A stretch of 64,000 bases of DNA from Candidatus Uhrbacteria bacterium (GTDB lineage: Bacteria > Patescibacteriota > Patescibacteriia > UBA9934 > GWF2-40-263), in assembly GCA_016844925.1 (NCBI GenBank), contig JAERTI010000038.1:66936-130935 (forward strand), given 5' to 3'. How positions within the stretch are numbered: position 1 is the stretch's first letter; every line of letters begins with the position of its first letter. The position numbers and the translations under genes are program-made. The notes below the pieces were generated by a model. The model searched no databases. It was not told where the DNA came from and saw nothing but the letters and a program-made list of their open reading frames with translations. Below, in pieces: positions 1 through 64,000 of the stretch.

Positions 1-257
1 TCAAAGAACAGTTCCGTTTGGCTGCGGCAAGTCACTTTGGCTCAGGTTGGGTCTGGCTGTTGCAGGAGGAGGGGAAGCTCGTGATACGTGATTATCACGA
101 TGCCGATACGCCAGCGGATACAGGTGTAACACCGCTGCTGACACTCGACGTTTGGGAGCATGCGTATTACATCGATCACCGGAACGATCGTGGGGGGTTT
201 ATCGAAGGGTTCTGGAAGCATGTGAACTGGGGGTTCGTGGCAGCACAAATGAACTAA
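1..257 (+). CDS. Fe/Mn superoxide dismutase, C-terminal fragment (gene starts upstream of window)
   Basis: In-frame ORF runs off the 5' edge. The C-terminal motif ...LDVWEHAYYIDHRNDR... is the Fe/Mn-SOD signature. Confidence 0.8.
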   Translation, partial: KEQFRLAAASHFGSGWVWLLQEEGKLVIRDYHDADTPADTGVTPLLTLDVWEHAYYIDHRNDRGGFIEGFWKHVNWGFVAAQMN

Positions 258-266
258 AAATGGACA

Positions 267-295
267 AAACACCCTGGACAAACAGGGTGTTTTGT
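267..295 (+). terminator. rho-independent terminator
   Basis: aaaacaccctggacaaacagggtgttttg. GC stem flanked by an A-tract and a T-tract. Same AAACACCC...GGGTGTTT style recurs across the window. Confidence 0.7.
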
Positions 296-348
296 GTTAG
301 GTTCGGTCCTCGTGCCACGTTGGCACGACGGGTTTCCAGGAGGAAAAC

Positions 349-2196
349 ATGGCAGAAGAACGATCGCGACGACCGTCCGTCATGACCGTGGTGGTCATTT
401 TGGGATGGTTGCTCTTCATCGGTCACACGGTGTGGAGCGACCTGACCAGTACGGAGGTCTCGTACTCGCAGGCCGTAGAGATGGTCGAGACGGGGCGTGT
501 GCAGAGCGTGCTCATCGACGGTGAGATTGCGCGACTGACTCCCGCACCGGAGGTGGAGCTCAACAAGGGGCTCACGGACGACTGGGAGGCACCAGTTCCC
601 GCGGACATGTCCAAGCTCGAGACGGCTCTGTCGGACGCCAAGGTGGAGTACACGGTCAAGCGCGAGGGGTTCCTGAGCAGGTACCTCTGGTGGCTCGTGC
701 CACTGACCGTCTTTGCCTTGATCGGCCTGATCATCGGTACGGCGGCCAGCAAGATCAACCCGAATCTGGAGGTCGGCTCCAAGGAGAAGAAGAAGTCCGG
801 GGGCATCCTCGGCTTCCTGAACCACCGTGGTCGCAAGGCCGAGAAGGTGGACACCAGGTTCTCCGACGTGGCCGGTCAGGACGCCGCCAAGGATCAGCTG
901 CAGGAGATCGTGAATCTCCTGAAGAAGGGCAAGGGCAAGTCCAGGCTCGGAGGCAAGGTCCCCAAGGGGGTCCTGCTGATGGGTCCTCCCGGAACCGGCA
1001 AGACGCTGCTCGCCAAGGCAACCGCCGGTGAGGCAGGGGTGTCCTTCATCCAGATCTCCGGCGCGGACTTCGTCGAGATGTTCGCCGGTGTCGGTGCTGG
1101 GCGCGTGCGCAGCCTGTTCGATCAGGCGCGCAAGGAAGCGCCGTGCATCGTGTTCATCGACGAGATCGATGCCGTGGGCTCCCACCGTTCCAAGGGTGGA
1201 TCCGGCGGAGACGGCGAGCGCGACCAGACCATCAACAAGCTGCTGGTGGAGATGCAGGGCTTCGACGACCTCACGGGCGTCGTGCTCATCGCGGCCACCA
1301 ACCGCTCCGAGAACCTCGACTCGGCCCTCATGGATCGGTTCGATCGCAAGATCACCGTGGGGCTGCCGACGCTCAAGGGACGCGAAGAGATTCTCCGCGT
1401 TCACTCTCGCGGCAAGGTCGTGGGCGAGATCGACTACGCGCAGATCGCCAAGATCACCACCGGCATGTCCGGTCGTGAGCTCGAGCAGCTCTTCAACGAG
1501 GCGGCGCTCATGGGCGAGCGTGAGGGTGCACGTAGCATCACCACCGAGCACCTGCGACGCTGCATCGAGATCGTGGTGGCCGGTCACAAGCGCAAGTCGC
1601 TTCGGCTTACCCCGGAGGACCGTAACGCTGTTGCGGTCCACGAAGCCGGGCACGCCATTGCGCAGGCGGCCCTGGGTCGCCGCGAGCTAGTGATGATGGT
1701 CTCCATCATCCCCAGGTCCAAGGGCTCCTTGGGCCTGAACATGAACACGCCTGAAGACGAGGACGACGCCTTGCTTCGTAACGCCCACGAGCTTCTCGAT
1801 GACGTGGTCATCTTGCTCGCTGGCCGAGCAGCCGAACGGTTGAGCAACGGCAAGGTCTCCACGGCAGCACACGACGACATCAAGCGTGCTACCGAGGTCG
1901 TCCGTGCCTACGTGACGGTCTACGGGTTCTCGCCCAAGCTCAAGAACCTCTCGCTCTACGGCAAGGGGCGTTGGAGCGATCAGACCCAGCAGATCGTCGA
2001 CGAGGAGATCACGCGCATCGTGCGTGAGTGCTACGAGCGCGCGCAAGCGCTCCTCAAGACGAAGACCAACAATCACATGCTGACCCAGATGACGGGCAGG
2101 CTCCTCGATCAGGAGGAGCTCACCAAGGAGGCGCTGCAGATGTTCCTCCGCGAGGTGGAGCCCGCCAAGCCGGTGCAGCTGAGCGCGAGCGCCTAG
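349..2196 (+). CDS. ftsH: ATP-dependent zinc metalloprotease FtsH
   Basis: Two N-terminal TM segments. AAA+ Walker A GPPGTGKT, Walker B IVFIDEID and SRH are present. The zinc-binding HEAGHA motif is present. RBS caggagg precedes the ATG. Confidence 0.93.
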
Positions 2197-2245
2197 AGCG
2201 CAACCCCCGACAAGACGGTCGGGGATTTTTAATACGCACAAAATA

Positions 2246-2275
2246 AAACACCCCGGACAAGTCCGAGGTGTTTTT
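2246..2275. terminator. bidirectional rho-independent terminator between ftsH and the convergent RRM gene
   Basis: aaaacaccccggacaagtccgaggtgttttt hairpin with an A-tract on one side and a T-tract on the other. Confidence 0.7.
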
Positions 2276-2286
2276 CTGAAAGATGA

Positions 2287-2541
2287 CTATTCAGCCTTTG
2301 GGCGAGCGATCGATACTGTGATAGCACGACCTTCAACCATCTGACCGTCCATGGCTTCCATGGCGGCGTTAGCTGTAGCCTCGTCAGCGTACTCCACGAA
2401 GCCGAAGCCGCGTGAACGTCCGGTGTCGCGATCAGTGATCACGCGTGCGGAAGTGACTTCGCCGTGCGCAGCGAAGAGCTCGCCGAGCTGTGCGTCGTCA
2501 ACGCTCCATGGGAGGGAGCCGACAAATAACTTGTTCAACAT
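2287..2541 (-). CDS. RRM-type RNA-binding protein
   Basis: RNP2-like LFVGSL and RNP1-like RGFGFVEY motifs. Start chosen at MLNKLFVG, internal to the longer ORF. Confidence 0.8.
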   Translation of the reverse strand: MLNKLFVGSLPWSVDDAQLGELFAAHGEVTSARVITDRDTGRSRGFGFVEYADEATANAAMEAMDGQMVEGRAITVSIARPKAE

Positions 2542-2746
2542 GTGAAATGAGAGAACAGAGTGAATTAACAAGCTCTCTGTGATCACGTTGGAACAAGAGA
2601 AGCGCAGATACTATGCCATGGTTTTTTTTGAGAGTCAACGACGTTATAAAGGCATGGATTAAAGAAAAACTTGATTCAATAAAGAAATAACCCGCCGGCG
2701 CTTCGTCGCGCGGCGGGTGGGGGTGGTGGGCGTGCGAGAGTTCTCG

Positions 2747-3037
2747 CTAGCCTACGACCAGCTGGAGGTGACGCGGAGCGCTTGGCTCGCTGGCGTCATC
2801 GAGCTCGAGTTCTTCGAGCTCATCGTCTTGGTGTCCCTGTGTGGAGATTCCGTAGAGGACATCTTCGCTCAGGATGCCGAAAGCGTTCAGTTCGCTCTCG
2901 ATCTCTCCGTCGTGCCAGGGACACAGGGAGGTTTCCTCAACCAGATGTTCCAGGTCGGTATCCGACAAGGGGAACAGCGCGGGAGTCTCGGAGCACAGCG
3001 GACACACGGTGGTGTCCTTGGGGGCAAACCGGATCAT
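2747..3037 (-). CDS. hypothetical small acidic protein with CxxC...CxxH pairs
   Basis: 96-aa ORF with GC-rich codon usage. CPLC and CPWH motifs suggest a possible zinc-binding anti-sigma-like domain. A hairpin terminator lies at 2689-2718. Confidence 0.4.
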   Translation of the reverse strand: MIRFAPKDTTVCPLCSETPALFPLSDTDLEHLVEETSLCPWHDGEIESELNAFGILSEDVLYGISTQGHQDDELEELELDDASEPSAPRHLQLVVG

Positions 3038-3068
3038 GGGAAGACCTTTCTGTTCTGCCTTGAGCGGG

Positions 3069-3524
3069 CTAGAACCGGGGCGTTCCCTCGGTGAAGACCT
3101 TCACGCGGTTGAAGCGCGTGAGCTCGTGCTCGGCTTCGTCCTCGTCCAGTCCGCCGGGGCGGGTGTTGTAGAACGTGCCGCCACGCGCCTGCACGACCTG
3201 CTTGCTCAGCAGGCCGCTGGCGTGGAACAGGGGGAGGTGGTCCTGCTCGAGGTCGATGCGCTTGATCTGGATGCGGAAGCGCTCGAAGACCTCCTTCAGG
3301 TCCTCGATGGCCTTGTGCAGCAGGCCGGTGACCTGCGAGCGCAGGTCCAGGTCCGGGTCGACGGGCATGCCCCAGGTGTGGAGCACATCGTGGCTCGGCT
3401 CTTCGGTGAGCGTGAGCGTGATGCCTCCATCCTCCATCTTGAGCACCAGCAGGTACTGCGACATCTGGGAGGGGGGACGGCCGTCTCGTCGGAGTCTCTC
3501 GGGGTGCTCGCTGAGCGATCCCAT
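3069..3524 (-). CDS. hypothetical protein
   Basis: 151-aa ORF with strong third-position GC. RBS ggaaagga lies 9 nt before the ATG. The long ORFs on other frames here are shadows of this gene. Confidence 0.5.
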   Translation of the reverse strand: MGSLSEHPERLRRDGRPPSQMSQYLLVLKMEDGGITLTLTEEPSHDVLHTWGMPVDPDLDLRSQVTGLLHKAIEDLKEVFERFRIQIKRIDLEQDHLPLFHASGLLSKQVVQARGGTFYNTRPGGLDEDEAEHELTRFNRVKVFTEGTPRF

Positions 3525-3626
3525 ACCAGGGTCCTTTCCGGCAGCATCTCGCCGCCTTGTTCTCCGTGGGCGTGCGCCCGCGGAATCCTCGTTTGAGGCC
3601 CCTTAGAATAGGGGTGTTTTCCCGTT

Positions 3627-4196
3627 TTGTCAATGGATTGGTATGATGGCGTCAGATATATGCGCAGAGTATCGATCACTATTGGACTGCTAGCGTTGTT
3701 GTTTTTTGCTGGCTGTGGAGCAAGTGAGGAGGTCGAGGTGAGCACGCAGCCCGAGGAGACCCTACCAATGGAAACCATCAAAGATGGTTATGTGAATCTA
3801 GCCTATGGCTATGGGTTTGATCCAGCCGAGGGGTATGACGTATGGGAACTCACGCAAGAGCAAACAGCGGCGCCTGCCGGAGAGGAGGCGACGATGGTGT
3901 TTGTGATCGGAGAGGAAGAGAATTTGTTTACGGTTCGGGGGATCGATGGGGCGCGTAGTGCGCATGAGTGGATCTCTCAAGAGCTTTCATTCTTCTACCC
4001 GAGTGGAAATGCCGCGCAGCGCGTGGGGGAGATTGATGGACGTGAGGCGATCTATTTGCGTGGGACGGGGGGTGCGGATTCACCTGCGCATGTTGTGGTT
4101 GTGCAAAATGGGGAGCAGCTCTTGGTGATCTCGTACGATCGGGAAAACAGAGAATTTGATACAATGCTCTCAACGTTTACTTTTCTAGAAACATAG
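3627..4196 (+). CDS. putative lipoprotein
   Basis: Signal peptide with lipobox LFFAGC. No recognisable domain. Confidence 0.55.
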   Translation: MSMDWYDGVRYMRRVSITIGLLALLFFAGCGASEEVEVSTQPEETLPMETIKDGYVNLAYGYGFDPAEGYDVWELTQEQTAAPAGEEATMVFVIGEEENLFTVRGIDGARSAHEWISQELSFFYPSGNAAQRVGEIDGREAIYLRGTGGADSPAHVVVVQNGEQLLVISYDRENREFDTMLSTFTFLET

Positions 4197-4197
4197 T

Positions 4198-5988
4198 ATG
4201 CCCCGTCTTGGATCTTCATCACCCGCAACTGGTGGTCAGCGTAGTGAGCAACCCCCACGACCATTGGATAGTTCGTTCTTGGCCGAGATGGCTAAGCAGG
4301 AGCGTCTGGTGCGTGGAAAGGAGCAACCTGAGGCGGGTCGTCCTTTGTGGGAGCAGCCGGCTGAGGAGGCTCAGGAGTATTGGCTTGATGTTGAGGCGAT
4401 TCTGGCTGGACCGGAAACGGCTGAACAACCAGCAGATCAGCTTCTGTACGTGAGTCCTGATGGAAAAATGATTGTTGGGCACGAGACGGTTGAGGGGGAA
4501 GGGCGTGTGCGGATGATGGATGCCGAGGATGTTCCAGCTGAGGCGAAGGCCATTCGTACCATCGATCAGTTGACGCAAGGGTATGAACGAATGGTTGATA
4601 CGGTGCTCAAGACAGCGGGAGGTGATGAAGATTTTTCAAAGGAGCAGCTCATGGGGATGCGTGAGTCGTTGATTGTTGAAGCGTCTCTTTCTGATGAGCC
4701 AAAGAAAGAATTGATGCAACTGCTGCGTACCATGAGTCGGGCAGAGGGGCGTGAGCAGGAGGCGACGCTCTTGGGTCGGCAGGCGGAGCTTCGAGAAACA
4801 GAGACCGCACTGGCGGCTTCGAGTGACGCGAACGAACAGCAGCAGTTACGCAATAAAGTCCATGCGCTCCGTAAAGAGCTGTATCAGTTGCGTCGAGAAA
4901 TTAATCCGCGTGCGGCAAAAGATGAGCTTCTGAAGATTTTGGAAGATACAGGCGAGGGGCTTGAGCCCATCTGGAGAGACAGGGAGGAGCCAACCAAAGC
5001 GGCTGTTGAGGATCGCATCGATCAGATCAGGGAGATGATGGCGGAGATCGATAAAAAGAAAGAGTTCCGGGTACTTGATGAGCTGAAGTGGTATGCCTAT
5101 AAGAAAGAGCTTCAGGAATTTGAGTTTGTTCTTAAGGCGATGGAGTTTCGTGAGGCGCACCCGCAGCTGTACTCGACAGATTTTGACGTTATGGATGATC
5201 GCCATCCTTGGGATCAAAGGTTGTTTGCTATCGGGAAGGAAATTACCAAGCGGGAGGCTCCTCGGGCTGATGAAGGGGTGAGGGATACATCGGTGTATCG
5301 CATGCTTAAGGATGTCTATCTCGATCCATCTTCTGAGATCCCTGCGGTGAGTGTGATGGAATCGATCTTGAAGTCATCAACGGCCCCTGAGGCACTGAAG
5401 GAGGCGGCGCGGGCTATGAAGGAGGATGTGAGAGAGAGGCGATTGCCTGCACCAGAACAGTTAAGGAAAAAACGAATGGAAGAGCGAAAGGCGCGACAAG
5501 AAGCAGCGGCGGAAGAGCGGCGAGCAAACGCGGAGAAGGCGCGGCTCGCGCGCGAGGCAAAGCGTCAGAGCCCGCTGGAGAAAGCCATGTTGTATTACAA
5601 CCATGGGAGGTCTCGTGAGCGCATCAATTTTTTGAAAGAAGAACTCAACATGAGCGAGGATGAGTTGCTTGCGATCAATAAGACGTTCAAGACCCTTAGG
5701 TCCATTGGAAAGAAAGTTCCTGGTATGTTCAGCGAGCAAGACTTCTCTTGGTCGGAGTTTGTGAATGCACCGCCGAAGGGGAAGCAAAAAGAACGAAAGC
5801 CTGGATTCTTTGCGAAGCTGTTCGGTCTCAAGCCACGGAAGGTGAAGCGCGCTGGGTTTTTCTCGAAGCGTCGGAGAATGATGCGAAAGATTAAGCGACA
5901 GTTTAAACGCATGCCACGCAACCGTCGCCAGCAGGTGGTGATGACGCTTGAGCGGCAGAAGGCGAACGTGTTTGAGCTCAAGGTCTAG
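4198..5988 (+). CDS. hypothetical charged/coiled-coil protein with strongly basic C-terminal tail
   Basis: 596 aa, Glu/Lys/Arg-rich. The C-terminus ...KPRKVKRAGFFSKRRRMMRKIKRQFKRMPRNRRQ is highly basic. The ATG is 1 nt after the upstream stop. Confidence 0.5.
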   Translation: MPRLGSSSPATGGQRSEQPPRPLDSSFLAEMAKQERLVRGKEQPEAGRPLWEQPAEEAQEYWLDVEAILAGPETAEQPADQLLYVSPDGKMIVGHETVEGEGRVRMMDAEDVPAEAKAIRTIDQLTQGYERMVDTVLKTAGGDEDFSKEQLMGMRESLIVEASLSDEPKKELMQLLRTMSRAEGREQEATLLGRQAELRETETALAASSDANEQQQLRNKVHALRKELYQLRREINPRAAKDELLKILEDTGEGLEPIWRDREEPTKAAVEDRIDQIREMMAEIDKKKEFRVLDELKWYAYKKELQEFEFVLKAMEFREAHPQLYSTDFDVMDDRHPWDQRLFAIGKEITKREAPRADEGVRDTSVYRMLKDVYLDPSSEIPAVSVMESILKSSTAPEALKEAARAMKEDVRERRLPAPEQLRKKRMEERKARQEAAAEERRANAEKARLAREAKRQSPLEKAMLYYNHGRSRERINFLKEELNMSEDELLAINKTFKTLRSIGKKVPGMFSEQDFSWSEFVNAPPKGKQKERKPGFFAKLFGLKPRKVKRAGFFSKRRRMMRKIKRQFKRMPRNRRQQVVMTLERQKANVFELKV

Positions 5989-6030
5989 AAAAAGAAAATC
6001 CCGTCGGTTGCGTACCGGCGGGTTTTTGGT

Positions 6031-6888
6031 TCAGTAGAGATTCTGTCTGAACGCTTCAGGACGCGGGTGTCCGGCTTGCGTGGCCCAAGCGTACAGACAA
6101 GCGCTGTCCTTGCCACTGCGAGAACCGGCGAAGTTGAGGAACAGGGCGTGGTGCCAGTAGGGCGAGTCCACGTAGCCACAGAGTCCCACGAGCGGGTCCA
6201 TTCCCCAGCTCAGCCCCAGGCGGCACTCTGCTGTGTAGGCCTGAGATTCGCTGGTGAAGAACTTGCTACAGGCGCTATCGAGGGCCTGTTGGTATTGCTG
6301 ATCATCAAGCGTCCCTTGTTCGGGGATGGTGGGCATGAGGCTTTCACCACGCTTCCATGCGCTGTAGTGCGCATACTCATGCTCGAGCCGGAGCATGAGC
6401 CAGAGCAGATCTTCCTCCGTCTTGATCGTGAGCAGGTATGGCTCTGAAATGATCAGTTCCAGGCGCCCTGAATCCGTTTCACTTTCGACGAAAAACAGAT
6501 TGAAGTCATCGTCCGGATGCAGAAGAGGTTCGATGGCTCCGTCCGTGATCCTCTGGAGTAGGTCCTCGTGCACACCTTCCGATGGGTGCCAGGCGATGGC
6601 TGCCACAAGAGGCTGCAAGACATCCGTACTGGATTTCCACTGGTCCGAGTAGGGAAGCAGTGGAAGCTCCCAACCAGGGGTCCGCGGGGGTTGGGCTCGC
6701 AATGGCCAGTAGCGCGGGTCTTGCTGAAGAAGTTCTTCTCTGAGGTCCGCGGCTCGCTTACTAAGAGCTAAAGACCAATGAGGGAGGGACAGTATGAGGG
6801 TGCATGCTATCAGGAGCATGAGCGTACCTTGGCCGTAAAGCCAGGGATTCTCCTGTGGGTGTTCCACGTAGGCCTCACTTTGCTGCAC
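6031..6888 (-). CDS. membrane-anchored hypothetical protein with HExxH motif (possible zinc peptidase)
   Basis: N-terminal TM helix, then an extracytoplasmic domain containing LEHEYAHY (HExxH). Confidence 0.4.
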   Translation of the reverse strand: MQQSEAYVEHPQENPWLYGQGTLMLLIACTLILSLPHWSLALSKRAADLREELLQQDPRYWPLRAQPPRTPGWELPLLPYSDQWKSSTDVLQPLVAAIAWHPSEGVHEDLLQRITDGAIEPLLHPDDDFNLFFVESETDSGRLELIISEPYLLTIKTEEDLLWLMLRLEHEYAHYSAWKRGESLMPTIPEQGTLDDQQYQQALDSACSKFFTSESQAYTAECRLGLSWGMDPLVGLCGYVDSPYWHHALFLNFAGSRSGKDSACLYAWATQAGHPRPEAFRQNLY

Positions 6889-6965
6889 GAGAGCAGCAGG
6901 AGATGACCTTAGGGGCTCATGGGGGACGTGTCAATGTAAAAGACAGGGTCTAGCCCTGCCTTTGT

Positions 6966-8267
6966 CTATGTCTTGAGAAGTTCTCGTGTGGCCTCTTTGT
7001 AGCTTTCGACAGCCGGTTGATTGAAGGCGTTTACATTCATTAACTTTGCGAGGTACATCATTTCGATCATTCTGAACTGGAGGTAGTAACCAAGCTCGCG
7101 TGGAGTGATGCCCTCCATGTCGATTTCTAGGAATGGACGCTGCTTGTTTTTGTAGGCCGCTTTCACGCCACCGACGATAGCGGCAGTGATTTGCTCCAGG
7201 CTCTTCCCTCCAATGTCCTGCACAAGTCCTGGCATCTTCATTTCTCGTGGAACGAGATTGATGTCGCCCTTGAAGGAGTAGATGATGTTGGTGAACTTGT
7301 CGTCTGGGCCGCCGTAGTAGAGCTGGGCCATGGAGTGGAGGTCGGTTGAGCCGATCGAGACAATCGGCGTGATACCTGCATTCACTACATCTCCATTAAG
7401 GTTTTTTTCTTTTCCAACACTTTCTCCCATGAGCTGTCGATACCACTTTCCGAGTGATTCAAGTTTTGCGGCGTAGACAAAACTGTTGTGAATGGAGCGT
7501 CCGAGTTCTGCGTGAAGGTACGTGCAGGCAGCACTCACGAGAGCGTGGTTACGAGTGAGGTCATCGGAGAGATTGTCTTGCAAGGCGTCGCGTGCTCCGC
7601 TGCGCATGGCTTCTATGTCGATCTTGCCTAGGAGCAGTGGTACTAATCCGACGGCACTCATGACGCTATAGCGACCACCAACCTGTTTAGGGATGGCGAT
7701 GCGGTGGGTTTTGTGTTGCTCGGAGGCTTTCCAAAGGTTGGAGCCTTCGTCGGTGATAAAGCAGAAGCGATCACGGACATCGCCAAACTGTTCTTCAAGT
7801 GATCGCCAGAGGACTTCGGTGTTGGAGATGGTTTCTGTGGTACCTCCAGACTTGCTTACTGAGATAATGGCAAAGTCTTCTCGGCTAGGCATGCGTGAGA
7901 GAATGCGCACCACAGCGGTCATGCGTTCATCTGAGACCGTGTCGAGAAATAGGAGCTTGGGGAGACGGTCATACAGCAGGCTCATGGATCCTGCGATGGC
8001 ATCGTAGACGGCTTGAGTTCCAAGGTTTGAACCTCCAATACCGATGACGACGATGTATTGAAGGGTGGGTGTTTTAATAGCCTCTACAAGCGCTTGTGCG
8101 CGTTCAAGTTGTCCATCGTCAGACGGGAGCTGGAGGGAGCACTCAGGATCGGCATAATCCGTCTTTTGTGCAACGGCCTGTAGGTGGGCGCGGTACTCAT
8201 TGAGCGACGCGGCTGTTTTGGTGAGTTCTGCGTCGTCTATGAGGGTGTGGGTGGCATGGAATTTCAT
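6966..8267 (-). CDS. pgi: glucose-6-phosphate isomerase (short bacterial/archaeal type)
   Basis: 433 aa. The IGIGGSNLG motif and overall PGI-family similarity support the call. Confidence 0.85.
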   Translation of the reverse strand: MKFHATHTLIDDAELTKTAASLNEYRAHLQAVAQKTDYADPECSLQLPSDDGQLERAQALVEAIKTPTLQYIVVIGIGGSNLGTQAVYDAIAGSMSLLYDRLPKLLFLDTVSDERMTAVVRILSRMPSREDFAIISVSKSGGTTETISNTEVLWRSLEEQFGDVRDRFCFITDEGSNLWKASEQHKTHRIAIPKQVGGRYSVMSAVGLVPLLLGKIDIEAMRSGARDALQDNLSDDLTRNHALVSAACTYLHAELGRSIHNSFVYAAKLESLGKWYRQLMGESVGKEKNLNGDVVNAGITPIVSIGSTDLHSMAQLYYGGPDDKFTNIIYSFKGDINLVPREMKMPGLVQDIGGKSLEQITAAIVGGVKAAYKNKQRPFLEIDMEGITPRELGYYLQFRMIEMMYLAKLMNVNAFNQPAVESYKEATRELLKT

Positions 8268-8308
8268 AGTGGAATAATCATACTACGGATGCTGAGAGGG
8301 GGTAAGTA

Positions 8309-8337
8309 GTTGATCCATGGGAGTCTGGATGATAATC
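8309..8337 (+). promoter_or_regulatory. sigma70-like promoter of small peptide gene 1
   Basis: TTGATC-N17-TAATCT, with an overlapping GATAAT. Confidence 0.5.
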
Positions 8338-8378
8338 TGGTTGATGTGCAACAGCCGAAAGGCAGAAAGGAGTGCATC

Positions 8379-8501
8379 ATGCACTGCACGAACGACTTGA
8401 TCGAGAGCGGGATCATCACGAACGAGCTCCAGGACGGCGGCATGATCGATGGCCTCGATGGCGGCATCATCGACAACAAGCTGGTCGACCCCGGCATCTA
8501 G
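8379..8501 (+). CDS. small acidic peptide (40 aa) MHCTNDLIESGIITNELQDGGMIDGLDGGIIDNKLVDPGI
   Basis: Perfect RBS aaaggag 6 nt upstream. Own promoter and own terminator. Confidence 0.5.
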   Translation: MHCTNDLIESGIITNELQDGGMIDGLDGGIIDNKLVDPGI

Positions 8502-8537
8502 CACGACTGCTGATCGCCGACACTGCCCTTACGGGCC

Positions 8538-8566
8538 CCCGGGCTACGGCTCGGGTTTTTATTTTG
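8538..8566 (+). terminator. rho-independent terminator
   Basis: cccgggc-tacg-gctcggg followed by tttttatttt. Confidence 0.6.
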
Positions 8567-8574
8567 GCTCATGC

Positions 8575-8603
8575 TTGATCGATGTAGGGTGGGTTGCTAT
8601 GCT
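8575..8603 (+). promoter_or_regulatory. sigma70-like promoter of small peptide gene 2
   Basis: TTGATC-N17-TATGCT. Confidence 0.5.
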
Positions 8604-8638
8604 GTGTGAGCCAACCAAGGCAACGACCAAGGAGTGCC

Positions 8639-8788
8639 ATGTTCACGACCATCAAGCTCGGAATGCTCAGCGGAGACGACGGCTCGGCCAAGGGTGCCAA
8701 CGCCGACATCTCCATCATCCACCGGCTCGATCACACGCCGATCGACGGTCAGCTCTCCAACCTCAACGACGTCACCGTCGAGTTCTAG
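8639..8788 (+). CDS. small acidic peptide (49 aa) MFTTIKLGMLSGDDGSAKGANADISIIHRLDHTPIDGQLSNLNDVTVEF
   Basis: RBS ccaaggag 6 nt upstream. The cassette is paralogous to the preceding one at the DNA level, with the same -35, RBS context and terminator stem. Confidence 0.5.
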   Translation: MFTTIKLGMLSGDDGSAKGANADISIIHRLDHTPIDGQLSNLNDVTVEF

Positions 8789-8825
8789 CCCGCCGCTAGT
8801 CAGACGAAGACGTACCCTCATGGGT

Positions 8826-8853
8826 CCCGAGCCACGCTCGGGTATTTATTTTG
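8826..8853 (+). terminator. rho-independent terminator (cccgagc-cac-gctcggg + tatttatttt)
   Basis: Perfect 7-bp GC stem plus a T-rich tail. It shares its stem sequence with the terminator at 8538. Confidence 0.65.
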
Positions 8854-8888
8854 TCTAAGAAAAAACTCGCCGAGTGGGCGAGGGGAGG

Positions 8889-9425
8889 CTAGCGGACCTC
8901 GACGTGCGTGGTGCCGAGGAGGTTGCCATCGTGGCGGGCTTCTACCGTCCAGGTGCCGGACTTGCGCAGGGTCTTCTCGTCGCGGGTGCGCCAGGCGGGG
9001 GACGGGCTGGTGATGCGCACGGTCTCGATGCGGTAGGGGGTGTCCGGGACGGACTCGTGGTACCAGATGAACTGGATCTCGATGGGAACAGTGGCGTGTC
9101 GCGGCGTGGCGACGGACACCCAGGCGTAGACCTTGGTGTTCACGGCGCTGGTTGCGATCGCGCCCGTGCTGTTCTTGCCGTCGAGCCCTGCGGCGATGTG
9201 GAACTCGTTCGCACGCACGGTGGTCACGGCGTCCCAGCCCTCCATGAGGGTGCGGTCCGCTTCCATCTGCATCAGGCGATCGACGCGGTCGGGATCCTGA
9301 GCGAGAGCCTCGATCCAGGCCTGCTGCTCGGGGTCGAGCCGCGTGTCCTGGGCGAAGGCGTGGTTGCCGCACAGGGTGAGGGCAAGGGAGCCGACAATGG
9401 CGAGGGGAACCAGGGTTCTCATCAT
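8889..9425 (-). CDS. secreted hypothetical protein
   Basis: Signal peptide MMRTLVPLAIVGSLALTLCGNHAFA. 178 aa with GC-rich codons. Confidence 0.55.
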   Translation of the reverse strand: MMRTLVPLAIVGSLALTLCGNHAFAQDTRLDPEQQAWIEALAQDPDRVDRLMQMEADRTLMEGWDAVTTVRANEFHIAAGLDGKNSTGAIATSAVNTKVYAWVSVATPRHATVPIEIQFIWYHESVPDTPYRIETVRITSPSPAWRTRDEKTLRKSGTWTVEARHDGNLLGTTHVEVR

Positions 9426-9560
9426 TTCCTCCAGGTGGTTGACGAGGCCGCACCTTAACGTCGAAATGCATGTTGGTCAACCGTGTGGATATCTACTTCG
9501 GTCACAAACGTCTAGGTGCTACACTGAATGTATTGAAATTAACTCGTGTCTTATTTACAT

Positions 9561-9785
9561 ATGAAAACATGCAAAAACTGCGGTAAGTGTGGTCCTCACT
9601 GTATTGGGAAGTGGCTCGTCATCATCGGTGGTTTGAACTGGGGACTGATGGGTCTTCTTGGTTACAATGCCGTCGAAGAGCTTCTGGGTGCCTGGCCATG
9701 GCTCGTCACGCTCGTCTACGTACTTGTTGGTCTCTCTGCGGTTCTGATGATCATTGAGAGCAAATGTGGAAAATGTAAGCGATAA
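9561..9785 (+). CDS. DUF378-like small membrane protein with Cys clusters at both ends
   Basis: The core IIGGLNWGLMGLLGYN matches DUF378. CxxCxxCxxxC lies at the N-terminus and CGKC at the C-terminus. Confidence 0.6.
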   Translation: MKTCKNCGKCGPHCIGKWLVIIGGLNWGLMGLLGYNAVEELLGAWPWLVTLVYVLVGLSAVLMIIESKCGKCKR

Positions 9786-9820
9786 AATAAACATCAGGGC
9801 CTGAGCCCTGATTTTTTATT

Positions 9821-10306
9821 GTGTTACCATTGAATCCTATGATCAAAGAAGGAGTAAAGGCACCGGGGTTTGAACTTCCGGACCAAGAGGGAAAGACGCA
9901 CAAGCTTTCTGATTACAAGGGAACGTGGGTGTTACTGTACTTTTATCCAAAGGATGATACGCCCGGCTGCACAAAAGAAGCCTGTGCCATTCGTGATAAC
10001 TGGTCGGCATTTAAGAAGTTAGGGGTTCAAGTGTTTGGTGTGAGCGCGGATTCGGTGAGTAAACATGCAAAGTTCGCGGACAAGTATGAGCTTCCGTTTA
10101 CGCTTCTTGCTGATGAGGAGAAACAAGTTGTTGAGTCGTATGAGGTGTGGGGATTGAAGAAGTTTATGGGGCGTGAGTACATGGGGATTCATCGATCGTC
10201 CTATTTGATTGATCCAAAAGGGAAGATTGCAAAGGTGTATGAGAAGGTGAAGCCTGCCAGTCATGCCGAAGAGATTCTGCAAGACTTGAAGGAGTTAATG
10301 GGGTAG
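9821..10306 (+). CDS. bcp: thiol peroxidase, Bcp-type peroxiredoxin
   Basis: YFYPKDDTPGCTKEAC active-site region. 161 aa. Confidence 0.85.
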   Translation: MLPLNPMIKEGVKAPGFELPDQEGKTHKLSDYKGTWVLLYFYPKDDTPGCTKEACAIRDNWSAFKKLGVQVFGVSADSVSKHAKFADKYELPFTLLADEEKQVVESYEVWGLKKFMGREYMGIHRSSYLIDPKGKIAKVYEKVKPASHAEEILQDLKELMG

Positions 10307-10359
10307 CATTGAACGATCTTTTTTCTTGTTTAATAGTCGTGGTATACTATTTTTAGCTT

Positions 10360-10803
10360 ATGAAAGTTATCCTCATCCAGGACGTAACGTCTTTAGGGAA
10401 GGAGGGGGACGTCGTGCAGGTGTCCGCCGGACATGCGCAAAATTTTTTGTTTGCGCAGAACTTGGCCGTTCCCGCCACTCCCGATGCGCTTAAAAAACGA
10501 GCGGAGATTGAGAAAGCAGCAGCTCGAGCTGCGCACAAAAATCTTTCGGTCTCTGGTGATCTGGCTGCACAGCTGGAAGGTCACGAGGTTGTCCTGAAAG
10601 AAAAGGTGAGCGAGGGTGGTGTTTTGTACGCGGCTGTAACGGAGAAAGCGATCGCTTCGGCCATGAAGAAGAGTGGTCTGAAGGTGACGCAAAAAATGAT
10701 CAAACTCTCAGAGCCTATCAAGGCTCCAGGAACCTACACGGTGACTATTGAGCTCCCGCACGGTTTTGAAGCCCAAGTGAACCTCATCGTCGAAGAAAAA
10801 TAA
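10360..10803 (+). CDS. rplI: 50S ribosomal protein L9
   Basis: MKVILIQDVTSLGKEGDVVQVSAGHAQNFL N-terminal domain, 147 aa. Confidence 0.9.
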   Translation: MKVILIQDVTSLGKEGDVVQVSAGHAQNFLFAQNLAVPATPDALKKRAEIEKAAARAAHKNLSVSGDLAAQLEGHEVVLKEKVSEGGVLYAAVTEKAIASAMKKSGLKVTQKMIKLSEPIKAPGTYTVTIELPHGFEAQVNLIVEEK

Positions 10804-10850
10804 TCAAACGGGCTTCCGCCCGTTTTTGAACAATCCGTTTTGAAGAATCT

Positions 10851-12476
10851 ATGACCCATCGTTTTATTTTTGTTGTAGGAGGAGTGATGTCTGGTGTTGG
10901 TAAGGGTGTCACCACAGCTTCCATCGGGAAAATTCTCCAGTCTCGAGGATTGACGGTCACGGCGATCAAGATTGATCCGTACGTGAACGTTGATGCAGGT
11001 ACCATGAATCCTGTGGAACATGGCGAAGTGTTTGTGACTGACGATGGGGACGAGACGGATCAGGACATGGGGAACTATGAGCGTTTTCTTGATGTTGATC
11101 TGACGTCAACGAATTACATGACGACAGGGCGTGTCTATCAGACGGTCATTGAGCGCGAACGAAACCTTGAATACAAAGGGCGGTGTGTGCAGGTTGTGCC
11201 GCATATCCCTCAGGAGGTCATTGATCGTATTCGTCGTGCGGCCGCCAATGCAAAGGCAGACGTAACAATGGTTGAGATTGGTGGAACCGTGGGAGAGTAC
11301 GAAAACATTTTGTTCCTCGAGGCGGCTCGCATGATGCACTTGGCTGACCCAGAGAACGTGCAGTTTATGCTCGTGAGCTATCTGCCTGTGCCAGCGCACT
11401 TGGGTGAAATGAAGACCAAGCCGACACAACACGCCTGTCGCACATTGAACAGCGCAGGCATCCATCCGGATTTTATTGTGTGTCGTGGTCAGTACTACAT
11501 GGACGAACCTCGCCGAACGAAGCTTTCCGTGTTCTGTAACGTGAAGCCGGAGGATGTTATTTCTGCCCCTGACGTCGATTCAATCTACAAGATTCCTGCT
11601 GTGTTTGAGGAACAGGGGCTTAGCGATACGATTTTAAAGAAGTTTGGCATCAAGCCGAAGAAGGCGGACATGGCAAAGTGGGAAGCAATGTCGGAGGTCC
11701 AAGAGAAGGCCACGAAGACGGTGAAGATTGGTGTGGTGGGAAAGTATTTTGCCACAGGGGAGTACACGCTTTCTGATTCGTACATCTCGGTGATTGAGGC
11801 ATTGAAGTCTGCGTCTTGGGCAAATAAGACAGCGATTGAACTGAAATGGATCAACTCTGAGGATTTTGAAAAAGATTCGTCAGCGCTCAGCCAGCTATCT
11901 GAATACGATGGGATTCTTGTGCCCGGTGGGTTCGGAACGCGTGGCATCGAGGGGGTTATTTCCACGGTTCGATACTGTCGAGAAAATAACGTTCCGTATT
12001 TCGGTATTTGTTATGGCATGCAACTTGCCTGTGTCGAGTTTGCGCGCAATGTCCTTGGAAAGGAGGCTGCTCATACAGTGGAGGTCGACGAGCAGACGCA
12101 GGATCCAATCATTCATGTGAATCCGATGCAGCTTGAGAACATTAAAGAGAATCGGTACGGCGGTACGATGCGTCTTGGGGCCTATGACTGTGATTTGGTG
12201 AAAGGATCTGTTGCGGCTGCAGCGTACGGAAAGAAGTCGGTTTCAGAACGTCACCGTCATCGCTATGAGTTTAACAATGACTACAGAGATGAGATCGAGG
12301 AAAAGGGGATGATCGTCTCAGGTGTAAATCCACAGACGAACTTGGTAGAGATCGTTGAGATCAAAGATCATCCGTTCTTTGTGGGAGTGCAGTTCCATCC
12401 TGAGTTTAAGTCGCGACCACTGCGACCACATCCGATTTTCAAGGCGTTTATTAAGGCGGCATTAGAGAAAAAATAA
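10851..12476 (+). CDS. pyrG: CTP synthase
   Basis: N-terminal synthetase domain FVVGGVMSGVGKG. C-terminal GATase domain with a catalytic Cys region. 541 aa. Confidence 0.95.
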   Translation: MTHRFIFVVGGVMSGVGKGVTTASIGKILQSRGLTVTAIKIDPYVNVDAGTMNPVEHGEVFVTDDGDETDQDMGNYERFLDVDLTSTNYMTTGRVYQTVIERERNLEYKGRCVQVVPHIPQEVIDRIRRAAANAKADVTMVEIGGTVGEYENILFLEAARMMHLADPENVQFMLVSYLPVPAHLGEMKTKPTQHACRTLNSAGIHPDFIVCRGQYYMDEPRRTKLSVFCNVKPEDVISAPDVDSIYKIPAVFEEQGLSDTILKKFGIKPKKADMAKWEAMSEVQEKATKTVKIGVVGKYFATGEYTLSDSYISVIEALKSASWANKTAIELKWINSEDFEKDSSALSQLSEYDGILVPGGFGTRGIEGVISTVRYCRENNVPYFGICYGMQLACVEFARNVLGKEAAHTVEVDEQTQDPIIHVNPMQLENIKENRYGGTMRLGAYDCDLVKGSVAAAAYGKKSVSERHRHRYEFNNDYRDEIEEKGMIVSGVNPQTNLVEIVEIKDHPFFVGVQFHPEFKSRPLRPHPIFKAFIKAALEKK

Positions 12477-12493
12477 GAATCAAACAAGGGAAA

Positions 12494-12553
12494 CACGGTT
12501 GACAAAACCGTGTTTTTTTGCTATCTTTCGCTGTTCTCACGCATTCGACTTTC
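12494..12553 (+). promoter_or_regulatory. pyrG terminator hairpin carrying TTGACA in its loop, followed by TATCTT -10 for the downstream gene
   Basis: aaacacggTTGACAaaaccgtgttttttt, then 17 nt, then TATCTT. This is an overlapping terminator/promoter module. Confidence 0.45.
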
Positions 12554-12587
12554 ACACCTAACGGCCCTGTGCCGGGGGAGATACTTC

Positions 12588-13067
12588 ATGGAGAACGTCT
12601 ATCACCTGATCCTGGGCGCCTTCGCTCTGGTGGGTGCTGCGCTCTGGGGCAAGTTCATCTTGTCCAAGAAGCGGAACTGGATCGCGGCAGCCGTCGGGCT
12701 GAGCATTGCGGCGACGGGGCTCTTGAGCGGCTGGATGCTGCTCACGAACCGTCCGACGGAGATGCGCTTCCTCACGGAGCTCATGGGGACCGCGGGGGCC
12801 GTGTTCGTGGCCTTCAAGATCGTCACCGCCAAGGGGAACAAGAAGAACCCCTGGGTGCAGTACGGCATTCCGCTGGCCATCATCGTGTTCCTCGGGGTGA
12901 CCTGGCAGGAGCAGATCGGCAAGATGGTCTCGGGGCAGTACTCGCTCCCGGCCGCGGCCTCATCGGCGGCGCCTGCTTCCAACGCATCGTCCGCTCCTGG
13001 TCCGACCAAGAAGGAGTGCGACGAGCTGCCCGAGATGTTCCGCAAGGACTTCGGGTGCAAGAACTGA
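12588..13067 (+). CDS. hypothetical membrane protein
   Basis: Four predicted TM helices. The Ala/Ser-rich C-terminal region ends KKECDELPEMFRKDFGCKN. GC-rich relative to its flanks. Confidence 0.5.
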   Translation: MENVYHLILGAFALVGAALWGKFILSKKRNWIAAAVGLSIAATGLLSGWMLLTNRPTEMRFLTELMGTAGAVFVAFKIVTAKGNKKNPWVQYGIPLAIIVFLGVTWQEQIGKMVSGQYSLPAAASSAAPASNASSAPGPTKKECDELPEMFRKDFGCKN

Positions 13068-13205
13068 GCCCTGCGGCTCTACGCTGACCTCGTCAGTGGC
13101 AAAGTGCCCTTAGCCTTGCCACGGCGGGGTATTTTGTTTACCCACTGAACCTATTGACACAAATACAGCATTCCTTTACTATCTGCACGAAATTAACCTC
13201 TATTT

Positions 13206-13487
13206 ATGGCACATAAGAAAGCGGGTGGTTCCACCAGTCTTGGCCGTGATTCGCAGTCTAAGCGCTTAGGCGTGAAGCTTGCAGACGGCCAGGGAACACG
13301 AGCCGGACAAATTATTGTTCGTCAGCGTGGTACAAAGATCCATCCTGGAAAAAACGTTCGACGCGGCAAGGATGACACGCTGTACGCAGCTGTTGCCGGC
13401 GTTGTGAAGTTTTCACGCAAGCGCATGGAGAACTTCCACGGGGCGCTCAAGAAGCGTGTATTCGTGAACGTTGAACCAACAAAGTAA
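13206..13487 (+). CDS. rpmA: 50S ribosomal protein L27
   Basis: [24 protein letters not shown]... is a canonical L27. A TTGACA-N17-TACTAT promoter lies upstream. Confidence 0.93.
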
Positions 13488-13559
13488 GCAAGAAGACATC
13501 GCCTTGGCGGTGTCTTTGTATTTGAGAATACATTCCAAAAAAGTTACCATAGAGTAGAT

Positions 13560-13796
13560 ATGACAGAGATGAACGATCAAATTGAAGCTGTTCTTGAGCA
13601 GGTTCGACCTGCTCTTCGTATGGACGGTGGGGGTATTGAACTTGTTGATTACAATGCAGAGACAGGAGTGGTGCGAGTTCGTCTGCAGGGGGCGTGCGTT
13701 GGGTGCCCCATGTCTCAGATCACATTGAAGATGGGGGTTGAGGCTGCCTTGCAAGATGCGATCCCAGAGATCAAAGAGGTTATTGCTATCAACTGA
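13560..13796 (+). CDS. NifU-like (Nfu) Fe-S cluster domain protein
   Basis: GACVGCPMSQITLKMGVE CxxC motif of the NifU C-terminal domain. Confidence 0.8.
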   Translation: MTEMNDQIEAVLEQVRPALRMDGGGIELVDYNAETGVVRVRLQGACVGCPMSQITLKMGVEAALQDAIPEIKEVIAIN

Positions 13797-13797
13797 C

Positions 13798-14193
13798 ATG
13801 CATCGACACAAAAAATCTCTTGAACAGTTCTGGAAAAACTTCCGGCAGATGTTCGTGAAAAGTAAGATGGTGCGGATTACAGCATTCATCTCATTTGTGT
13901 TTATTGCCATAACGTTCGCGCTCCCAGTGTGGCGCATTCTGCCCATGGCAAGCGAAACGCCGTTCATTGCACTTCACTACAACATCTATCTTGGCGTAGA
14001 TCGCTTTGGTCCCGTGCATTCGCTGTTTGTCCTTCCTGCCATGAGCCTCGGTTTTTTTCTGCTGAATGTATTCATTCAGGCTCATGCGTATCGAAGGCAA
14101 AAGACACTGACGTATTTTTTTGCCGCTGCGACCCCGGTGATCACGTTTATCCTCATGGTTGCTATGACTTTGATTGTGTTGATTAATCTATGA
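13798..14193 (+). CDS. hypothetical membrane protein
   Basis: The ATG is 2 nt after the nifU-like stop. Three TM helices. The stop overlaps the mraY start. Confidence 0.5.
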   Translation: MHRHKKSLEQFWKNFRQMFVKSKMVRITAFISFVFIAITFALPVWRILPMASETPFIALHYNIYLGVDRFGPVHSLFVLPAMSLGFFLLNVFIQAHAYRRQKTLTYFFAAATPVITFILMVAMTLIVLINL

Positions 14194-15245
14194 CCTTGGA
14201 ATCGTTTGAAATTGTCCGTGTTCTTCTTCTTAGTGCCGTGGCATTTGTGATTGCATTTGCTTGGGCACCGCTGTTACTTCGAGCGCTCGAGCATTGGGGG
14301 GCGGGGAAATCTATTCGTGCTGCCAGCGACGCTCCTGTCTTTGCAAGGCTCCATGCAAAGAAAAGTGGGACACCAACCATGGGGGGTATCTTGATCTGGT
14401 TTACCGTTCTTGCGATCGCCTTGGTGCTCTACTATTTGGCTCCACTACTGCCAGAGGGGTCACTCATAGCGCGGATGAACTTCCTCTCTCGCTCAGAAGT
14501 ATTGCTCCCACTCGGGGCGCTTGTTGCCTCCGCGATTGTTGGGTTTGTTGATGACTACTTTAATATTCGCGGTATTGGCCCAAAGGGGGGTGGTCTGCGC
14601 ATGCGACACCGTCTGGGAATCTATACAGCCATCGCTGTTGTGGGAGCTTGGTGGTTCCGGGTGAAGCTCGATTGGGATTTGCTTCACATTCCGTTTGTTG
14701 GCGATTTTAATATCGGCATGTGGTATGTCCCGTTTTTTATCTTGGTGATTGTTTCCACGGCGTTTTCTGTGAATGAGGCCGATGGTCTCGATGGCCTTGC
14801 TGGTGGGGCACTGCTCACGTCCTTTGGTGCCTATGCGGTCATTGCGTTTGCACAAGGACGCTACGACCTTGCGGTGTTCTGTGGAGTGATCCTCGGGGCG
14901 CTGCTTGCCTTTCTCTGGTTTAATATTCACCCAGCAAAGTTCTTCATGGGCGATACGGGAGCCATGTCCCTTGGGGTAACGCTTGGGATCGTGGCGATGC
15001 TGACGAACTCTGCATTGTTCCTTCCGATTATTGGTTTCATCTTTGTTCTGGAATCACTCTCTGTCATTGCACAGATTTTTAGCCGCAAGGTGCTCAAGCG
15101 GCGGTTATTCAAAAGCGCTCCCATTCATCACCATCTAGAAGCCATTGGGTGGCCTGAGCCGCAGATTGTGATGCGCATGTGGGTGATCTCCATGATTGCT
15201 GCGGCCGTTGGTGTTTCTTTCGTGCTCATTGATGCCTTGATTTAA
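14190..15245 (+). CDS. mraY: phospho-N-acetylmuramoyl-pentapeptide transferase
   Basis: Polytopic membrane protein with MraY motifs (DDxxN-type region, HHHLE). Confidence 0.9.
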   Translation: MTLESFEIVRVLLLSAVAFVIAFAWAPLLLRALEHWGAGKSIRAASDAPVFARLHAKKSGTPTMGGILIWFTVLAIALVLYYLAPLLPEGSLIARMNFLSRSEVLLPLGALVASAIVGFVDDYFNIRGIGPKGGGLRMRHRLGIYTAIAVVGAWWFRVKLDWDLLHIPFVGDFNIGMWYVPFFILVIVSTAFSVNEADGLDGLAGGALLTSFGAYAVIAFAQGRYDLAVFCGVILGALLAFLWFNIHPAKFFMGDTGAMSLGVTLGIVAMLTNSALFLPIIGFIFVLESLSVIAQIFSRKVLKRRLFKSAPIHHHLEAIGWPEPQIVMRMWVISMIAAAVGVSFVLIDALI

Positions 15246-16351
15246 TGTCTCGCTCAAAAGGATCAATCGATGTTTTACTGTTGGTCATTGTTGCTGTGAT
15301 CGTACTTTTTGGGCTTGTCATGCTCTTAAGTGCTTCAGCTCCAAGTGGATACTCTCAGTTTGCCGACAGTTACTACTACGTGAAGCATCAGATGATTTTT
15401 GGATTGATCCCTGGAATCGGTGCGATGGTCGCTTTCGCGCGCATTCCGTACACGTTCTGGCGTAAACATGCGTGGAATCTTCTCTTGCTTTCGATTGTGT
15501 TGCTTGTGCTCGTGTTTATTCCAGGACTCTCTGCAGGGATTGGAACGGCGCGCAGTTGGATTTCTGTTGGTGGTGTGTTTTCCTTGCAGCCATCTGAGGT
15601 CGTGAAACTGACCTTTTTGTTTTATCTCGCTGCTTGGCTCGCTCAGCGTGACAAGCATTCTGTGCGTGATGTTCAGGCCGGGTTCTTGCCCTTTGTCTTC
15701 GTGCTCGGAACCATCATGCTCTTGATGATCTTACAGCCAGACATTGGAACCATGTCCATCATCGCGGCCATGAGTCTTGTTGTCTATTTTGTTGCCGGTG
15801 CGCCGATTAGTTATGTGCTGGGATTAATCGCGGCTGGTGTGGCAGGGCTTCTGGCGCTGATTACGGCAGCCCCATATCGAGCTGCACGTTTTACAACGTT
15901 CCTACATCCTGAGCTCGATCCACAAGGGATCGGCTACCACATCAACCAGGCGCTCTTAGCGATTGGGTCTGGTGGAATCTTTGGTGTGGGTTACGGCCAT
16001 TCGCGACAGAAGTTTCAATATCTCCCTGAGGTGGCCAGCGATTCGATCTTTGCCGTGATTGGGGAAGAGATGGGCTTCATGGTTGCCGCACTGACGATTG
16101 GATTGTTCCTGTTGTTTCTCTGGCGCATCCTCGAGATTGCGAAGCGCTCTCCAGATAGTTTTGGAAAATATGTCGTGGTGGGAGTAGGGGCGTGGATTGT
16201 GATCCAAGCTTTTGTCAACATTGGTTCAATGGTCGCCCTCATGCCAATCACGGGTGTGCCGCTTCCATTTATTAGTTATGGGGGGACATCGCTGGCCATT
16301 TCGCTTGCTGCCGTGGGGGTGGTGTTAAACGTCTCTAAGAGCATGAAATGA
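15245..16351 (+). CDS. ftsW: SEDS-family peptidoglycan polymerase FtsW/RodA
   Basis: Ten TM helices and the SEDS signature. Located between mraY and murG. Confidence 0.85.
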   Translation: MSRSKGSIDVLLLVIVAVIVLFGLVMLLSASAPSGYSQFADSYYYVKHQMIFGLIPGIGAMVAFARIPYTFWRKHAWNLLLLSIVLLVLVFIPGLSAGIGTARSWISVGGVFSLQPSEVVKLTFLFYLAAWLAQRDKHSVRDVQAGFLPFVFVLGTIMLLMILQPDIGTMSIIAAMSLVVYFVAGAPISYVLGLIAAGVAGLLALITAAPYRAARFTTFLHPELDPQGIGYHINQALLAIGSGGIFGVGYGHSRQKFQYLPEVASDSIFAVIGEEMGFMVAALTIGLFLLFLWRILEIAKRSPDSFGKYVVVGVGAWIVIQAFVNIGSMVALMPITGVPLPFISYGGTSLAISLAAVGVVLNVSKSMK

Positions 16352-16352
16352 T

Positions 16353-17402
16353 ATGAAGGTGCTTTTTACCGGTGGAGGAACGATGGGCCCTGTGACGCCG
16401 CTTTTGGCTGTGCATGAGGCTCTCAAGGAAACGGATGTGCGTGTCGATGCTGTTTGGGTGGGTACACCTCATGGACCTGAACGTAGCGTGGTCGAGGCGC
16501 AGGGGATGCGTTTCTTCTCGCTTCCGGTTGCGCGACTTCCTCGCCGTCTCTCACTTGAGCTGTTGGCGTTGCCCGTGACGTTCACACGAGCCCTGTGGGG
16601 AGCATGGCGACTCCTTCATCGTGAGCGGCCGAGTGTGATTGCGTCGGCTGGGGGGTACACGGCTGTGCCGGTCATTGTGGCCGCGCGTACTCTCAAGATT
16701 CCCGTGTGGGTGCATCAGCAAGATGTAACACCGATTCTGACGAATCGACTCACAGCCCCGCTTGCCACACGTGTGACCGTTGCGTTTAAAGCTTCGACGA
16801 GCTTGTCGAAACGAGCTCAGGTCGTCGGCAACCCTGTGCGTCCAAGTGTGTTGAAAGGCGATCCTCAGCGGGCACGTGCATTTTTTGAAATTCGAAATAC
16901 TAAGCCGACGGTTCTTGTTTTTGGTGGTGGAACGGGGGCTAAGTGGATTAATGAACAGATCGATGAGATCGCCTTGAGTCTGGTTTCGCGGGCGAATGTG
17001 ATTCATCTGACAGGGAAGGGGAAGCGTGAGAACAAGAAGCGTCACCCGGATCATCACGCGCGGGAGTTTCTTGGTGGCGAGATGGCTGACGCGCTCGCGC
17101 TCGCCGATGTGGTGGTGTGCCGCGCAGGTCTTGGGACAATTACGGAGCTCGCGGCGCTTTCCAAGCCAGCGATTGTCATCCCGTTGCCACATTCACCACA
17201 AGAGGCAAACGCAGCGGCTGTGGAAGGGGCGTGTGTGGTGCTGCATGAGCATCGAACGAGCGCGGAAGACTTGCTCCGAGAAATTGAATCGCTCTTGGAC
17301 GATGCAGATGATCGAAGGGACCTTGGGGCAAAGATGCACGGCATGCTTTCAACAAACATTGCCGATGAGCTGGCACAGATGCTCATCGGGATGTCGAACT
17401 AA
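16353..17402 (+). CDS. murG: UDP-GlcNAc:lipid I N-acetylglucosaminyltransferase MurG
   Basis: N-terminal GGGTMGPVTP and a GT28 fold. 349 aa. Confidence 0.88.
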   Translation: MKVLFTGGGTMGPVTPLLAVHEALKETDVRVDAVWVGTPHGPERSVVEAQGMRFFSLPVARLPRRLSLELLALPVTFTRALWGAWRLLHRERPSVIASAGGYTAVPVIVAARTLKIPVWVHQQDVTPILTNRLTAPLATRVTVAFKASTSLSKRAQVVGNPVRPSVLKGDPQRARAFFEIRNTKPTVLVFGGGTGAKWINEQIDEIALSLVSRANVIHLTGKGKRENKKRHPDHHAREFLGGEMADALALADVVVCRAGLGTITELAALSKPAIVIPLPHSPQEANAAAVEGACVVLHEHRTSAEDLLREIESLLDDADDRRDLGAKMHGMLSTNIADELAQMLIGMSN

Positions 17403-17445
17403 CAAAACAAAAAACACACCCGACGAGGGGTGTGTTTTTCTTTCA

Positions 17446-17694
17446 CTATTCTGCTGCTGGAGCTTCAGGAGCTGGAGCGGCTGCTTCCTCTGCAGGAGCG
17501 GCTGCTTCTTCAGCTGGAGCCTCGGCTGGAGCTGCTGCTTCTTCAGCAGGAGCGGCTGCCTCTTCGGCTGGAGCGGCTGCAGGAGCCTCAGCTGGAGCCT
17601 CGGCTGCAGGAGCTGCGCCTGCGCAACCTGGGCACTTACCTTCTTCGTTAACGTCGACGCCAGCAGCGCCACAAGCAGTACATACACCTTCCAT
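17446..17694 (-). CDS. small protein with N-terminal Cys4 zinc ribbon and Ala/Pro/Glu-rich repetitive tail
   Basis: MEGVCTACG...GKCPGC followed by (AAPAEEA)n repeats. Imperfect tandem repeats are visible in the DNA at about 17460-17640. Confidence 0.5.
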   Translation of the reverse strand: MEGVCTACGAAGVDVNEEGKCPGCAGAAPAAEAPAEAPAAAPAEEAAAPAEEAAAPAEAPAEEAAAPAEEAAAPAPEAPAAE

Positions 17695-17831
17695 AGGAGT
17701 TGTTTGCGTTAGTGATTAACGGTCATCAGTATAGATCACGACCACCATCGTGGCAAATGCCCCACAAACAGAAACACGCCCATACGACAGGTCGCACAGA
17801 CGTGCTCTGTCGCGCTAGGCGCGCGCGTTGG

Positions 17832-18134
17832 TCAGGAGGCCTTGGCGGCATCCTTCGTGAGTCGGGTGATCGTTCCGGTCCGCTTGTCGGTCCGGTAGTA
17901 GATCTTGTACTTCTGGGAGAAGTCAGCCGACTGTCCCTTGATGTTGAAGCTCTGCCCGCTGCCGTCCTCGATGCCGACGTCGGTGACGTTGACGATGATC
18001 TTCAGCGACTCCCCCACGGTGAACACCACCGGGCGGGGCTTGTCGCTGGTCCTGTCGAACAGGGCCAGCATGAGGTTGTACTTGCTTGGTCCGTCCGTGA
18101 CATTGCGGAAGGCCGGGCCTTTGATCGTGGGCAT
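17832..18134 (-). CDS. hypothetical protein
   Basis: Start chosen at MPTIKGP, which has an AAGGAG RBS 8 nt upstream. GC-rich. No recognisable domain. Confidence 0.5.
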   Translation of the reverse strand: MPTIKGPAFRNVTDGPSKYNLMLALFDRTSDKPRPVVFTVGESLKIIVNVTDVGIEDGSGQSFNIKGQSADFSQKYKIYYRTDKRTGTITRLTKDAAKAS

Positions 18135-18469
18135 GCCCACTCCTTGCGTGAGAGACTCCATGACTGACGCTGGAGCCGGGCGCCTGAGACCCAAGGCGGG
18201 TCTCACAACCAAGGCATACACCAAGGTTGGACACCCCAAGATAGCCTATTTTAGGCCTTTTGTCAACCCTCAGGGGTTGCACCCAAGAACTTTTATTGCT
18301 ATATTCTGCGCGTTGGAGATCGCCCCTCAGGGCACGGCGAATCGTAAAACATCCAAAATTGGATGAGATTCCGCCGCCCGAGCGAAGCACTGAAGGAGAC
18401 GACCTAAAACGGTCGTTGACTGAAGAGCGCAGCGAGAAGGTGGAAGATCGCCAATTTTGGATGGTTTAC

Positions 18470-18545
18470 GCACCGGTAGCTCAGTTGGTAGAGCAAGGGC
18501 CTTTTAAGCCCGGGGTCGCGGGTTCGAGTCCCGCCCGGTGTACCA
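18470..18545 (+). tRNA. tRNA-Lys (anticodon TTT)
   Basis: Cloverleaf: acceptor GCACCGG pairs with CCGGTGT. D-arm is GCTC-AGTTGGTA-GAGC. Anticodon loop is CTTTTAA. T-arm is GCGGG-TTCGAGT-CCCGC. CCA is encoded. Confidence 0.85.
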
Positions 18546-18548
18546 ACA

Positions 18549-18586
18549 CAAAAGCCGACTTACAAAGTCGGCTTTTGTGTTTAGTG
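18549..18586. terminator. bidirectional terminator
   Basis: caaaagccgactttgtaagtcggcttttgtgttt. Confidence 0.7.
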
Positions 18587-18608
18587 TATACAAGGCCCTA
18601 CTTGATCC

Positions 18609-19889
18609 TTAAGACGCTCGGGAAACGTGCCTGCGTTGGTGGTAGTGGTGAATAGAGACTTTATCGAAGTGTTGTTTCGTCAGAAGGATGAGTCCTGCCA
18701 AGAGGAGGCCGAGACTCCCCACAGTAATAAACGCAAGAGATGGATTAAGCAGATCGATGAGTAATCCGATGACAATCGGGCCTGAGAGGGTGCCAAAGTC
18801 ACGCAGTGCCTCCATGATGCTATTTGTTTTCCCGTAATGACTTGGGCGTGAGAGCCGGCTCATGATGCCTTTTCCAGAGAGGCCTACAATCTCATTAACA
18901 AAACCGATACCGAGAATGGTTATCAGTAGGAAGATATAGTTCTGATCAAAAGCAAGGGCAAAGAAGAATACGGTGGTCATGCACAGGCCAAAGATGATGG
19001 AGCCAAGACGGTGATTGTCTGCCACGCGACCGATGGGGTCACCAAACAACGTGGGGATGTTCAAGAGGATGGCCATGAAGATGACTTGTGTGATAGAGGC
19101 TCCTTGGGTGAACGCAAAGATTGGAAGAACAAATTGCACCACGCTTTTAATAAATCCAAGGAAGAATACAAAGATGCCCACGACATGTAATCCAATGCCC
19201 CAATCTGTAAGTTCTTTTTTAAGACCACGGAAGAAATGTAGAGAGAGTTTGTGGTGATGAGTCTGAACGGACTGTTTGGTTGTTTGTGAGGGGAGCCAGA
19301 GCTGGATCATGAACACAGCGATCAGGCTGAATGGAATGATGAGAAGTGCGAGCCATTGGAATGAGACGTGTGGGACAATAAGAAGTCCTAAGAGCATAGC
19401 CCCTATGTAGACGAAGCTGCTGATTGAGTCGAAGTGCCCAAAGGCTGATGAGATGTGTTTATCCTTCACGGCGCGCATGTAGTACGTGGCCCGGCCGATA
19501 CTATCGAAGGCGTAGGCAAAGCCGTTAAGGAATCTCGCTACGACAATGAGAGCTGTGATACTAAAAAAAGCTGCGAGAGAATAGGAGAGACCGATGAGTG
19601 GGTAGGCAATGAGTCCTATTAGGATAATTTTCTTTGCTGAAATTTTGTCGACCAAGATTCCGGTGATGGGGAGGAAGAGGAGATAGGAGATGTCGTACGT
19701 AGCTTTTAAAAGCCCTGCGTTGGCAAAAGAATCTCCAAAAGAAAAAAGGAACAGAGGAAGGATGGGTTCGACAAAGCCCCAGCCAATCCATCGTATTCCT
19801 GTTGCCCAGGCAATAAGACTAATACCAGGTGAAAATTTTTTGTTCAGCATACGGCGTGTAGTATACAGGAGAGTTTTTGTTCTGAGCAT
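18609..19889 (-). CDS. MFS transporter
   Basis: About 12 TM helices with MFS-like N- and C-halves. The true start may be an internal Met. Confidence 0.7.
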   Translation of the reverse strand: MLRTKTLLYTTRRMLNKKFSPGISLIAWATGIRWIGWGFVEPILPLFLFSFGDSFANAGLLKATYDISYLLFLPITGILVDKISAKKIILIGLIAYPLIGLSYSLAAFFSITALIVVARFLNGFAYAFDSIGRATYYMRAVKDKHISSAFGHFDSISSFVYIGAMLLGLLIVPHVSFQWLALLIIPFSLIAVFMIQLWLPSQTTKQSVQTHHHKLSLHFFRGLKKELTDWGIGLHVVGIFVFFLGFIKSVVQFVLPIFAFTQGASITQVIFMAILLNIPTLFGDPIGRVADNHRLGSIIFGLCMTTVFFFALAFDQNYIFLLITILGIGFVNEIVGLSGKGIMSRLSRPSHYGKTNSIMEALRDFGTLSGPIVIGLLIDLLNPSLAFITVGSLGLLLAGLILLTKQHFDKVSIHHYHQRRHVSRAS

Positions 19890-19972
19890 GATAAAGAGGG
19901 TGGACGGCTATTTGTGGAGTGACACCATGCCAACAGAGTCTTGTTTCATGTAAACTAGAGGAAATATTTTCT

Positions 19973-22615
19973 ATGGCGAATACACCAACTTGGCACCACC
20001 TATCCGCAGACGATGTCCTTGATCATTTGAAGAGTTCAAAAGATGGGCTTGCTGTCGATCGGATAGAAGACCTTCAACAGTTGCATGGACCTAATGCGCT
20101 TCCGACAAAAAAGTCGGACGCTTGGTGGACTGTGTTGTTTAGGCAGTTCATTAGTCCGCTCATTTTGATTTTGATTGTTGCGGCGCTCATTAGCGTTGCC
20201 CTGGATGAGTGGGTGGACGTGGGAGTTATTCTTGCGGCTGTGGCGGTGAACACGGTGATTGGCTTTATTCAGGAATATAAAGCATCGAAGGCCCTGGCTC
20301 ACTTGAAGTCTCTTGTTCAGCCGCATGCGGTTGTCTTGCGCGGTGGGGCTGAGGTGGAGCTTCTCGCTGCGGAGCTCGTACCTGGTGATGTGCTTGTGCT
20401 TCAGACGGGTGATCGTGTGACAGCGGACGCACGTCTTGTTGAGGGAGTGGAGTTGTCTGTGAACGAAGCAGCACTTACAGGGGAGTCCATGCCGATCAAA
20501 AAGGCGGTGACGCTCCTTGAGCCAGGAGTGCCGCTCGCTGAGCGAACAAACATGCTCTATGCGGGCACCAGCGTTGTTGGAGGTAGGGGATTAGCCGTGG
20601 TGGTGGCTACAGGAGTGAAGACAGAACTCGGGAACATCGCCAAGCTTGTACAGGAAACGGAAGAGACTGACACACCTCTGCAGGAGCAGCTCGGCCGGTT
20701 AGCCCGTTGGTTGGCTTGGGGGGTTATGGGAGTCGTTGGGTTTTTGTTTGTGGCAGGTGTGTTCACAGGACGATCTACGCACGAGATGTTGGAGATGTCA
20801 GTAGCGCTTGCGGTGGCAGCGATTCCAGAGGGATTGATTGTATCTGTGACGATTATCCTCGCCATCGGTATGCAGCGCATTTTGCGTCGCAGATCGCTTG
20901 TCAGGCGGCTGGTGGCTGCCGAGACACTCGGAAGTGTCTCGATCATTTGTTCTGATAAAACGGGAACCATCACCGAGGGGGAGATGCGTGTGACGGACTT
21001 TATTGGACTCAAGGATGGGTATCGGGCAAAAGATCTTCCTGCAGAGAGACCTGCATTTGTTCAGCAGATGCTTGAGGTGATTGCTCTGTGTAACGATGCA
21101 AGTGTTGTGTCGGCCGATGAGGGGATGGTCCTCAAGGGGAGTCCGACCGAGCGTGCGCTCATGCAGGTGGTTCTTGATGTCGAGATAGATGTGCCAGCGT
21201 TGACGGCAGAGCATCCTCGTTCTGCGGAAATTCCATTCGACAGTGCACACAAATACATGGTGACGGCTAATGGCTGGCCTGAGGGTTCTCGGTATCTTTT
21301 GAAAGGTGCCCCGGGAATTGTCATGGAGTCTTGTGACAAGATTCAGTTAAACGGACGCCCAGTGAAGATGACGGATGCTCACCGGGAAGCTCTTGAGGTA
21401 CAGATTGCTGGACTTACTCAGAAGGGGTTGCGTTTGATTGCGACAGCATCGAGAAGCCACAAGGGCACTGTGTCTGACATGGGAGATCATGAGCTTGAGC
21501 ACTACACGTTCCTTGGATTGGTTGGGCTTCGTGATCCGCTGCGACCTGAGACCAAGGAGCAAATTGAGGCGGCAGCAGGCGCTGGTGTACGGACGATTAT
21601 TATTACCGGCGATCACCCAATGACCGCACAGGCGATCGGTGCTGAAGCGGGGCTTGTCGTGGGACCTGAGGGGGTGATTGTTGGACGCGTGCTTGACGAT
21701 TGGACAGATGAGGAGCTTGAGAAGCGTGTGGAGGATATTCATATCTATGCGCGTGTAGAGCCTCGGCATAAAATTCGTATCGTGAAAGCGTGGCAGTCAC
21801 GTGGCGAGGTTGTGGCGATGACGGGAGACGGAGTGAATGATGCGCCAGCCCTCAAGGCTGCTGATATTGGTATTGCGGTTGGTTCCGGAACCGAGGTGGC
21901 CAAGCAGGCATCCGATGTGGTGATCTTGGACAATAATCTTGGAACCATCACAGCTGCGATTGAGGAGGGGCGTGTGATCTTCGACAACATTCGCAAGACA
22001 ACGGTCTACCTCATGGCTGACAGCTTTACCGAGATGGTGCTCATTGGTGGTTCCATTATGATGGGGTTGCCGATTCCACTGCTGCCCGCGCAGATTCTTT
22101 GGATCAACTTGGTGGCTGATAGTTTTCCAAACGCAGGACTCACGCTCGAGCCTGGAGAGAAGGACATCATGAAGCAGCCTCCACGACCTCGAGACGAGGC
22201 GGTGTTGAATCGGGAAATGATGACGATCATTTTCTTGATTGGGGTCGTGACCGATGCGGTGTTATTCGTCTTGTATATCTGGCTCCTTGGATCCATTGGT
22301 GACATTGAGACGATTCGTTCTATCCTCTTTGCCGCTGTAGGAATTGATTCGCTGCTCTATATTTTTGCGGTGAAGAGTTTCCGCAAAAGCATCTTCCGCA
22401 TCAATCCATTCTCTAATCTGTACTTGGTCGGTGGAGTGTTCATCGGTTTTGGGCTCATGCTTTTGGCCCTCCTCCATCCATTCTTCCAGGAGATCTTTGA
22501 GATCGTGCCGCTGAGTTTGTCACACTGGATCCTATTGCTTATCATAGGAGTCATGAAGTTGGTGGCGATTGAAATTGCCAAGGAGGTATTCCTTATTCGG
22601 CCTAAACGAACGTAA
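19973..22615 (+). CDS. P2-type cation (Ca2+-type) transporting ATPase
   Basis: DKTGTIT phosphorylation site, PEGL in TM4, TGDHPMTA and GDGVNDAPALKAADIG motifs. ATG start with RBS agaggaaat. The longer ORF begins at a GTG. Confidence 0.88.
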   Translation: MANTPTWHHLSADDVLDHLKSSKDGLAVDRIEDLQQLHGPNALPTKKSDAWWTVLFRQFISPLILILIVAALISVALDEWVDVGVILAAVAVNTVIGFIQEYKASKALAHLKSLVQPHAVVLRGGAEVELLAAELVPGDVLVLQTGDRVTADARLVEGVELSVNEAALTGESMPIKKAVTLLEPGVPLAERTNMLYAGTSVVGGRGLAVVVATGVKTELGNIAKLVQETEETDTPLQEQLGRLARWLAWGVMGVVGFLFVAGVFTGRSTHEMLEMSVALAVAAIPEGLIVSVTIILAIGMQRILRRRSLVRRLVAAETLGSVSIICSDKTGTITEGEMRVTDFIGLKDGYRAKDLPAERPAFVQQMLEVIALCNDASVVSADEGMVLKGSPTERALMQVVLDVEIDVPALTAEHPRSAEIPFDSAHKYMVTANGWPEGSRYLLKGAPGIVMESCDKIQLNGRPVKMTDAHREALEVQIAGLTQKGLRLIATASRSHKGTVSDMGDHELEHYTFLGLVGLRDPLRPETKEQIEAAAGAGVRTIIITGDHPMTAQAIGAEAGLVVGPEGVIVGRVLDDWTDEELEKRVEDIHIYARVEPRHKIRIVKAWQSRGEVVAMTGDGVNDAPALKAADIGIAVGSGTEVAKQASDVVILDNNLGTITAAIEEGRVIFDNIRKTTVYLMADSFTEMVLIGGSIMMGLPIPLLPAQILWINLVADSFPNAGLTLEPGEKDIMKQPPRPRDEAVLNREMMTIIFLIGVVTDAVLFVLYIWLLGSIGDIETIRSILFAAVGIDSLLYIFAVKSFRKSIFRINPFSNLYLVGGVFIGFGLMLLALLHPFFQEIFEIVPLSLSHWILLLIIGVMKLVAIEIAKEVFLIRPKRT

Positions 22616-22616
22616 T

Positions 22617-22766
22617 ATGACTCGCTCCAAGTATCCACGCTCACTGGCAAAGTATGTCCGCCAGCAGAAAGCGCTTATTCGACGGCAGACACAAAACAAG
22701 GAGGAGCAGGAAGCGCGCATCAAAGAACTTATTTCACGTATCGACGCATCGCGTCCATCCACATGA
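22617..22766 (+). CDS. small basic protein (50 aa)
   Basis: MTRSKYPRSLAKYVRQQKALIRRQTQNKEEQEARIKELISRIDASRPST. The ATG is 1 nt after the ATPase stop. Its stop overlaps the translin start. Confidence 0.45.
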   Translation: MTRSKYPRSLAKYVRQQKALIRRQTQNKEEQEARIKELISRIDASRPST

Positions 22767-23338
22767 AACGTCCAGCCACTCTTTCTCAATTCCAAAAGCG
22801 GTATCACGGCCAGCAAGAGGCTCGCCGTGGGCTCATCGGGACATCTAACGAGGCTTTGAGTAAATCTAAGCGCGCCATTTTTGCGCTTCATCGAGACGAC
22901 CCTAAGGCCGCAGCAGACCTTCTTGTTCAGGCAGAGAAGTTGTTCACAAAAGCAGAGCGTTCATTCAAGAAGTTCCCCGCGCTCCGGTACGAGGGAGCCT
23001 ATAAGGCGGCTCTTGAGGAGTACGCCGAGGCGCTCTTGTTCGAACAATATTTGCGCACAGGAAAGCTGGGCAAGATTCACGAGCGGGCCATGGACCCGTA
23101 TGTGTACCTTGCCGGGCTTACAGATACGACCGGAGAGATGGTTCGCTATGCTGTCCGGCAGGTGACCCTCGGAAACATGAAGGCTGTTGGTGAAGTGTAC
23201 GATGCCGTTGAGATGGTAGTGGAGTACTTGCTGGACATGGACCTTACCGGGTATCTCCGTACAAAGTTTGATCAGGCAAAAAAGAATCTACGTCGCCTTG
23301 AGGGGATGACGTATGATCTAGCTATCCGTGACAAATAA
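22763..23338 (+). CDS. translin-family protein
   Basis: AALEEYAEALLFEQYL and GLTDTTGEMVRYAV resemble translin conserved helices. About 190 aa. Confidence 0.55.
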   Translation: MKRPATLSQFQKRYHGQQEARRGLIGTSNEALSKSKRAIFALHRDDPKAAADLLVQAEKLFTKAERSFKKFPALRYEGAYKAALEEYAEALLFEQYLRTGKLGKIHERAMDPYVYLAGLTDTTGEMVRYAVRQVTLGNMKAVGEVYDAVEMVVEYLLDMDLTGYLRTKFDQAKKNLRRLEGMTYDLAIRDK

Positions 23339-23341
23339 ACT

Positions 23342-24001
23342 ATGCGTGCCCTAGATGACGAATACCCTTGGGTATTTGGGCGTGATGATATTGATTTACT
23401 TGAGGACGAGATCGAAGATCTCTTTCAGCAGTTTGGCCGTGTCTCTAGTAAATCAAGTGATGTAGAAGTGCAGGTGTTGCAGGAGCAGGTTGAAACAGAG
23501 GAGCGGTCAGATGCGGAGCTGGCAGAGCGTTTGGGGTTGAACATGCTTGAGCCGCGTGGGGAAACGTCATCGTCTGGAGGATTCCAGTCGTCACCGACAT
23601 CTTCTCCTCAGATCGACAACATGCGCCTGCATCCTCTCTATCAGCGTGCGCGTGCGTGGGCTCAGGAACTTCGCTCTTGGGCAAAGGTGGCTTACGAAAC
23701 AGGGACTCCTGGTAAGGGGGATGTGTTTCGTGTATATGCCAATGTAAATCTTGTTCCGATCAAACTCTTTACCGGGCTTCATGAGGAGCAGCATGGAGAT
23801 GCTATTGGCCTCGAGGTGGCCGAGCAGGAGTACCAACTCGCGCTCACGTACCTGGAGCGCATCATTGAGTCGCTTACGTTGGTGTTGGTATTGGAGGAAG
23901 GAATTGGGCCGCTTGTTTCTTTGCGTGGGCAGGCTGAGGAATTACGAGCGATTGTCGTTGGTCAGCTTGCCGCGGTTCGACGGAAGAAAGGACGGATATG
24001 A
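23342..24001 (+). CDS. hypothetical protein
   Basis: 219 aa, with an acidic N-terminus and a Ser-rich linker. Start and stop are coupled with the neighbouring genes. Confidence 0.5.
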   Translation: MRALDDEYPWVFGRDDIDLLEDEIEDLFQQFGRVSSKSSDVEVQVLQEQVETEERSDAELAERLGLNMLEPRGETSSSGGFQSSPTSSPQIDNMRLHPLYQRARAWAQELRSWAKVAYETGTPGKGDVFRVYANVNLVPIKLFTGLHEEQHGDAIGLEVAEQEYQLALTYLERIIESLTLVLVLEEGIGPLVSLRGQAEELRAIVVGQLAAVRRKKGRI

Positions 24002-24660
24002 CAAAGCCAGCTGTTGCCGCGATCATTCCGGCATACAATGAAGAACAGACCGTGGCGGACGTTGTCCGTCCGCTTAAGGCCTCGCCCCATGTGGGAGAGG
24101 TTCTTGTTATTTCAGATGGGTCTACGGACCGCACGGTCGAAGTAGCTCGGGCTGCAGGGGCGACGGTGCATGAGCTTTCGGAAAAAGGAGGGAAGGGTCA
24201 GGCGATGTATCGTGCGCTCAGTTTTACAGATGCGCCCGTTGTTGCATTCTTTGACGCTGATTTAATTGGTCTGACACAGGAACATATCGAGCAACTTGTG
24301 CTGCCAGTCGTGTCAGGGAGCCGCATGATGAACGTGGGGGTGCGTGACAAGGGGCCGCTTGGCACGTTCATTGCCAAACACCTTCCGCTTGTAGGTGGAG
24401 AGCGAGTGATGTTGCGGCAAGTGATTTCAAGTATTGATCCAAAGTATTTAAAAGGATTCATGGTTGAATCATCGTTGAATTACTATTGCCGATCGCGCGG
24501 ATATAGTTATGGGGCGGTGATTTTAAGGGACCTCACCATGCGGCGGAAATTTCAGAAAGTGGGGCTGTGGCCGTCTGCACTGGAATATGTCAAAATGTGG
24601 TATGCCGTAGCGAAGGCGATGATTATCGTTCGTGTTGCGCGAGCACGTAAAGAATTTTAG
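23998..24660 (+). CDS. family 2 glycosyltransferase (DPM/DPG-synthase-like)
   Basis: AIIPAYNEE...ISDGSTD...FFDADL DxD-containing GT2 core. Confidence 0.75.
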   Translation: MTKPAVAAIIPAYNEEQTVADVVRPLKASPHVGEVLVISDGSTDRTVEVARAAGATVHELSEKGGKGQAMYRALSFTDAPVVAFFDADLIGLTQEHIEQLVLPVVSGSRMMNVGVRDKGPLGTFIAKHLPLVGGERVMLRQVISSIDPKYLKGFMVESSLNYYCRSRGYSYGAVILRDLTMRRKFQKVGLWPSALEYVKMWYAVAKAMIIVRVARARKEF

Positions 24661-24662
24661 GT

Positions 24663-26138
24663 ATGTCTATTGATTTGAGTTCCATTGATAATTTCCAAGA
24701 TGCCATGGTCACCGTGATGGGGCTTGGTCGATACAAAAAGGGAAGTGGTATTGGTGCTGCCAAGTGGCTTATGCGTCACGGAGCGCAGCTTGTGATCACG
24801 GATTTGAAAGACGAGGATGAACTGCATGAGAGCATTGATGAGATTGAGAAGTGGTACAAGCAGTACCGCGCGGAGTTTCCAGATCGGGAGATTTACGCGC
24901 CGGTGTTCGTGCTAGGAAAACATGACGCCGATAATTTCACGAACGTTGATCTTGTGGTGCAGAACCCGGGGGTGGCGCGTGAGAGTGAGTTCGTTGCGCT
25001 TGCCAAGGAGCAGGGAGTCCATGTCGAGTCAGACATCTCACTGTTCTTCCGTTACTGTCCGTTCCCGATTTATTCGATCACGGGAACCAGAGGTAAGAGC
25101 ACGACGACAGCCCTCATGGGAGAGATGCTCAAGCATAAAAACCCAAAAACGGTTGTGGCGGGAAACATCACACGGTCTCCGCTAGAAGATTTAGATTGGC
25201 TTCTTGAAGAGAAAGATCCCGTGCCCGTTGTTCTAGAGCTCTCATCTTGGCTTCTCGAGTCTCTCGAAGGGATGGGGCTTGGACCTCAAATTGGTGTGCT
25301 AACCAATGCCTTTAAAGATCACTTAGATCGTTACGACTCATTTGAGCATTACCTTTGGGCCAAGGAGTTGATCTTTCAGGAGCAGAATGAAGATCAGTAT
25401 GCGCTTCTAAATAACGACCAGGAGATCTCCACGGAGATTGCTGAGCGCATCCCGTCGAAGAAGAAGTTTTGGTTCGGGCAAGAGCCTCTTGCTGAAGGGA
25501 AAGACGGCGTGTTCCGTGAGGGTGACAATTTGGTTCGTCGCATCGATGGAGAAGACACGCCTTTTGCCCATGTGTACGATTTGAAACTTGAAGGTGATCA
25601 CAATATTACCAATGCTTTGTGTGCATCGCTCGCGGCACATTTGGCCGGTGTGAGCGATGACGATATTCATACAAGTCTGAAGGAGTTTGTCGGGCTTCCA
25701 GGTCGTCAAGAGATTCTTGGAGAGGTTGAGGGGGTTTTGTATGTAAACGACACAAACTCGACGTCACCTGAGGCGCTCATGGCCGCGCTTAAGCGATTTG
25801 GAAACGGTGGAAACATTGTGCTCATCACCGGTGGTAACGCAAAGGGCTTCACGTTTGAAGAGGTTGCCGAGATGATCGGAGAAGAGTGTAAGTTTGTGGT
25901 GCTACTCGAAGGAGGGGCAACCACAGAGCTCGAACAAGAAATAGGAGACCGCGCTCCGTCAGTGCGTGTTGATTCGATGAAGAAGGCAGTAAAGGCTGCG
26001 GTGGAGAACAGCACACTCGGCGATATCATCTTGTTGTCACCTGGTGCATCAAGTTTTGCCTTGTTTAAAAATGAGTTCGATCGAGGCGATCAGTTCAGGG
26101 CCGAATACGAAAAGGTGGTAAAGGCCTCCAAGCACTAA
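24663..26138 (+). CDS. murD: UDP-N-acetylmuramoylalanine--D-glutamate ligase
   Basis: N-terminal Rossmann domain VMGLGRYKKGSGIGAAKWL. Mur ligase P-loop SITGTRGKSTT. Confidence 0.8.
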   Translation: MSIDLSSIDNFQDAMVTVMGLGRYKKGSGIGAAKWLMRHGAQLVITDLKDEDELHESIDEIEKWYKQYRAEFPDREIYAPVFVLGKHDADNFTNVDLVVQNPGVARESEFVALAKEQGVHVESDISLFFRYCPFPIYSITGTRGKSTTTALMGEMLKHKNPKTVVAGNITRSPLEDLDWLLEEKDPVPVVLELSSWLLESLEGMGLGPQIGVLTNAFKDHLDRYDSFEHYLWAKELIFQEQNEDQYALLNNDQEISTEIAERIPSKKKFWFGQEPLAEGKDGVFREGDNLVRRIDGEDTPFAHVYDLKLEGDHNITNALCASLAAHLAGVSDDDIHTSLKEFVGLPGRQEILGEVEGVLYVNDTNSTSPEALMAALKRFGNGGNIVLITGGNAKGFTFEEVAEMIGEECKFVVLLEGGATTELEQEIGDRAPSVRVDSMKKAVKAAVENSTLGDIILLSPGASSFALFKNEFDRGDQFRAEYEKVVKASKH

Positions 26139-26214
26139 GAGAAAAAACAGGCTTAAGGGCCTGTTTTTTGGTTTTATCGTGTGAAATCGGGGGATTTGGT
26201 AGAATAGGGGGGTT

Positions 26215-27516
26215 ATGAAACGATTGATTCGAGCGGTTGTCCCGGAGCGGATAATCAACGTGTATCACCGCGGCCTGGCACACCTGGCGGCTGTTTGGTA
26301 TCGGCACCCTTCTCGTGAGCTCACGGTGGTGGGGGTGACGGGGACAAATGGGAAATCGTCGACGGTGCAGTTTTTGGGACGACTCTTGGGGCACGCGGGA
26401 TACCGTGTGGGGTGGACGACCACGGCGAGTTTTAAGGTTGCGGACAAAGAATGGGTGAACGATAAGAAGATGACCATGCTCGGGCGCTTCCAGACGCAGC
26501 GACTGCTCAGAGAGATGGTAACGGCAGGGTGCACACACGCCATTGTTGAGACGTCTTCGCAAGGAATCCTGCAGTCACGTCACATCGGGATCGATTATAA
26601 GATGGCGGTGTTCACTAATCTCACACCCGAGCATATTGAAGCGCATGGAGGGTTTGAGAATTATAAGAAGGCTAAGGGGGAGCTGTTTCGTGTGGCGTCC
26701 GATGCAATCATCGTGAATCTGAACGACCCTCATGCTGAGTACTACCTCTCGTTTGAAGCAGAGCGTTATGGGGGGTTTGCCATTGAGGCTGTTGAGAAGA
26801 ATGCGACACGGATAACTCTTCCACCGGTGTTGGCCAAGGATGTGCAGTACGAGGCAACGTGCACGACGTTTACGCTTGGGGAGCATCTTGTGCACTTCAA
26901 GCCGATTGGTCGGTTTAATCTTGAGAATGCGCTTGCGGCTGCTGCCACAGCAAGGGCATTGGGTGTCGAGGAGAGGTTGGTTGCCGACGCTCTTGAGAAA
27001 CTTGAAGCTGTCCCTGGTCGACTGGAGCGCATTGAAGAAGGGCAGCCGTTTGAGGTGATTGTTGATTATGCCTATGAGCCAGCGGCACTCAATGCCGTGT
27101 ACGCTGCTGTTGAGCTGATGCGCACTCAAGGGCGTTTGATTCATATTGTAGGCTCCGCTGGTGGGGGGCGCGATGTGGCGCGACGAGAGATTTTGGGGAA
27201 GATGGTCGCCGAGCATGATGACCTTGTGATTGTGACGAATGAGGATCCTTATGATGAAGATCCGTGGCAGATAATTAACGACGTCGCAGACGCGGCAGCA
27301 GCAGCGGGGAAGCAGGATGATCTTGATCTGTTCCGTATTCTTGATCGACAGGAGGCGGTTCAGCGAGCTATCGATCTTGCCGAGCGTGGAGATCTAGTCC
27401 TCATAACAGGGAAGGGTTCTGAGCCGGTGATGGCGGTGGCCGATGGTAAGAAGATTCCATGGGACGACCGGGTTGCTGCTCGGAAGGCTTTACATCAACG
27501 ATATGGACGCACCTAA
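26215..27516 (+). CDS. Mur ligase, MurE-like, lacking the N-terminal domain
   Basis: VTGTNGKSST P-loop. DYAYEPAAL and GRLIHIVGSAGGGRD...VIVTNEDP resemble MurE C-terminal motifs. Only 433 aa. Confidence 0.6.
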   Translation: MKRLIRAVVPERIINVYHRGLAHLAAVWYRHPSRELTVVGVTGTNGKSSTVQFLGRLLGHAGYRVGWTTTASFKVADKEWVNDKKMTMLGRFQTQRLLREMVTAGCTHAIVETSSQGILQSRHIGIDYKMAVFTNLTPEHIEAHGGFENYKKAKGELFRVASDAIIVNLNDPHAEYYLSFEAERYGGFAIEAVEKNATRITLPPVLAKDVQYEATCTTFTLGEHLVHFKPIGRFNLENALAAAATARALGVEERLVADALEKLEAVPGRLERIEEGQPFEVIVDYAYEPAALNAVYAAVELMRTQGRLIHIVGSAGGGRDVARREILGKMVAEHDDLVIVTNEDPYDEDPWQIINDVADAAAAAGKQDDLDLFRILDRQEAVQRAIDLAERGDLVLITGKGSEPVMAVADGKKIPWDDRVAARKALHQRYGRT

Positions 27517-28003
27517 GTTTCTACGACTCAAAGCAGAAGAGGAGGTGCTTGAGGTGCTGCGGGCTTCTCTGGCTCCGTACGTGCTGAAATTTATTCTGCT
27601 TATTGTTTGGCTTTTGCTCCCGTTCTTTTTCTTGTTTCCATTGCTGCGAGAAGGGACATGGGGCATTGTTGTCGTGACTCTTTGGATTCTTTCTGGAATC
27701 CTGTTACTCACTCGTGCCTATCTAAAATGGTCCCGCACACTTTTGGTTGTGACAGATCGTCGCGTGGTGGATCATGAGCAAAAAGGCTTTTTTCATCGTG
27801 TGGTGACAGAAGCGCGGTACGATCAGATTGATGAGGTGAGTTATTTTGTGAAAGGAATCCCGTCGACGTTGTTTCGATATGGCACCTTGCATATTCAGCT
27901 TGAGGGCTCTGCAGCAGATATTGAGGTGGCCCACATAAAACGACCAGCCCGTATTTCAGATTTGATTAACGACCTACGTAGCGAGGCACATGCCCAGAAA
28001 TGA
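27503..28003 (+). CDS. bacterial PH-domain (YdbT/DUF304-like) membrane protein
   Basis: Two TM helices followed by a bPH domain. The start overlaps the preceding gene by 14 nt. Confidence 0.55.
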   Translation: MDAPKFLRLKAEEEVLEVLRASLAPYVLKFILLIVWLLLPFFFLFPLLREGTWGIVVVTLWILSGILLLTRAYLKWSRTLLVVTDRRVVDHEQKGFFHRVVTEARYDQIDEVSYFVKGIPSTLFRYGTLHIQLEGSAADIEVAHIKRPARISDLINDLRSEAHAQK

Positions 28004-28445
28004 TCGGTCATTTGCACAACGACTTATCCGGTGGCGATACCTCGTCGTCGTGAATTTATTGGTGATAGTTTTTTTAAGCATGTCATTGGGTCGTGAGGTG
28101 GTTAGGAATTCAACCATCGATGCGGAAATCGCGGCGCTGGAGACAGAGGCAGAAGAGTTGGCGACCAGGAATATTGAGATTAGTGAGCTCAAGACGGCCA
28201 TGCAGACAGAGTCATTTATTGAACGTGAGGCGCGACTAAAATTAGGAATGAAGAAGCCGGGAGAAACGGTTGTGGTGGTACAAGATGACGTCCAGCAACA
28301 AGAGCCGCTTACAGATGATGCGTACGATCCTCTTGGGTATGTAATGGGTATGGAAGAGTCCAGAGAGGTGGTTGCAAATCCGACCAAGTGGTGGTATTAC
28401 TTCTTCGACAAAACAACGTTTGATCAAATAAATTCGTATGAATGA
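27990..28445 (+). CDS. septum formation initiator FtsB/DivIC-like
   Basis: Single TM helix plus a coiled coil AEIAALETEAEELATRNIEISELK. Confidence 0.6.
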   Translation: MPRNDRSFAQRLIRWRYLVVVNLLVIVFLSMSLGREVVRNSTIDAEIAALETEAEELATRNIEISELKTAMQTESFIEREARLKLGMKKPGETVVVVQDDVQQQEPLTDDAYDPLGYVMGMEESREVVANPTKWWYYFFDKTTFDQINSYE

Positions 28446-29394
28446 GGTGACCGAAAAGCCACAGGAGACAAAGGAGCAGCCTGAGCGCAGCGCATCAAAA
28501 ACAAAGAAGTTTCTTCAGACAACGAAGGGAAAAGGTATCGCCGCCGCTATTGTGGTGGTCGTTTTATTTGCTTGGGTAACCTCGCAGGTGTACAGCCGTC
28601 CTGTGACCGATGATCTTGTCCGTCGGGCAAGTGCTGTGATTCCGTATCCAGCCATCTCTGTGAATGGGACAACGGTTTCCATGAAAGAGTTTCTCATTGA
28701 ATATGACGCACTCTTGCAATACTTCGGTGGGAACAGCGGAGAGACGGCTCCTGCTGCCGATCAACTAGAGGTCGCTATTGCCGACACACTCGTGCATAAA
28801 ATTGTGATCGAGCAGCTTGCAAAAGAGCGTGGTGTAGAGCTCGATCAGGAGCGGGTGGATGCGTACTATCAGGACGTTCTCGCTGGGCAGCCCAGTGAGG
28901 AGACATTCATGCAGGAACTCGAAGAGACGTTTGGCTGGACAACGGACGAGTTTAAGGAGCGGATCATTACATCGATCGTTTTGGCGCTGCAGATGACAGA
29001 AGTGATTTTAGAAGATGAAGAACTTCAGGCTGAGCGTGCAGCACTGGCGCAGCAGGCGTATGACCGTGTGATGGGCGGAGAAGCCTTCGCCGTTGTGGCG
29101 AAAGATATTCATAGTGCGTTCCAGGGTCTCGAGAGCGATCTTGGGTATGTGAACTTGTCTGCCGTGCCCGAAAGTTGGTCTGCTGAGGTGGGCGCGCTCG
29201 AGACTGGTCAAGTAAGTGCTGTACTCGATTTACCTGAGGGGTATGCCATGTTCCGATTGGAAGACCGTGTGGAAGGTGAGGAGGATACAAGACTGCACCT
29301 TATGACGATTACAGTCCCAAAGATTACCCTCGAAGTTGTGGTAACGGAGTACCTGGAAGAAGCTGAAGTAAAGCGTTACGTGGGAGTAGAATAG
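28438..29394 (+). CDS. membrane-anchored SurA-N-like chaperone domain protein (putative)
   Basis: N-terminal TM anchor and a periplasmic helical domain. No parvulin motif seen. Confidence 0.35.
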   Translation: MNEVTEKPQETKEQPERSASKTKKFLQTTKGKGIAAAIVVVVLFAWVTSQVYSRPVTDDLVRRASAVIPYPAISVNGTTVSMKEFLIEYDALLQYFGGNSGETAPAADQLEVAIADTLVHKIVIEQLAKERGVELDQERVDAYYQDVLAGQPSEETFMQELEETFGWTTDEFKERIITSIVLALQMTEVILEDEELQAERAALAQQAYDRVMGGEAFAVVAKDIHSAFQGLESDLGYVNLSAVPESWSAEVGALETGQVSAVLDLPEGYAMFRLEDRVEGEEDTRLHLMTITVPKITLEVVVTEYLEEAEVKRYVGVE

Positions 29395-29436
29395 CTTGAT
29401 GGCGCAAAACGTCTTTGATACTATTGCGCCGCCCAC

Positions 29437-29512
29437 GCCACCGTAGCTCAGTTGGTAGAGCAATACTTTCGTAAAGTAGAGGTCGGCGGTTCAAATCCGC
29501 CCGGTGGCTCCA
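29437..29512 (+). tRNA. tRNA-Thr (anticodon CGT)
   Basis: Acceptor GCCACCG pairs with CGGTGGC. D-arm is GCTC-AGTTGGTA-GAGC. Anticodon loop is TTCGTAA. T-arm is GGCGG-TTCAAAT-CCGCC. CCA is encoded. Confidence 0.85.
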
Positions 29513-29546
29513 AAACACCCTGTCGAATGACAGGGTGTTTTGTTTG
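29513..29546. terminator. bidirectional terminator
   Basis: aaaacaccctgtcgaatgacagggtgttttgtttg. Confidence 0.7.
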
Positions 29547-29553
29547 TTAGGAG

Positions 29554-29567
29554 GGTGGATTTGAACC
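29554..29567 (-). repeat. inverted partial copy of a tRNA T-arm (GGTTCAAATCCacc)
   Basis: ggtggatttgaacc is the reverse complement of ggttcaaatccacc. It matches the tRNA-Thr T-arm at 13 of 14 positions. Confidence 0.5.
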
Positions 29568-29672
29568 GAGGGGATGGTAAGGGGAGATATCCCCTTACTT
29601 GCTGGGGGTGACAGCGAGCAAAGCGAGCACCAGAGGGGCGGAAGCCCTTATGGAGAGCCGAAGGCGATGTGA

Positions 29673-29728
29673 AATATCCGCCCGGTGGCTCCAAAACACC
29701 CTGTCGAATGACAGGGTGTTTTTGTTTG
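29673..29728 (+). repeat. direct repeat of tRNA-Thr 3' end plus terminator (att-like scar)
   Basis: aaatATccgcccggtggctccaaaacaccctgtcgaatgacagggtgttttTgtttg duplicates 29493-29546 with two 1-2 nt indels. Confidence 0.75.
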
Positions 29729-29783
29729 TAAAAGAAAAAAGAGACCACGGGGGTCTCGGGACACGTCGCGTGTCAGCGATGTG

Positions 29784-30242
29784 TCAGCAGATGCCCTTGG
29801 GCGGGCGAAGGTGGAACCGCAGCTGGTGCGCCAGGAATCGCAGGGACTTCCGGAGCTGGTGAGGGGACTGGATCACCGGCTTGAAGGCCGTGTGAGAGGA
29901 AGTCCGCTCGAGCGGGTTCTGGTAGACGGTGATGGTGATGTTGTCGTCGCCATCGATCTGGACGATCATCCAGTGAAGACGTCGTTCGCTCCATCGCGCC
30001 ATGGGGATTCGTACGGATCCGTCGGGACTCACGCCCACAGAACTGTTGTGCGGGTTTCCGTGAATGGTCGCGCCACAGTTCGTGTGGATGACGGTGTCGT
30101 ACGGGAGCGGGGCGTAGCCCTCGTCCTTCATCTGAAGCTTCTCTCGCGTGGACTCGATCGCACGCCTGAACTCGAGGGTCTGTGCGGGGAGCTTGGAACG
30201 GAACACGCCGATCCGTTTTGCGTCTGCTTGTCCCATTGGCAT
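29784..30242 (-). CDS. hypothetical protein
   Basis: AGGAGG RBS plus a TTGACA-N17-TATTCT promoter embedded in the upstream terminator. Weak resemblance to the C-terminus of calcineurin-like phosphoesterases, not relied on. GC-rich. Confidence 0.5.
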   Translation of the reverse strand: MPMGQADAKRIGVFRSKLPAQTLEFRRAIESTREKLQMKDEGYAPLPYDTVIHTNCGATIHGNPHNSSVGVSPDGSVRIPMARWSERRLHWMIVQIDGDDNITITVYQNPLERTSSHTAFKPVIQSPHQLRKSLRFLAHQLRFHLRPPKGIC

Positions 30243-30295
30243 TCGGCCTCCTGTGAAAATCGCACCCGGCAGAATAATCAAAAAGACCGATTTTG

Positions 30296-30571
30296 TCAAT
30301 CGGTCTTTTTGCTTTCTAGATACTTTTTAATCCATCGTTTCTTAAAAAACGGGAGGGATTGTGTTGAGAGGTAGTAGCCAATGGTGGGGATCAGGGCGCC
30401 CAGCCATGGTTGTTCTACGCCGATGCCCCACATCACTGCCGTGGCGATGATGTAGGTAATGATCGTGATGCTGACGATTCGATACGTACTTGTCTCCCAG
30501 GCTTTATCCGCCTCCACACGTTGGTTGCGACGCTGTAGTTCATGAATGTCTTTTGATGTCTGGTCGTTCAT
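30296..30571 (-). CDS. small 2-TM membrane protein
   Basis: 91 aa with two hydrophobic helices. The terminator hairpin gaccgatt-ttgtc-aatcggtc lies at 30281-30315. Confidence 0.5.
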   Translation of the reverse strand: MNDQTSKDIHELQRRNQRVEADKAWETSTYRIVSITIITYIIATAVMWGIGVEQPWLGALIPTIGYYLSTQSLPFFKKRWIKKYLESKKTD

Positions 30572-30648
30572 AGTACGTTGGTTGACAGGCTTACAAGATT
30601 CAACTTAGATGCCGGTGGACAATTCTGTCAACGACAGAAGGAGGTGAA

Positions 30649-31263
30649 ATGTCCAAAGTGCCTGAGCCAAACGTGTGGACCGACGCAGAGGGCAAGCCCT
30701 TGGGAGAGCGGACGGACATCGTTGGACGCAGGGGGCCGTTGCCATTCTCGCTGGAGACTGGTGCCAGAGCCGAGCAGTTGTACGAGCAGATGCGCACGGC
30801 CGGAGCTTCGTGCAGGGGGATCAGTCTCGGGCACTTCACACGCTTCCCGCCGCCCAACCCGGATCGCTGCGGTGAGTTCGTGGGGCATCTGCTGCAGTTC
30901 CGAGGGAAGCTCGGAACGGGCTACGAGCACAAGGGAGGATGGCTCAGCTTCGATCTTGTCTTGCGTCGCGTCATGGACGAAGGGTACGTTCCGGCTTCCT
31001 GGTCCATGCTCATGGCCTTCATGACCGCCGGGCACGGCAAGTTGATCGAGCGACCTGACTGTTGCAACGTGCTGGCTCTTGTTGAGGACACATCTCCTCT
31101 GATGGAGCCGAAGCTCAGTCTCAATTGCATGTCGTTCGGTCGCGGTTTCGAGGGGCGACTCAGTCTCTCGGGGAGTCCGCCGTTCGGATTCACGACCGGC
31201 GAGATGTGGATGAACGTCACGGAGAACTGGGTCCTGGTCGTCGAGAAGTCGGAGGCCGACTAG
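30649..31263 (+). CDS. hypothetical protein
   Basis: 204 aa, GC-rich. RBS ggaggtgaaATG. The terminator gccgagcaacacgctcggcttttttt follows. Confidence 0.5.
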   Translation: MSKVPEPNVWTDAEGKPLGERTDIVGRRGPLPFSLETGARAEQLYEQMRTAGASCRGISLGHFTRFPPPNPDRCGEFVGHLLQFRGKLGTGYEHKGGWLSFDLVLRRVMDEGYVPASWSMLMAFMTAGHGKLIERPDCCNVLALVEDTSPLMEPKLSLNCMSFGRGFEGRLSLSGSPPFGFTTGEMWMNVTENWVLVVEKSEAD

Positions 31264-31353
31264 ACCAACGCGCCGAGCAACACGCTCGGCTTTTTTTGTT
31301 TATAGATGTCCACTTGTGAGAGGTTCTTTCGACGGGTATCATAGAAGCACCGA

Positions 31354-32160
31354 ATGACTATGATACGAATCATTTTTCTTTTTGCCGTCGTCTTAATGAC
31401 GGCCGCGCTCCCGGCGAGCGCTGCAGAGGATTTAGAAACGGTTGTCTCAGTGCAGTTCGATGCCGAGACGATCGTGAAGGGGTACACGCTTGAGTCTGAA
31501 GACCAGCGCATGCGTTTAGGGATTCGTCCTGAGACGCTCAATGTCTCAACGCAGGTGGATATCAAAACCCTTGATCCTTCTTTGATGGGAGACTCCCTTG
31601 AGTCATTCGCAGAAGCACCCGCGGATGTGTTGAGCGAGCGGGTGTTGCTGGGGGAGATTTATCTCTTCGACATTTTGAACAAGAGTAGCTATGACGGAAG
31701 CGACTTCTTCTTTCTTGAGATCAAGTATCCAGAAGAGGAAGAGGAAGACGAGCGGCTTCATGGTCGCCGTCGCATCTACTTTTACAACGGTGTGAGCGGT
31801 GAGTGGGAGGAACTCCCGAGTACGGACAGTCCAGAAAATGGTTCTGTGCGCGCGCTGATTCATCTGCCGTACGCACGCTTGGCGATTTTTGAAGATCAGA
31901 TTCCTGAGGTGGGCGAGGCAAGTTGGTATGCCTACAAGGGGTGTGATTGTGCCGCTTCTCCGGATTATCCAAAGGGAACATATCTTGTTGTCACACGCGT
32001 GAATGATCCGGAATCAAGTGTGACGGTGGTGGTGAATGACTATGGCCCTGAGAGGGATGTGCATCCAAATCGTATTATCGATCTAGACCTTGTGGCCTTT
32101 GAGAAACTTGTACCGCGGACCTGGGGGCTTGTGGATGTCCGTGTAACATTATTGCAATGA
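31354..32160 (+). CDS. RlpA-like double-psi beta-barrel (DPBB) domain protein
   Basis: Signal peptide. C-terminal ASWYAYKG...VVTRVNDPESSVTVVVNDYGP...RIIDLDLVAF matches RlpA-like lytic transglycosylase DPBB. Confidence 0.7.
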   Translation: MTMIRIIFLFAVVLMTAALPASAAEDLETVVSVQFDAETIVKGYTLESEDQRMRLGIRPETLNVSTQVDIKTLDPSLMGDSLESFAEAPADVLSERVLLGEIYLFDILNKSSYDGSDFFFLEIKYPEEEEEDERLHGRRRIYFYNGVSGEWEELPSTDSPENGSVRALIHLPYARLAIFEDQIPEVGEASWYAYKGCDCAASPDYPKGTYLVVTRVNDPESSVTVVVNDYGPERDVHPNRIIDLDLVAFEKLVPRTWGLVDVRVTLLQ

Positions 32161-32837
32161 TTCGACTCAAAAAAGTTTCAAAAACGTACCACCCCAATGT
32201 TGTTGGTGTGAAGGGGGTGAGCCTGCATATTCCTGCAGGTGAGTTTGTTTCTATCGTGGGAAAGAGTGGAACAGGGAAGTCGACGCTCGCAAAGTTGCTG
32301 TTTGCTGAAGAGAGGCCTTCCTCAGGGGTGATTGAGATTGGTGGTTGGGATATTACGCACATTCATAACCGAGACATTCCGCTTCTGCGACGGCAAATCG
32401 GTGTGGTATTCCAGGATTTCAAGCTGCTCCCGCAAAAAACTGTGTATGAGAACGTGGCGTTTGCCCTTCAGGTGGGGGGTGCTAAGCCTCGACGTATTCG
32501 CGAGGTCGTGCCGAAGGTGCTTGAGATTGTTGGTCTTCACGAGAAAGCCAGCCGTTATCCACGCCAGCTCTCCGGTGGTGAGCAGCAGCGTGTAGCCATT
32601 GCTCGTGCGCTTGTGCACTCACCGAAGGTATTGGTGGCTGATGAGCCTACGGGGAATCTCGACACACTTAATACACGCGAGATCGTAGACCTGCTGCAAA
32701 AGATTAATGAGTTTGGAACAACGGTCTGTTTGGTGACACATGATCGCGAGGTGGTGAATCGGCTCAAGCGTCGTGTGATAACGCTTGAGGACGGAAAAGT
32801 GGCTTCAGACGTTGAACAAGGGAGATATAAACTATGA
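32157..32837 (+). CDS. ftsE: cell division ABC ATPase FtsE
   Basis: Walker [13 protein letters not shown] signature LSGGEQQR and Walker B VLVADEPT. 226 aa. Overlaps the ftsX start. Confidence 0.88.
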
Positions 32838-33748
32838 TTGTTTCTTCATTCCGCGTCACAAAATTTGCGTTTCAAAACTTCTGGAGAAATTTTTGGTTGT
32901 CCGTGATTACGGTGAGCATGCTGGTCATGACTCTCATCACCATCAATATTTTGTTGGTGTTGAACGTGGTGACTGAGGAGGCGATTTCTTTGGTGGAGGA
33001 TCGAATCGAAGTGTCTGTTTACTTTCATGACTACGTTGATGAGGCAACGGTGGGAGGAGCCGTGGAATACTTGAGAGACCTGGCCCAAGTGCGGGATGTG
33101 GAGACGATTAGTGCCGATGAGGCGTACGAGCAGTTTGTCGAACGTCACAGTGATGATGAGGACATTATGGCGTCGCTTGATGAGCTTGGGGGCAATCCCT
33201 TTGGTCCAACACTGGTAGTGAAAGCAAATTCGGCAGAAGATTTTGAGTTGATTATCGATGCACTCGACAACCCGCAGTTCCGAGACGATATTCGAGAGAA
33301 AGACTTCTCTGATTATCAGGAGATCGTGGATCGGATCCGTGGAACCACGGATCAGATTGCGACGTTTGGTATTGCCCTGACAGGGATCTTTCTGCTGATT
33401 GCTATCATGATCGTCTTTAACACCGTCCGTATCGGGATCTTCATTCACCGTGAGGAGATCGGCATCATGCGCCTTGTGGGAGCGAGTAACTGGTTTATCA
33501 AAGCACCGTTCCACTTAGAGATGATGTTCTTGAGTCTCTTGGCTGTCGGTATCGCCGCTGGAATCGTGTTCCCTGTGGTGAATATTCTTGAGCCAAAGTT
33601 TAGTGTGTACTTTGGCACGCAAGGGGCAGGCATCGCCGAGTTCTTTATGGAAAACGGCCTCTGGATTTTTGGAGGGCAGTTCTTGATCCTGGCAGTCGTG
33701 ACCATTATTTCTACATCCATGGCCATGAGGAAGTATCTCAAGGTATGA
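32834..33748 (+). CDS. ftsX: cell division permease FtsX
   Basis: Four TM helices, an extracytoplasmic loop domain and FtsX-type topology. Coupled to ftsE. Confidence 0.85.
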
Positions 33749-35331
33749 AGAACGTCAATCTCGTTTTAGCATTCATTGCCGCCGCATTCTTCGGAGTGTT
33801 GGCGGCTCTTGTTTATACAAAGTTTTTTTTCGAGCCTGACCAGCAGATCCTTGATTCTTCTGCACAGCAGGAGGTTGACCTTGATCAAGTTTGGGAGGCG
33901 GGTGTCCGTGCTGAACTTTTTAGCTATACAGCGCATGGGCAAACCTACGTTAGCTCGGGGACGGCTGAGATTCAGTGGCAGGTACCACAGTGGTCCGTTG
34001 ATCATTATGTTGTCTCTGCGATCGACGGAGTGAGCGACATGGAGACACGCGTTCGTGTCGAGCAGATGTCAGCACGTTTTGATGGGCTGAAGTCAGACAC
34101 AGAGTATACGTTCACCGTTACGGCCTGCGGGGTCTCGGATTGTTCCGATGGTGTTGAATCTGAGGAAGTGGAGATCCGAACAGGGGAGGAGTACTGGCAA
34201 ATTGAAGGTGAGGGAGCAAGTTATGAAGATGCGGTTGAGGTGGTTGAGCACGGATCGACGCTCTCATACGTACTGCCGTATGGAGATTGGGCACCAGCAG
34301 ACCTTCAGGGGGTCGTGAAGTACTACTACAATGCCATGCCTTCACCTGGGCAGGGGTTCGAGGGAGGAATTCGTGTGGCTGCCTCAGATGAGGGGTACGA
34401 TGTGTTTGAAGATGTGAAAGCGCTCTTTTTGCGGGAATGTCATGAGATGGGTCAGCAGGGCGCCGAGTGCCCGGAGCAGCTGCTTGAAATGTTTGCCTTT
34501 CAGGTGGTGCCATTGATGTCAGGAAAGGTTCGATTGTTTTTCGAAGCTAGTTCGCCTGCAGATGAGGATCATCTAACACGAATCTATTCGCTCGATAGTC
34601 AGGATGGCTATGAGGGGGAGGATTTCAATCGCGCAGTTGATTCAGATGTCTGTGGCGACGGTGAGCAGTGGGACCTTATTGAGGATGGTGACTGTGAACC
34701 TGAGCTTCTTATTGGATCAGAGGAGGCGGGGGAGCGTTCATGGTTGAATCAGGCGCGTCAGCACAAGATTGGGTACCCAAAGATGGATTCCTGGCTTTGG
34801 GATGAAGCCCCTGGCACGTTTATGATTGTGACGGGCGAGGATGAATGTGGGTATACGCGCGATGGGTTGTTTTATGCCGTGTGGGACGGAAGCGATTGGC
34901 TGGTTGAGCAGGAAGACGGATGCGCCACGCCACTGGTAAGTGCGGGGCATGGCCCGGTTGTCGTGCATATGGGGGAGGCGAGGTACAAAGTCTATTACGA
35001 GATGTACGATTATGTCAGTGGCAATGAGGGGGCGTGGGAATCCAAGCCAACACAGGTATTGTATGCCGATGGTCTGCGCACAGGTGATGAGAATGTCGTC
35101 GAGCTTGCTGATTGGGAGGATGAAGATCTGGCGCGCGAGATTCATTTCCTTTGGCCTGACGGCACGCTGCTTACAGATGATGAGGAAGCCGGCCTAGGAG
35201 ATCATGTGATTTGGTTGCCAGAACAGTCACTGGAGGAACAGGTGATGTATATGAATCTTGGGGGGTTTGATAATCCAGATTGGAAGAAGGCCTCGGCAGG
35301 ATTGGGGATGGCAAGGTTGGTGAATCCGTAG
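33745..35331 (+). CDS. membrane-anchored protein with FN3-like domain and large acidic beta-rich domain (possible FtsEX partner)
   Basis: N-terminal TM helix. FN3-like DTEYTFTVTACG. Translationally coupled to ftsX. No M23 or CHAP motif detected. Confidence 0.4.
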   Translation: MKNVNLVLAFIAAAFFGVLAALVYTKFFFEPDQQILDSSAQQEVDLDQVWEAGVRAELFSYTAHGQTYVSSGTAEIQWQVPQWSVDHYVVSAIDGVSDMETRVRVEQMSARFDGLKSDTEYTFTVTACGVSDCSDGVESEEVEIRTGEEYWQIEGEGASYEDAVEVVEHGSTLSYVLPYGDWAPADLQGVVKYYYNAMPSPGQGFEGGIRVAASDEGYDVFEDVKALFLRECHEMGQQGAECPEQLLEMFAFQVVPLMSGKVRLFFEASSPADEDHLTRIYSLDSQDGYEGEDFNRAVDSDVCGDGEQWDLIEDGDCEPELLIGSEEAGERSWLNQARQHKIGYPKMDSWLWDEAPGTFMIVTGEDECGYTRDGLFYAVWDGSDWLVEQEDGCATPLVSAGHGPVVVHMGEARYKVYYEMYDYVSGNEGAWESKPTQVLYADGLRTGDENVVELADWEDEDLAREIHFLWPDGTLLTDDEEAGLGDHVIWLPEQSLEEQVMYMNLGGFDNPDWKKASAGLGMARLVNP

Positions 35332-35459
35332 CGGGAATGATAGAATTTTGGTAATGATTTTTAACGTGCGTGTGTATGTTTGGCGAGAGAAGTCGAGGGG
35401 ACCGAGGACCGTCTCCTGAAGAGAGAAAAAGAGATGTCGCTAGAAAGTTAGGTGATTCA

Positions 35460-36008
35460 ATGAAGAATCTTGATGTTAATCTTTTTCGAAGTAAGGCTCA
35501 CTTGGGTGATTTCTCCAAGGTTGATATTGGGGAGATTGATGACTTGATGAAGTTGTTGGGGGAGGTGAAGATGCATGCGGAGGCAGACGCGGTGAATGCT
35601 GAGATAGGTGAAAAGGAGGCAAGGAAGCTGCGCGAGACAATGGAGGGTACAGAGCGGGGGCAGCAGATTTTACGTCTTCGTGAAGTGATTGAGGATGAAC
35701 TCGATACAGAGTTTTTTGGACCCAAAGAGCAGGGGCTTGCCAAGTATCGGATCATGAATGACATGCCCGGGATTATTGATGGGGAAGAGGTGTATCTTTC
35801 AGATGTGTTGTCAGAGATGGAAATAGGGCACTTGGGAATTCATGGTGATCAGGGCGATCATGATTATGGTGGATATAAAACTACGGTTAAAGTTCGGCTT
35901 AATGAGACCGGTGATGGAGTCTATCTAGATTATGAAGGAGGTGAGATGGACGATGCCGGCCGGGCTGAGCTTGAAGGCTTGATTAAAAAGACGATTGATC
36001 AAGCATAG
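35460..36008 (+). CDS. hypothetical acidic protein
   Basis: Start taken at MKNLDVN with an AGGTGA RBS. The longer ORF starts at a GTG. A terminator follows at 36017-36050. Confidence 0.45.
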   Translation: MKNLDVNLFRSKAHLGDFSKVDIGEIDDLMKLLGEVKMHAEADAVNAEIGEKEARKLRETMEGTERGQQILRLREVIEDELDTEFFGPKEQGLAKYRIMNDMPGIIDGEEVYLSDVLSEMEIGHLGIHGDQGDHDYGGYKTTVKVRLNETGDGVYLDYEGGEMDDAGRAELEGLIKKTIDQA

Positions 36009-36169
36009 ATTGATTGTCAGTAAACACCCGCCAGACGGCGGGTGTTTTTTACTTTAAGGGAAATGTATCAAGTTTAAAAAAGAAACACCCGCCAGCCAAC
36101 GAGTCACCCGGAAGGAGTTTCTCGCTGACGGCGGGTCAGCTGTGGGACGTGTTCCCGTGATGTGAGGTG

Positions 36170-37018
36170 TCAGGCCAGGAGTGGCCTCAGTGCCTCTTCG
36201 ATGTTGTTCTGGTACGCAGGGGAGCGCAGGAGGTTGTCGACATCGGGGAAGTCGATCTCCATGCGGCTGCTGAAGGTCAGGTGCCCACCGTTCACTTCGA
36301 TCATCTCGTTCACGAGCTGAGCGAGGCGGGGATGGATGTGGACTTCGAGGTTGCTCACAGCTTCCTCGAACGCGCCTTCCTTTCCACCGAATTCCTTCTC
36401 GATGTCGCGGAGCTTCTTGTGGGTCTTGCCCTTGCTGCTGAGATCCTTGGTGACGAAAGAGGCATACCGGAAGGCCGTGCGGACGGCATCCTTCCCCTTG
36501 TACACCGCGATCAGAAGGAAGATGATGTCGGCGATGGGGTTCAGGGCCAGGAAGATGCCAATGAGGCCAACGATCACCGTCGAGGCAGCCTCTGCACTCT
36601 GATCAGCTGCCTGCGCTTTGTTCGCGTGAATCTCCGCGAACTCCTTCTCGGCTGGACCCGCCACTTCCTCACGAGACCTTGTCTTGGCCGCGGAGAAGGC
36701 AGCTCCGAACTCGTTGTTGAGTCGGTGGGCCAGGAGCTCGGGGTCCATGTCGTCACGACCGGCGATCATCACCAGACGTGGCTTCACGAGGATTCCCGAG
36801 CGGAGGCTCTTGAGCGCAGCCTCGAAGTCGAATTCGAGGATGTAGTCGTCGGGGTTCGGGCCCGTGGGAAGTAGGAATCCGGGGATCTCGACTTCCGTGA
36901 ACAGTCGTCCGAAGGTCGCTTCGTTCACACCCGAGACGAGGTTGCCCGCGCTGTCAGCTGCGGCTTTTGCGGCATCGGTGACGGCACCTGCAGCCCCTCT
37001 GAGCTTTCTCAGAATCAT
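36170..37018 (-). CDS. hypothetical protein with one TM segment
   Basis: 282 aa. RBS ggaggaaagcgaaATG. GC-rich. Confidence 0.5.
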   Translation of the reverse strand: MILRKLRGAAGAVTDAAKAAADSAGNLVSGVNEATFGRLFTEVEIPGFLLPTGPNPDDYILEFDFEAALKSLRSGILVKPRLVMIAGRDDMDPELLAHRLNNEFGAAFSAAKTRSREEVAGPAEKEFAEIHANKAQAADQSAEAASTVIVGLIGIFLALNPIADIIFLLIAVYKGKDAVRTAFRYASFVTKDLSSKGKTHKKLRDIEKEFGGKEGAFEEAVSNLEVHIHPRLAQLVNEMIEVNGGHLTFSSRMEIDFPDVDNLLRSPAYQNNIEEALRPLLA

Positions 37019-37169
37019 TTCGCTTTCCTCCAGATGATGGTTGCCAGAAGGCAGCAACGACAGAAGATACATGAAAAAGGGCATTTTGTCAATGCAGAGC
37101 GGGTGTTTTGTTTGGTGGGATGGGTTGTCGAGAATGGAGGAATCGACTATGATATTGCCGTCGTGATCC

Positions 37170-37243
37170 TCCCGGGTCGTCTAAAGGCAGGACATCTGGT
37201 TTTGGTCCAGAGAATCGGGGTTCGAATCCCTGCCCGGGAACCA
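37170..37243 (+). tRNA. tRNA-Gln (anticodon TTG)
   Basis: Acceptor TCCCGGG pairs with CCCGGGA (U1-A72). D-arm is GTCT-AAAGGCA-GGAC. Anticodon stem is TCTGG/CCAGA with loop TTTTGGT. T-arm is CGGGG-TTCGAAT-CCCTG. CCA is encoded. G37 is atypical. Confidence 0.7.
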
Positions 37244-37282
37244 CATAAAACCACCAGTGCATTCTGGTGGTTTTATGTTTTG
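37244..37282 (+). terminator. rho-independent terminator
   Basis: aaaaccaccagtgcattctggtggttttatgttttg. Confidence 0.7.
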
Positions 37283-37338
37283 AGGGTAAACAAGAATCCC
37301 GCCCAGAGACAGGATTCTCTGCGCGGGGGCGCGGCCGA

Positions 37339-37644
37339 TTAGCCCTCGGCGGGGGTTTGGGTCAGCGTGGGGTTCGACTCCAGGGTGAAGGCCCATTCTA
37401 GGACTCCGATGGTCTCCTGGGCTTTCTCCCAGTCACGAGCCTGTGCGAAGCGTTCGATGGCTTGTGCATGTCCGGTGATGTCATGGGCGGGGTTGCCGAC
37501 CAGCATCTCCATGCGCCTGGTGGCCATGATCAGCTTCCAGGAGTCTTGAGCGCACGTGGCGTTTTTCATCTGTCCGATGAGATCCTCTCCCTCTGGCTTG
37601 AACGCAGGTGTGCGCTTGCTGGCGAGGGATGGGCGGCTCGACAT
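37339..37644 (-). CDS. hypothetical protein
   Basis: Start at MSSRPS with an AAGGAGG RBS. GC-rich. 101 aa. Confidence 0.45.
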   Translation of the reverse strand: MSSRPSLASKRTPAFKPEGEDLIGQMKNATCAQDSWKLIMATRRMEMLVGNPAHDITGHAQAIERFAQARDWEKAQETIGVLEWAFTLESNPTLTQTPAEG

Positions 37645-37660
37645 CTGTCCTCCTTCTTGG

Positions 37661-38476
37661 TTAGACGGACCCACCAAGATAGTCGAGCGTGTGCCAATTG
37701 TCAATCGTGTCGCCGTAGAACGTTGAGGCGAGGGAATGGAGATCTTTGCCCGTGGTGAAGTAGCGGCGCGCGCTGTTTTGGTCGATGCGTTCTAACATCT
37801 CTGGATGGCGCTCCAAGTAGTCTGCAAGGCTCTTTGCGACGATGCTTCCTTGGCTTAGTAGTTTCACGTGTTCAGGGTGGTGTTTGCTGAAGAGGTCTTC
37901 GATCAGGGGGTAGTGCGTGCATCCTAAAAGAATACTGGTGATCGAGGGGGCCTTGGCAATGAGCTCGTCGGTAAAGTGTTTGGCGAGCTGGTTGCAGTTT
38001 TCCCCTTCGTGGCGTCCAGCTTCGATCAGGTCGGTGAGTCCTGGGCACGCGAGTTGTTCAACACGGACGGATGGATTGAGTTTTTTTAGCTCTTCGACGT
38101 AAGCCTCGCTCTCTACCGTCGCTGGTGTGGCGAAGATTCCCACATCGGTTCCGTTTTGTGCGAGTTGTTCTGCAGCAGGACGAATGACACCTAGAACACG
38201 CCTGTCAGGAAATTCCTCAGGGAGTACTTCTTTTTGAATACGACTCAAGGCTTGTGCACTCGCGGTGTTGCAGGCCAGGATTACCAATGGGCAGCCTTGT
38301 TCAAACAAAAATCGTACGCCCTCGAGGGTGTACTGGTAGATTTCTTCTTGAGAGCGAACGCCGTAGGGGGCACGTGCGTTGTCGCCGAGGTAGATGGTTG
38401 AAAGATTCGGCAGGTGCTGATGAATGGGCTGTAGAACCGTGAGACCACCGAATCCTGAATCGAAAATACCTAACAT
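37661..38476 (-). CDS. murI: glutamate racemase
   Basis: N-terminal GIFDSGFGGLTV. The two catalytic Cys regions CNTAS and GCTHYP are present. Confidence 0.9.
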   Translation of the reverse strand: MLGIFDSGFGGLTVLQPIHQHLPNLSTIYLGDNARAPYGVRSQEEIYQYTLEGVRFLFEQGCPLVILACNTASAQALSRIQKEVLPEEFPDRRVLGVIRPAAEQLAQNGTDVGIFATPATVESEAYVEELKKLNPSVRVEQLACPGLTDLIEAGRHEGENCNQLAKHFTDELIAKAPSITSILLGCTHYPLIEDLFSKHHPEHVKLLSQGSIVAKSLADYLERHPEMLERIDQNSARRYFTTGKDLHSLASTFYGDTIDNWHTLDYLGGSV

Positions 38477-38586
38477 GTACGGACAGTAAACCAGGATCTT
38501 GGCGTGCTGTCGACAGTCGGCTTTTGCTGTGGCACCATAGGGGAAGAATTAATGAGAAACCTATGGTGAGACGAGGTGGTGAACAG

Positions 38587-38988
38587 ATGAGTCGAGACGA
38601 GCTGAATCGTCAGCTTCTGGAGAGGATGCAGGCTCAGCGAGATACGGAAAAACCTAAGCCGAAGGCTGAGAAACCACGACGTCCTTCCATTGCTGAACGT
38701 TTAGCTGCTCGCATGAGAGAGTTGGATGCGGCAAAGCAGAGCCCTGCAGAATCTCGTGACAAGCCAGTGAGACAAGTTGAGACACCTGAAGACAAAAATC
38801 GTACACGCTTAAGGCGGGAGATAGGTCAGATTGAGGGTCAGATAGCTCAAACGCAACAGCGACTCGATAGAGCTCGCCGCAGGAGAGATTCACACAAAGA
38901 AGATTGGTACAAAGGATTGATGCAGACCCTTGAGGATCGAAAAGCACGGACACAAAAACAACTAGATTCATTAACAGACGCTGAATAA
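38587..38988 (+). CDS. hypothetical basic coiled-coil protein
   Basis: Start chosen at MSRDEL with a GAGGTGGTGA RBS. Lys/Arg/Glu-rich helices. Confidence 0.45.
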   Translation: MSRDELNRQLLERMQAQRDTEKPKPKAEKPRRPSIAERLAARMRELDAAKQSPAESRDKPVRQVETPEDKNRTRLRREIGQIEGQIAQTQQRLDRARRRRDSHKEDWYKGLMQTLEDRKARTQKQLDSLTDAE

Positions 38989-38999
38989 GCGGCATACGT

Positions 39000-39497
39000 A
39001 TGGCAAAACCAACGGGACTATTTATTGGAAGTTTTCAGCCCTACCACATCGGGCATCATCTCGTTATTCAAGGGATGACAAAGTTGTGTGGCAAGGTGGT
39101 GATCGCGATCGGGAGCTCAGAGAAGTCTGGGACGCCCGAGCATCCATTTACCGCACAGGAGCGCAAAGAGATGATTCAGGCAGCGCTTCAGGACGAGGAT
39201 ATTATTCCGATGTTCGATATCGTCTTCATCGAGGTGCCTGATATGGATGATGATGGCGCTTGGGCAGATCATGTATTGGAGAAGGCTGGAGAGGTGGATG
39301 TTGTTTGGTCAGGGGACGAGTCTACTCAGAAGTGTTTTGAAGGAAAGAAAGAGATCAAGGAGATCAAGGAGGTGCCAGGCATTAGTGCCACGGGCATTCG
39401 AGAACAGATTAAAGTTGACGGCGACTGGCGCGACAAGGTGCCTGCAGCTGTTGTAAAAGCGATGAGCGACCTTGGTGGGCGCAAGCGCATGGGCTAG
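39000..39497 (+). CDS. nicotinamide-nucleotide adenylyltransferase, archaeal/NadM type
   Basis: GSFQPYHIGH (H/TxGH nucleotidyltransferase motif) near the N-terminus. About 165 aa, matching the length of archaeal-type NMNAT. Confidence 0.7.
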   Translation: MAKPTGLFIGSFQPYHIGHHLVIQGMTKLCGKVVIAIGSSEKSGTPEHPFTAQERKEMIQAALQDEDIIPMFDIVFIEVPDMDDDGAWADHVLEKAGEVDVVWSGDESTQKCFEGKKEIKEIKEVPGISATGIREQIKVDGDWRDKVPAAVVKAMSDLGGRKRMG

Positions 39498-39499
39498 AC

Positions 39500-39811
39500 A
39501 TGAAACGTTTTGTGCTTCACATCTTGATGATGACACTCTTGCTCGGGCCTGCTATGGCTCCGGTGGGTGTTCATGCATCTATGGATATGGGGGATCATGC
39601 CCCGACCATGCATGATTGTTTGAAGCACTGTTTCGAGGTGATGCAAGCGCAGGCGCAGGAACAGGCCGTTCTTGGAAAGGTGTTGGTATTGGAGAGCGAA
39701 GCGACAGTTTCGTTTCATGTCAGTGTGCCTCGAGATGGTCATCTAGTGACGGCTGATGCTTTTGATCAAAGTGACCCGCGGCAAATACTGACAACCCAAA
39801 AACGCGAGTAA
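39500..39811 (+). CDS. secreted Met/His-rich small protein (putative periplasmic copper-binding protein)
   Basis: Signal peptide, then HASMDMGDHAPTMHDCLKHC. Immediately upstream of the copper efflux genes. Confidence 0.5.
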   Translation: MKRFVLHILMMTLLLGPAMAPVGVHASMDMGDHAPTMHDCLKHCFEVMQAQAQEQAVLGKVLVLESEATVSFHVSVPRDGHLVTADAFDQSDPRQILTTQKRE

Positions 39812-39856
39812 ACAAACGCAAGGTTTCGAATTCTTTATTCACCTTGTGTTTTTGTT

Positions 39857-41209
39857 ATGTCAAAACAAGTTCGTTATTCAGTAAGAGGAACCACTTGTTC
39901 TAGCTGTGAGGTTCTTCTTGAGAGAGAAATCAAAAAGATCGAAGGAGTCCTACAGGTCTCGGCTAGTCACGCCGACGGATTCGTCGAGATGCATTTGTCT
40001 AAGTCCGCAGAGATTTCCGTCGAGGACCTCGATGCTCTTTTGGGTGAGCATGACTATCGATTCTCCGCCTGGGAGCCGCATGTTCATGAGCCATGGAATC
40101 TTAAGCGCATTGCCGCCGTTCTGCTGATCGCGGTTTCGGTTTGGTATGTTCTGGAGCAGTTTGGCTTTCTGGATATCACCCCAACGTTCGGTGGTGGCAC
40201 GGGTCTCTGGGCGATCTTCGTGATCGGCGTCGTGGCGTCGCTCTCATCTTGCACGGCCGTCTTGGCGGGACTCATCCTTGCGCTCAGCGCCAATCATGCA
40301 AAGCGCCACACGAGTGAGGGGACGCATGATCGCCTCAAGCCGCACATCATGTTTAACCTCGGCCGCGTGCTTGGATTTGCGGGGCTTGGTGCCGTTGTAG
40401 GAATGCTTGGTTCGATTCTGGTTTTGAGCCCATCGCTCAACGCCATCTTCGTACTGCTCGTGGCCGCTATGATGCTCATGATCGGCGCGAATCTTCTTGG
40501 TCTCATTCCGAAGGGGAAGTTTCAGGTGAAGCCTCCTAAGGCTCTTGCCCACAAGATTCATTCGCTCCAAGAGTCCGATCATCCTGCCGTGCCATTTGTC
40601 CTTGGTGCTCTGAGTTTCTTTCTGCCGTGTGGATTCACCCAGTCTGTTCAACTGTACGCGCTCTCGACAGGCAGTCCTGCGATGGCCGCGGCAATCATGT
40701 TGGTTTTTGCCCTGGGAACCGTTCCGGCGCTCTTTGGGATCGGTGCAGCAACATCGCTCTCAAAAGGAAAGACACTCAAGCGTGTCACGCAGGGTGCCGG
40801 AATTTTGGTTCTTGTCCTTGGCTTCGCTCAGGTTGCCAACGGAATGACGCTCTTAGGGGTCACGCTTCCAGAAGAAGTCACCGCAGAGCAGTTGGCGATT
40901 GCACAGGAGAGTCTGATACTGGTCGACGGCAAGCAGCTTATTCAAATGGAAGTTGCGAGTGCGGGTTTCTATCAACCAGAGGTGTTGCAGGTGGTCGCAG
41001 GGATTCCTGTTGAATGGGAGATCTACGGTCCGGAGTTCATGGGGTGTTTCGACACGCTCATCTCTCGAGGGCTTGGGATTCAGACACGGCTTAAGACGGG
41101 CGAGAACGTCGTTCGCTTTACCCCAGAGGAACCCGGGAAGTACATCTTCAGCTGTTCGATGGGGATGAGCCGGGGTACCATGATTGTGTTACCTAACGAG
41201 GGTGTATGA
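39857..41209 (+). CDS. HMA-domain / DsbD_2-like membrane protein with C-terminal cupredoxin-like domain
   Basis: N-terminal HMA CxxC (GTTCSSCEV). Six TM helices with Cys-containing segments. C-terminal [12 protein letters not shown] beta-rich domain. Coupled to copA. Confidence 0.6.
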
Positions 41210-43305
41210 ACAAAACAACATTCAACATAACCGGCATGCACTGCGCGAGTTGCGCGGTGAACATTGAGGAAGCCTTCAAGAAGACGGAGGGAGTAAAAGA
41301 GGCGAATGTGAACTACGCCCTTGCTCAGGCGGCTGTAGAGTTTGATGCCCCTGTGAGTGAGGAGGCCCTGCATGGCATTGTCAAAGAGATGGGGTATGAG
41401 GTGAAGACGGCAGATGAGACTCTCGATCACGACGATCACGGTCATAAGGCATCTATGCGTTCATGGGTTGCCTTGGCTCTCGCTGTACCAACATTTGTGT
41501 TTGGCATGACAGGGAACCTGCCATGGGTGCAAGGAGTGCTGGCAACGATTGTGGTGCTTGGGCCTGGGATGGAGTTTCACAAGGCGACTTGGGCGCAGCT
41601 TAAGCGGCGCAAGGCAAATATGGATACGCTCATTACCATGGGAACGCTCGCGGCGCTGGCGTTCAGCTGGTGGCAGATTACCGTTGGTGGCGATATCTAT
41701 TTTGAGACGGCCGCGATTATTACCGCATTCATCTTGCTTGGACGTTTCTTTGAGGCGAGGGCCAAGGGGCGTGCAAGTGCGGCGATTTCTCGTTTGCTCG
41801 AGCTCGGAGCAAAGATGGCGCATCGAGTGATTGATGGAGAGACGATCGACGTTCCTGTCGAGACCCTCCAGGTGGGGGATCATGTGCTCATTAAACCAGG
41901 AGAGAAGGTGCCGCTTGATGGCGAGATTGTTTCTGGAAGCTCCTCGCTCGATGAGTCCATGCTGACAGGTGAGAGTGCGGCGGTAAGTAAGGGGCAAGGA
42001 GATTCAGTCTTTGGTGCGACGGTGAACCAACAGGGAGCGCTTACAGTTCGAGTCACAGCTATTGGTGGCGACACGGTGCTCTCACAGATCGTCCGGCTCG
42101 TGGAGCAGGCGCAGCAGCAGAAGGCGCCCGTGCAGAAGATGGTCGATAAGATCTCCGGAATTTTTGTGCCGATTGTGATTGGGATTGCCCTGGTGACGTT
42201 CATTGTCTGGTTCTTCCTGACGGGGGACCTCAACGCATCGTTCATTCCGGCTGTGGCCGTGCTGGTGATTGCGTGTCCATGTGCTCTGGGGCTCGCGACG
42301 CCGACAGCGATTCTTGTTGGAACCGGTCGTGGGGCCAAGGAGGGGATCTTGATTAAGTCTGGTGAGGCGCTGGAGCGAAATCGACATTTGGATGTAGTGC
42401 TCTTCGACAAGACGGGGACGCTCACGCAGGGGCGACCGCAGGTGACGGATGTAACGCTCGATAAAGATGGGCTTGCTATGGTCGCATCGCTCGAGTCTTC
42501 CTCAGAGCACCCGCTTGCTCAGGCAGTGGTTGCCTACGCGCGCGAACAGGGGGGCGCTGTGGCGACGCCGACGGATGTACGATCAGTCACAGGGAAAGGA
42601 GTCGAGGGAGGCGTAGATGGGAAGAACGTTCGTGTTGGATCACCAACGTGGATCGGGACGTTTGTCTCAACTGAATCGATCAGTGACCAGGTGGCGGCGC
42701 TCCAGGCACAAGCCAAGACGGTTGTGCTTGCGACAGCGGACGATCAGTTGCTCGGCACACTTGCGATCGCTGATGCCCCTCAAGAGCATGCGAAGGCTTC
42801 CGTTGAGGCGCTCAAGAACATGGGGCGCTCGGTGGTGATGGTGACAGGCGACAATAAAGCTACTGCGCAGGCGATCGCGACTGAGCTCGGGATTGAACAT
42901 GTGGAGGCTGAGGTACTGCCGGGGGAGAAACTAAACGTCGTGAAGCGTTGGCAGGATGAAGGGAAGCGTGTGGCATTTGTCGGCGACGGCATTAACGATG
43001 CACCGGCGCTCACACAAGCGGACTTAGGGATCGCAATGGGAACGGGAACGGATGTGGCGATCGAAGCAGGGCAGATTGTGCTCGTGGGTGGCGGTCCTGA
43101 GAAAGTGGTCTCGGGTATTAAGCTCGCGACAGCGACCTACAAGGGGATCAAACAGAACCTCTTCTGGGCGTTCTTCTACAATACGGTCGCGATTCCACTT
43201 GCTGCTGTTGGACTCTTGAACCCAATGATCGCCTCGGCAGCCATGGCATTCTCGTCTATTTCTGTGGTGTTGAACTCGCTGCGGATTCGACGCGTGAAAC
43301 TTTAG
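41206..43305 (+). CDS. copA: copper-translocating P1B-type ATPase
   Basis: N-terminal [14 protein letters not shown] motif in TM6 (ACPCALG). DKTGTLT and [10 protein letters not shown] are present. Confidence 0.92.
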
Positions 43306-43349
43306 TCTTATGAAATAAAATCCCGGTGTCTTCCGGGTTTTTTGTTTGA

Positions 43350-43378
43350 AAATAAATACCCACCCAGCGTTGGGTGGG
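43350..43378 (-). terminator. rho-independent terminator (minus strand) with GGGTATTTATTT tail
   Basis: Reverse complement reads cccacccaacgctgggtgggtatttattt. Confidence 0.6.
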
Positions 43379-43395
43379 GGAGCGACATATTGTCG

Positions 43396-44136
43396 CTAGC
43401 TGACGATACGACGACGGCCGCACCAACCCTTCCAGGTGGCGCAGTCGGCGCCGCACAGGATGGCCTCCAGGACCAGGTTCACCTGGTCGAGGTTCTTGGC
43501 TTCCGGCAGGCAGATGTCCGTGAGGATCACCGAGTCGCCGTTGGTGGACAGGTGGTGGCGGACCGACACTTCGATCGGTTCCTGGTCGTCGATCTGCACT
43601 TCCCAGGCTCCTGCCTTCGGGCGCTGCTCTCCAGCGATGATGTCGAGCTTCACGTCCACGAGCTTCTCGGCGTGCTCTTCGGCCCAGGTGTCCACGAAGC
43701 CCTGAGAGCCGGTCTGACGAAGGCCGCTGCAGCGAATCGCCACCACACCTTCTTCACGCCAGAACTTGGGTTCGACCCGGGACTTGTTCCGTCCGTTGTA
43801 GGCGGACTTGAGAACGGGGTGGGTCTTGAGGGAGCCCATCCAGTTGGACACGCGCTTGTTCTTGACCCAGCCCTCGTCCGTGCGGACCATGGTGTGGCCT
43901 GCCTCCTCTTCGAAGGTTTTCAGGACTTCATCAGGACAGTTGTCCAGCTCATGCTGAGCTCTATCCGCCAGCGTCACGAAGATGTCCCTGGGGGACTCGC
44001 TGAAGGGAACGATCTCGGGGAGCTTGTCCGACTCGGCCAGGCCCGTGTTGGGCGTGCGCTGCTCCCACCGGTAGTAGGTGTAGGGCACCAGGCCGAGCTT
44101 CTCGAGCCCGATCACGATGGTGTACGACAGTTTCAT
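43396..44136 (-). CDS. hypothetical protein
   Basis: 246 aa, GC-rich. The C-terminus CGADCATWKGWCGRRR contains several Cys residues. Confidence 0.5.
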   Translation of the reverse strand: MKLSYTIVIGLEKLGLVPYTYYRWEQRTPNTGLAESDKLPEIVPFSESPRDIFVTLADRAQHELDNCPDEVLKTFEEEAGHTMVRTDEGWVKNKRVSNWMGSLKTHPVLKSAYNGRNKSRVEPKFWREEGVVAIRCSGLRQTGSQGFVDTWAEEHAEKLVDVKLDIIAGEQRPKAGAWEVQIDDQEPIEVSVRHHLSTNGDSVILTDICLPEAKNLDQVNLVLEAILCGADCATWKGWCGRRRIVS

Positions 44137-44292
44137 CTCTCACCTCTGTGTGCTGCACGCCAGAGTCCGGTGTAGCCCAGTAGCTCTTTTGTGTCAGCAG
44201 TGCGTCCGGAAAACATCTTCCGCGACGGCGTAAACGTAGGGAAAACCGTGGCGAGTGTCAATAGTTCGTGTCTTGTATAGGGCTCTGATTAT

Positions 44293-44326
44293 TGACAAAA
44301 GGCCTAAAAATGCCTATGGTGCTGGG
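44293..44326 (+). promoter_or_regulatory. sigma70-like promoter TTGACA-N17-TATGGT
   Basis: Near-consensus boxes about 55 nt upstream of the USP start. Confidence 0.55.
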
Positions 44327-44382
44327 TCTTTACGGCCGGAAAAGCTGGCCGTGAATACACGTTCTTCATACAAGGAGGGGTC

Positions 44383-45003
44383 ATGTTCGCAAGAGCGCTT
44401 GTCCCTGTGAGAGCCCAACAGTGGGTGCAAGGAGCCGCCGCCATGGCGCTTCAGATCGCTCTGGTGAGCGAAGAGTACGTCGAGTTGGGAGAGACCCAAG
44501 TCGATGCCGACACGGTGGTGCTCACCGGAGAGTTGCTGGGACGTTCAGACGTGCACCAGCTGCTGCCGTTCGAAGAGCGGGAGATCTGCCTGCGGGCGGA
44601 CCGGTGCATCTTCGTGCCGTTCGGGTCTCGTGAGTCTGGTGTGCGTGCTGCCGAGGTGGCACTGCCGCTGGCTAGGCATCTGGGGATGAAGGTCCTCTTC
44701 TACCACACCACGTGGCATCAGCCGGGACTGGACTCGTCCATTCCCGACGCGCACATGTGCGAGGACGCCAAGGGGATTCTCGAGCAGCTCAAGAAGATGG
44801 GGCACGAGGGCCAGGTGGCCTTCGAGTACCAGATCGAGCTGGCGGCGGACGTTCTCGAGGGCATCATCCTCGCGGCGCTGGTGCACAAGGCATCACTCAT
44901 CGTCACGGCTCGCGGCACCATGGTACGCATCGGCTCCTACGCCGAGCGTCTCTCTGGTGGCCCCGTACCCGTGCTCATCTGCGCGCAAGAGGAGGGAAGC
45001 TGA
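44383..45003 (+). CDS. universal stress protein (UspA family)
   Basis: C-terminal ...ASLIVTARGTMVRIGSYAERLSGGPVPVLIC USP ATP-binding motif. Confidence 0.65.
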   Translation: MFARALVPVRAQQWVQGAAAMALQIALVSEEYVELGETQVDADTVVLTGELLGRSDVHQLLPFEEREICLRADRCIFVPFGSRESGVRAAEVALPLARHLGMKVLFYHTTWHQPGLDSSIPDAHMCEDAKGILEQLKKMGHEGQVAFEYQIELAADVLEGIILAALVHKASLIVTARGTMVRIGSYAERLSGGPVPVLICAQEEGS

Positions 45004-46235
45004 TGAAACGCTTTTTCCACTCGCCCTACACCGTGATGGGTGTCGTGCTGGTCATGTACCTGATCAAGGTCACGGCCAAGCTCGGCATCGGCATGCGTGT
45101 TCATTCGCCGATGATCACCGGTGACGGCTGGCACAACGTGGCGGACATTTTCGAGGCCTTGATGGTCATCGGGGTGATCTTCTTCTCGCGCCTGCCGGCC
45201 TCCGACAGCTACCCGCTGGGTCGCAAGAACATCGAGAGTCTGTTCTCGGTGCTGGTGGGTGTCGGTCTGGCGCTCGCCGCGTGCAGCGTCATCTGGTCAT
45301 CCATCAGCGGCGCCATCGCCCTGAGTGCTGGGGCTCCTGCTGGTGTCCTGATCTCGTGGGAGTTCGCTCCCTGGGTCATGGGTGTCACGCTCGGTAGCGC
45401 CCTGCTGTCGATGGGTGTCTCGCGCTACCAGATCAAGATCGGACGCGATTCCGGGCACGAGGCCCTGGTCGCCGACGGTGAAGAAACCCGCAGCGACGGC
45501 CGCATCGAGCTGGCCACGTTCATCGGCGTGTGTGGGGAGTACTTCTTCCACTCGCCGTGGATCGAGTACCCGTTCGCGCTGATCGTTGCCTATCTCATGT
45601 TCAAGACGGCCTGGGAGATCTTCAACCGAGGCTGGGGCGCGCTGATGAAGCGTTCCATCGGCCTGGGGCACGAGCAGCAGATTCGGTTGCTGGTGGAGGA
45701 CCTGCCGGGGGTGGTCGAGGTCGACGAGATCAAGACTTTCCGGACCGGCAGCAAGGTCATTCTCATCCTCAAGGTGCTGACGCGCCAGGATTCGAGGATC
45801 AACCGTTTGCTGAAGAAGGCCATGGCGGTGCACATCGCTCAGTACCTGCGCAGCGAGGAGTTCGAGGACGGGGACTTCTTCATTCGGTTCGACGAGCCGG
45901 ACCCGGAGCGCTTCCGGCGGGCGGTGGCGGTGCACACGTACCGCGGCAATCTGGAGATCACGCGTGAGCTTGATACGGCTGATGCGGTGATGATCTGTGA
46001 CATCGAGCACGGGAGGGTGGTGCGTGCCACGCGGCACGAGTGCGATCTCTCGTACGACGACCGGATGGCTCGGGTGCACTGGTTCAGAGACCTGCTGGTT
46101 CAGAAGCGGGCGGTGGAGCTGGTGGTGTTCGAGGAGCGGACCGAGTTTGGTCTGATCGACGCTCACATGCTCAAGAGGTGTGGCATCAAGCTGACCAACG
46201 CGGCGGGGCGAGACCCTGTCATCTACGGGCTCTAG
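45003..46235 (+). CDS. cation diffusion facilitator (CDF) family efflux transporter with extended C-terminal domain
   Basis: The start overlaps the USP stop (TGATG). TM region with the CDF signature (HxxxD-like GDGWHNVADI, SRLPASDSYPLGRKNIE). About 410 aa. Confidence 0.7.
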   Translation: MKRFFHSPYTVMGVVLVMYLIKVTAKLGIGMRVHSPMITGDGWHNVADIFEALMVIGVIFFSRLPASDSYPLGRKNIESLFSVLVGVGLALAACSVIWSSISGAIALSAGAPAGVLISWEFAPWVMGVTLGSALLSMGVSRYQIKIGRDSGHEALVADGEETRSDGRIELATFIGVCGEYFFHSPWIEYPFALIVAYLMFKTAWEIFNRGWGALMKRSIGLGHEQQIRLLVEDLPGVVEVDEIKTFRTGSKVILILKVLTRQDSRINRLLKKAMAVHIAQYLRSEEFEDGDFFIRFDEPDPERFRRAVAVHTYRGNLEITRELDTADAVMICDIEHGRVVRATRHECDLSYDDRMARVHWFRDLLVQKRAVELVVFEERTEFGLIDAHMLKRCGIKLTNAAGRDPVIYGL

Positions 46236-46244
46236 ACGAGCTGT

Positions 46245-46274
46245 GCGATCCTTACGCAAAGGGTCGCTTTTTTG
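46245..46274 (+). terminator. rho-independent terminator
   Basis: gcgatccttacgcaaagggtcgcttttttg. Nearly identical to 53022-53049. Confidence 0.65.
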
Positions 46275-46280
46275 TTTCCC

Positions 46281-46310
46281 AAAATAAATACCCGCCATGC
46301 GTTGGCGGGG
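46281..46310 (-). terminator. rho-independent terminator (minus strand) with GGGTATTTATTTT tail
   Basis: Reverse complement reads ccccgccaacgcatggcgggtatttatttt. Confidence 0.6.
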
Positions 46311-46317
46311 TGTCGCT

Positions 46318-46785
46318 TCACTGGGTGAAGTGGCCGTCCATGTAGTTGTCCATGCAGATCTCACCTTCGGCGAGCAGACGGACGGTCTTTCGGGTGACGA
46401 GGATCTGCGGGGGGAACAGGTCGACAGCATCGTCCAGGAGGCAGTTCACGCTTTCGGCGGCGTCGGACTCTTCGACACGGAATCGCAGGCGCTTGTCGTC
46501 GTGGCGCATGTGATCCATGTGACGCTGAGCGGCGCGCAGGGCCATGGTGTCGTTGGGGAACTCGCCGTCGGCGTAACAGACGCGGATGTAGGTGGATCCA
46601 CGGATGAGATGCCAGCGGATGGTTGCCCAGTGAGTGGATTGGTCATCCAGGCCGGTGAGCTTGATGCTCATGGCGTGCACGCGTCGGACCAGCTTGAGCT
46701 TGGGTCGCGCGTTGCGTCGGGTTGATGGGCGGGGGGTTGACGTGGTGGGGACGAGGCCGAACAGGGCGGCAATGAGTCCTCTCAC
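46318..46785 (-). CDS. hypothetical protein
   Basis: 155-aa ORF, GC-rich. The true start may be an internal Met (MSIKLTG). Confidence 0.4.
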   Translation of the reverse strand: MRGLIAALFGLVPTTSTPRPSTRRNARPKLKLVRRVHAMSIKLTGLDDQSTHWATIRWHLIRGSTYIRVCYADGEFPNDTMALRAAQRHMDHMRHDDKRLRFRVEESDAAESVNCLLDDAVDLFPPQILVTRKTVRLLAEGEICMDNYMDGHFTQ

Positions 46786-46912
46786 GTGGTCTCCTTTCTT
46801 GCGCGGATGCGCAGGGTGTTGACCGTCTCAGGGCGAGACAGACGCCTCAACCTAATCGCTTTTTGTTGTTTTGTCAATGAAAAGCCCCCGCTTGCGTAGC
46901 GGGGGTTGCGTA

Positions 46913-47983
46913 CTAATCGCTCGAATCCAGGAGCGACTTCGTGCCGGCCGTGGGGCCGGGGAGGAGCGGGCGGGTGCCGGCTCCGGGGACGTGCAGCGGG
47001 TCGCTGGGCGTTCCCTTTCCAACCAGGGCGATGGACTTCATCACCGTGGCGACGTTGATGGTGCCGTGCTGGGTTGGCAGCTGGCGGCTCTTGAGCTGTC
47101 CGGTGAACAGGGCGAGCTGGCCGGTCATGGCGGCGATGGTGCCGAGCATGACGTCCACGATGCGCCGGGGATCGTTCAAGGGGACGATGGCCTCGGGGCT
47201 GGGGAGCATGCGCTCCCAGTACGGGCGGATGGCGTCGGCCTTGGCTCCGTAGTAGGCGCCGGTGTCGAACAAGATGGTGAAGAGGTTCATCCGGCGTGAG
47301 AGCAGGGTGAAGACGCTCTTGGCATCCATGAGGTCCGAGGGGACGTCCAGGTCCAGCCAGCGCCTCACCAGCGGGGCGCTGATGCGGTCGCAGCCGGCCT
47401 CGTCCGTGATGATCCAGGTGTAGACGTTGCGCGCCTGGCTCACATCCACCTGCTGGAGAAGGTAGTAGGCGACGAGCTCGGGGGTTTCCGAGCCCTGGCC
47501 TCCACCACCGCAGTTCATGTAGAAGGACGAGAGGATCTGGTCCAGTTCCTGTTCGCGGCCGAAGCGTGCGACCTGGACCGCGTGGCTGTCCGTGCGGGCG
47601 TCACCGAAGCAGATGAACAGGATCTCGAGGTCGTCGCTTCCCAGGTAGGTCACGGCTTCCTGCCACATCAGCGGCAGGCGCTTGAAGATCTCCTCGGGGT
47701 TGTCGCCCATCGAGCCCGTCACATCACAGGCGACGATCAAGACGTTGGCCGCCGTGGCGACCAGCTTGTGCGTGGCCGTGGGAATGGGCGTCGACGCGGT
47801 CTGCGTGAACGCCTTACGCGGCGGGGGCTTGGGGGCGCTGACCGGCGGCGTGTCCGGGCCGATCTTCTGTACGCGAGGATTCTTGTGCGCGGAGACCGCG
47901 CGAGAGAACCAGCCGCCAGTCTGCTGGCGCGTGGGGGGCGTGTTGTGCGAGTCGTTGCGGACCCAACCGAATGCTCCAGACAT
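46913..47983 (-). CDS. von Willebrand factor A (vWA) domain protein
   Basis: MIDAS-type LIVACDVTGSMGD. A Pro/Thr-rich linker lies N-terminal to the vWA fold. 356 aa. Confidence 0.7.
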   Translation of the reverse strand: MSGAFGWVRNDSHNTPPTRQQTGGWFSRAVSAHKNPRVQKIGPDTPPVSAPKPPPRKAFTQTASTPIPTATHKLVATAANVLIVACDVTGSMGDNPEEIFKRLPLMWQEAVTYLGSDDLEILFICFGDARTDSHAVQVARFGREQELDQILSSFYMNCGGGGQGSETPELVAYYLLQQVDVSQARNVYTWIITDEAGCDRISAPLVRRWLDLDVPSDLMDAKSVFTLLSRRMNLFTILFDTGAYYGAKADAIRPYWERMLPSPEAIVPLNDPRRIVDVMLGTIAAMTGQLALFTGQLKSRQLPTQHGTINVATVMKSIALVGKGTPSDPLHVPGAGTRPLLPGPTAGTKSLLDSSD

Positions 47984-47993
47984 GATGTACTCC

Positions 47994-48770
47994 TTAGCGA
48001 AGCTTGAAGGCTTCGCGGGTTGCTGTGCGGCCGAAGATGGTTTTACGGAGTCCGGCCAGCTCCTGGTTCAGTTTGCGTGCGTCCTGTGGGCGGGCCATGG
48101 GGTCGCGTCGGATCATCTTGGCGATGAAGGTGCTCAGCCGTGGATCCATGTCCTGCGGCAGCGCACCGTTCATCACATTGCCGCCACTAAGAGCAACGGC
48201 GGTCATCCCCAGCGAGAAGATGTCACTGGCGGGGATGGGCGGGAGTCCCTGCTGGAACTCTGGCGGGATGAAGTGCGGCGTGCCGCCCTTGGCTCGTGCG
48301 TCCGCTCCAGGGCCCACGATGGTCAGCCCGAAGTCCACCAGCACAGCGTTGTGCGTGGGGATGTCCAGGATGATGTTCGCTGGCTTGATGTCGCAGTGCA
48401 CGGCCCGCATGTAGTGCAGGTAGCTCAGGGCATCGAGCACACGCTGGAGGATCCAGCAGATGTGTTCATCGTGCACAGGGCCTTTGCGCTGCAGGACGTC
48501 CGCCAGACTTTCACCCTCGATGTAGGACATCACGGCCACCTGACCGAAGTCTGGATGCTCGAGGTAGTCCTTGAGGGTGGGGAGGCTGACGTGATGGATG
48601 CCCCAGAGGATCTTGGCTTCCTCGCGGAAGAGATCCATGTAGGCAGGGTCACCCGTCTTCTCTTGCTTGATGCAGACGGGTTCGCCCAGGAGCCTGTGCC
48701 GCCCGAGGAAGGTGCGTCCGAACGCTCCTTCTGAGATTTGGCGCTCGACTTGGTAGTTGCCGATCTTCAT
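47994..48770 (-). CDS. serine/threonine protein kinase (kinase domain only)
   Basis: GAFGRTF glycine loop, the VCIK lysine, catalytic HCDIKPANIIL, DFG and PPE motifs. 258 aa with no sensor or TM domain. Confidence 0.85.
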   Translation of the reverse strand: MKIGNYQVERQISEGAFGRTFLGRHRLLGEPVCIKQEKTGDPAYMDLFREEAKILWGIHHVSLPTLKDYLEHPDFGQVAVMSYIEGESLADVLQRKGPVHDEHICWILQRVLDALSYLHYMRAVHCDIKPANIILDIPTHNAVLVDFGLTIVGPGADARAKGGTPHFIPPEFQQGLPPIPASDIFSLGMTAVALSGGNVMNGALPQDMDPRLSTFIAKMIRRDPMARPQDARKLNQELAGLRKTIFGRTATREAFKLR

Positions 48771-49912
48771 GCCTTCTCCAGGGTGAAGAGGGTTTTGAGG
48801 GTTTCTGCCAGACGGTTGAGGCCGCGGGCGCTGCGATCAGGGTCGAGGTCGTTCAGGTAGTGAATGACGTGACCGTGACTGTGGCGCTCGGCAGTTGCCT
48901 GCAGTGTTTCGATCTTGCGCTGCGCGCTCCACTGGTGCTTGCCAATGCGCTTGAGCGTTGTGGCGTCGATCTTGCGCTTGTCTGCGAGAGCCTCTCGGTC
49001 CGTGGCTTCCACCACGATGGCGTTGCCGCTCACCATGGCGCTCATGTTCATCTCGGCAAGCTGCGCCCACTCCACGATCACCAGTCCCTTGGCCTGCGCG
49101 AGTGCCTTGCGGTACAAGCGCATGACGTGAGGGGTGGTGAGGGCGTGGATCTGCGTACGCGTCTCGTCCGGGCAGTGAGGATCGAACAGGCGCGTCTTGA
49201 GCGCGTCCCGGTCGACTTCCTTGCCGTCAGCCGTCAGGACATCTGGGCCCAGGAGGGTGGCGAGGGTATCGCGGACCTTCTGTGCACCAGGAGTCGCCTC
49301 GACGTAGAGGTCGCGAATGAGCTGGTCGAAGTTGATATGCGTGGCGCCGAGGCGCGTTGCGAGCTCACCTGCGACGTAGCTCTTGCCGCTGGCCATCTCG
49401 CCGGTGATGCCGATGAGATGCCTGCCGAGCAGACGCTCTTCCAGCGCCGCCTTCACGAAGAGGGGGACGAAGGGAGAGATGTCGACATGGTGGCAGGTGA
49501 GAGCCTTCACGAGTGAGCTCGAGATTTCGCGGAGTTCCTGCCGCGCTGGCAGGAACTCGACAAGCTCAGAGAAGCCGGGGAGCAGGAGGTCGTGGTAGGC
49601 CATCTGCTGGGCTTCGTACGCCTGGTCCGTCTCGTTGCGGATGCCGCGGAAGACGCGGTCGCAGCCGTGCTGAATGAACGCATCGACCAGCAGGCCGGTG
49701 GAGGAGTGAACCTCGACGTTCTTGAGATGCTCCAGGGCGCGTCGCGTCATGGCGACACGCTCGCTCAGCGTGAAGGTGTAGCGGCCGCGCTTGGCATCGT
49801 TGTCAGCGATGAGCACGATCAGGGTGTCGCAGCGTGAGGCTGCACGAGTGATCAGATCAATATGGCCGAAGGTGATGGGATCGGCCGAGAGGGGAAGCAG
49901 TCCTGTGGTCAT
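48767..49912 (-). CDS. coaDE: fused phosphopantetheine adenylyltransferase / dephospho-CoA kinase (CoaD-CoaE)
   Basis: The N-terminal 160 aa align with CoaD (LLPLSADPITFGHIDLITRA, ISSSLVK). The C-terminal half aligns with CoaE (IGITGEMASGKSYVAGELATRLGA). The stop overlaps the kinase start by 4 nt. Confidence 0.8.
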   Translation of the reverse strand: MTTGLLPLSADPITFGHIDLITRAASRCDTLIVLIADNDAKRGRYTFTLSERVAMTRRALEHLKNVEVHSSTGLLVDAFIQHGCDRVFRGIRNETDQAYEAQQMAYHDLLLPGFSELVEFLPARQELREISSSLVKALTCHHVDISPFVPLFVKAALEERLLGRHLIGITGEMASGKSYVAGELATRLGATHINFDQLIRDLYVEATPGAQKVRDTLATLLGPDVLTADGKEVDRDALKTRLFDPHCPDETRTQIHALTTPHVMRLYRKALAQAKGLVIVEWAQLAEMNMSAMVSGNAIVVEATDREALADKRKIDATTLKRIGKHQWSAQRKIETLQATAERHSHGHVIHYLNDLDPDRSARGLNRLAETLKTLFTLEKA

Positions 49913-50121
49913 GGCCGTCTCCGGTTCAGTTGTAAGGATCTGTCTCTAGACTATCGAGATCTGCAAGGTGCGTACGCAAAACAAAGAACCGCCAGACTTG
50001 GTGTGAGTCTGGTGGGGAAGTTTGGCCCTAAGGTTAGGGGTGCTTGGTGGGGTTAGGGGAGTGGGTGTTGACGAAAAATCTCGTCGTCAGTATTGTAAAA
50101 ATAACACTTACCCACACCTGT

Positions 50122-50874
50122 ATGCCCACACCACTGAAAACACTTCTTAAGCGTCTTGGTCTTTCTGAAAAAGAAGCACAGGTCTATTTAGCCTCGCTTC
50201 GTCTTGGAGAAGCGACGGTGACGCAGATTGCCCATGGGATGAAGATGCAGCGCACGACCGTGGCGAGTATTCTTGATCGATTGCGCGAGCGTGGGTTGAT
50301 TACGCAGAAGACGTCTAAGGGCAGGCGTGTCTATTGGATCGAGGATCCGCACGTGCTTGTAGAGCATGAGCAGGCGCGTCTGCATGTGGTTGAGCAGATT
50401 GCTGGGCGACTTCATGCGCAGTATCACCAGGCGGACAAGAAACCAAGTGCGGAGGTGTTTGATACAAAGGAGGGGTTGCGGAAGTTGATAACGCGCGTGG
50501 TGGCTGAGCTGCGTAAGGGGGATGAGGTACTCACGTTTGAGTCACCGGCAGCGAATCACTATCAGGCCGTGCTGACAGATGAAATGTTTCACGCCCTGGC
50601 AAAACAGAAAGATAAAAAAGGTGTACAGACACGTTCGCTTGTTCCATCAGGACAGGAGGAGTCGATTCGTCCTGGGGCGCTTGAGCATAATGTGCAGGTG
50701 CGCGTAATGCCGCCGGGTGTGCTCGTGGAGTCGTCCTTCTGGATGTATCGCAATACCTTGGTGCTGTTCTCTGGGACACACACATTCGCCGTGGTGATTT
50801 CGCATCGTCACATGAAAGAGTCCATGGCGTCGCTGTTTGAGATGGCCTGGGCGCAGTCGCAGCCGATTGGTTGA
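50122..50874 (+). CDS. TrmB-family transcriptional regulator
   Basis: N-terminal wHTH LGLSEKEAQVYLASLRLGEATVTQIAHGMKMQRTTVASILDRLRERGLI. A TTGACG-N17-TATTGT promoter lies at 50068-50102. Confidence 0.7.
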   Translation: MPTPLKTLLKRLGLSEKEAQVYLASLRLGEATVTQIAHGMKMQRTTVASILDRLRERGLITQKTSKGRRVYWIEDPHVLVEHEQARLHVVEQIAGRLHAQYHQADKKPSAEVFDTKEGLRKLITRVVAELRKGDEVLTFESPAANHYQAVLTDEMFHALAKQKDKKGVQTRSLVPSGQEESIRPGALEHNVQVRVMPPGVLVESSFWMYRNTLVLFSGTHTFAVVISHRHMKESMASLFEMAWAQSQPIG

Positions 50875-50947
50875 CAATTGGCTGTTTTTTCTTTATTCTT
50901 TCGCGTTCGTGAGTCTCAGGCTTACGGCGTTTTCTGGAGGACAGAAC

Positions 50948-52180
50948 ATGAACCAGCAAGACATCGCTCAGGCAGTCAGACAGTTGGTGGGCGGATCCCA
51001 TCGGGTGATCGTCTGCGCCACCGGTTCCAACGGTGGCATCGACAAGTGGCTGACGGTGCCGGGAGCGAGCAGCTTCTACGACGGCTACAACTTCACCTAC
51101 AACCGGAACATGACCACCGAACTGATCGGTCAAGAGGTCGACGGGTCGTTCGTCTCGCCAGAGATGGCGATCCAGTTGGCGGCCGCGGGCTACGAGCGCG
51201 CGTGCAAGTACGCGGTGCTCGACGGTCAGGCTGGCCGGCCCATCATCGCGGTGGGGGTCACATCTTCGCTTCCGAGCGACTACGACAAGCGTAGTCCCAA
51301 CCAGGCGTACATCTGTGCACGCACGGCGAAGGGGTTCTTCCTCGTGCACTTGCAGCTTCCCAAGGAGCCTCGTCAGGATGAGGCTTTGAAGCGGATGTCT
51401 CTCTCTGAGCTTCAGGCCATCCGCGATGAGATGCGTGAAGAGCAGTCGCAGATCGTCGATCTGGTCGCGCTCAACACCATCCTGAAGTTGGCGGACGCTG
51501 AGCAGGTAGCCATGGAGGCAGCTGGGACTCGGTGCGAACAGTTCTACGGATTCCCTGGGTCGATGGCTGTCGAACCCCAGCGCATCGACGCCGACCCCGA
51601 GGACATCTTCGATCAGGTCTTCGGCCTCGATCAGGATCCCGTGATCGATCGGGTGAACTGGTCGGATTACGTCCTGTTCCCCGGCAGCTTCAACCCGCTG
51701 CACTACGGTCACCTGGCCATGGCGGGGTGGATGGAGTACCGGACCCAGCGCAAGGTGGTCTTCCAGATCTCCCAGCACCACCCGGTCAAGGTGGAGCTGG
51801 CTTTCAAGGAGGACTTGCTTCGCCGGCGCATGCGGCAGTTCCGCTACCGACATCCGGTGGTGGTGACCCGTCACGAGGGCCTCTACTTCGACAAGTCCAA
51901 GCGCTTCCCGGGCGCGCACATGCTTCTGGGCGCCGACGCACTGATGCACATGCTCAACCCGGAGTTCTACCCCGAGGGCGTGGTGTCCATCGTCAAGGAG
52001 CTCGAGGGGTGCCGGCAGCGAGGAACGGTCTTCTGGGTCGTGGATCGTCAGGTCGGTGACGACCTGCTCACGCTCGACAACATCGTCCTGCCGCCGGGGC
52101 CGTTCGACGACCTGTTCCAGCACCTGAGTGCGGTCAACACCATCTCCAGCTCGGAGATCCGCGCACAGCAGGGTCGCTAA
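50948..52180 (+). CDS. fusion protein: CinA-C/PncC-like (NMN deamidase) domain + NadD-like nicotinate-nucleotide adenylyltransferase
   Basis: N-terminal ATGSNGGIDKWLTVPGASSFYDGYNFTYN...GSFVSPEMAIQLAAAG matches the CinA C-terminal domain. C-terminal FPGSFNPLHYGH and ISSSEIR match NadD. RBS ggaggacagaacATG. Confidence 0.7.
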   Translation: MNQQDIAQAVRQLVGGSHRVIVCATGSNGGIDKWLTVPGASSFYDGYNFTYNRNMTTELIGQEVDGSFVSPEMAIQLAAAGYERACKYAVLDGQAGRPIIAVGVTSSLPSDYDKRSPNQAYICARTAKGFFLVHLQLPKEPRQDEALKRMSLSELQAIRDEMREEQSQIVDLVALNTILKLADAEQVAMEAAGTRCEQFYGFPGSMAVEPQRIDADPEDIFDQVFGLDQDPVIDRVNWSDYVLFPGSFNPLHYGHLAMAGWMEYRTQRKVVFQISQHHPVKVELAFKEDLLRRRMRQFRYRHPVVVTRHEGLYFDKSKRFPGAHMLLGADALMHMLNPEFYPEGVVSIVKELEGCRQRGTVFWVVDRQVGDDLLTLDNIVLPPGPFDDLFQHLSAVNTISSSEIRAQQGR

Positions 52181-52216
52181 GACCCACGCGAGTCCAAACG
52201 GGGCTCGCTTTTTTGA

Positions 52217-52245
52217 TTGACAGCGGAGGTGTTTCTCGGTAGGTT
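52217..52245 (+). promoter_or_regulatory. sigma70-like promoter TTGACA-N17-TAGGTT immediately after a terminator
   Basis: Hairpin cgagtccaaacggggctcg plus a T-tract at 52189-52215, then TTGACA. Confidence 0.5.
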
Positions 52246-52273
52246 TTGCTCTGGCTCAGTAAGGAGGAGACCA

Positions 52274-53005
52274 ATGGATTTGCCGATTTTGGTGCCCTGG
52301 ACAGTGAAGCGGGGAGTGACTCGCCCACACGAGAAAGAGGCACCTGAGGCGATGGTCTTCCGTCTCCTTGGTGTGCCTAGCTGCGACGAGGTTGAGATTC
52401 TCGACATCCAAGAGGGGGCCGTGCGGTTCCTTGCTGGTGGACGAGAGAGAGTCACTTCACTGAGCAGCGCCCGCATGTGGGCGCTCACTGGATGGCTTCT
52501 GACTCGGATGCACACACTCAGGGAAGACAGAACCTACGTCGAGCTTCTCGTGGTCCTGGGCCCAGGTGGTGACCTGTTGTGTCAGCGCAAGGACATGGAC
52601 TACCCGGAGGAGTCCTTCCGTGGGAAGTTGTCACTGTTTGGTGGCGGGGTTCACGAGGGGGAGTCGCGTCCGGGGGCCTGTGTTCGGGAATTGTACGAAG
52701 AGATTCGTGATCTGGTTACAGCCGACGAGATCGCCAACGCGCTCGAGGAAGGTCCGCTGCTGACATTTCCGTACCAGGGGGTGCGGTACCAGGCCGGGGG
52801 AACGATTGCTCGAGCACCGGACGCAGATACGTTCGAGCGCTGGCGTCGTGTCCTCTCAGATCCGGCGAACCTTGGTGAGGCGCAGCCCGCCTTTGTTCCA
52901 GGTTTTGATCTGGTGCCCATGATTGCCGAGCAGTGCCTGCAGCCCCTCAAGCACTTCGCTGGCGTTCACCACCTCGTCATCGCTGCTGTTCTTGCTTTGC
53001 CTTGA
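52274..53005 (+). CDS. Nudix hydrolase with N-terminal extension
   Basis: Nudix box GGGVHEGESRPGACVRELYEEIR. RBS aaggaggagaccaATG. 243 aa. Confidence 0.75.
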   Translation: MDLPILVPWTVKRGVTRPHEKEAPEAMVFRLLGVPSCDEVEILDIQEGAVRFLAGGRERVTSLSSARMWALTGWLLTRMHTLREDRTYVELLVVLGPGGDLLCQRKDMDYPEESFRGKLSLFGGGVHEGESRPGACVRELYEEIRDLVTADEIANALEEGPLLTFPYQGVRYQAGGTIARAPDADTFERWRRVLSDPANLGEAQPAFVPGFDLVPMIAEQCLQPLKHFAGVHHLVIAAVLALP

Positions 53006-53021
53006 GTACGAGGCTTCGCAC

Positions 53022-53079
53022 GCGATCCTACGCAAGGGTCGCTTTTTTGATTGACACACAGGGAGGACTCTCGTATTCT
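53022..53079 (+). promoter_or_regulatory. terminator (repeat of 46245-46274) fused to promoter TTGACA-N17-TATTCT
   Basis: gcgatcctacgcaagggtcgcttttttgaTTGACAcacagggaggactctcgTATTCT. Confidence 0.55.
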
Positions 53080-53104
53080 CGGTCTGGATTCAACAGGAGG
53101 TCCA

Positions 53105-53584
53105 ATGAGCACACTGGCAGGCCGAACCATTCTGTACCCCGTACCGGTTCCCGGAGGAGGAGAGAAGACCGAGACCTTCGTTCTGGGAGATGGAGAGATG
53201 GCGCTCGTCGAAGCGATGACGAGCGCAGGTCTCTCGCGAGATCACTTCTGGGCCTACATGGCCGAGACCTACCCCAGGCACGTGATGGCGCCGCAGTGGC
53301 GTCGAGACTCGGGGACGCGGGGCGGTGTCGACGTCGCGGAGTTCATCCGTGCGATCCCGAGCGACCCTCGCTGGGTCGAGATGATCCAGATGTTCTACAC
53401 GGGCCGCTACGACGGCGAGCTCACCGAGGACATCACGCCGCCGGTGATGGCGCTCATCATGTGGGTCAAGGGAGAGGACTTCCTCTCCTTCCGCCACTGG
53501 GTGGAGTTCCTCGAGGCGGTGCAGAACCGTCCGAGCTCCGTCGCCAAGAAGCTCGGGATGTCCGAGGAGGGACCCCGGCTCTGA
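53105..53584 (+). CDS. hypothetical protein, paralog A of a tandem pair
   Basis: RBS aggaggtccaATG. Shares FW.Y.AE.YP....AP.WRR.SGT..G......RAIP.D with the next gene. GC-rich. Confidence 0.55.
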   Translation: MSTLAGRTILYPVPVPGGGEKTETFVLGDGEMALVEAMTSAGLSRDHFWAYMAETYPRHVMAPQWRRDSGTRGGVDVAEFIRAIPSDPRWVEMIQMFYTGRYDGELTEDITPPVMALIMWVKGEDFLSFRHWVEFLEAVQNRPSSVAKKLGMSEEGPRL

Positions 53585-53630
53585 CGAGCACACGGCTCGC
53601 GCTCCGACAACGACGTCGGGGCTTTTTTGT

Positions 53631-53658
53631 TTGACACCTCTTGGGGGTTTGTTAGGAT
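53631..53658 (+). promoter_or_regulatory. promoter TTGACA-N16-TAGGAT after terminator
   Basis: ccgacaacgacgtcgggg hairpin plus T-tract at 53604-53629, then TTGACA. Confidence 0.45.
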
Positions 53659-53682
53659 CCTTCGCGAAAGGAGGGATGTTTC

Positions 53683-54186
53683 ATGAACCCTCTTGAGACC
53701 GGCAAGGTGCTCTATTCGGTGTACGAAGGAGACCGACAGGTGATCAAGGAGCACACGCTCACTGCTGGGGAGAGGCTCATCCTGGAGACGATGGACGAGC
53801 ACGAGTACACTCTGGACATCTTTTGGGGCTACCTGGCCGAGATGTACCCCGAGTGTCCCGAAGCTCCGGCCTGGCGACGTCGGTCTGGAACGACCAACGG
53901 CATCCTGGTGAGTCGGTACCTGCGCGCGATTCCCAACGACCGTCATGGCTACTCGGTCTGGCGTCGTTGGATCCGCGAACGGTTCTTCCGTCGGTTCGAC
54001 GACGTTGTCGAAGCGCCGGGGGACGATGTGCGTGAGGAGGCCATGGCCATGGTGCTGTGGCTGAACCAGATCGTTTTCGTCGAGCACGAGGCCTGGGTGC
54101 CGTTCGTGCAGGCGTCGCGTCGCACGCTTCGCTACAAGCCCTCCAAGGAAGCTCGGCTTCGCGAGCAGGAGGCACTCTCGGCCTAG
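53683..54186 (+). CDS. hypothetical protein, paralog B of a tandem pair
   Basis: RBS aaaggagggatgtttcATG. Homologous over its full length to 53105-53584. Confidence 0.55.
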   Translation: MNPLETGKVLYSVYEGDRQVIKEHTLTAGERLILETMDEHEYTLDIFWGYLAEMYPECPEAPAWRRRSGTTNGILVSRYLRAIPNDRHGYSVWRRWIRERFFRRFDDVVEAPGDDVREEAMAMVLWLNQIVFVEHEAWVPFVQASRRTLRYKPSKEARLREQEALSA

Positions 54187-54253
54187 CGCCGATCCGAGGT
54201 ACGCAACCTCGGATTTTTATTTGGCAAAAAGAAAACGACCCAGCGGGTCGAAG

Positions 54254-54670
54254 TTAGGCGTCGGTCATAAGGAGGCTCATGACTTGATCGCGGAGCACTT
54301 GCTCCGGAAGGTGTTCGTGGGCAGACCAGCGTTGCAGATCCTCGGGACTGACGTCGAGGTGGACCTGTAGCTGGTCGGCGAGGTGGGGGTGGTTAACTCT
54401 CACCAGCAGGATGATGTGCGCGTACACGTCATCCGGCCACGAGAGGAAGGTGTCGAGTTGGACAGAAAGTCTGTCTCTTTGACCCTCGTGAGGAAGCGAT
54501 TTTCCCACGGACCATCGTGCCAGGTCGCTCGGAAGGGTCTTGATGTGCGTGGCCAGTACGAGGTGGGCGAACGTCGGGAGACGAGCAAGGAGCGTCTCGA
54601 TGCGGCGCCGAAACGTCTGCTGGGTCGATGATCTGACGAGCATGGAGACCTTTCTGTGATCGTAGCTCAC
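54254..54670 (-). CDS. hypothetical protein
   Basis: 138-aa ORF, GC-rich. No recognisable domain. Confidence 0.4.
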   Translation of the reverse strand: MSYDHRKVSMLVRSSTQQTFRRRIETLLARLPTFAHLVLATHIKTLPSDLARWSVGKSLPHEGQRDRLSVQLDTFLSWPDDVYAHIILLVRVNHPHLADQLQVHLDVSPEDLQRWSAHEHLPEQVLRDQVMSLLMTDA

Positions 54671-54749
54671 GGTGGCAGCGTGGGGTAAGTCTATCGCTGG
54701 CTCCTAAGAGGGTCAAGAAAAAACCACCCGTGCGTCGGGTGGGGGTAGA

Positions 54750-55388
54750 TCAGGCCGCGAGGGACTCGAGCTCGCGAGCGATGTTCTCGCGGGCGTGGGC
54801 CTCCAGGGCGTGGCGCAGCTGCGGCGTCTGGTAGATGTGCGGCCTCTCGAGGAACGTGCGCATGAACCTGGCGCGTAGGAGCTCGTAGTCATCTCCACGG
54901 ATCCAGCCGTACTCCTTGCGGATGTCCGTGGTGTACGCGTCGTAGCGCTCGCGGGTCGCGCCAAGGATGGCCAGGTCGATGTCGTTCACCCAGCAGGTGG
55001 CGTTGTCGTCCGAGGCAGCGTGACCCTTGGTGGCCATGATGAGCGCCTCCACGCGGGTGACCACCGGCAGCGAGAGCATCTGCGAGTCCTGGAGCCCGGA
55101 GTCCGTCAGGAAGACGGTTCTGAACTGCAGTGCACTGCTCTGCTCGTTGTCCATGTTCTCGGGGACGTAGACGGCATCGTGCCAGAAGAGCGCAAGCGCG
55201 ACGAGAGCTGGGTTCTCCATGTGAGAGCGGTGCTGCTGCCAGAGAGCGAAGCACTCGTCCAGGTGCTGGCGCGTGTGGTAGTGCCGCTGAGGCATCCCAT
55301 ACTGACGCATCAGCATGTTGAATACGTCGCGCCGGGGCGGAAGGCCCCAGGTCTCCATGATCAGTTTCCAGATTTCGTACAGCCTCAT
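54750..55388 (-). CDS. HD-superfamily phosphohydrolase-like protein
   Basis: H..H...D...LALFWHDAVY arrangement of His/Asp typical of HD domains. 212 aa. Confidence 0.5.
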   Translation of the reverse strand: MRLYEIWKLIMETWGLPPRRDVFNMLMRQYGMPQRHYHTRQHLDECFALWQQHRSHMENPALVALALFWHDAVYVPENMDNEQSSALQFRTVFLTDSGLQDSQMLSLPVVTRVEALIMATKGHAASDDNATCWVNDIDLAILGATRERYDAYTTDIRKEYGWIRGDDYELLRARFMRTFLERPHIYQTPQLRHALEAHARENIARELESLAA

Positions 55389-55599
55389 GATTTCTCCTTG
55401 GAGAGAGGGGATTATGCCGTATCTTAGCGGCTTGTCAAGGTAGGTAGATCGTACAGGAGTTCTCTGATAGATGTGCGATCACGCAGCGGTGCTCATGCTG
55501 TGTAAGAAAAACTCCCGCTGTTGTTGAGTCATTCTTTCAAGACATAACGATGAAAGATTTCGTCAAAAGAAAAACCACCCGTGCGTCGGGTGGGGGTGT

Positions 55600-55989
55600 C
55601 TAGCGGATGCGGATGTCCGCGAGGCGGTCGGCCAGGACCCGAAGCATAGGATCGTGGCCACGCTCATCCAGGACGACATGCGTTGAATGTGGGACGTGCG
55701 TCCACTGGAGTTTGTCGGCTTCTGGGTGCACCAGAATGAACTCGACGACACTGTTGACGAGGTGCAGGGCGTAGACCAGCCGGAGCATCTCTGGCTGGCA
55801 GTAGATCAGGCACAGTCGGACGGTGTCACCGCAGGCTGATACGTCCGAGAGTGCTTCCTCGATGCTGGACCAGCGGCACAGTGGAGTGAGTCCCGCATGC
55901 GAGATCATCTGGTGGGCGCGACGGTCGACGTCTGCTGGGGCTTGGTCCATGCCCACAAGGTAGGCGCTGACGCCTCGAACCTTACTCAC
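55600..55989 (-). CDS. hypothetical protein (degenerate receiver-like fold?)
   Basis: 129 aa with an alternating beta/alpha pattern. Its start overlaps the stop of the upstream gene (ATGA). Confidence 0.4.
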   Translation of the reverse strand: MSKVRGVSAYLVGMDQAPADVDRRAHQMISHAGLTPLCRWSSIEEALSDVSACGDTVRLCLIYCQPEMLRLVYALHLVNSVVEFILVHPEADKLQWTHVPHSTHVVLDERGHDPMLRVLADRLADIRIR

Positions 55990-56405
55990 GAGGATCTCCC
56001 AGGCGCGCGCTCGGCGATCTTGTCGAGTTCGGCGCGGAGCCAGGTGAGGATGCGTTTGTTGGTGACACGTGTCATGTGAGGGTTGATGGCTGCCCCGACA
56101 AGCATCTCAACGGTGATGGACTCACCCTTGAGACGATGACGTTCGGCATCGATTCCGGTGCGCGCGCTCGAGTCGTCGTAGCGCTTGGGGCCCTCGCCGG
56201 TCAAGAGGTAGGTACTCGTCGGTCCGCGTGCCAGATTGGTCTCGGCGAACACGATGTCTTGCTGACTTGCTCGGAGAAGTTCCAGAGCGGTTCTTCCTTC
56301 GTTGGACCCGAGAAACTTCTTGAGCTCTCTGATGGCCCGATGGTCAGGTGGCGTACGCTGGTGGCTCCGGTAGCGCGCAGCGGCCTCCTCCCATTTGGCA
56401 GACAT
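55986..56405 (-). CDS. hypothetical protein
   Basis: 139 aa, GC-rich, coupled to the downstream ORF. Confidence 0.4.
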   Translation of the reverse strand: MSAKWEEAAARYRSHQRTPPDHRAIRELKKFLGSNEGRTALELLRASQQDIVFAETNLARGPTSTYLLTGEGPKRYDDSSARTGIDAERHRLKGESITVEMLVGAAINPHMTRVTNKRILTWLRAELDKIAERAPGRSS

Positions 56406-56510
56406 ATCCTCTCCTATGATTGGATGTGTGCGCCTGAAGAATGGCCGTTTTTTGTACTTGTGTCAATTGATCTCTTGACACCTTCCGGCTTGTGAGATCT
56501 CTGTAATTTG

Positions 56511-56525
56511 GTATCCTCTGGATAC
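56511..56525. promoter_or_regulatory. perfect palindrome GTATCC-TCT-GGATAC in the uvrB promoter region (candidate operator)
   Basis: 6-3-6 inverted repeat about 55 nt upstream of the uvrB ATG. It overlaps a possible -10 (TATCCT). Confidence 0.35.
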
Positions 56526-56580
56526 AAATCAATGATCCCACCCCCTAGTGCAACCGCGTTAGGGGGCGGTTCTGCTTTTT

Positions 56581-58596
56581 ATGAAATTTGAACTCAAATC
56601 AAACTACAAACCTGCGGGCGACCAACCAAAGGCGATCAAGCAATTGGTGGCTGGTCTTGAGGATGGCCAGCCGCACCAAACACTCTTGGGTGTCACCGGA
56701 TCGGGAAAGACGTTCACGATGGCGAACGTGATTGCGCAGACGCAGCGTCCGACGTTGGTGATCGCGCACAACAAGACGCTCGCGGCACAGCTGTGCAATG
56801 AGTTCAGGGAGTTTTTTCCAGATAATGTCGTGGAGTACTTTGTGAGTTACTACGATTACTACCAGCCTGAGGCCTACATGGCTCGCTCTGATACGTACAT
56901 CGAGAAAGAGGCAATGATTAACGATGAGATTGATCGATTGCGACATGCGGCCACGCAGGCATTGCTATCTCGTCGAGATGTGATCATTGTGGCGAGTGTT
57001 TCATGCATCTATTCATTGGGGAGCCCTGATGAGTATAAGAAGACCGTGTTACATCTCACGGTGGGAGATGAGGAGATGACGCGTACAGAGATTTTAAAGA
57101 GGCTCGTCTCCATGCAGTTTGATCGGACAACGGCGGATTTGGTGCGCGGATCGTTTCGGGCGCGTGGAGATGTGTTGGAGATTATGCCGATGAATGAGGA
57201 GGTGTTGTATCGGTTGCTTCTGGAAGATGAGAAGGTCATGACCATCCAGCAGCTCGATCCTGTCTCACGAAAGATTCAAGATACGTTGCAGGACATCTGG
57301 TTGTTTCCAGCCAAGCACTATGTTGTTTCCACGACGTCGCAGCAACGGGCGCTTAAGGCGATCCGCGCGGAGCTGAAGCAGCGACTGAAGGAGTTTGATA
57401 AAGATGGAAAGGTGCTTGAGGCCGAGCGATTGTCTCGGCGTACGCGTTATGACTTGGAGATGATTCAGAATATCGGGTACTGCAACGGCATCGAGAATTA
57501 CAGTTCACATTTTGAGGGGCGTGAGCCTGGGGAGCCGCCGTTCACGTTGATCGACTATTTTCCAGATGACTTCCTGACGATTATCGACGAGTCTCACGTG
57601 ACCGTTCCGCAGGTCGGAGCGATGTACAACGGAGACAAGGCGCGTAAGGAGAGTCTTGTCGAGCATGGGTTCCGGCTGCCGTCTGCTAAAGACAACCGTC
57701 CGCTGAAGTTTGTGGAGTTTGAAGATCGAATGAATCAGGTGATTTACACAAGCGCCACGCCGGGAGTGTATGAGAAGAAGGTATCGGGCAAGCCGGTGGA
57801 GCAGATTATTCGTCCAACAGGACTTGTCGACCCGGTGATCACAATTCGACCCGTGAGTGCGGATGAGAAGTATGACGGGCAGGTAGAGGATTTGATCCAG
57901 GAGGTTGAGAAGCGTGTTCAGATGAAAGAGCGAACACTGGTGACGACGCTGACCAAGAAGATGGCTGAGGACCTGACAGAGTTCCTCGTCGAGAGGGGGA
58001 TTAAAGTGCAGTATCTCCACTCGGATGTGAAAACGTTTGATCGTGTGCAGGTGCTCTCAGATTTGCGAAAGGGATTGTATGACGTCGTGGTGGGAGTGAA
58101 CTTGCTGCGTGAGGGGCTCGATCTGCCAGAGGTGACATTGGTAGCGATCCTTGATGCGGACAAAGAGGGATTCCTGCGCTCGGAAACGTCCATTGTTCAG
58201 ACAATCGGTCGTGCAGCTCGGAACGTGAAGGGGGAAGTGATTCTGTATGCCGACAAGATGACAGGCTCTCTGGAGAAGGCAATTAAGGAGACGGAGCGTC
58301 GTCGAAAAATTCAAATTGCCTACAACAAGAAGCACGGCATTACCCCTAAGACGGTTGCGAAGGAGATTAAGGACATGCGGGAGATGCTGGGGGTTGAAGG
58401 GGAGACGGATGTCAAAGAGATCCTCAAGTTGGAGCTGATAGCGGAGCCACATGAGCTCAAGGTCGTGATTAAAGAAAAGGAATACGACATGAAGGAGGCG
58501 GCGAAGAAGTTGGACTTTGAGACGGCGGCGCTGCTGAGAGATGAGATTGATCTTCTGAAAAAAGAACTCGAACAAAAAAAGAAGAAGCGTAAGTAG
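56581..58596 (+). CDS. uvrB: excinuclease ABC subunit B
   Basis: Helicase motifs GVTGSGKT and DESH. C-terminal UVR domain [14 protein letters not shown]. Confidence 0.95.
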
Positions 58597-58597
58597 T

Positions 58598-61117
58598 ATG
58601 CATGACAAGATAACCATCAAAGGTGCACGTGAGCACAATCTAAAAAATATTTCCTTGGAGCTTCCACGGAATAAGTTGATTTGTTTTACGGGGGTGAGTG
58701 GGTCAGGGAAGTCCTCGCTGGCTTTCGACACGATTTTTGCTGAGGGGCAGCGGCGATATGTAGAGAGTCTATCGGCGTACGCTCGACAGTTCTTGGGGCA
58801 GATGGAGAAGCCGAATGTGGATGAGATTGAGGGGCTGTCACCGGGAATCTCGATTGATCAGAAGGCCCATAGCCGCAACCCACGTTCTACCGTTGCGACC
58901 ATCACGGAGATTTACGACTATCTGCGTGTATTGTTTGCCCGTGTGGGGCAACCGCACTGTGTGAAGTGTGATGAGCCAATTCAGAAGCTGACCAATGAAG
59001 AGATGGTGGATTTGGTGCTGAGTCGTTCTGCCGGAGCAAAGAAAGGATCGATTAAAGTTTTGGCCCCGATTGTGCGCGGAAGAAAAGGAGAGTACTACCA
59101 GCTCCTGTATGACTTGTATAACTCTGGGTTCGCCAAGGTGCGTATTGATGGAACAGAATACCGTCTAGATCAGCAGATCAAGCTAGCGCGCTACAAGCAG
59201 CACACCATTGAGATTGTTGTCGACACGATTCCTGTGGCGAGTTTTGGTGCAGGGAAAAAGATCGACAAGGAGGCGCGCCAGCGTCTGGCGGATGCGATTG
59301 AGATCGGTGTAGATCGCGGAGAAGATGTGGTGAACATCATCTATCCAGATAAGAGCGAGCAGTTGCTGTCGGCCAAGTTCAGTTGTCCAAAGGATGGCTT
59401 TTCGTTTCCTGAGATTGAGCCACGACTGTTTTCGTTTAACTCACCTTATGGTGCGTGTAATGAATGTACGGGGCTTGGAACAGCCGAGCTGTACTCGGAA
59501 GAGTTGTGTGGCATGTGTTCCGGAGCACGTCTTCGTCAGGAGGCGCTGTATGTGTGGTTGCCTGAGAAGTTTTCGATCACAGATGTAACGGGCATGGCGA
59601 TCGCAGATGCGGTCGAGTATTTTAATGGCGTGACACTCAGTGATAAGCAAACGCAGATTGCGGGTTCGATCTTTAATGAGATTCAGAACCGTCTACAGTT
59701 TTTGTTGGACGTTGGGTTGCACTACCTCACGCTTGATCGACGAGCTGGGACGCTTAGTGGTGGAGAGGCGCAACGCATTCGTCTCGCGTCGCAGGTGGGA
59801 ACGCGGCTTGTGGGAGCAATGTATGTTCTTGATGAGCCAACGATTGGATTGCACCAGCGCGACAACGAGCGGTTGGTGGAGACCCTTGAGGCGCTGCGTG
59901 ATCTCGGGAACACGGTGTTGGTTGTGGAGCACGATGAAGACACAATGATTGCCAGTGATTACATGGTAGAGATCGGTCCTGGGGCCGGGCGCCATGGGGG
60001 TCATGTGGTGGCCGCTGGAACGACGCCGGAGATTTTTAACGATAAGAACTCCCTCACAGCAGCGTATCTGCGTGGCGATAAGAAGATTGAGGTACCAAAG
60101 GAACGTCGCACGGTTGGGCCGGCGGCGATTAAGGTGCACGGAGCGCAGCAGAATAACTTGAAGAATATCGATGTGGAGTTTCCTGTGCAGAAGTTTACCT
60201 GTGTTACGGGTGTTTCTGGATCGGGGAAGTCATCGCTTGCTTACGAGACCATGTACAAGGCGATTTCAAAACGCCTTTATCACAGCAAGCACACGCCAGG
60301 AAAACACAAAAAGATTACGGGGCTTGAGTATATCGATAAGGCGATCTTGATTGACCAAGGTGCCATTGGAAGATCATCACGATCGAATCCAGCAACGTAC
60401 ACAGGTGTGTGGGGGCCGGTTCGTGACTTGTTCGCCGCAACGGCAGAGGCTCGGTACCGTGGCTACAAAAAAGGACGCTTTAGTTTCAATCGTCCTGGAG
60501 GGCGTTGTGAGAACTGTGAGGGGCATGGGCAGATCGCGATCGAGATGCACTTCTTGCCGACGGTGTATGTGAAGTGTGATGTGTGTAAGGGACGTCGGTT
60601 TGATCGAGAGACGCTCGAGATTCTCTACAAGGAGAAAAACATCTTCCAGGTGTTGGAGATGACGGTGGAAGAGGGAGCGGAGTTCTTTAAGGATGTGCCA
60701 CCGATCCATGATCGACTCGACACCCTCAAGCGTGTGGGTCTCGAATACGTAAAACTCGGTCAACCGGCACCGACGCTCTCTGGTGGAGAGGCGCAGCGGG
60801 TGAAGCTCTCAACGGAGCTTGCGAAGCGACAGACGGGACGGACGCTGTACTTGCTCGACGAGCCAACAACAGGATTGCACTTTGAGGATGTGAAGAAGCT
60901 CTTGGAGGTATTGCATTGGTTGGTGGATAAGGGGAATACCGTGATCGTGATCGAGCACAACCTGGACGTGATCAAGACCGCAGATTGGTTGATCGATTTG
61001 GGACCTGAGGGAGGGGACTTGGGTGGAGAGATTGTCAAAACAGGAACACCGGAAGAGATCGCGCGATGTGGACGCAGTCACACGGGGAAGTATCTGAAGA
61101 AGGTGTTGAAGAAATAA
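58598..61117 (+). CDS. uvrA: excinuclease ABC subunit A (short form, 839 aa)
   Basis: Two ABC ATPase modules ([11 protein letters not shown] twice, LSGGEAQR twice) and zinc-finger Cys clusters. Confidence 0.92.
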
Positions 61118-61150
61118 AAAAGTAGGGCCTTAGCCCTACTTTTTTCTTGA

Positions 61151-61753
61151 TTATTCCACGATAAGGGTTCCTTCCATGCCGAAGGCACGGTGGGAGCCGA
61201 TGTCGCAGTAGTAAGCGTATGTTCCTGGCTCGGTAGGGGCGGTGAACTTGAGTGCCTCGCCTTCGCTGATGCTGAAGTTAATGTCGAGCTCGTCGATGAC
61301 AAAGGTGTGGAAGCCGGCGTTCTCAGTAAAGGTGATTTTCACGCTCGCCCCAGGCTCTACGGTAAGTGTATCAGGAGCAAAGAAGAAATTTCCACTCTGC
61401 ATGTCTACATTCACGTCGGCAGATGTTCCAAGAACGATGTCGACTACTTGTACATCATCTTCTGTTGGATCACTTACTTCTTCAATCTCTTCCTCAGCAG
61501 GAACGAAGGTAAGTTCTCCACCTTCGAGTTCAAGTGTAACCTCTTCGTCAGTTGTTGCCTCATCGGCAGTTGCCTGAGTGTCATCGGCAGGGAGAGCTTC
61601 TGCAGAATCCTCAGCTTCTTCAGCAGCTTCTTCTCCGGTGGTCTCCGCCTCGATTTCAGATGGAAGGTCTGTGTGAACCTCAGTTTCTACAGGGGCGGCA
61701 CAGCCAGCTCCTGCAAGCAGAACAACAGCCAGAACGGAAAATAGGTATTTCAT
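61151..61753 (-). CDS. lipoprotein with C-terminal type-1 (blue) copper cupredoxin domain
   Basis: Lipobox LLAGAGC and an acidic linker. HTFVIDEL...YYCDIGSHRAFGMEG supplies the H, C, H, M copper ligands. Confidence 0.7.
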   Translation of the reverse strand: MKYLFSVLAVVLLAGAGCAAPVETEVHTDLPSEIEAETTGEEAAEEAEDSAEALPADDTQATADEATTDEEVTLELEGGELTFVPAEEEIEEVSDPTEDDVQVVDIVLGTSADVNVDMQSGNFFFAPDTLTVEPGASVKITFTENAGFHTFVIDELDINFSISEGEALKFTAPTEPGTYAYYCDIGSHRAFGMEGTLIVE

Positions 61754-61832
61754 AGGGTTATTTTATGAGTCGTGAGGGCAGTTTATAGGAACTTTTTTGG
61801 CAGGACAAGCAGGGTGTGTACAATAGAAACAC

Positions 61833-63176
61833 ATGATTCCAAAGAGCATTACGATAAAGAATAAGATGCTTCCTGATGCCCCAGGGGTCTATTTATATTA
61901 TGACGAAGATGGAGAGTTGTTGTACGTGGGGAAAGCGACTTCGTTGAAACGGCGTGTGGGGTCGTATTTCACGAAGGCCCATGACAATCGGATTGGGGAG
62001 ATGGTGGGGCAGATCGCAAAGATTGATTACATTGAGACGCCGACGGTTATCGAAGCGTTGGTGCTTGAAGCGAATCAGATCAAGTCGCTCAAACCTAAAT
62101 ACAACATCCTCCAACGGGATGATAAGACGTTTTTGTATTTGGTGATTACGAATGAGCCGTACCCGCGGCCATTGTTGATTCGGGGGCATGAACTCAAGAA
62201 AATGGGAGTGAATCCGTTTTCGAGTACGCCGAGCAAAGAGATGGAAAAGAGGTTTAAGAGAGTCTTTGGACCGTACACATCGAGCCGGTCGCTCAAGATG
62301 GCATTGGAGTTGATTCGAAAGGTGATTCCGTGGAGCACCTGTCAGCCGCCGGAGGTTACGGGGAAGACTCGAGCGTGCTTCAATTCTCAGATAGGTAAGT
62401 GTCCTGGGGTGTGTGCTGGACGAGTGTCGAAGAGGGACTACCAGCGCTATATGAGGCAGCTGATCATGTTTTTTGATGGGAAGAAGATTCGGTTGGAGCG
62501 CTCGATTGAAAAAGAAATGCAGAAAGCGTCGAAGGCATTGCAGTTTGAGGAGGCAGCCGTGTGGCGACGGCGACTAAGGGCCCTTCAGCACATACAAGAC
62601 ATTGCGTTGATTTCCAAAGAGGATCACGAGCTTCCGTATCGAGACGTTGGTGCTGTAGACGGCATTGATCTTGAGGGGCGGATTGAGGCGTACGATATTA
62701 GTAATATCTCTGGAACAAATGCTGTGGGCTCCATGGTGGTGTTTGAGGAGGGGCGACCAGCGAAGGCTCAGTATCGAAAATTTAAGATTAAGACCGTGGA
62801 GGGGGCGAATGATGTAGCGATGATGGAGGAGGTGATTCGACGACGCTTGCGGCGTGCGGAGTTATATCCCAAGGCGTGGGTGTTGCCGGAGATTATGGTG
62901 ATTGATGGGGGGAAGCCGCAGGTGAATCGTGTGCAGCAGGTGCTCGATGAGTTGGGGATGAGTGTGCCGATTATCGGGCTGGCAAAGGGGTTTGATCGTA
63001 AGCAAGATCGTCTCGTGTTCGATCGAACAAATGAAGAGGTTCGGCGTGTGGCCACCAGAGGAAAAGAGGTGTTTCAGCGGGCTCGGGACGAAGCGCATCG
63101 GTTTGCGGTAAAATATCATCGAGAATTGAGAGGAAAGACCATGAGACCAAAGAAGAAAAAGAAAAAGACCCCGTGA
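61833..63176 (+). CDS. uvrC: excinuclease ABC subunit C, short form lacking the C-terminal HhH region
   Basis: GIY-YIG (GVYLYYDEDGELLYVGKA), the UVR motif QFEEAAVWRRRLRALQHI and an endonuclease V-like domain. Ends in a Lys-rich tail after 447 aa. Confidence 0.8.
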   Translation: MIPKSITIKNKMLPDAPGVYLYYDEDGELLYVGKATSLKRRVGSYFTKAHDNRIGEMVGQIAKIDYIETPTVIEALVLEANQIKSLKPKYNILQRDDKTFLYLVITNEPYPRPLLIRGHELKKMGVNPFSSTPSKEMEKRFKRVFGPYTSSRSLKMALELIRKVIPWSTCQPPEVTGKTRACFNSQIGKCPGVCAGRVSKRDYQRYMRQLIMFFDGKKIRLERSIEKEMQKASKALQFEEAAVWRRRLRALQHIQDIALISKEDHELPYRDVGAVDGIDLEGRIEAYDISNISGTNAVGSMVVFEEGRPAKAQYRKFKIKTVEGANDVAMMEEVIRRRLRRAELYPKAWVLPEIMVIDGGKPQVNRVQQVLDELGMSVPIIGLAKGFDRKQDRLVFDRTNEEVRRVATRGKEVFQRARDEAHRFAVKYHRELRGKTMRPKKKKKKTP

Positions 63177-63180
63177 GGAT

Positions 63181-63552
63181 CTAGGAACCTTCCGCAGAGG
63201 AAGGAAAGAGGAGTTGTTCGAGGAGCAACATGCCTTCATTGAGGTCTTTGATGACATGGCTCGCGCCACCGGCAACAGCGTTGTCTGCCCAGCCTTTCTC
63301 TGAGCACACGGCCACAACGGGGCCACTGAACCGGTCTCGACACCGACGTGTCATGCTGGTCGCGGTATAGGGGAGTCGCCAGTTGAATGGCGCAACAATG
63401 ACGAGATCGTAGGCCTCGAAGCTGTCCATCGAGAACAAGTTCTTCAACTCGTTTGCCGTTCGGAAGTAGCGAACCTGCACTCGTTGACTGACCCTGAGGA
63501 GGACTCGGTCTACCGAGTCACGGTAGGCACAAATCACCAGGACGTTTTTCAT
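63181..63552 (-). CDS. receiver-domain-like protein (putative, degenerate)
   Basis: VLVICAYRD...YDLVIVAPFNW...GPVVAVCS pattern resembles the CheY fold. Key residues are uncertain. Confidence 0.35.
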   Translation of the reverse strand: MKNVLVICAYRDSVDRVLLRVSQRVQVRYFRTANELKNLFSMDSFEAYDLVIVAPFNWRLPYTATSMTRRCRDRFSGPVVAVCSEKGWADNAVAGGASHVIKDLNEGMLLLEQLLFPSSAEGS

Positions 63553-63596
63553 CTGGCACCTCCATGGGTGGCTGACTATAGTTAAACCTATATTGT

Positions 63597-63851
63597 ATGT
63601 TAAAGAACCGCAAACTTGAGACTATTACAGAGGCCGCAGGGTGGATCGGTGTGTTGGCCATCTTACTTGCTTACGCCTTAATTAGTTTCCAGATTGTTAA
63701 TGCTGAAAGTGTCTGGTACCACGGCCTTAACTTGGTGGGTGGTGTAGGGATTATTGTCGATGCGGTCGCGGATAAGAATTACCAACCTGCCGTGTTGAAT
63801 GTCGTTTGGATTGCCATTGCTATGTACGCGTTAACAAGGTTGTACTACTAA
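63597..63851 (+). CDS. small 2-TM membrane protein
   Basis: 84 aa with two hydrophobic helices. Confidence 0.45.
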   Translation: MLKNRKLETITEAAGWIGVLAILLAYALISFQIVNAESVWYHGLNLVGGVGIIVDAVADKNYQPAVLNVVWIAIAMYALTRLYY

Positions 63852-63862
63852 GCATATGGCCA

Positions 63863-64000
63863 TGGAATTGACCCACGTTCGTTTCGCACATGATTTAAAG
63901 GAGGTGCTTCAGGTACAGGATGAGATGGCTTACTATGCGGGCGCTATTTATCCTGACTCACGGTACATATCAGGCATTGATCGAGCGAAGACACATGGTG
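63863..64000 (+). CDS. partial ORF running off the 3' edge (hypothetical)
   Basis: MELTHVRFAHDLKEVLQ... Incomplete, so no call is possible. Confidence 0.3.

Follow-up and report, generated by a model that had tools for sequence, protein, structure and literature searches.

A CinA/PncC-like and NadD-like fusion protein in a putative run of single-gene cassettes on a Parcubacteria chromosome

Gene content and setting of the locus

The genes at 50068-54186 of the window, that is, of the whole 64-kb stretch of DNA that was analysed, all lie in a variable island, flanked by copA and uvrB, on a Parcubacteria (CPR) chromosome. They code for a TrmB-type regulator, a fusion protein of 410 aa present as one ORF (50948-52180, plus strand), a Nudix hydrolase and two small paralogs. 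The features are the following.

39000-39497, plus strand: canonical NadM-type NMN adenylyltransferase (NCBIfam NF002243, E 2e-32; TIGR01527, E 4e-28)
41206-43305: copA, left flank of the island
43338-56500, no strand: GC3-rich variable island of ~13 kb, copA to uvrB, delimited by GC3 and synteny
50068-50096, plus strand: promoter-like site of the TrmB gene (TTGACG-17-TATTGT)
50122-50874, plus strand: TrmB-family winged-helix regulator, 250 aa (Pfam PF01978 HTH, E 5e-13)
50859-50899, plus strand: terminator hairpin of the TrmB gene, its loop holding the -35 box of the fusion promoter (TTGACA-17-TATTCT)
50948-51517, plus strand: N-domain of the fusion, residues 1-190, CinA/PncC fold
51653-52180, plus strand: C-domain of the fusion, residues 236-410, HIGH-superfamily pyridine-mononucleotide adenylyltransferase (Pfam PF01467)
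52185-52222, plus strand: terminator of the fusion gene and TTGACA box, orthologous to the fusion-to-small-protein junction of relative L001
52274-53005, plus strand: orphan Nudix hydrolase, 243 aa, Nudix box intact, GC3 0.66
53019-53079, plus strand: Nudix terminator and paralog A promoter (TTGACA-17-TATTCT)
53105-53584, plus strand: paralog A, 159 aa, orphan family with the motif AYMAETYP...APxWRxxSGTxNG
53601-53658, plus strand: paralog A terminator and paralog B promoter (TTGACA-16-TAGGAT, extended TG)
53683-54186, plus strand: paralog B, 167 aa, same orphan family
54191-54215, plus strand: paralog B terminator, facing the terminator of the convergent gene 54254-54670
56581-58596: uvrB, right flank of the island

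The five ORFs, the motif shared by the paralogs and the monocistronic signals listed in the initial annotation are all present. Its statement that each gene has its own terminator and TTGACA promoter was confirmed: a TTGAC[AG] -35 box was found at all five genes, and a hairpin with a T-run lies upstream of the genes for the fusion, the Nudix hydrolase and both paralogs and also 3' of paralog B. Upstream of the TrmB promoter the only hairpin is on the minus strand (50012-49992) and presumably serves the divergent CoaD-CoaE gene. A scan counted 7 promoter-like sites (2.6 ± 1.5 expected) and 16 terminator-like sites (8.7 ± 2.6 expected); it missed the Nudix promoter, whose -10 box (TAGGTT) is weak. 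No Rfam elements were found. The assignment of the first gene to TrmB is confirmed for its N-terminal HTH; the C-terminal ~150 aa received no assignment, the sugar-sensing domain of TrmB gave no match there, and full-length TrmB equivalogs scored far below cut-off. This gene has a GC3 of 0.59, unlike its neighbours, and was found only in the same-species assemblies L003-L005; its product would be a species-specific regulator.

The Nudix box corresponds to residues 124-146 (52643-52711), with an intact catalytic REx2EE and a Pro at +15. With the start set at the ATG behind an AAGGAGG ribosome-binding site, the N-terminal extension, which received no domain assignment, is ~85-90 aa and not 100 aa as first read. 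The protein is confirmed as a Nudix hydrolase, but the proposed likeness to NudC is not borne out, since it shows neither the SQPWPFPxS array nor the zinc site and most resembles MutT/NudI, with E-values that are not significant. Among 5.8e9 proteins the only homologue was the protein itself, and the gene is present only in this species. The GC3 of 0.66 compares with 0.84 and 0.83 for the flanking genes, and the junction 52185-52222 is repeated at 53019-53056 (repeat D5, 79%); we infer that the Nudix gene is a species-specific cassette inserted later between the fusion gene and paralog A.

The island has a GC3 of 0.7-0.9 against 0.59-0.64 in its flanks, and the same slot is likewise GC3-rich in the relatives L001 and L051, the jump thus recurring in three species. 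Besides the genes above, it carries a CDF (cation-diffusion-facilitator) transporter, a phrog_2971-like protein, a Ser/Thr kinase, a CoaD-CoaE fusion, an HD phosphohydrolase and several orphan genes. The GC3 jump would suit a phage or mobile-element remnant or cargo, in which the cofactor genes (NMNAT-like fusion, Nudix, HD phosphohydrolase, CoaD-CoaE) jointly sustain NAD and CoA pools in conflicts with phages or the host cell, as would the matches to the phage families phrog_19425 (phosphohydrolase, E 5e-22) and phrog_2971 (E 5e-25), the IS1595 transposase abutting the left island boundary in L003, the presence/absence polymorphism of a gene, the repeated, cassette-like terminator/promoter junctions, and the fact that outside the CPR the fusion has its closest relative in a 485-kb phage (32% identity). 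However, neither integrase, structural or replication genes in the island nor a tRNA at its borders were seen, and distantly related genomes also carry genes in this slot, which suggests an old hotspot and not a recent insertion. A mobile origin of this kind therefore seems unlikely to us. PADLOC recognised no known defence system, against the expectation of the initial annotation, and returned only generic HTH matches and a sub-threshold Nudix match (PDC-S07, E 0.003).

Domains of the fusion protein

Pfam recognised only the C-terminal cytidylyltransferase-like domain of the fusion (residues 243-406, PF01467, 33.3 bits for a cut-off of 21), the N-domain remaining below the threshold for CinA (PF02464). 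The CinA/PncC-like N-domain is nevertheless real, though below the sensitivity of Pfam. In the PDB, the profile of the fusion family matched both CinA (2A9S, E 1.4e-4) and NadD (8AIH, E 6e-4); hhalign with E. coli PncC gave an E-value of 3e-5 over 155 columns, and the AF2 model (pLDDT 85.9) was matched by Foldseek to CinA structures with E 2e-5, a probability of 1.0 and a TM of 0.6-0.69. The two domains first proposed are thus indeed joined. The C-domain contains the motifs GSFNPLHYGH (246-255) and SSSEIR (400-405), with HxGH and SSSEIR invariant in the family alignment; its weak NCBIfam and PDB matches are topped by NadD/NMNAT models, and a score of 24 bits falls far short of all NadD, NadM and NadR equivalog cut-offs (at least 112). 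The fusion is not an artefact: six independent assemblies carry it as one ORF, and more than 60 homologues share this two-domain architecture.

When compared with the catalytic residues and residue roles reported for PncC (PMC5384747), the N-domain keeps the phosphate-binding positions (Gly39/Ser41/Tyr51); its nucleophile position is occupied by Thr25, and Thr56 stands where the catalytic Lys is expected. Across the family, the G-x-S and Tyr positions, whose PncC counterparts bind the NMN phosphate, are conserved, an Arg in the last helix is invariant and Lys139 nearly so. The nucleophile position varies (T/A/S/C), and the K61/K63 position of PncC was never Lys, either in the 42 sequences of alignment A1 or in ~30 cellular and viral members aligned on the N-domain HMM. 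Judged from these alignments, the Ser/Lys catalytic dyad of PncC is lost in the family and the N-domain is predicted to be non-deamidating; Thr25 might still be a nucleophile using another base.

Family context and proposed function

We found no published description of a CinA/PncC-NadD-like fusion, in agreement with the initial annotation, and yet the architecture is not rare, since Parcubacteria, Alphaproteobacteria, Planctomycetes, one eukaryote, huge phages and giant viruses carry it. The fusion would thus belong to a widespread, apparently undescribed family of NAD-making enzymes whose NMN-deamidase-like domain is disabled. In IMG/VR, some contigs of which may be mis-assigned cellular DNA, family domains were present at 33 loci, with N- and C-domains fused in 16, encoded by adjacent separate ORFs in 9 and the C-domain only in 8. 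Of the 25 loci with both domains, 15 have a NAMPT gene within 5 kb (11/21 non-duplicate), against none of the 8 C-only loci; no NadE was noticed beside the NAMPT-associated ones. A Nudix or NadM-Nudix-like gene adjoins the family in L016/17, L038/39, L040 and L047, the HxGH of NadM being degenerate in L016 and L038. The NAMPT neighbours link the family to phage NAD-rebuilding chemistry, and here the initial annotation was on the right track.

The genes at 50068-54186 are probably single-gene cassettes in a variable island, each independently transcribed, and not one NAD system, with the fusion as an NMNAT carrying a non-deamidating NMN-binding domain. Fused or adjacent domains with NAMPT, and often Nudix, near the viral loci make an NMN adenylyltransferase the most likely function; this viral gene context is the main basis for the NMN role, NMN versus NaMN preference not being readable from the sequence. 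The C-domain would convert NMN and ATP to NAD, possibly accepting NaMN also, and the N-domain would bind NMN without deamidation, as a capture, hand-over or allosteric module. In the viruses, both domains beside the NMN-producing NAMPT, often with a Nudix, may form a NARP2-like nicotinamide salvage. Since NAMPT was found neither in the window nor near the fusion genes of cellular relatives, this context may not apply to the bacterial protein. With the canonical NadM of the window (GSFQPYHIGH motif intact), the fusion would be a second, accessory NMNAT-like enzyme; a simple NMNAT role would then be redundant, and its true substrate could differ. The Nudix protein would plausibly trim NAD or ADP-ribose, like the Nudix domain of NadM-Nudix enzymes. 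It shows no sequence relationship to the phage Nudix genes; the fusion-Nudix neighbourhood recurs in phages, and by analogy its insertion here may have been functionally selected and not incidental.

The initial annotation had instead read the fusion as a bifunctional NMN deamidase and NaMN adenylyltransferase which, with a NudC-like Nudix, would form an NAD to NMN to NaMN to NaAD defence or counter-defence module, with the paralogs as immunity proteins or regulators. The CinA fold beside a NadD-like domain, the neighbouring Nudix with its intact catalytic box and the JGI annotation of one homologue as PncC speak for it, but these consecutive steps are improbable given that none of the aligned members inspected has the catalytic Lys, the nucleophile position is variable, Pfam gives no CinA match, the NMN made by the viral NAMPT needs no deamidation, and the Nudix is without NudC signatures. 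Nor is the gene set a conserved module or a PADLOC-recognised defence system: TrmB and Nudix genes occur only in this species, relatives having the fusion immediately followed by one paralog, or paralog(s) without fusion.

Paralogs A and B share 31% identity (BLASTP E 4e-24), and both carry the motif first described. Their family is tiny, fold-orphan and clade-restricted, with 14 representative clusters in 1.84e9 proteins and presence in 1 of 185,579 species genomes. It occupies the slot upstream of uvrB with the fusion or without it (L010, L011, L051). Recurrent tandem pairs and one fused double protein suggest that the paralogs are probably (pseudo)heterodimeric small binding or regulatory proteins, and an NAD link is possible, as they adjoin an NMNAT in L049 and the fusion in three lineages. 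We give little credence to a paralog family that works with NadM or the fusion as partner or regulator, with fusion and paralogs as the conserved core of an NAD-homeostasis unit: a member lies directly 3' of the fusion in L001/L009 and the P0004 contig, the fused double P0072 directly 3' of NadM in L049/L050, and the fusion terminator-promoter junction, conserved across species, drives the small protein in L001, but in L010, L011 and L051 its members have copA and uvrB as closest neighbours, with NadM ~4 kb off, the family is absent from all other lineages and from every fusion-carrying virus, and all its contexts come from one syntenic clade, which makes adjacency weak evidence.

Comparison with known systems

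The N-domain shares its fold with the PncC/CinA C-terminal domain (E. coli YgaD; A. tumefaciens 2A9S; the inactive paralogue YdeJ, 5KOL), but pairs, fused or adjacent, with an adenylyltransferase and not with a COG1058/MocF domain, and its family has no catalytic Lys and T/A/S/C in place of the catalytic Ser. With NadD/NMNAT enzymes the C-domain has in common PF01467 and the invariant GSFNPLHxGH and SSSEIR; it differs by the extra ~230 aa of N-terminal CinA-like domain plus linker, and, compared with NadD, the family gene context favours NMN rather than NaMN as substrate. The regulator has the winged-helix N-terminus of the TrmB family, its sugar-sensing C-terminal domain not being matched.

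NARP2 consists of Nampt plus Nmnat (bioRxiv 10.1101/2024.02.11.579819). As in the phage NARP2 of KVP40 (NadV and NatV), viral family members adjoin NAMPT, often with a Nudix, and, in a way that recalls the bacterial bifunctional NadM-Nudix enzymes, a Nudix gene follows the fusion in the window. In contrast to both, the adenylyltransferase is CinA-like plus NadD-like and not NadM, and the co-resident NadM-Nudix of some phages has a degenerate HxGH; unlike NARP2, the window is without NAMPT in its 64 kb. The two-domain CinA of Thermus thermophilus, made of a COG1058 ADP-ribose pyrophosphatase and PncC (PMC4246079), has another partner domain, another domain order and an active PncC, but, like the fusion described here, combines a PncC-type domain with another enzyme of pyridine-nucleotide recycling.

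The fusion protein and its two domains

The most interesting outcome of the analysis was the family of a two-domain fusion protein, an apparently undescribed pseudo-PncC plus NMNAT architecture that would partner NAMPT in large viruses. Its gene belongs to a set of five, all of which were present in the sequence as proposed in the initial annotation, with starts set by ribosome-binding sites:

50122-50874, + strand: TrmB-like regulator, ORF with a Pfam HTH domain
50948-52180, + strand: two-domain fusion, 410 aa, Pfam cytidylyltransferase-like domain at residues 243-406
52274-53005, + strand: Nudix hydrolase, 243 aa, Pfam Nudix domain
53105-53584, + strand: paralog A, ORF without Pfam match
53683-54186, + strand: paralog B, ORF without Pfam match

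Direct sequence searches of Pfam, NCBIfam and the PDB returned nothing for residues 1-230 of the fusion. PF02464 (PncC/CinA) did not match the protein at E ≤ 0.01, nor did the NCBIfam PncC model at E ≤ 0.1, and the N-terminal domain was detectable only with a profile built from the family or with a modelled structure. With the profile of a 42-sequence family alignment, the N-terminal part matched CinA (2A9S, E 1.4e-4) and the C-terminal part NadD (8AIH, E 6e-4). The AF2 model of the fusion exhibited a pLDDT of 85.9, and the top 17 Foldseek matches obtained with it were all members of the CinA superfamily (E 2e-5 to 3e-4, probability 1.0, TM up to 0.69). In addition, hhalign against E. coli PncC (EcPncC) gave E 3e-5 over 155 columns, and EcPncC was recovered by the N-domain HMM. 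Profile, Foldseek, hhalign and HMM thus showed that, as regards fold and homology, the N-terminal part was correctly proposed to be a CinA-C/PncC-like domain.

PncC catalysis requires a Ser/Lys dyad (S31/K63 in AtCinA), either alanine mutant being dead (PMC5384747); the dyad corresponds to S29/K61 in EcPncC (residue roles, PMC5384747). In the ungapped HMMER register, K61 is aligned with Thr56 of the fusion, and a lysine was found at this position in none of the 42 family sequences and in none of about 30 cellular and viral members aligned with the N-domain HMM. S29 is aligned with Thr25, a position occupied by T, A, S or C across the family. Judged from these alignments, the PncC catalytic machinery is not conserved in the fusion family, and the idea that the two domains carry out consecutive steps, as NMN deamidase and NaMN adenylyltransferase, is not supported. 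Gly39 and Ser41 (G-x-S) were invariant and Tyr51 nearly so, in the same register as phosphate-binding positions of PncC (G46/S48 and Y58 in AtCinA). Arg163, located in the last helix, was also invariant, with an uncertain register relative to R142/R145 of PncC (R145 being phosphate-binding in AtCinA).

The C-terminal domain matched PF01467 over residues 243-406 (33.3 bits, cut-off 21), which, with the profile match to 8AIH, confirmed its NadD-like nature. The (H/T)xGH and ISSTxxR-type motifs of the NadD/NMNAT HIGH superfamily are kept, as GSFNPLHYGH (H252-Y-G-H255) and S400-S-S-E-I-R405, both invariant in the 42 sequences. The domain could not be assigned to a characterised NadD, NadM or NadR equivalog, since even the best match, TIGR00482, scored 24.4 bits where 112.45 are required. 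The window encodes another protein of this kind:

39000-39497, + strand: canonical NadM/archaeal-type NMN adenylyltransferase, 165 aa (NF002243, E 2e-32; GSFQPYHIGH intact)

This NadM, 75% identical in the related locus L001, lies within a synteny block of related Parcubacteria; because of its presence, the fusion is a second NMNAT-like enzyme and not the only NMNAT of the organism.

The linker helix of the fusion (51349-51434) carries a 12-aa indel between strains, the protein being of 410 aa here and of 398 aa in the loci L003 and L008 and in the homologue P0002. The adjoining Nudix is 100% identical across these assemblies, and together the two observations suggest mosaic recombination.

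Relatives of the fusion in bacteria and viruses

The database search returned 64 relatives, nearly all of 380-420 aa and with full-length coverage. Those from Parcubacteria were 52-57% identical to the fusion and those from Acetobacteraceae, Stellaceae and the planctomycete Botrimarina about 27%; one relative was eukaryotic. The same single ORF was found in six independent assemblies of the window's species. With the 64 relatives, this establishes that the fusion is neither unique nor an artefact of assembly or frameshift. Around the distant bacterial homologues (L002, L012-L014) there was no recurring neighbour and no NAD gene nearby.

Scanning IMG/VR gave 33 family loci, including phage contigs of 447-452 kb and giant-virus MAGs, and INPHARED a 485-kb phage with a fused ORF 32% identical. 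According to the domain HMMs, the N and C domains were fused in 16 of the 33 viral loci and encoded by separate adjoining ORFs in nine (the split pair of L036 has an N ORF ending at 4886 and a C ORF beginning at 4893), the eight others having the C domain alone. A NAMPT gene was located at most 5 kb away in 15 of the 25 viral loci with both domains (11 of 21 without duplicates), and within 5 kb of none of the eight C-only loci. A tblastn search with two viral NAMPTs detected none in the 64-kb window.

We found also that a NadM-Nudix-like or Nudix gene adjoins the family in L016/17, L038/39, L040 and L047. The HxGH motif of the NadM-like part is degenerate (FQTPSLRGYH and GRFQRPTINP; L016, L038), which suggests that these phage NadM-Nudix proteins may have lost their own NMNAT activity and been displaced by the CinA-like/NMNAT pair. 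The phage NadM-Nudix (NatV-like) proteins, at 439-1401 of L016 and 5512-6399 of L038, are found beside the fusion and NAMPT.

The slot between copA and uvrB

To judge by the names of its closest relatives, the organism belongs to the Parcubacteria group (CPR). The five genes lie in a variable slot of a conserved block, racemase - NadM-type NMNAT - DsbD_2 - CopA - slot - uvrB - uvrA, common to the window, L001/L009, L010 and L051. The slot, which extends over 43.3-56.5 kb, is distinct in composition: its GC3 was 0.7-0.9 and that of the flanks 0.59-0.64, and the same contrast was observed at the slot in L001 and L051. The contents of the slot, where small family denotes the family of paralogs A and B, were as follows:

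L010 and L011: one small-family gene only
L051: tandem small-family pair and HD phosphohydrolase
L001 and the P0004 contig: fusion, then directly one small-family gene
Added only in the window's species: TrmB, Nudix, CoaD-CoaE, kinase, phrog_2971-like protein and CDF transporter

No known defence system was detected with PADLOC-DB 2.0; the fusion and both paralogs had no match at all, TrmB only generic HTH/CARF-HTH matches, and the Nudix one sub-threshold match to the candidate family PDC-S07 (E 0.003). The observation of the initial annotation is confirmed, and its reading as an NAD-centred module with a defence role is only partly supported. What was taken for a module is a collection of unrelated cassettes that occupy a hotspot of integration in this CPR genome.

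The TrmB-type regulator was confirmed by its N-terminal wHTH (PF01978, 49 bits for a cut-off of 25.6, E 5e-13), its C-terminal half matching no Pfam or NCBIfam model. All five genes exhibited a TTGAC[AG] -35 box. A T-run hairpin was present 5' of four of them, and also 3' of paralog B; ahead of the TrmB promoter there was only a minus-strand hairpin, presumably the terminator of the divergent CoaD-CoaE gene. The monocistronic signals attributed to the five genes are thereby confirmed. The scan counted 7 promoter-like sites for 2.6 ± 1.5 expected and 16 terminator-like sites for 8.7 ± 2.6 expected; by contrast, the adjacent 22-42 kb region consists of overlapping operon genes. The five promoters shared no operator beyond the -35 box and a duplicated terminator junction, and in the leaders Rfam (gathering threshold or E ≤ 1) recognised neither riboswitches nor other known RNAs, and it gave no RNA element. 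The loop of the TrmB terminator hairpin (50859-50885) includes the -35 hexamer of the fusion gene's promoter, and C-GCAA-G-type loops are common to many terminators of the island. Upstream of the fusion gene of L001, at positions 7810-7925, GAATGCACGAAT is directly repeated to give four copies, and TTGAGTTGACAG comes after two of these; they are possible operator sites; the GAATGCACGAAT repeats are not in the window, where TrmB occupies that place.

The Nudix hydrolase was correctly identified, with a Pfam domain and a catalytically intact Nudix box (residues 124-146). It was its own only homologue among 5.8e9 proteins, its best family and structure matches, MutT/NudI, were non-significant (NCBIfam, PDB), and it had no BLAST similarity to phage Nudix proteins. 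In the NudC signature, the Nudix box is accompanied by an SQPWPFPxS array further downstream and by a Cys motif that binds zinc. Neither the array nor a zinc site was present, the four Cys being scattered, and no NudC model or structure matched (NCBIfam, PDB); the proposed NudC-like character is not supported. ADP-ribose pyrophosphatases of the Nudix superfamily have a Pro about 15-16 residues past the box; the Pro at +15 in the window protein is weakly ADPRase-like, and the match to the NadM-Nudix model was weak (E 0.017, NCBIfam). That it turns over NAD or ADP-ribose may be envisaged only by analogy with NadM-Nudix enzymes. The terminator-TTGACA junction upstream of the gene (52185-52222) shares 79% identity with the one ahead of paralog A, and its orthologue in L001 lies between the fusion and the small protein; GC3 is 0.66 compared to 0.84 and 0.83 in the flanking genes. 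Because of this duplicated, orthologous junction and deviant GC3, the Nudix gene is read as a probable later cassette insertion.

Paralogs A and B are 31% identical (E 4e-24) and have the reported motif in common, so their paralogy stands. As anticipated, they belong to no recognised family, with nothing in Pfam, NCBIfam, PADLOC or PHROGs; no BFVD structural match and no IMG/VR match was obtained either. The family is tiny: a word-indexed search gave 6 clusters, an HMM run exhaustively against 1.84e9 proteins gave 14 representatives, and 1 of 185,579 species genomes contained it. The wide family alignment (A4) was too divergent for locus finding, and the narrower one (A5) led to one genome locus and two metagenome loci only. 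The AF2 model (pLDDT 75.6) showed a three-stranded sheet and a helical bundle, for which no structural neighbour was found. Tandem pairs in the window and L051, and a double protein fused once (P0072, directly after NadM in L049), suggest that the members may pair as a (pseudo)heterodimer. The presence of the family goes with the slot ahead of uvrB, not with the fusion.

Several other genes of the slot are on the minus strand:

46913-47983, - strand: phrog_2971-like gene, after the kinase gene
47994-48770, - strand: Ser/Thr kinase gene, overlapping the CoaD-CoaE gene by 4 nt
48767-49912, - strand: CoaD (PPAT; TIGR01510, 114 bits, above cut-off) and CoaE (dephospho-CoA kinase) in one protein
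54254-54670, - strand: orphan gene, L001 orthologue 9888-10358, internal repeat L.RWS....LP....RD
54750-55388, - strand: HD-type phosphohydrolase, 212 aa (phrog_19425, E 5e-22; no Pfam or NCBIfam match)
55986-56405, - strand: orphan gene, L001 orthologue 10556-11062

The first three look like an operon, and the CoaD-CoaE architecture resembles eukaryotic CoA synthase. The HD phosphohydrolase has an orthologue in the same slot of L051 (6856-7506), and its gene is flanked by 28-nt identical terminator repeats (54719-54746 and 55570-55597). Neither orphan gene had a family match. Gene 54254-54670 (segment 54241-54715) is missing from L004, L005 and L007 and present in L003 and L006, a gain or loss of a cassette at the population level. 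In L003, from a same-species assembly, the place of copA is taken by an IS1595-family transposase (54-848) lying right against the left edge of the island (window 43344).

Predicted role of the fusion and known NAD routes

The best-supported inference, drawn only from the viral NAMPT adjacency, is that the fusion family supplies the NMN adenylyltransferase step, with NMN rather than NaMN as substrate because NAMPT adjoins the family in viral loci. The CinA-like domain would bind NMN without deamidation; beside NAMPT, deamidation would be counter-productive, since NMN would be diverted to NaMN and NadE then needed. Rather doubtful is a wider reading, in which the pseudo-PncC and NadD-like pair, in fused as in split form, would make up a third, so far undescribed class of enzymes for NAD reconstitution. 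In huge phages and giant viruses it would be the partner of NAMPT and displace a decayed NadM, the CinA-like domain being newly used for NMN capture, gating or unrecognised chemistry; the island of the Parcubacteria, with fusion, Nudix, HD phosphohydrolase and orphan paralog pair, would be a phage-derived cassette that protects NAD from being depleted.

The conflict of phages with bacterial immunity centres to a large degree on how NAD is depleted and rebuilt, and the family points to a further adenylyltransferase type, whose NMN-deamidase domain is disabled and which is carried by huge phages, giant viruses and scattered bacteria. Should its activity be confirmed, NARP2-like pathways would gain an extra component, the deamidase fold would offer an example of reuse as a ligand-binding module, and the database labels "NaMN adenylyltransferase" or PncC would be corrected for these proteins.

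We found no paper describing a PncC-NadD fusion, in agreement with the initial annotation, or a CinA-like domain in an NMNAT role; a prior description in de Souza and Aravind 2012 is possible. In the phage routes described so far, NadV works with NadM or NadR (PMC9503650; bioRxiv 10.1101/2024.02.11.579819; PMC13464706), and NadM and NadR are the only adenylyltransferases listed in a survey of viral NAD systems (PMC9503650). Compared with phage NARP2, which consists of NAMPT and NMNAT (bioRxiv 10.1101/2024.02.11.579819), the fusion family lacks NAMPT in the 64-kb window and has it at 15 of its 25 viral loci with both domains.
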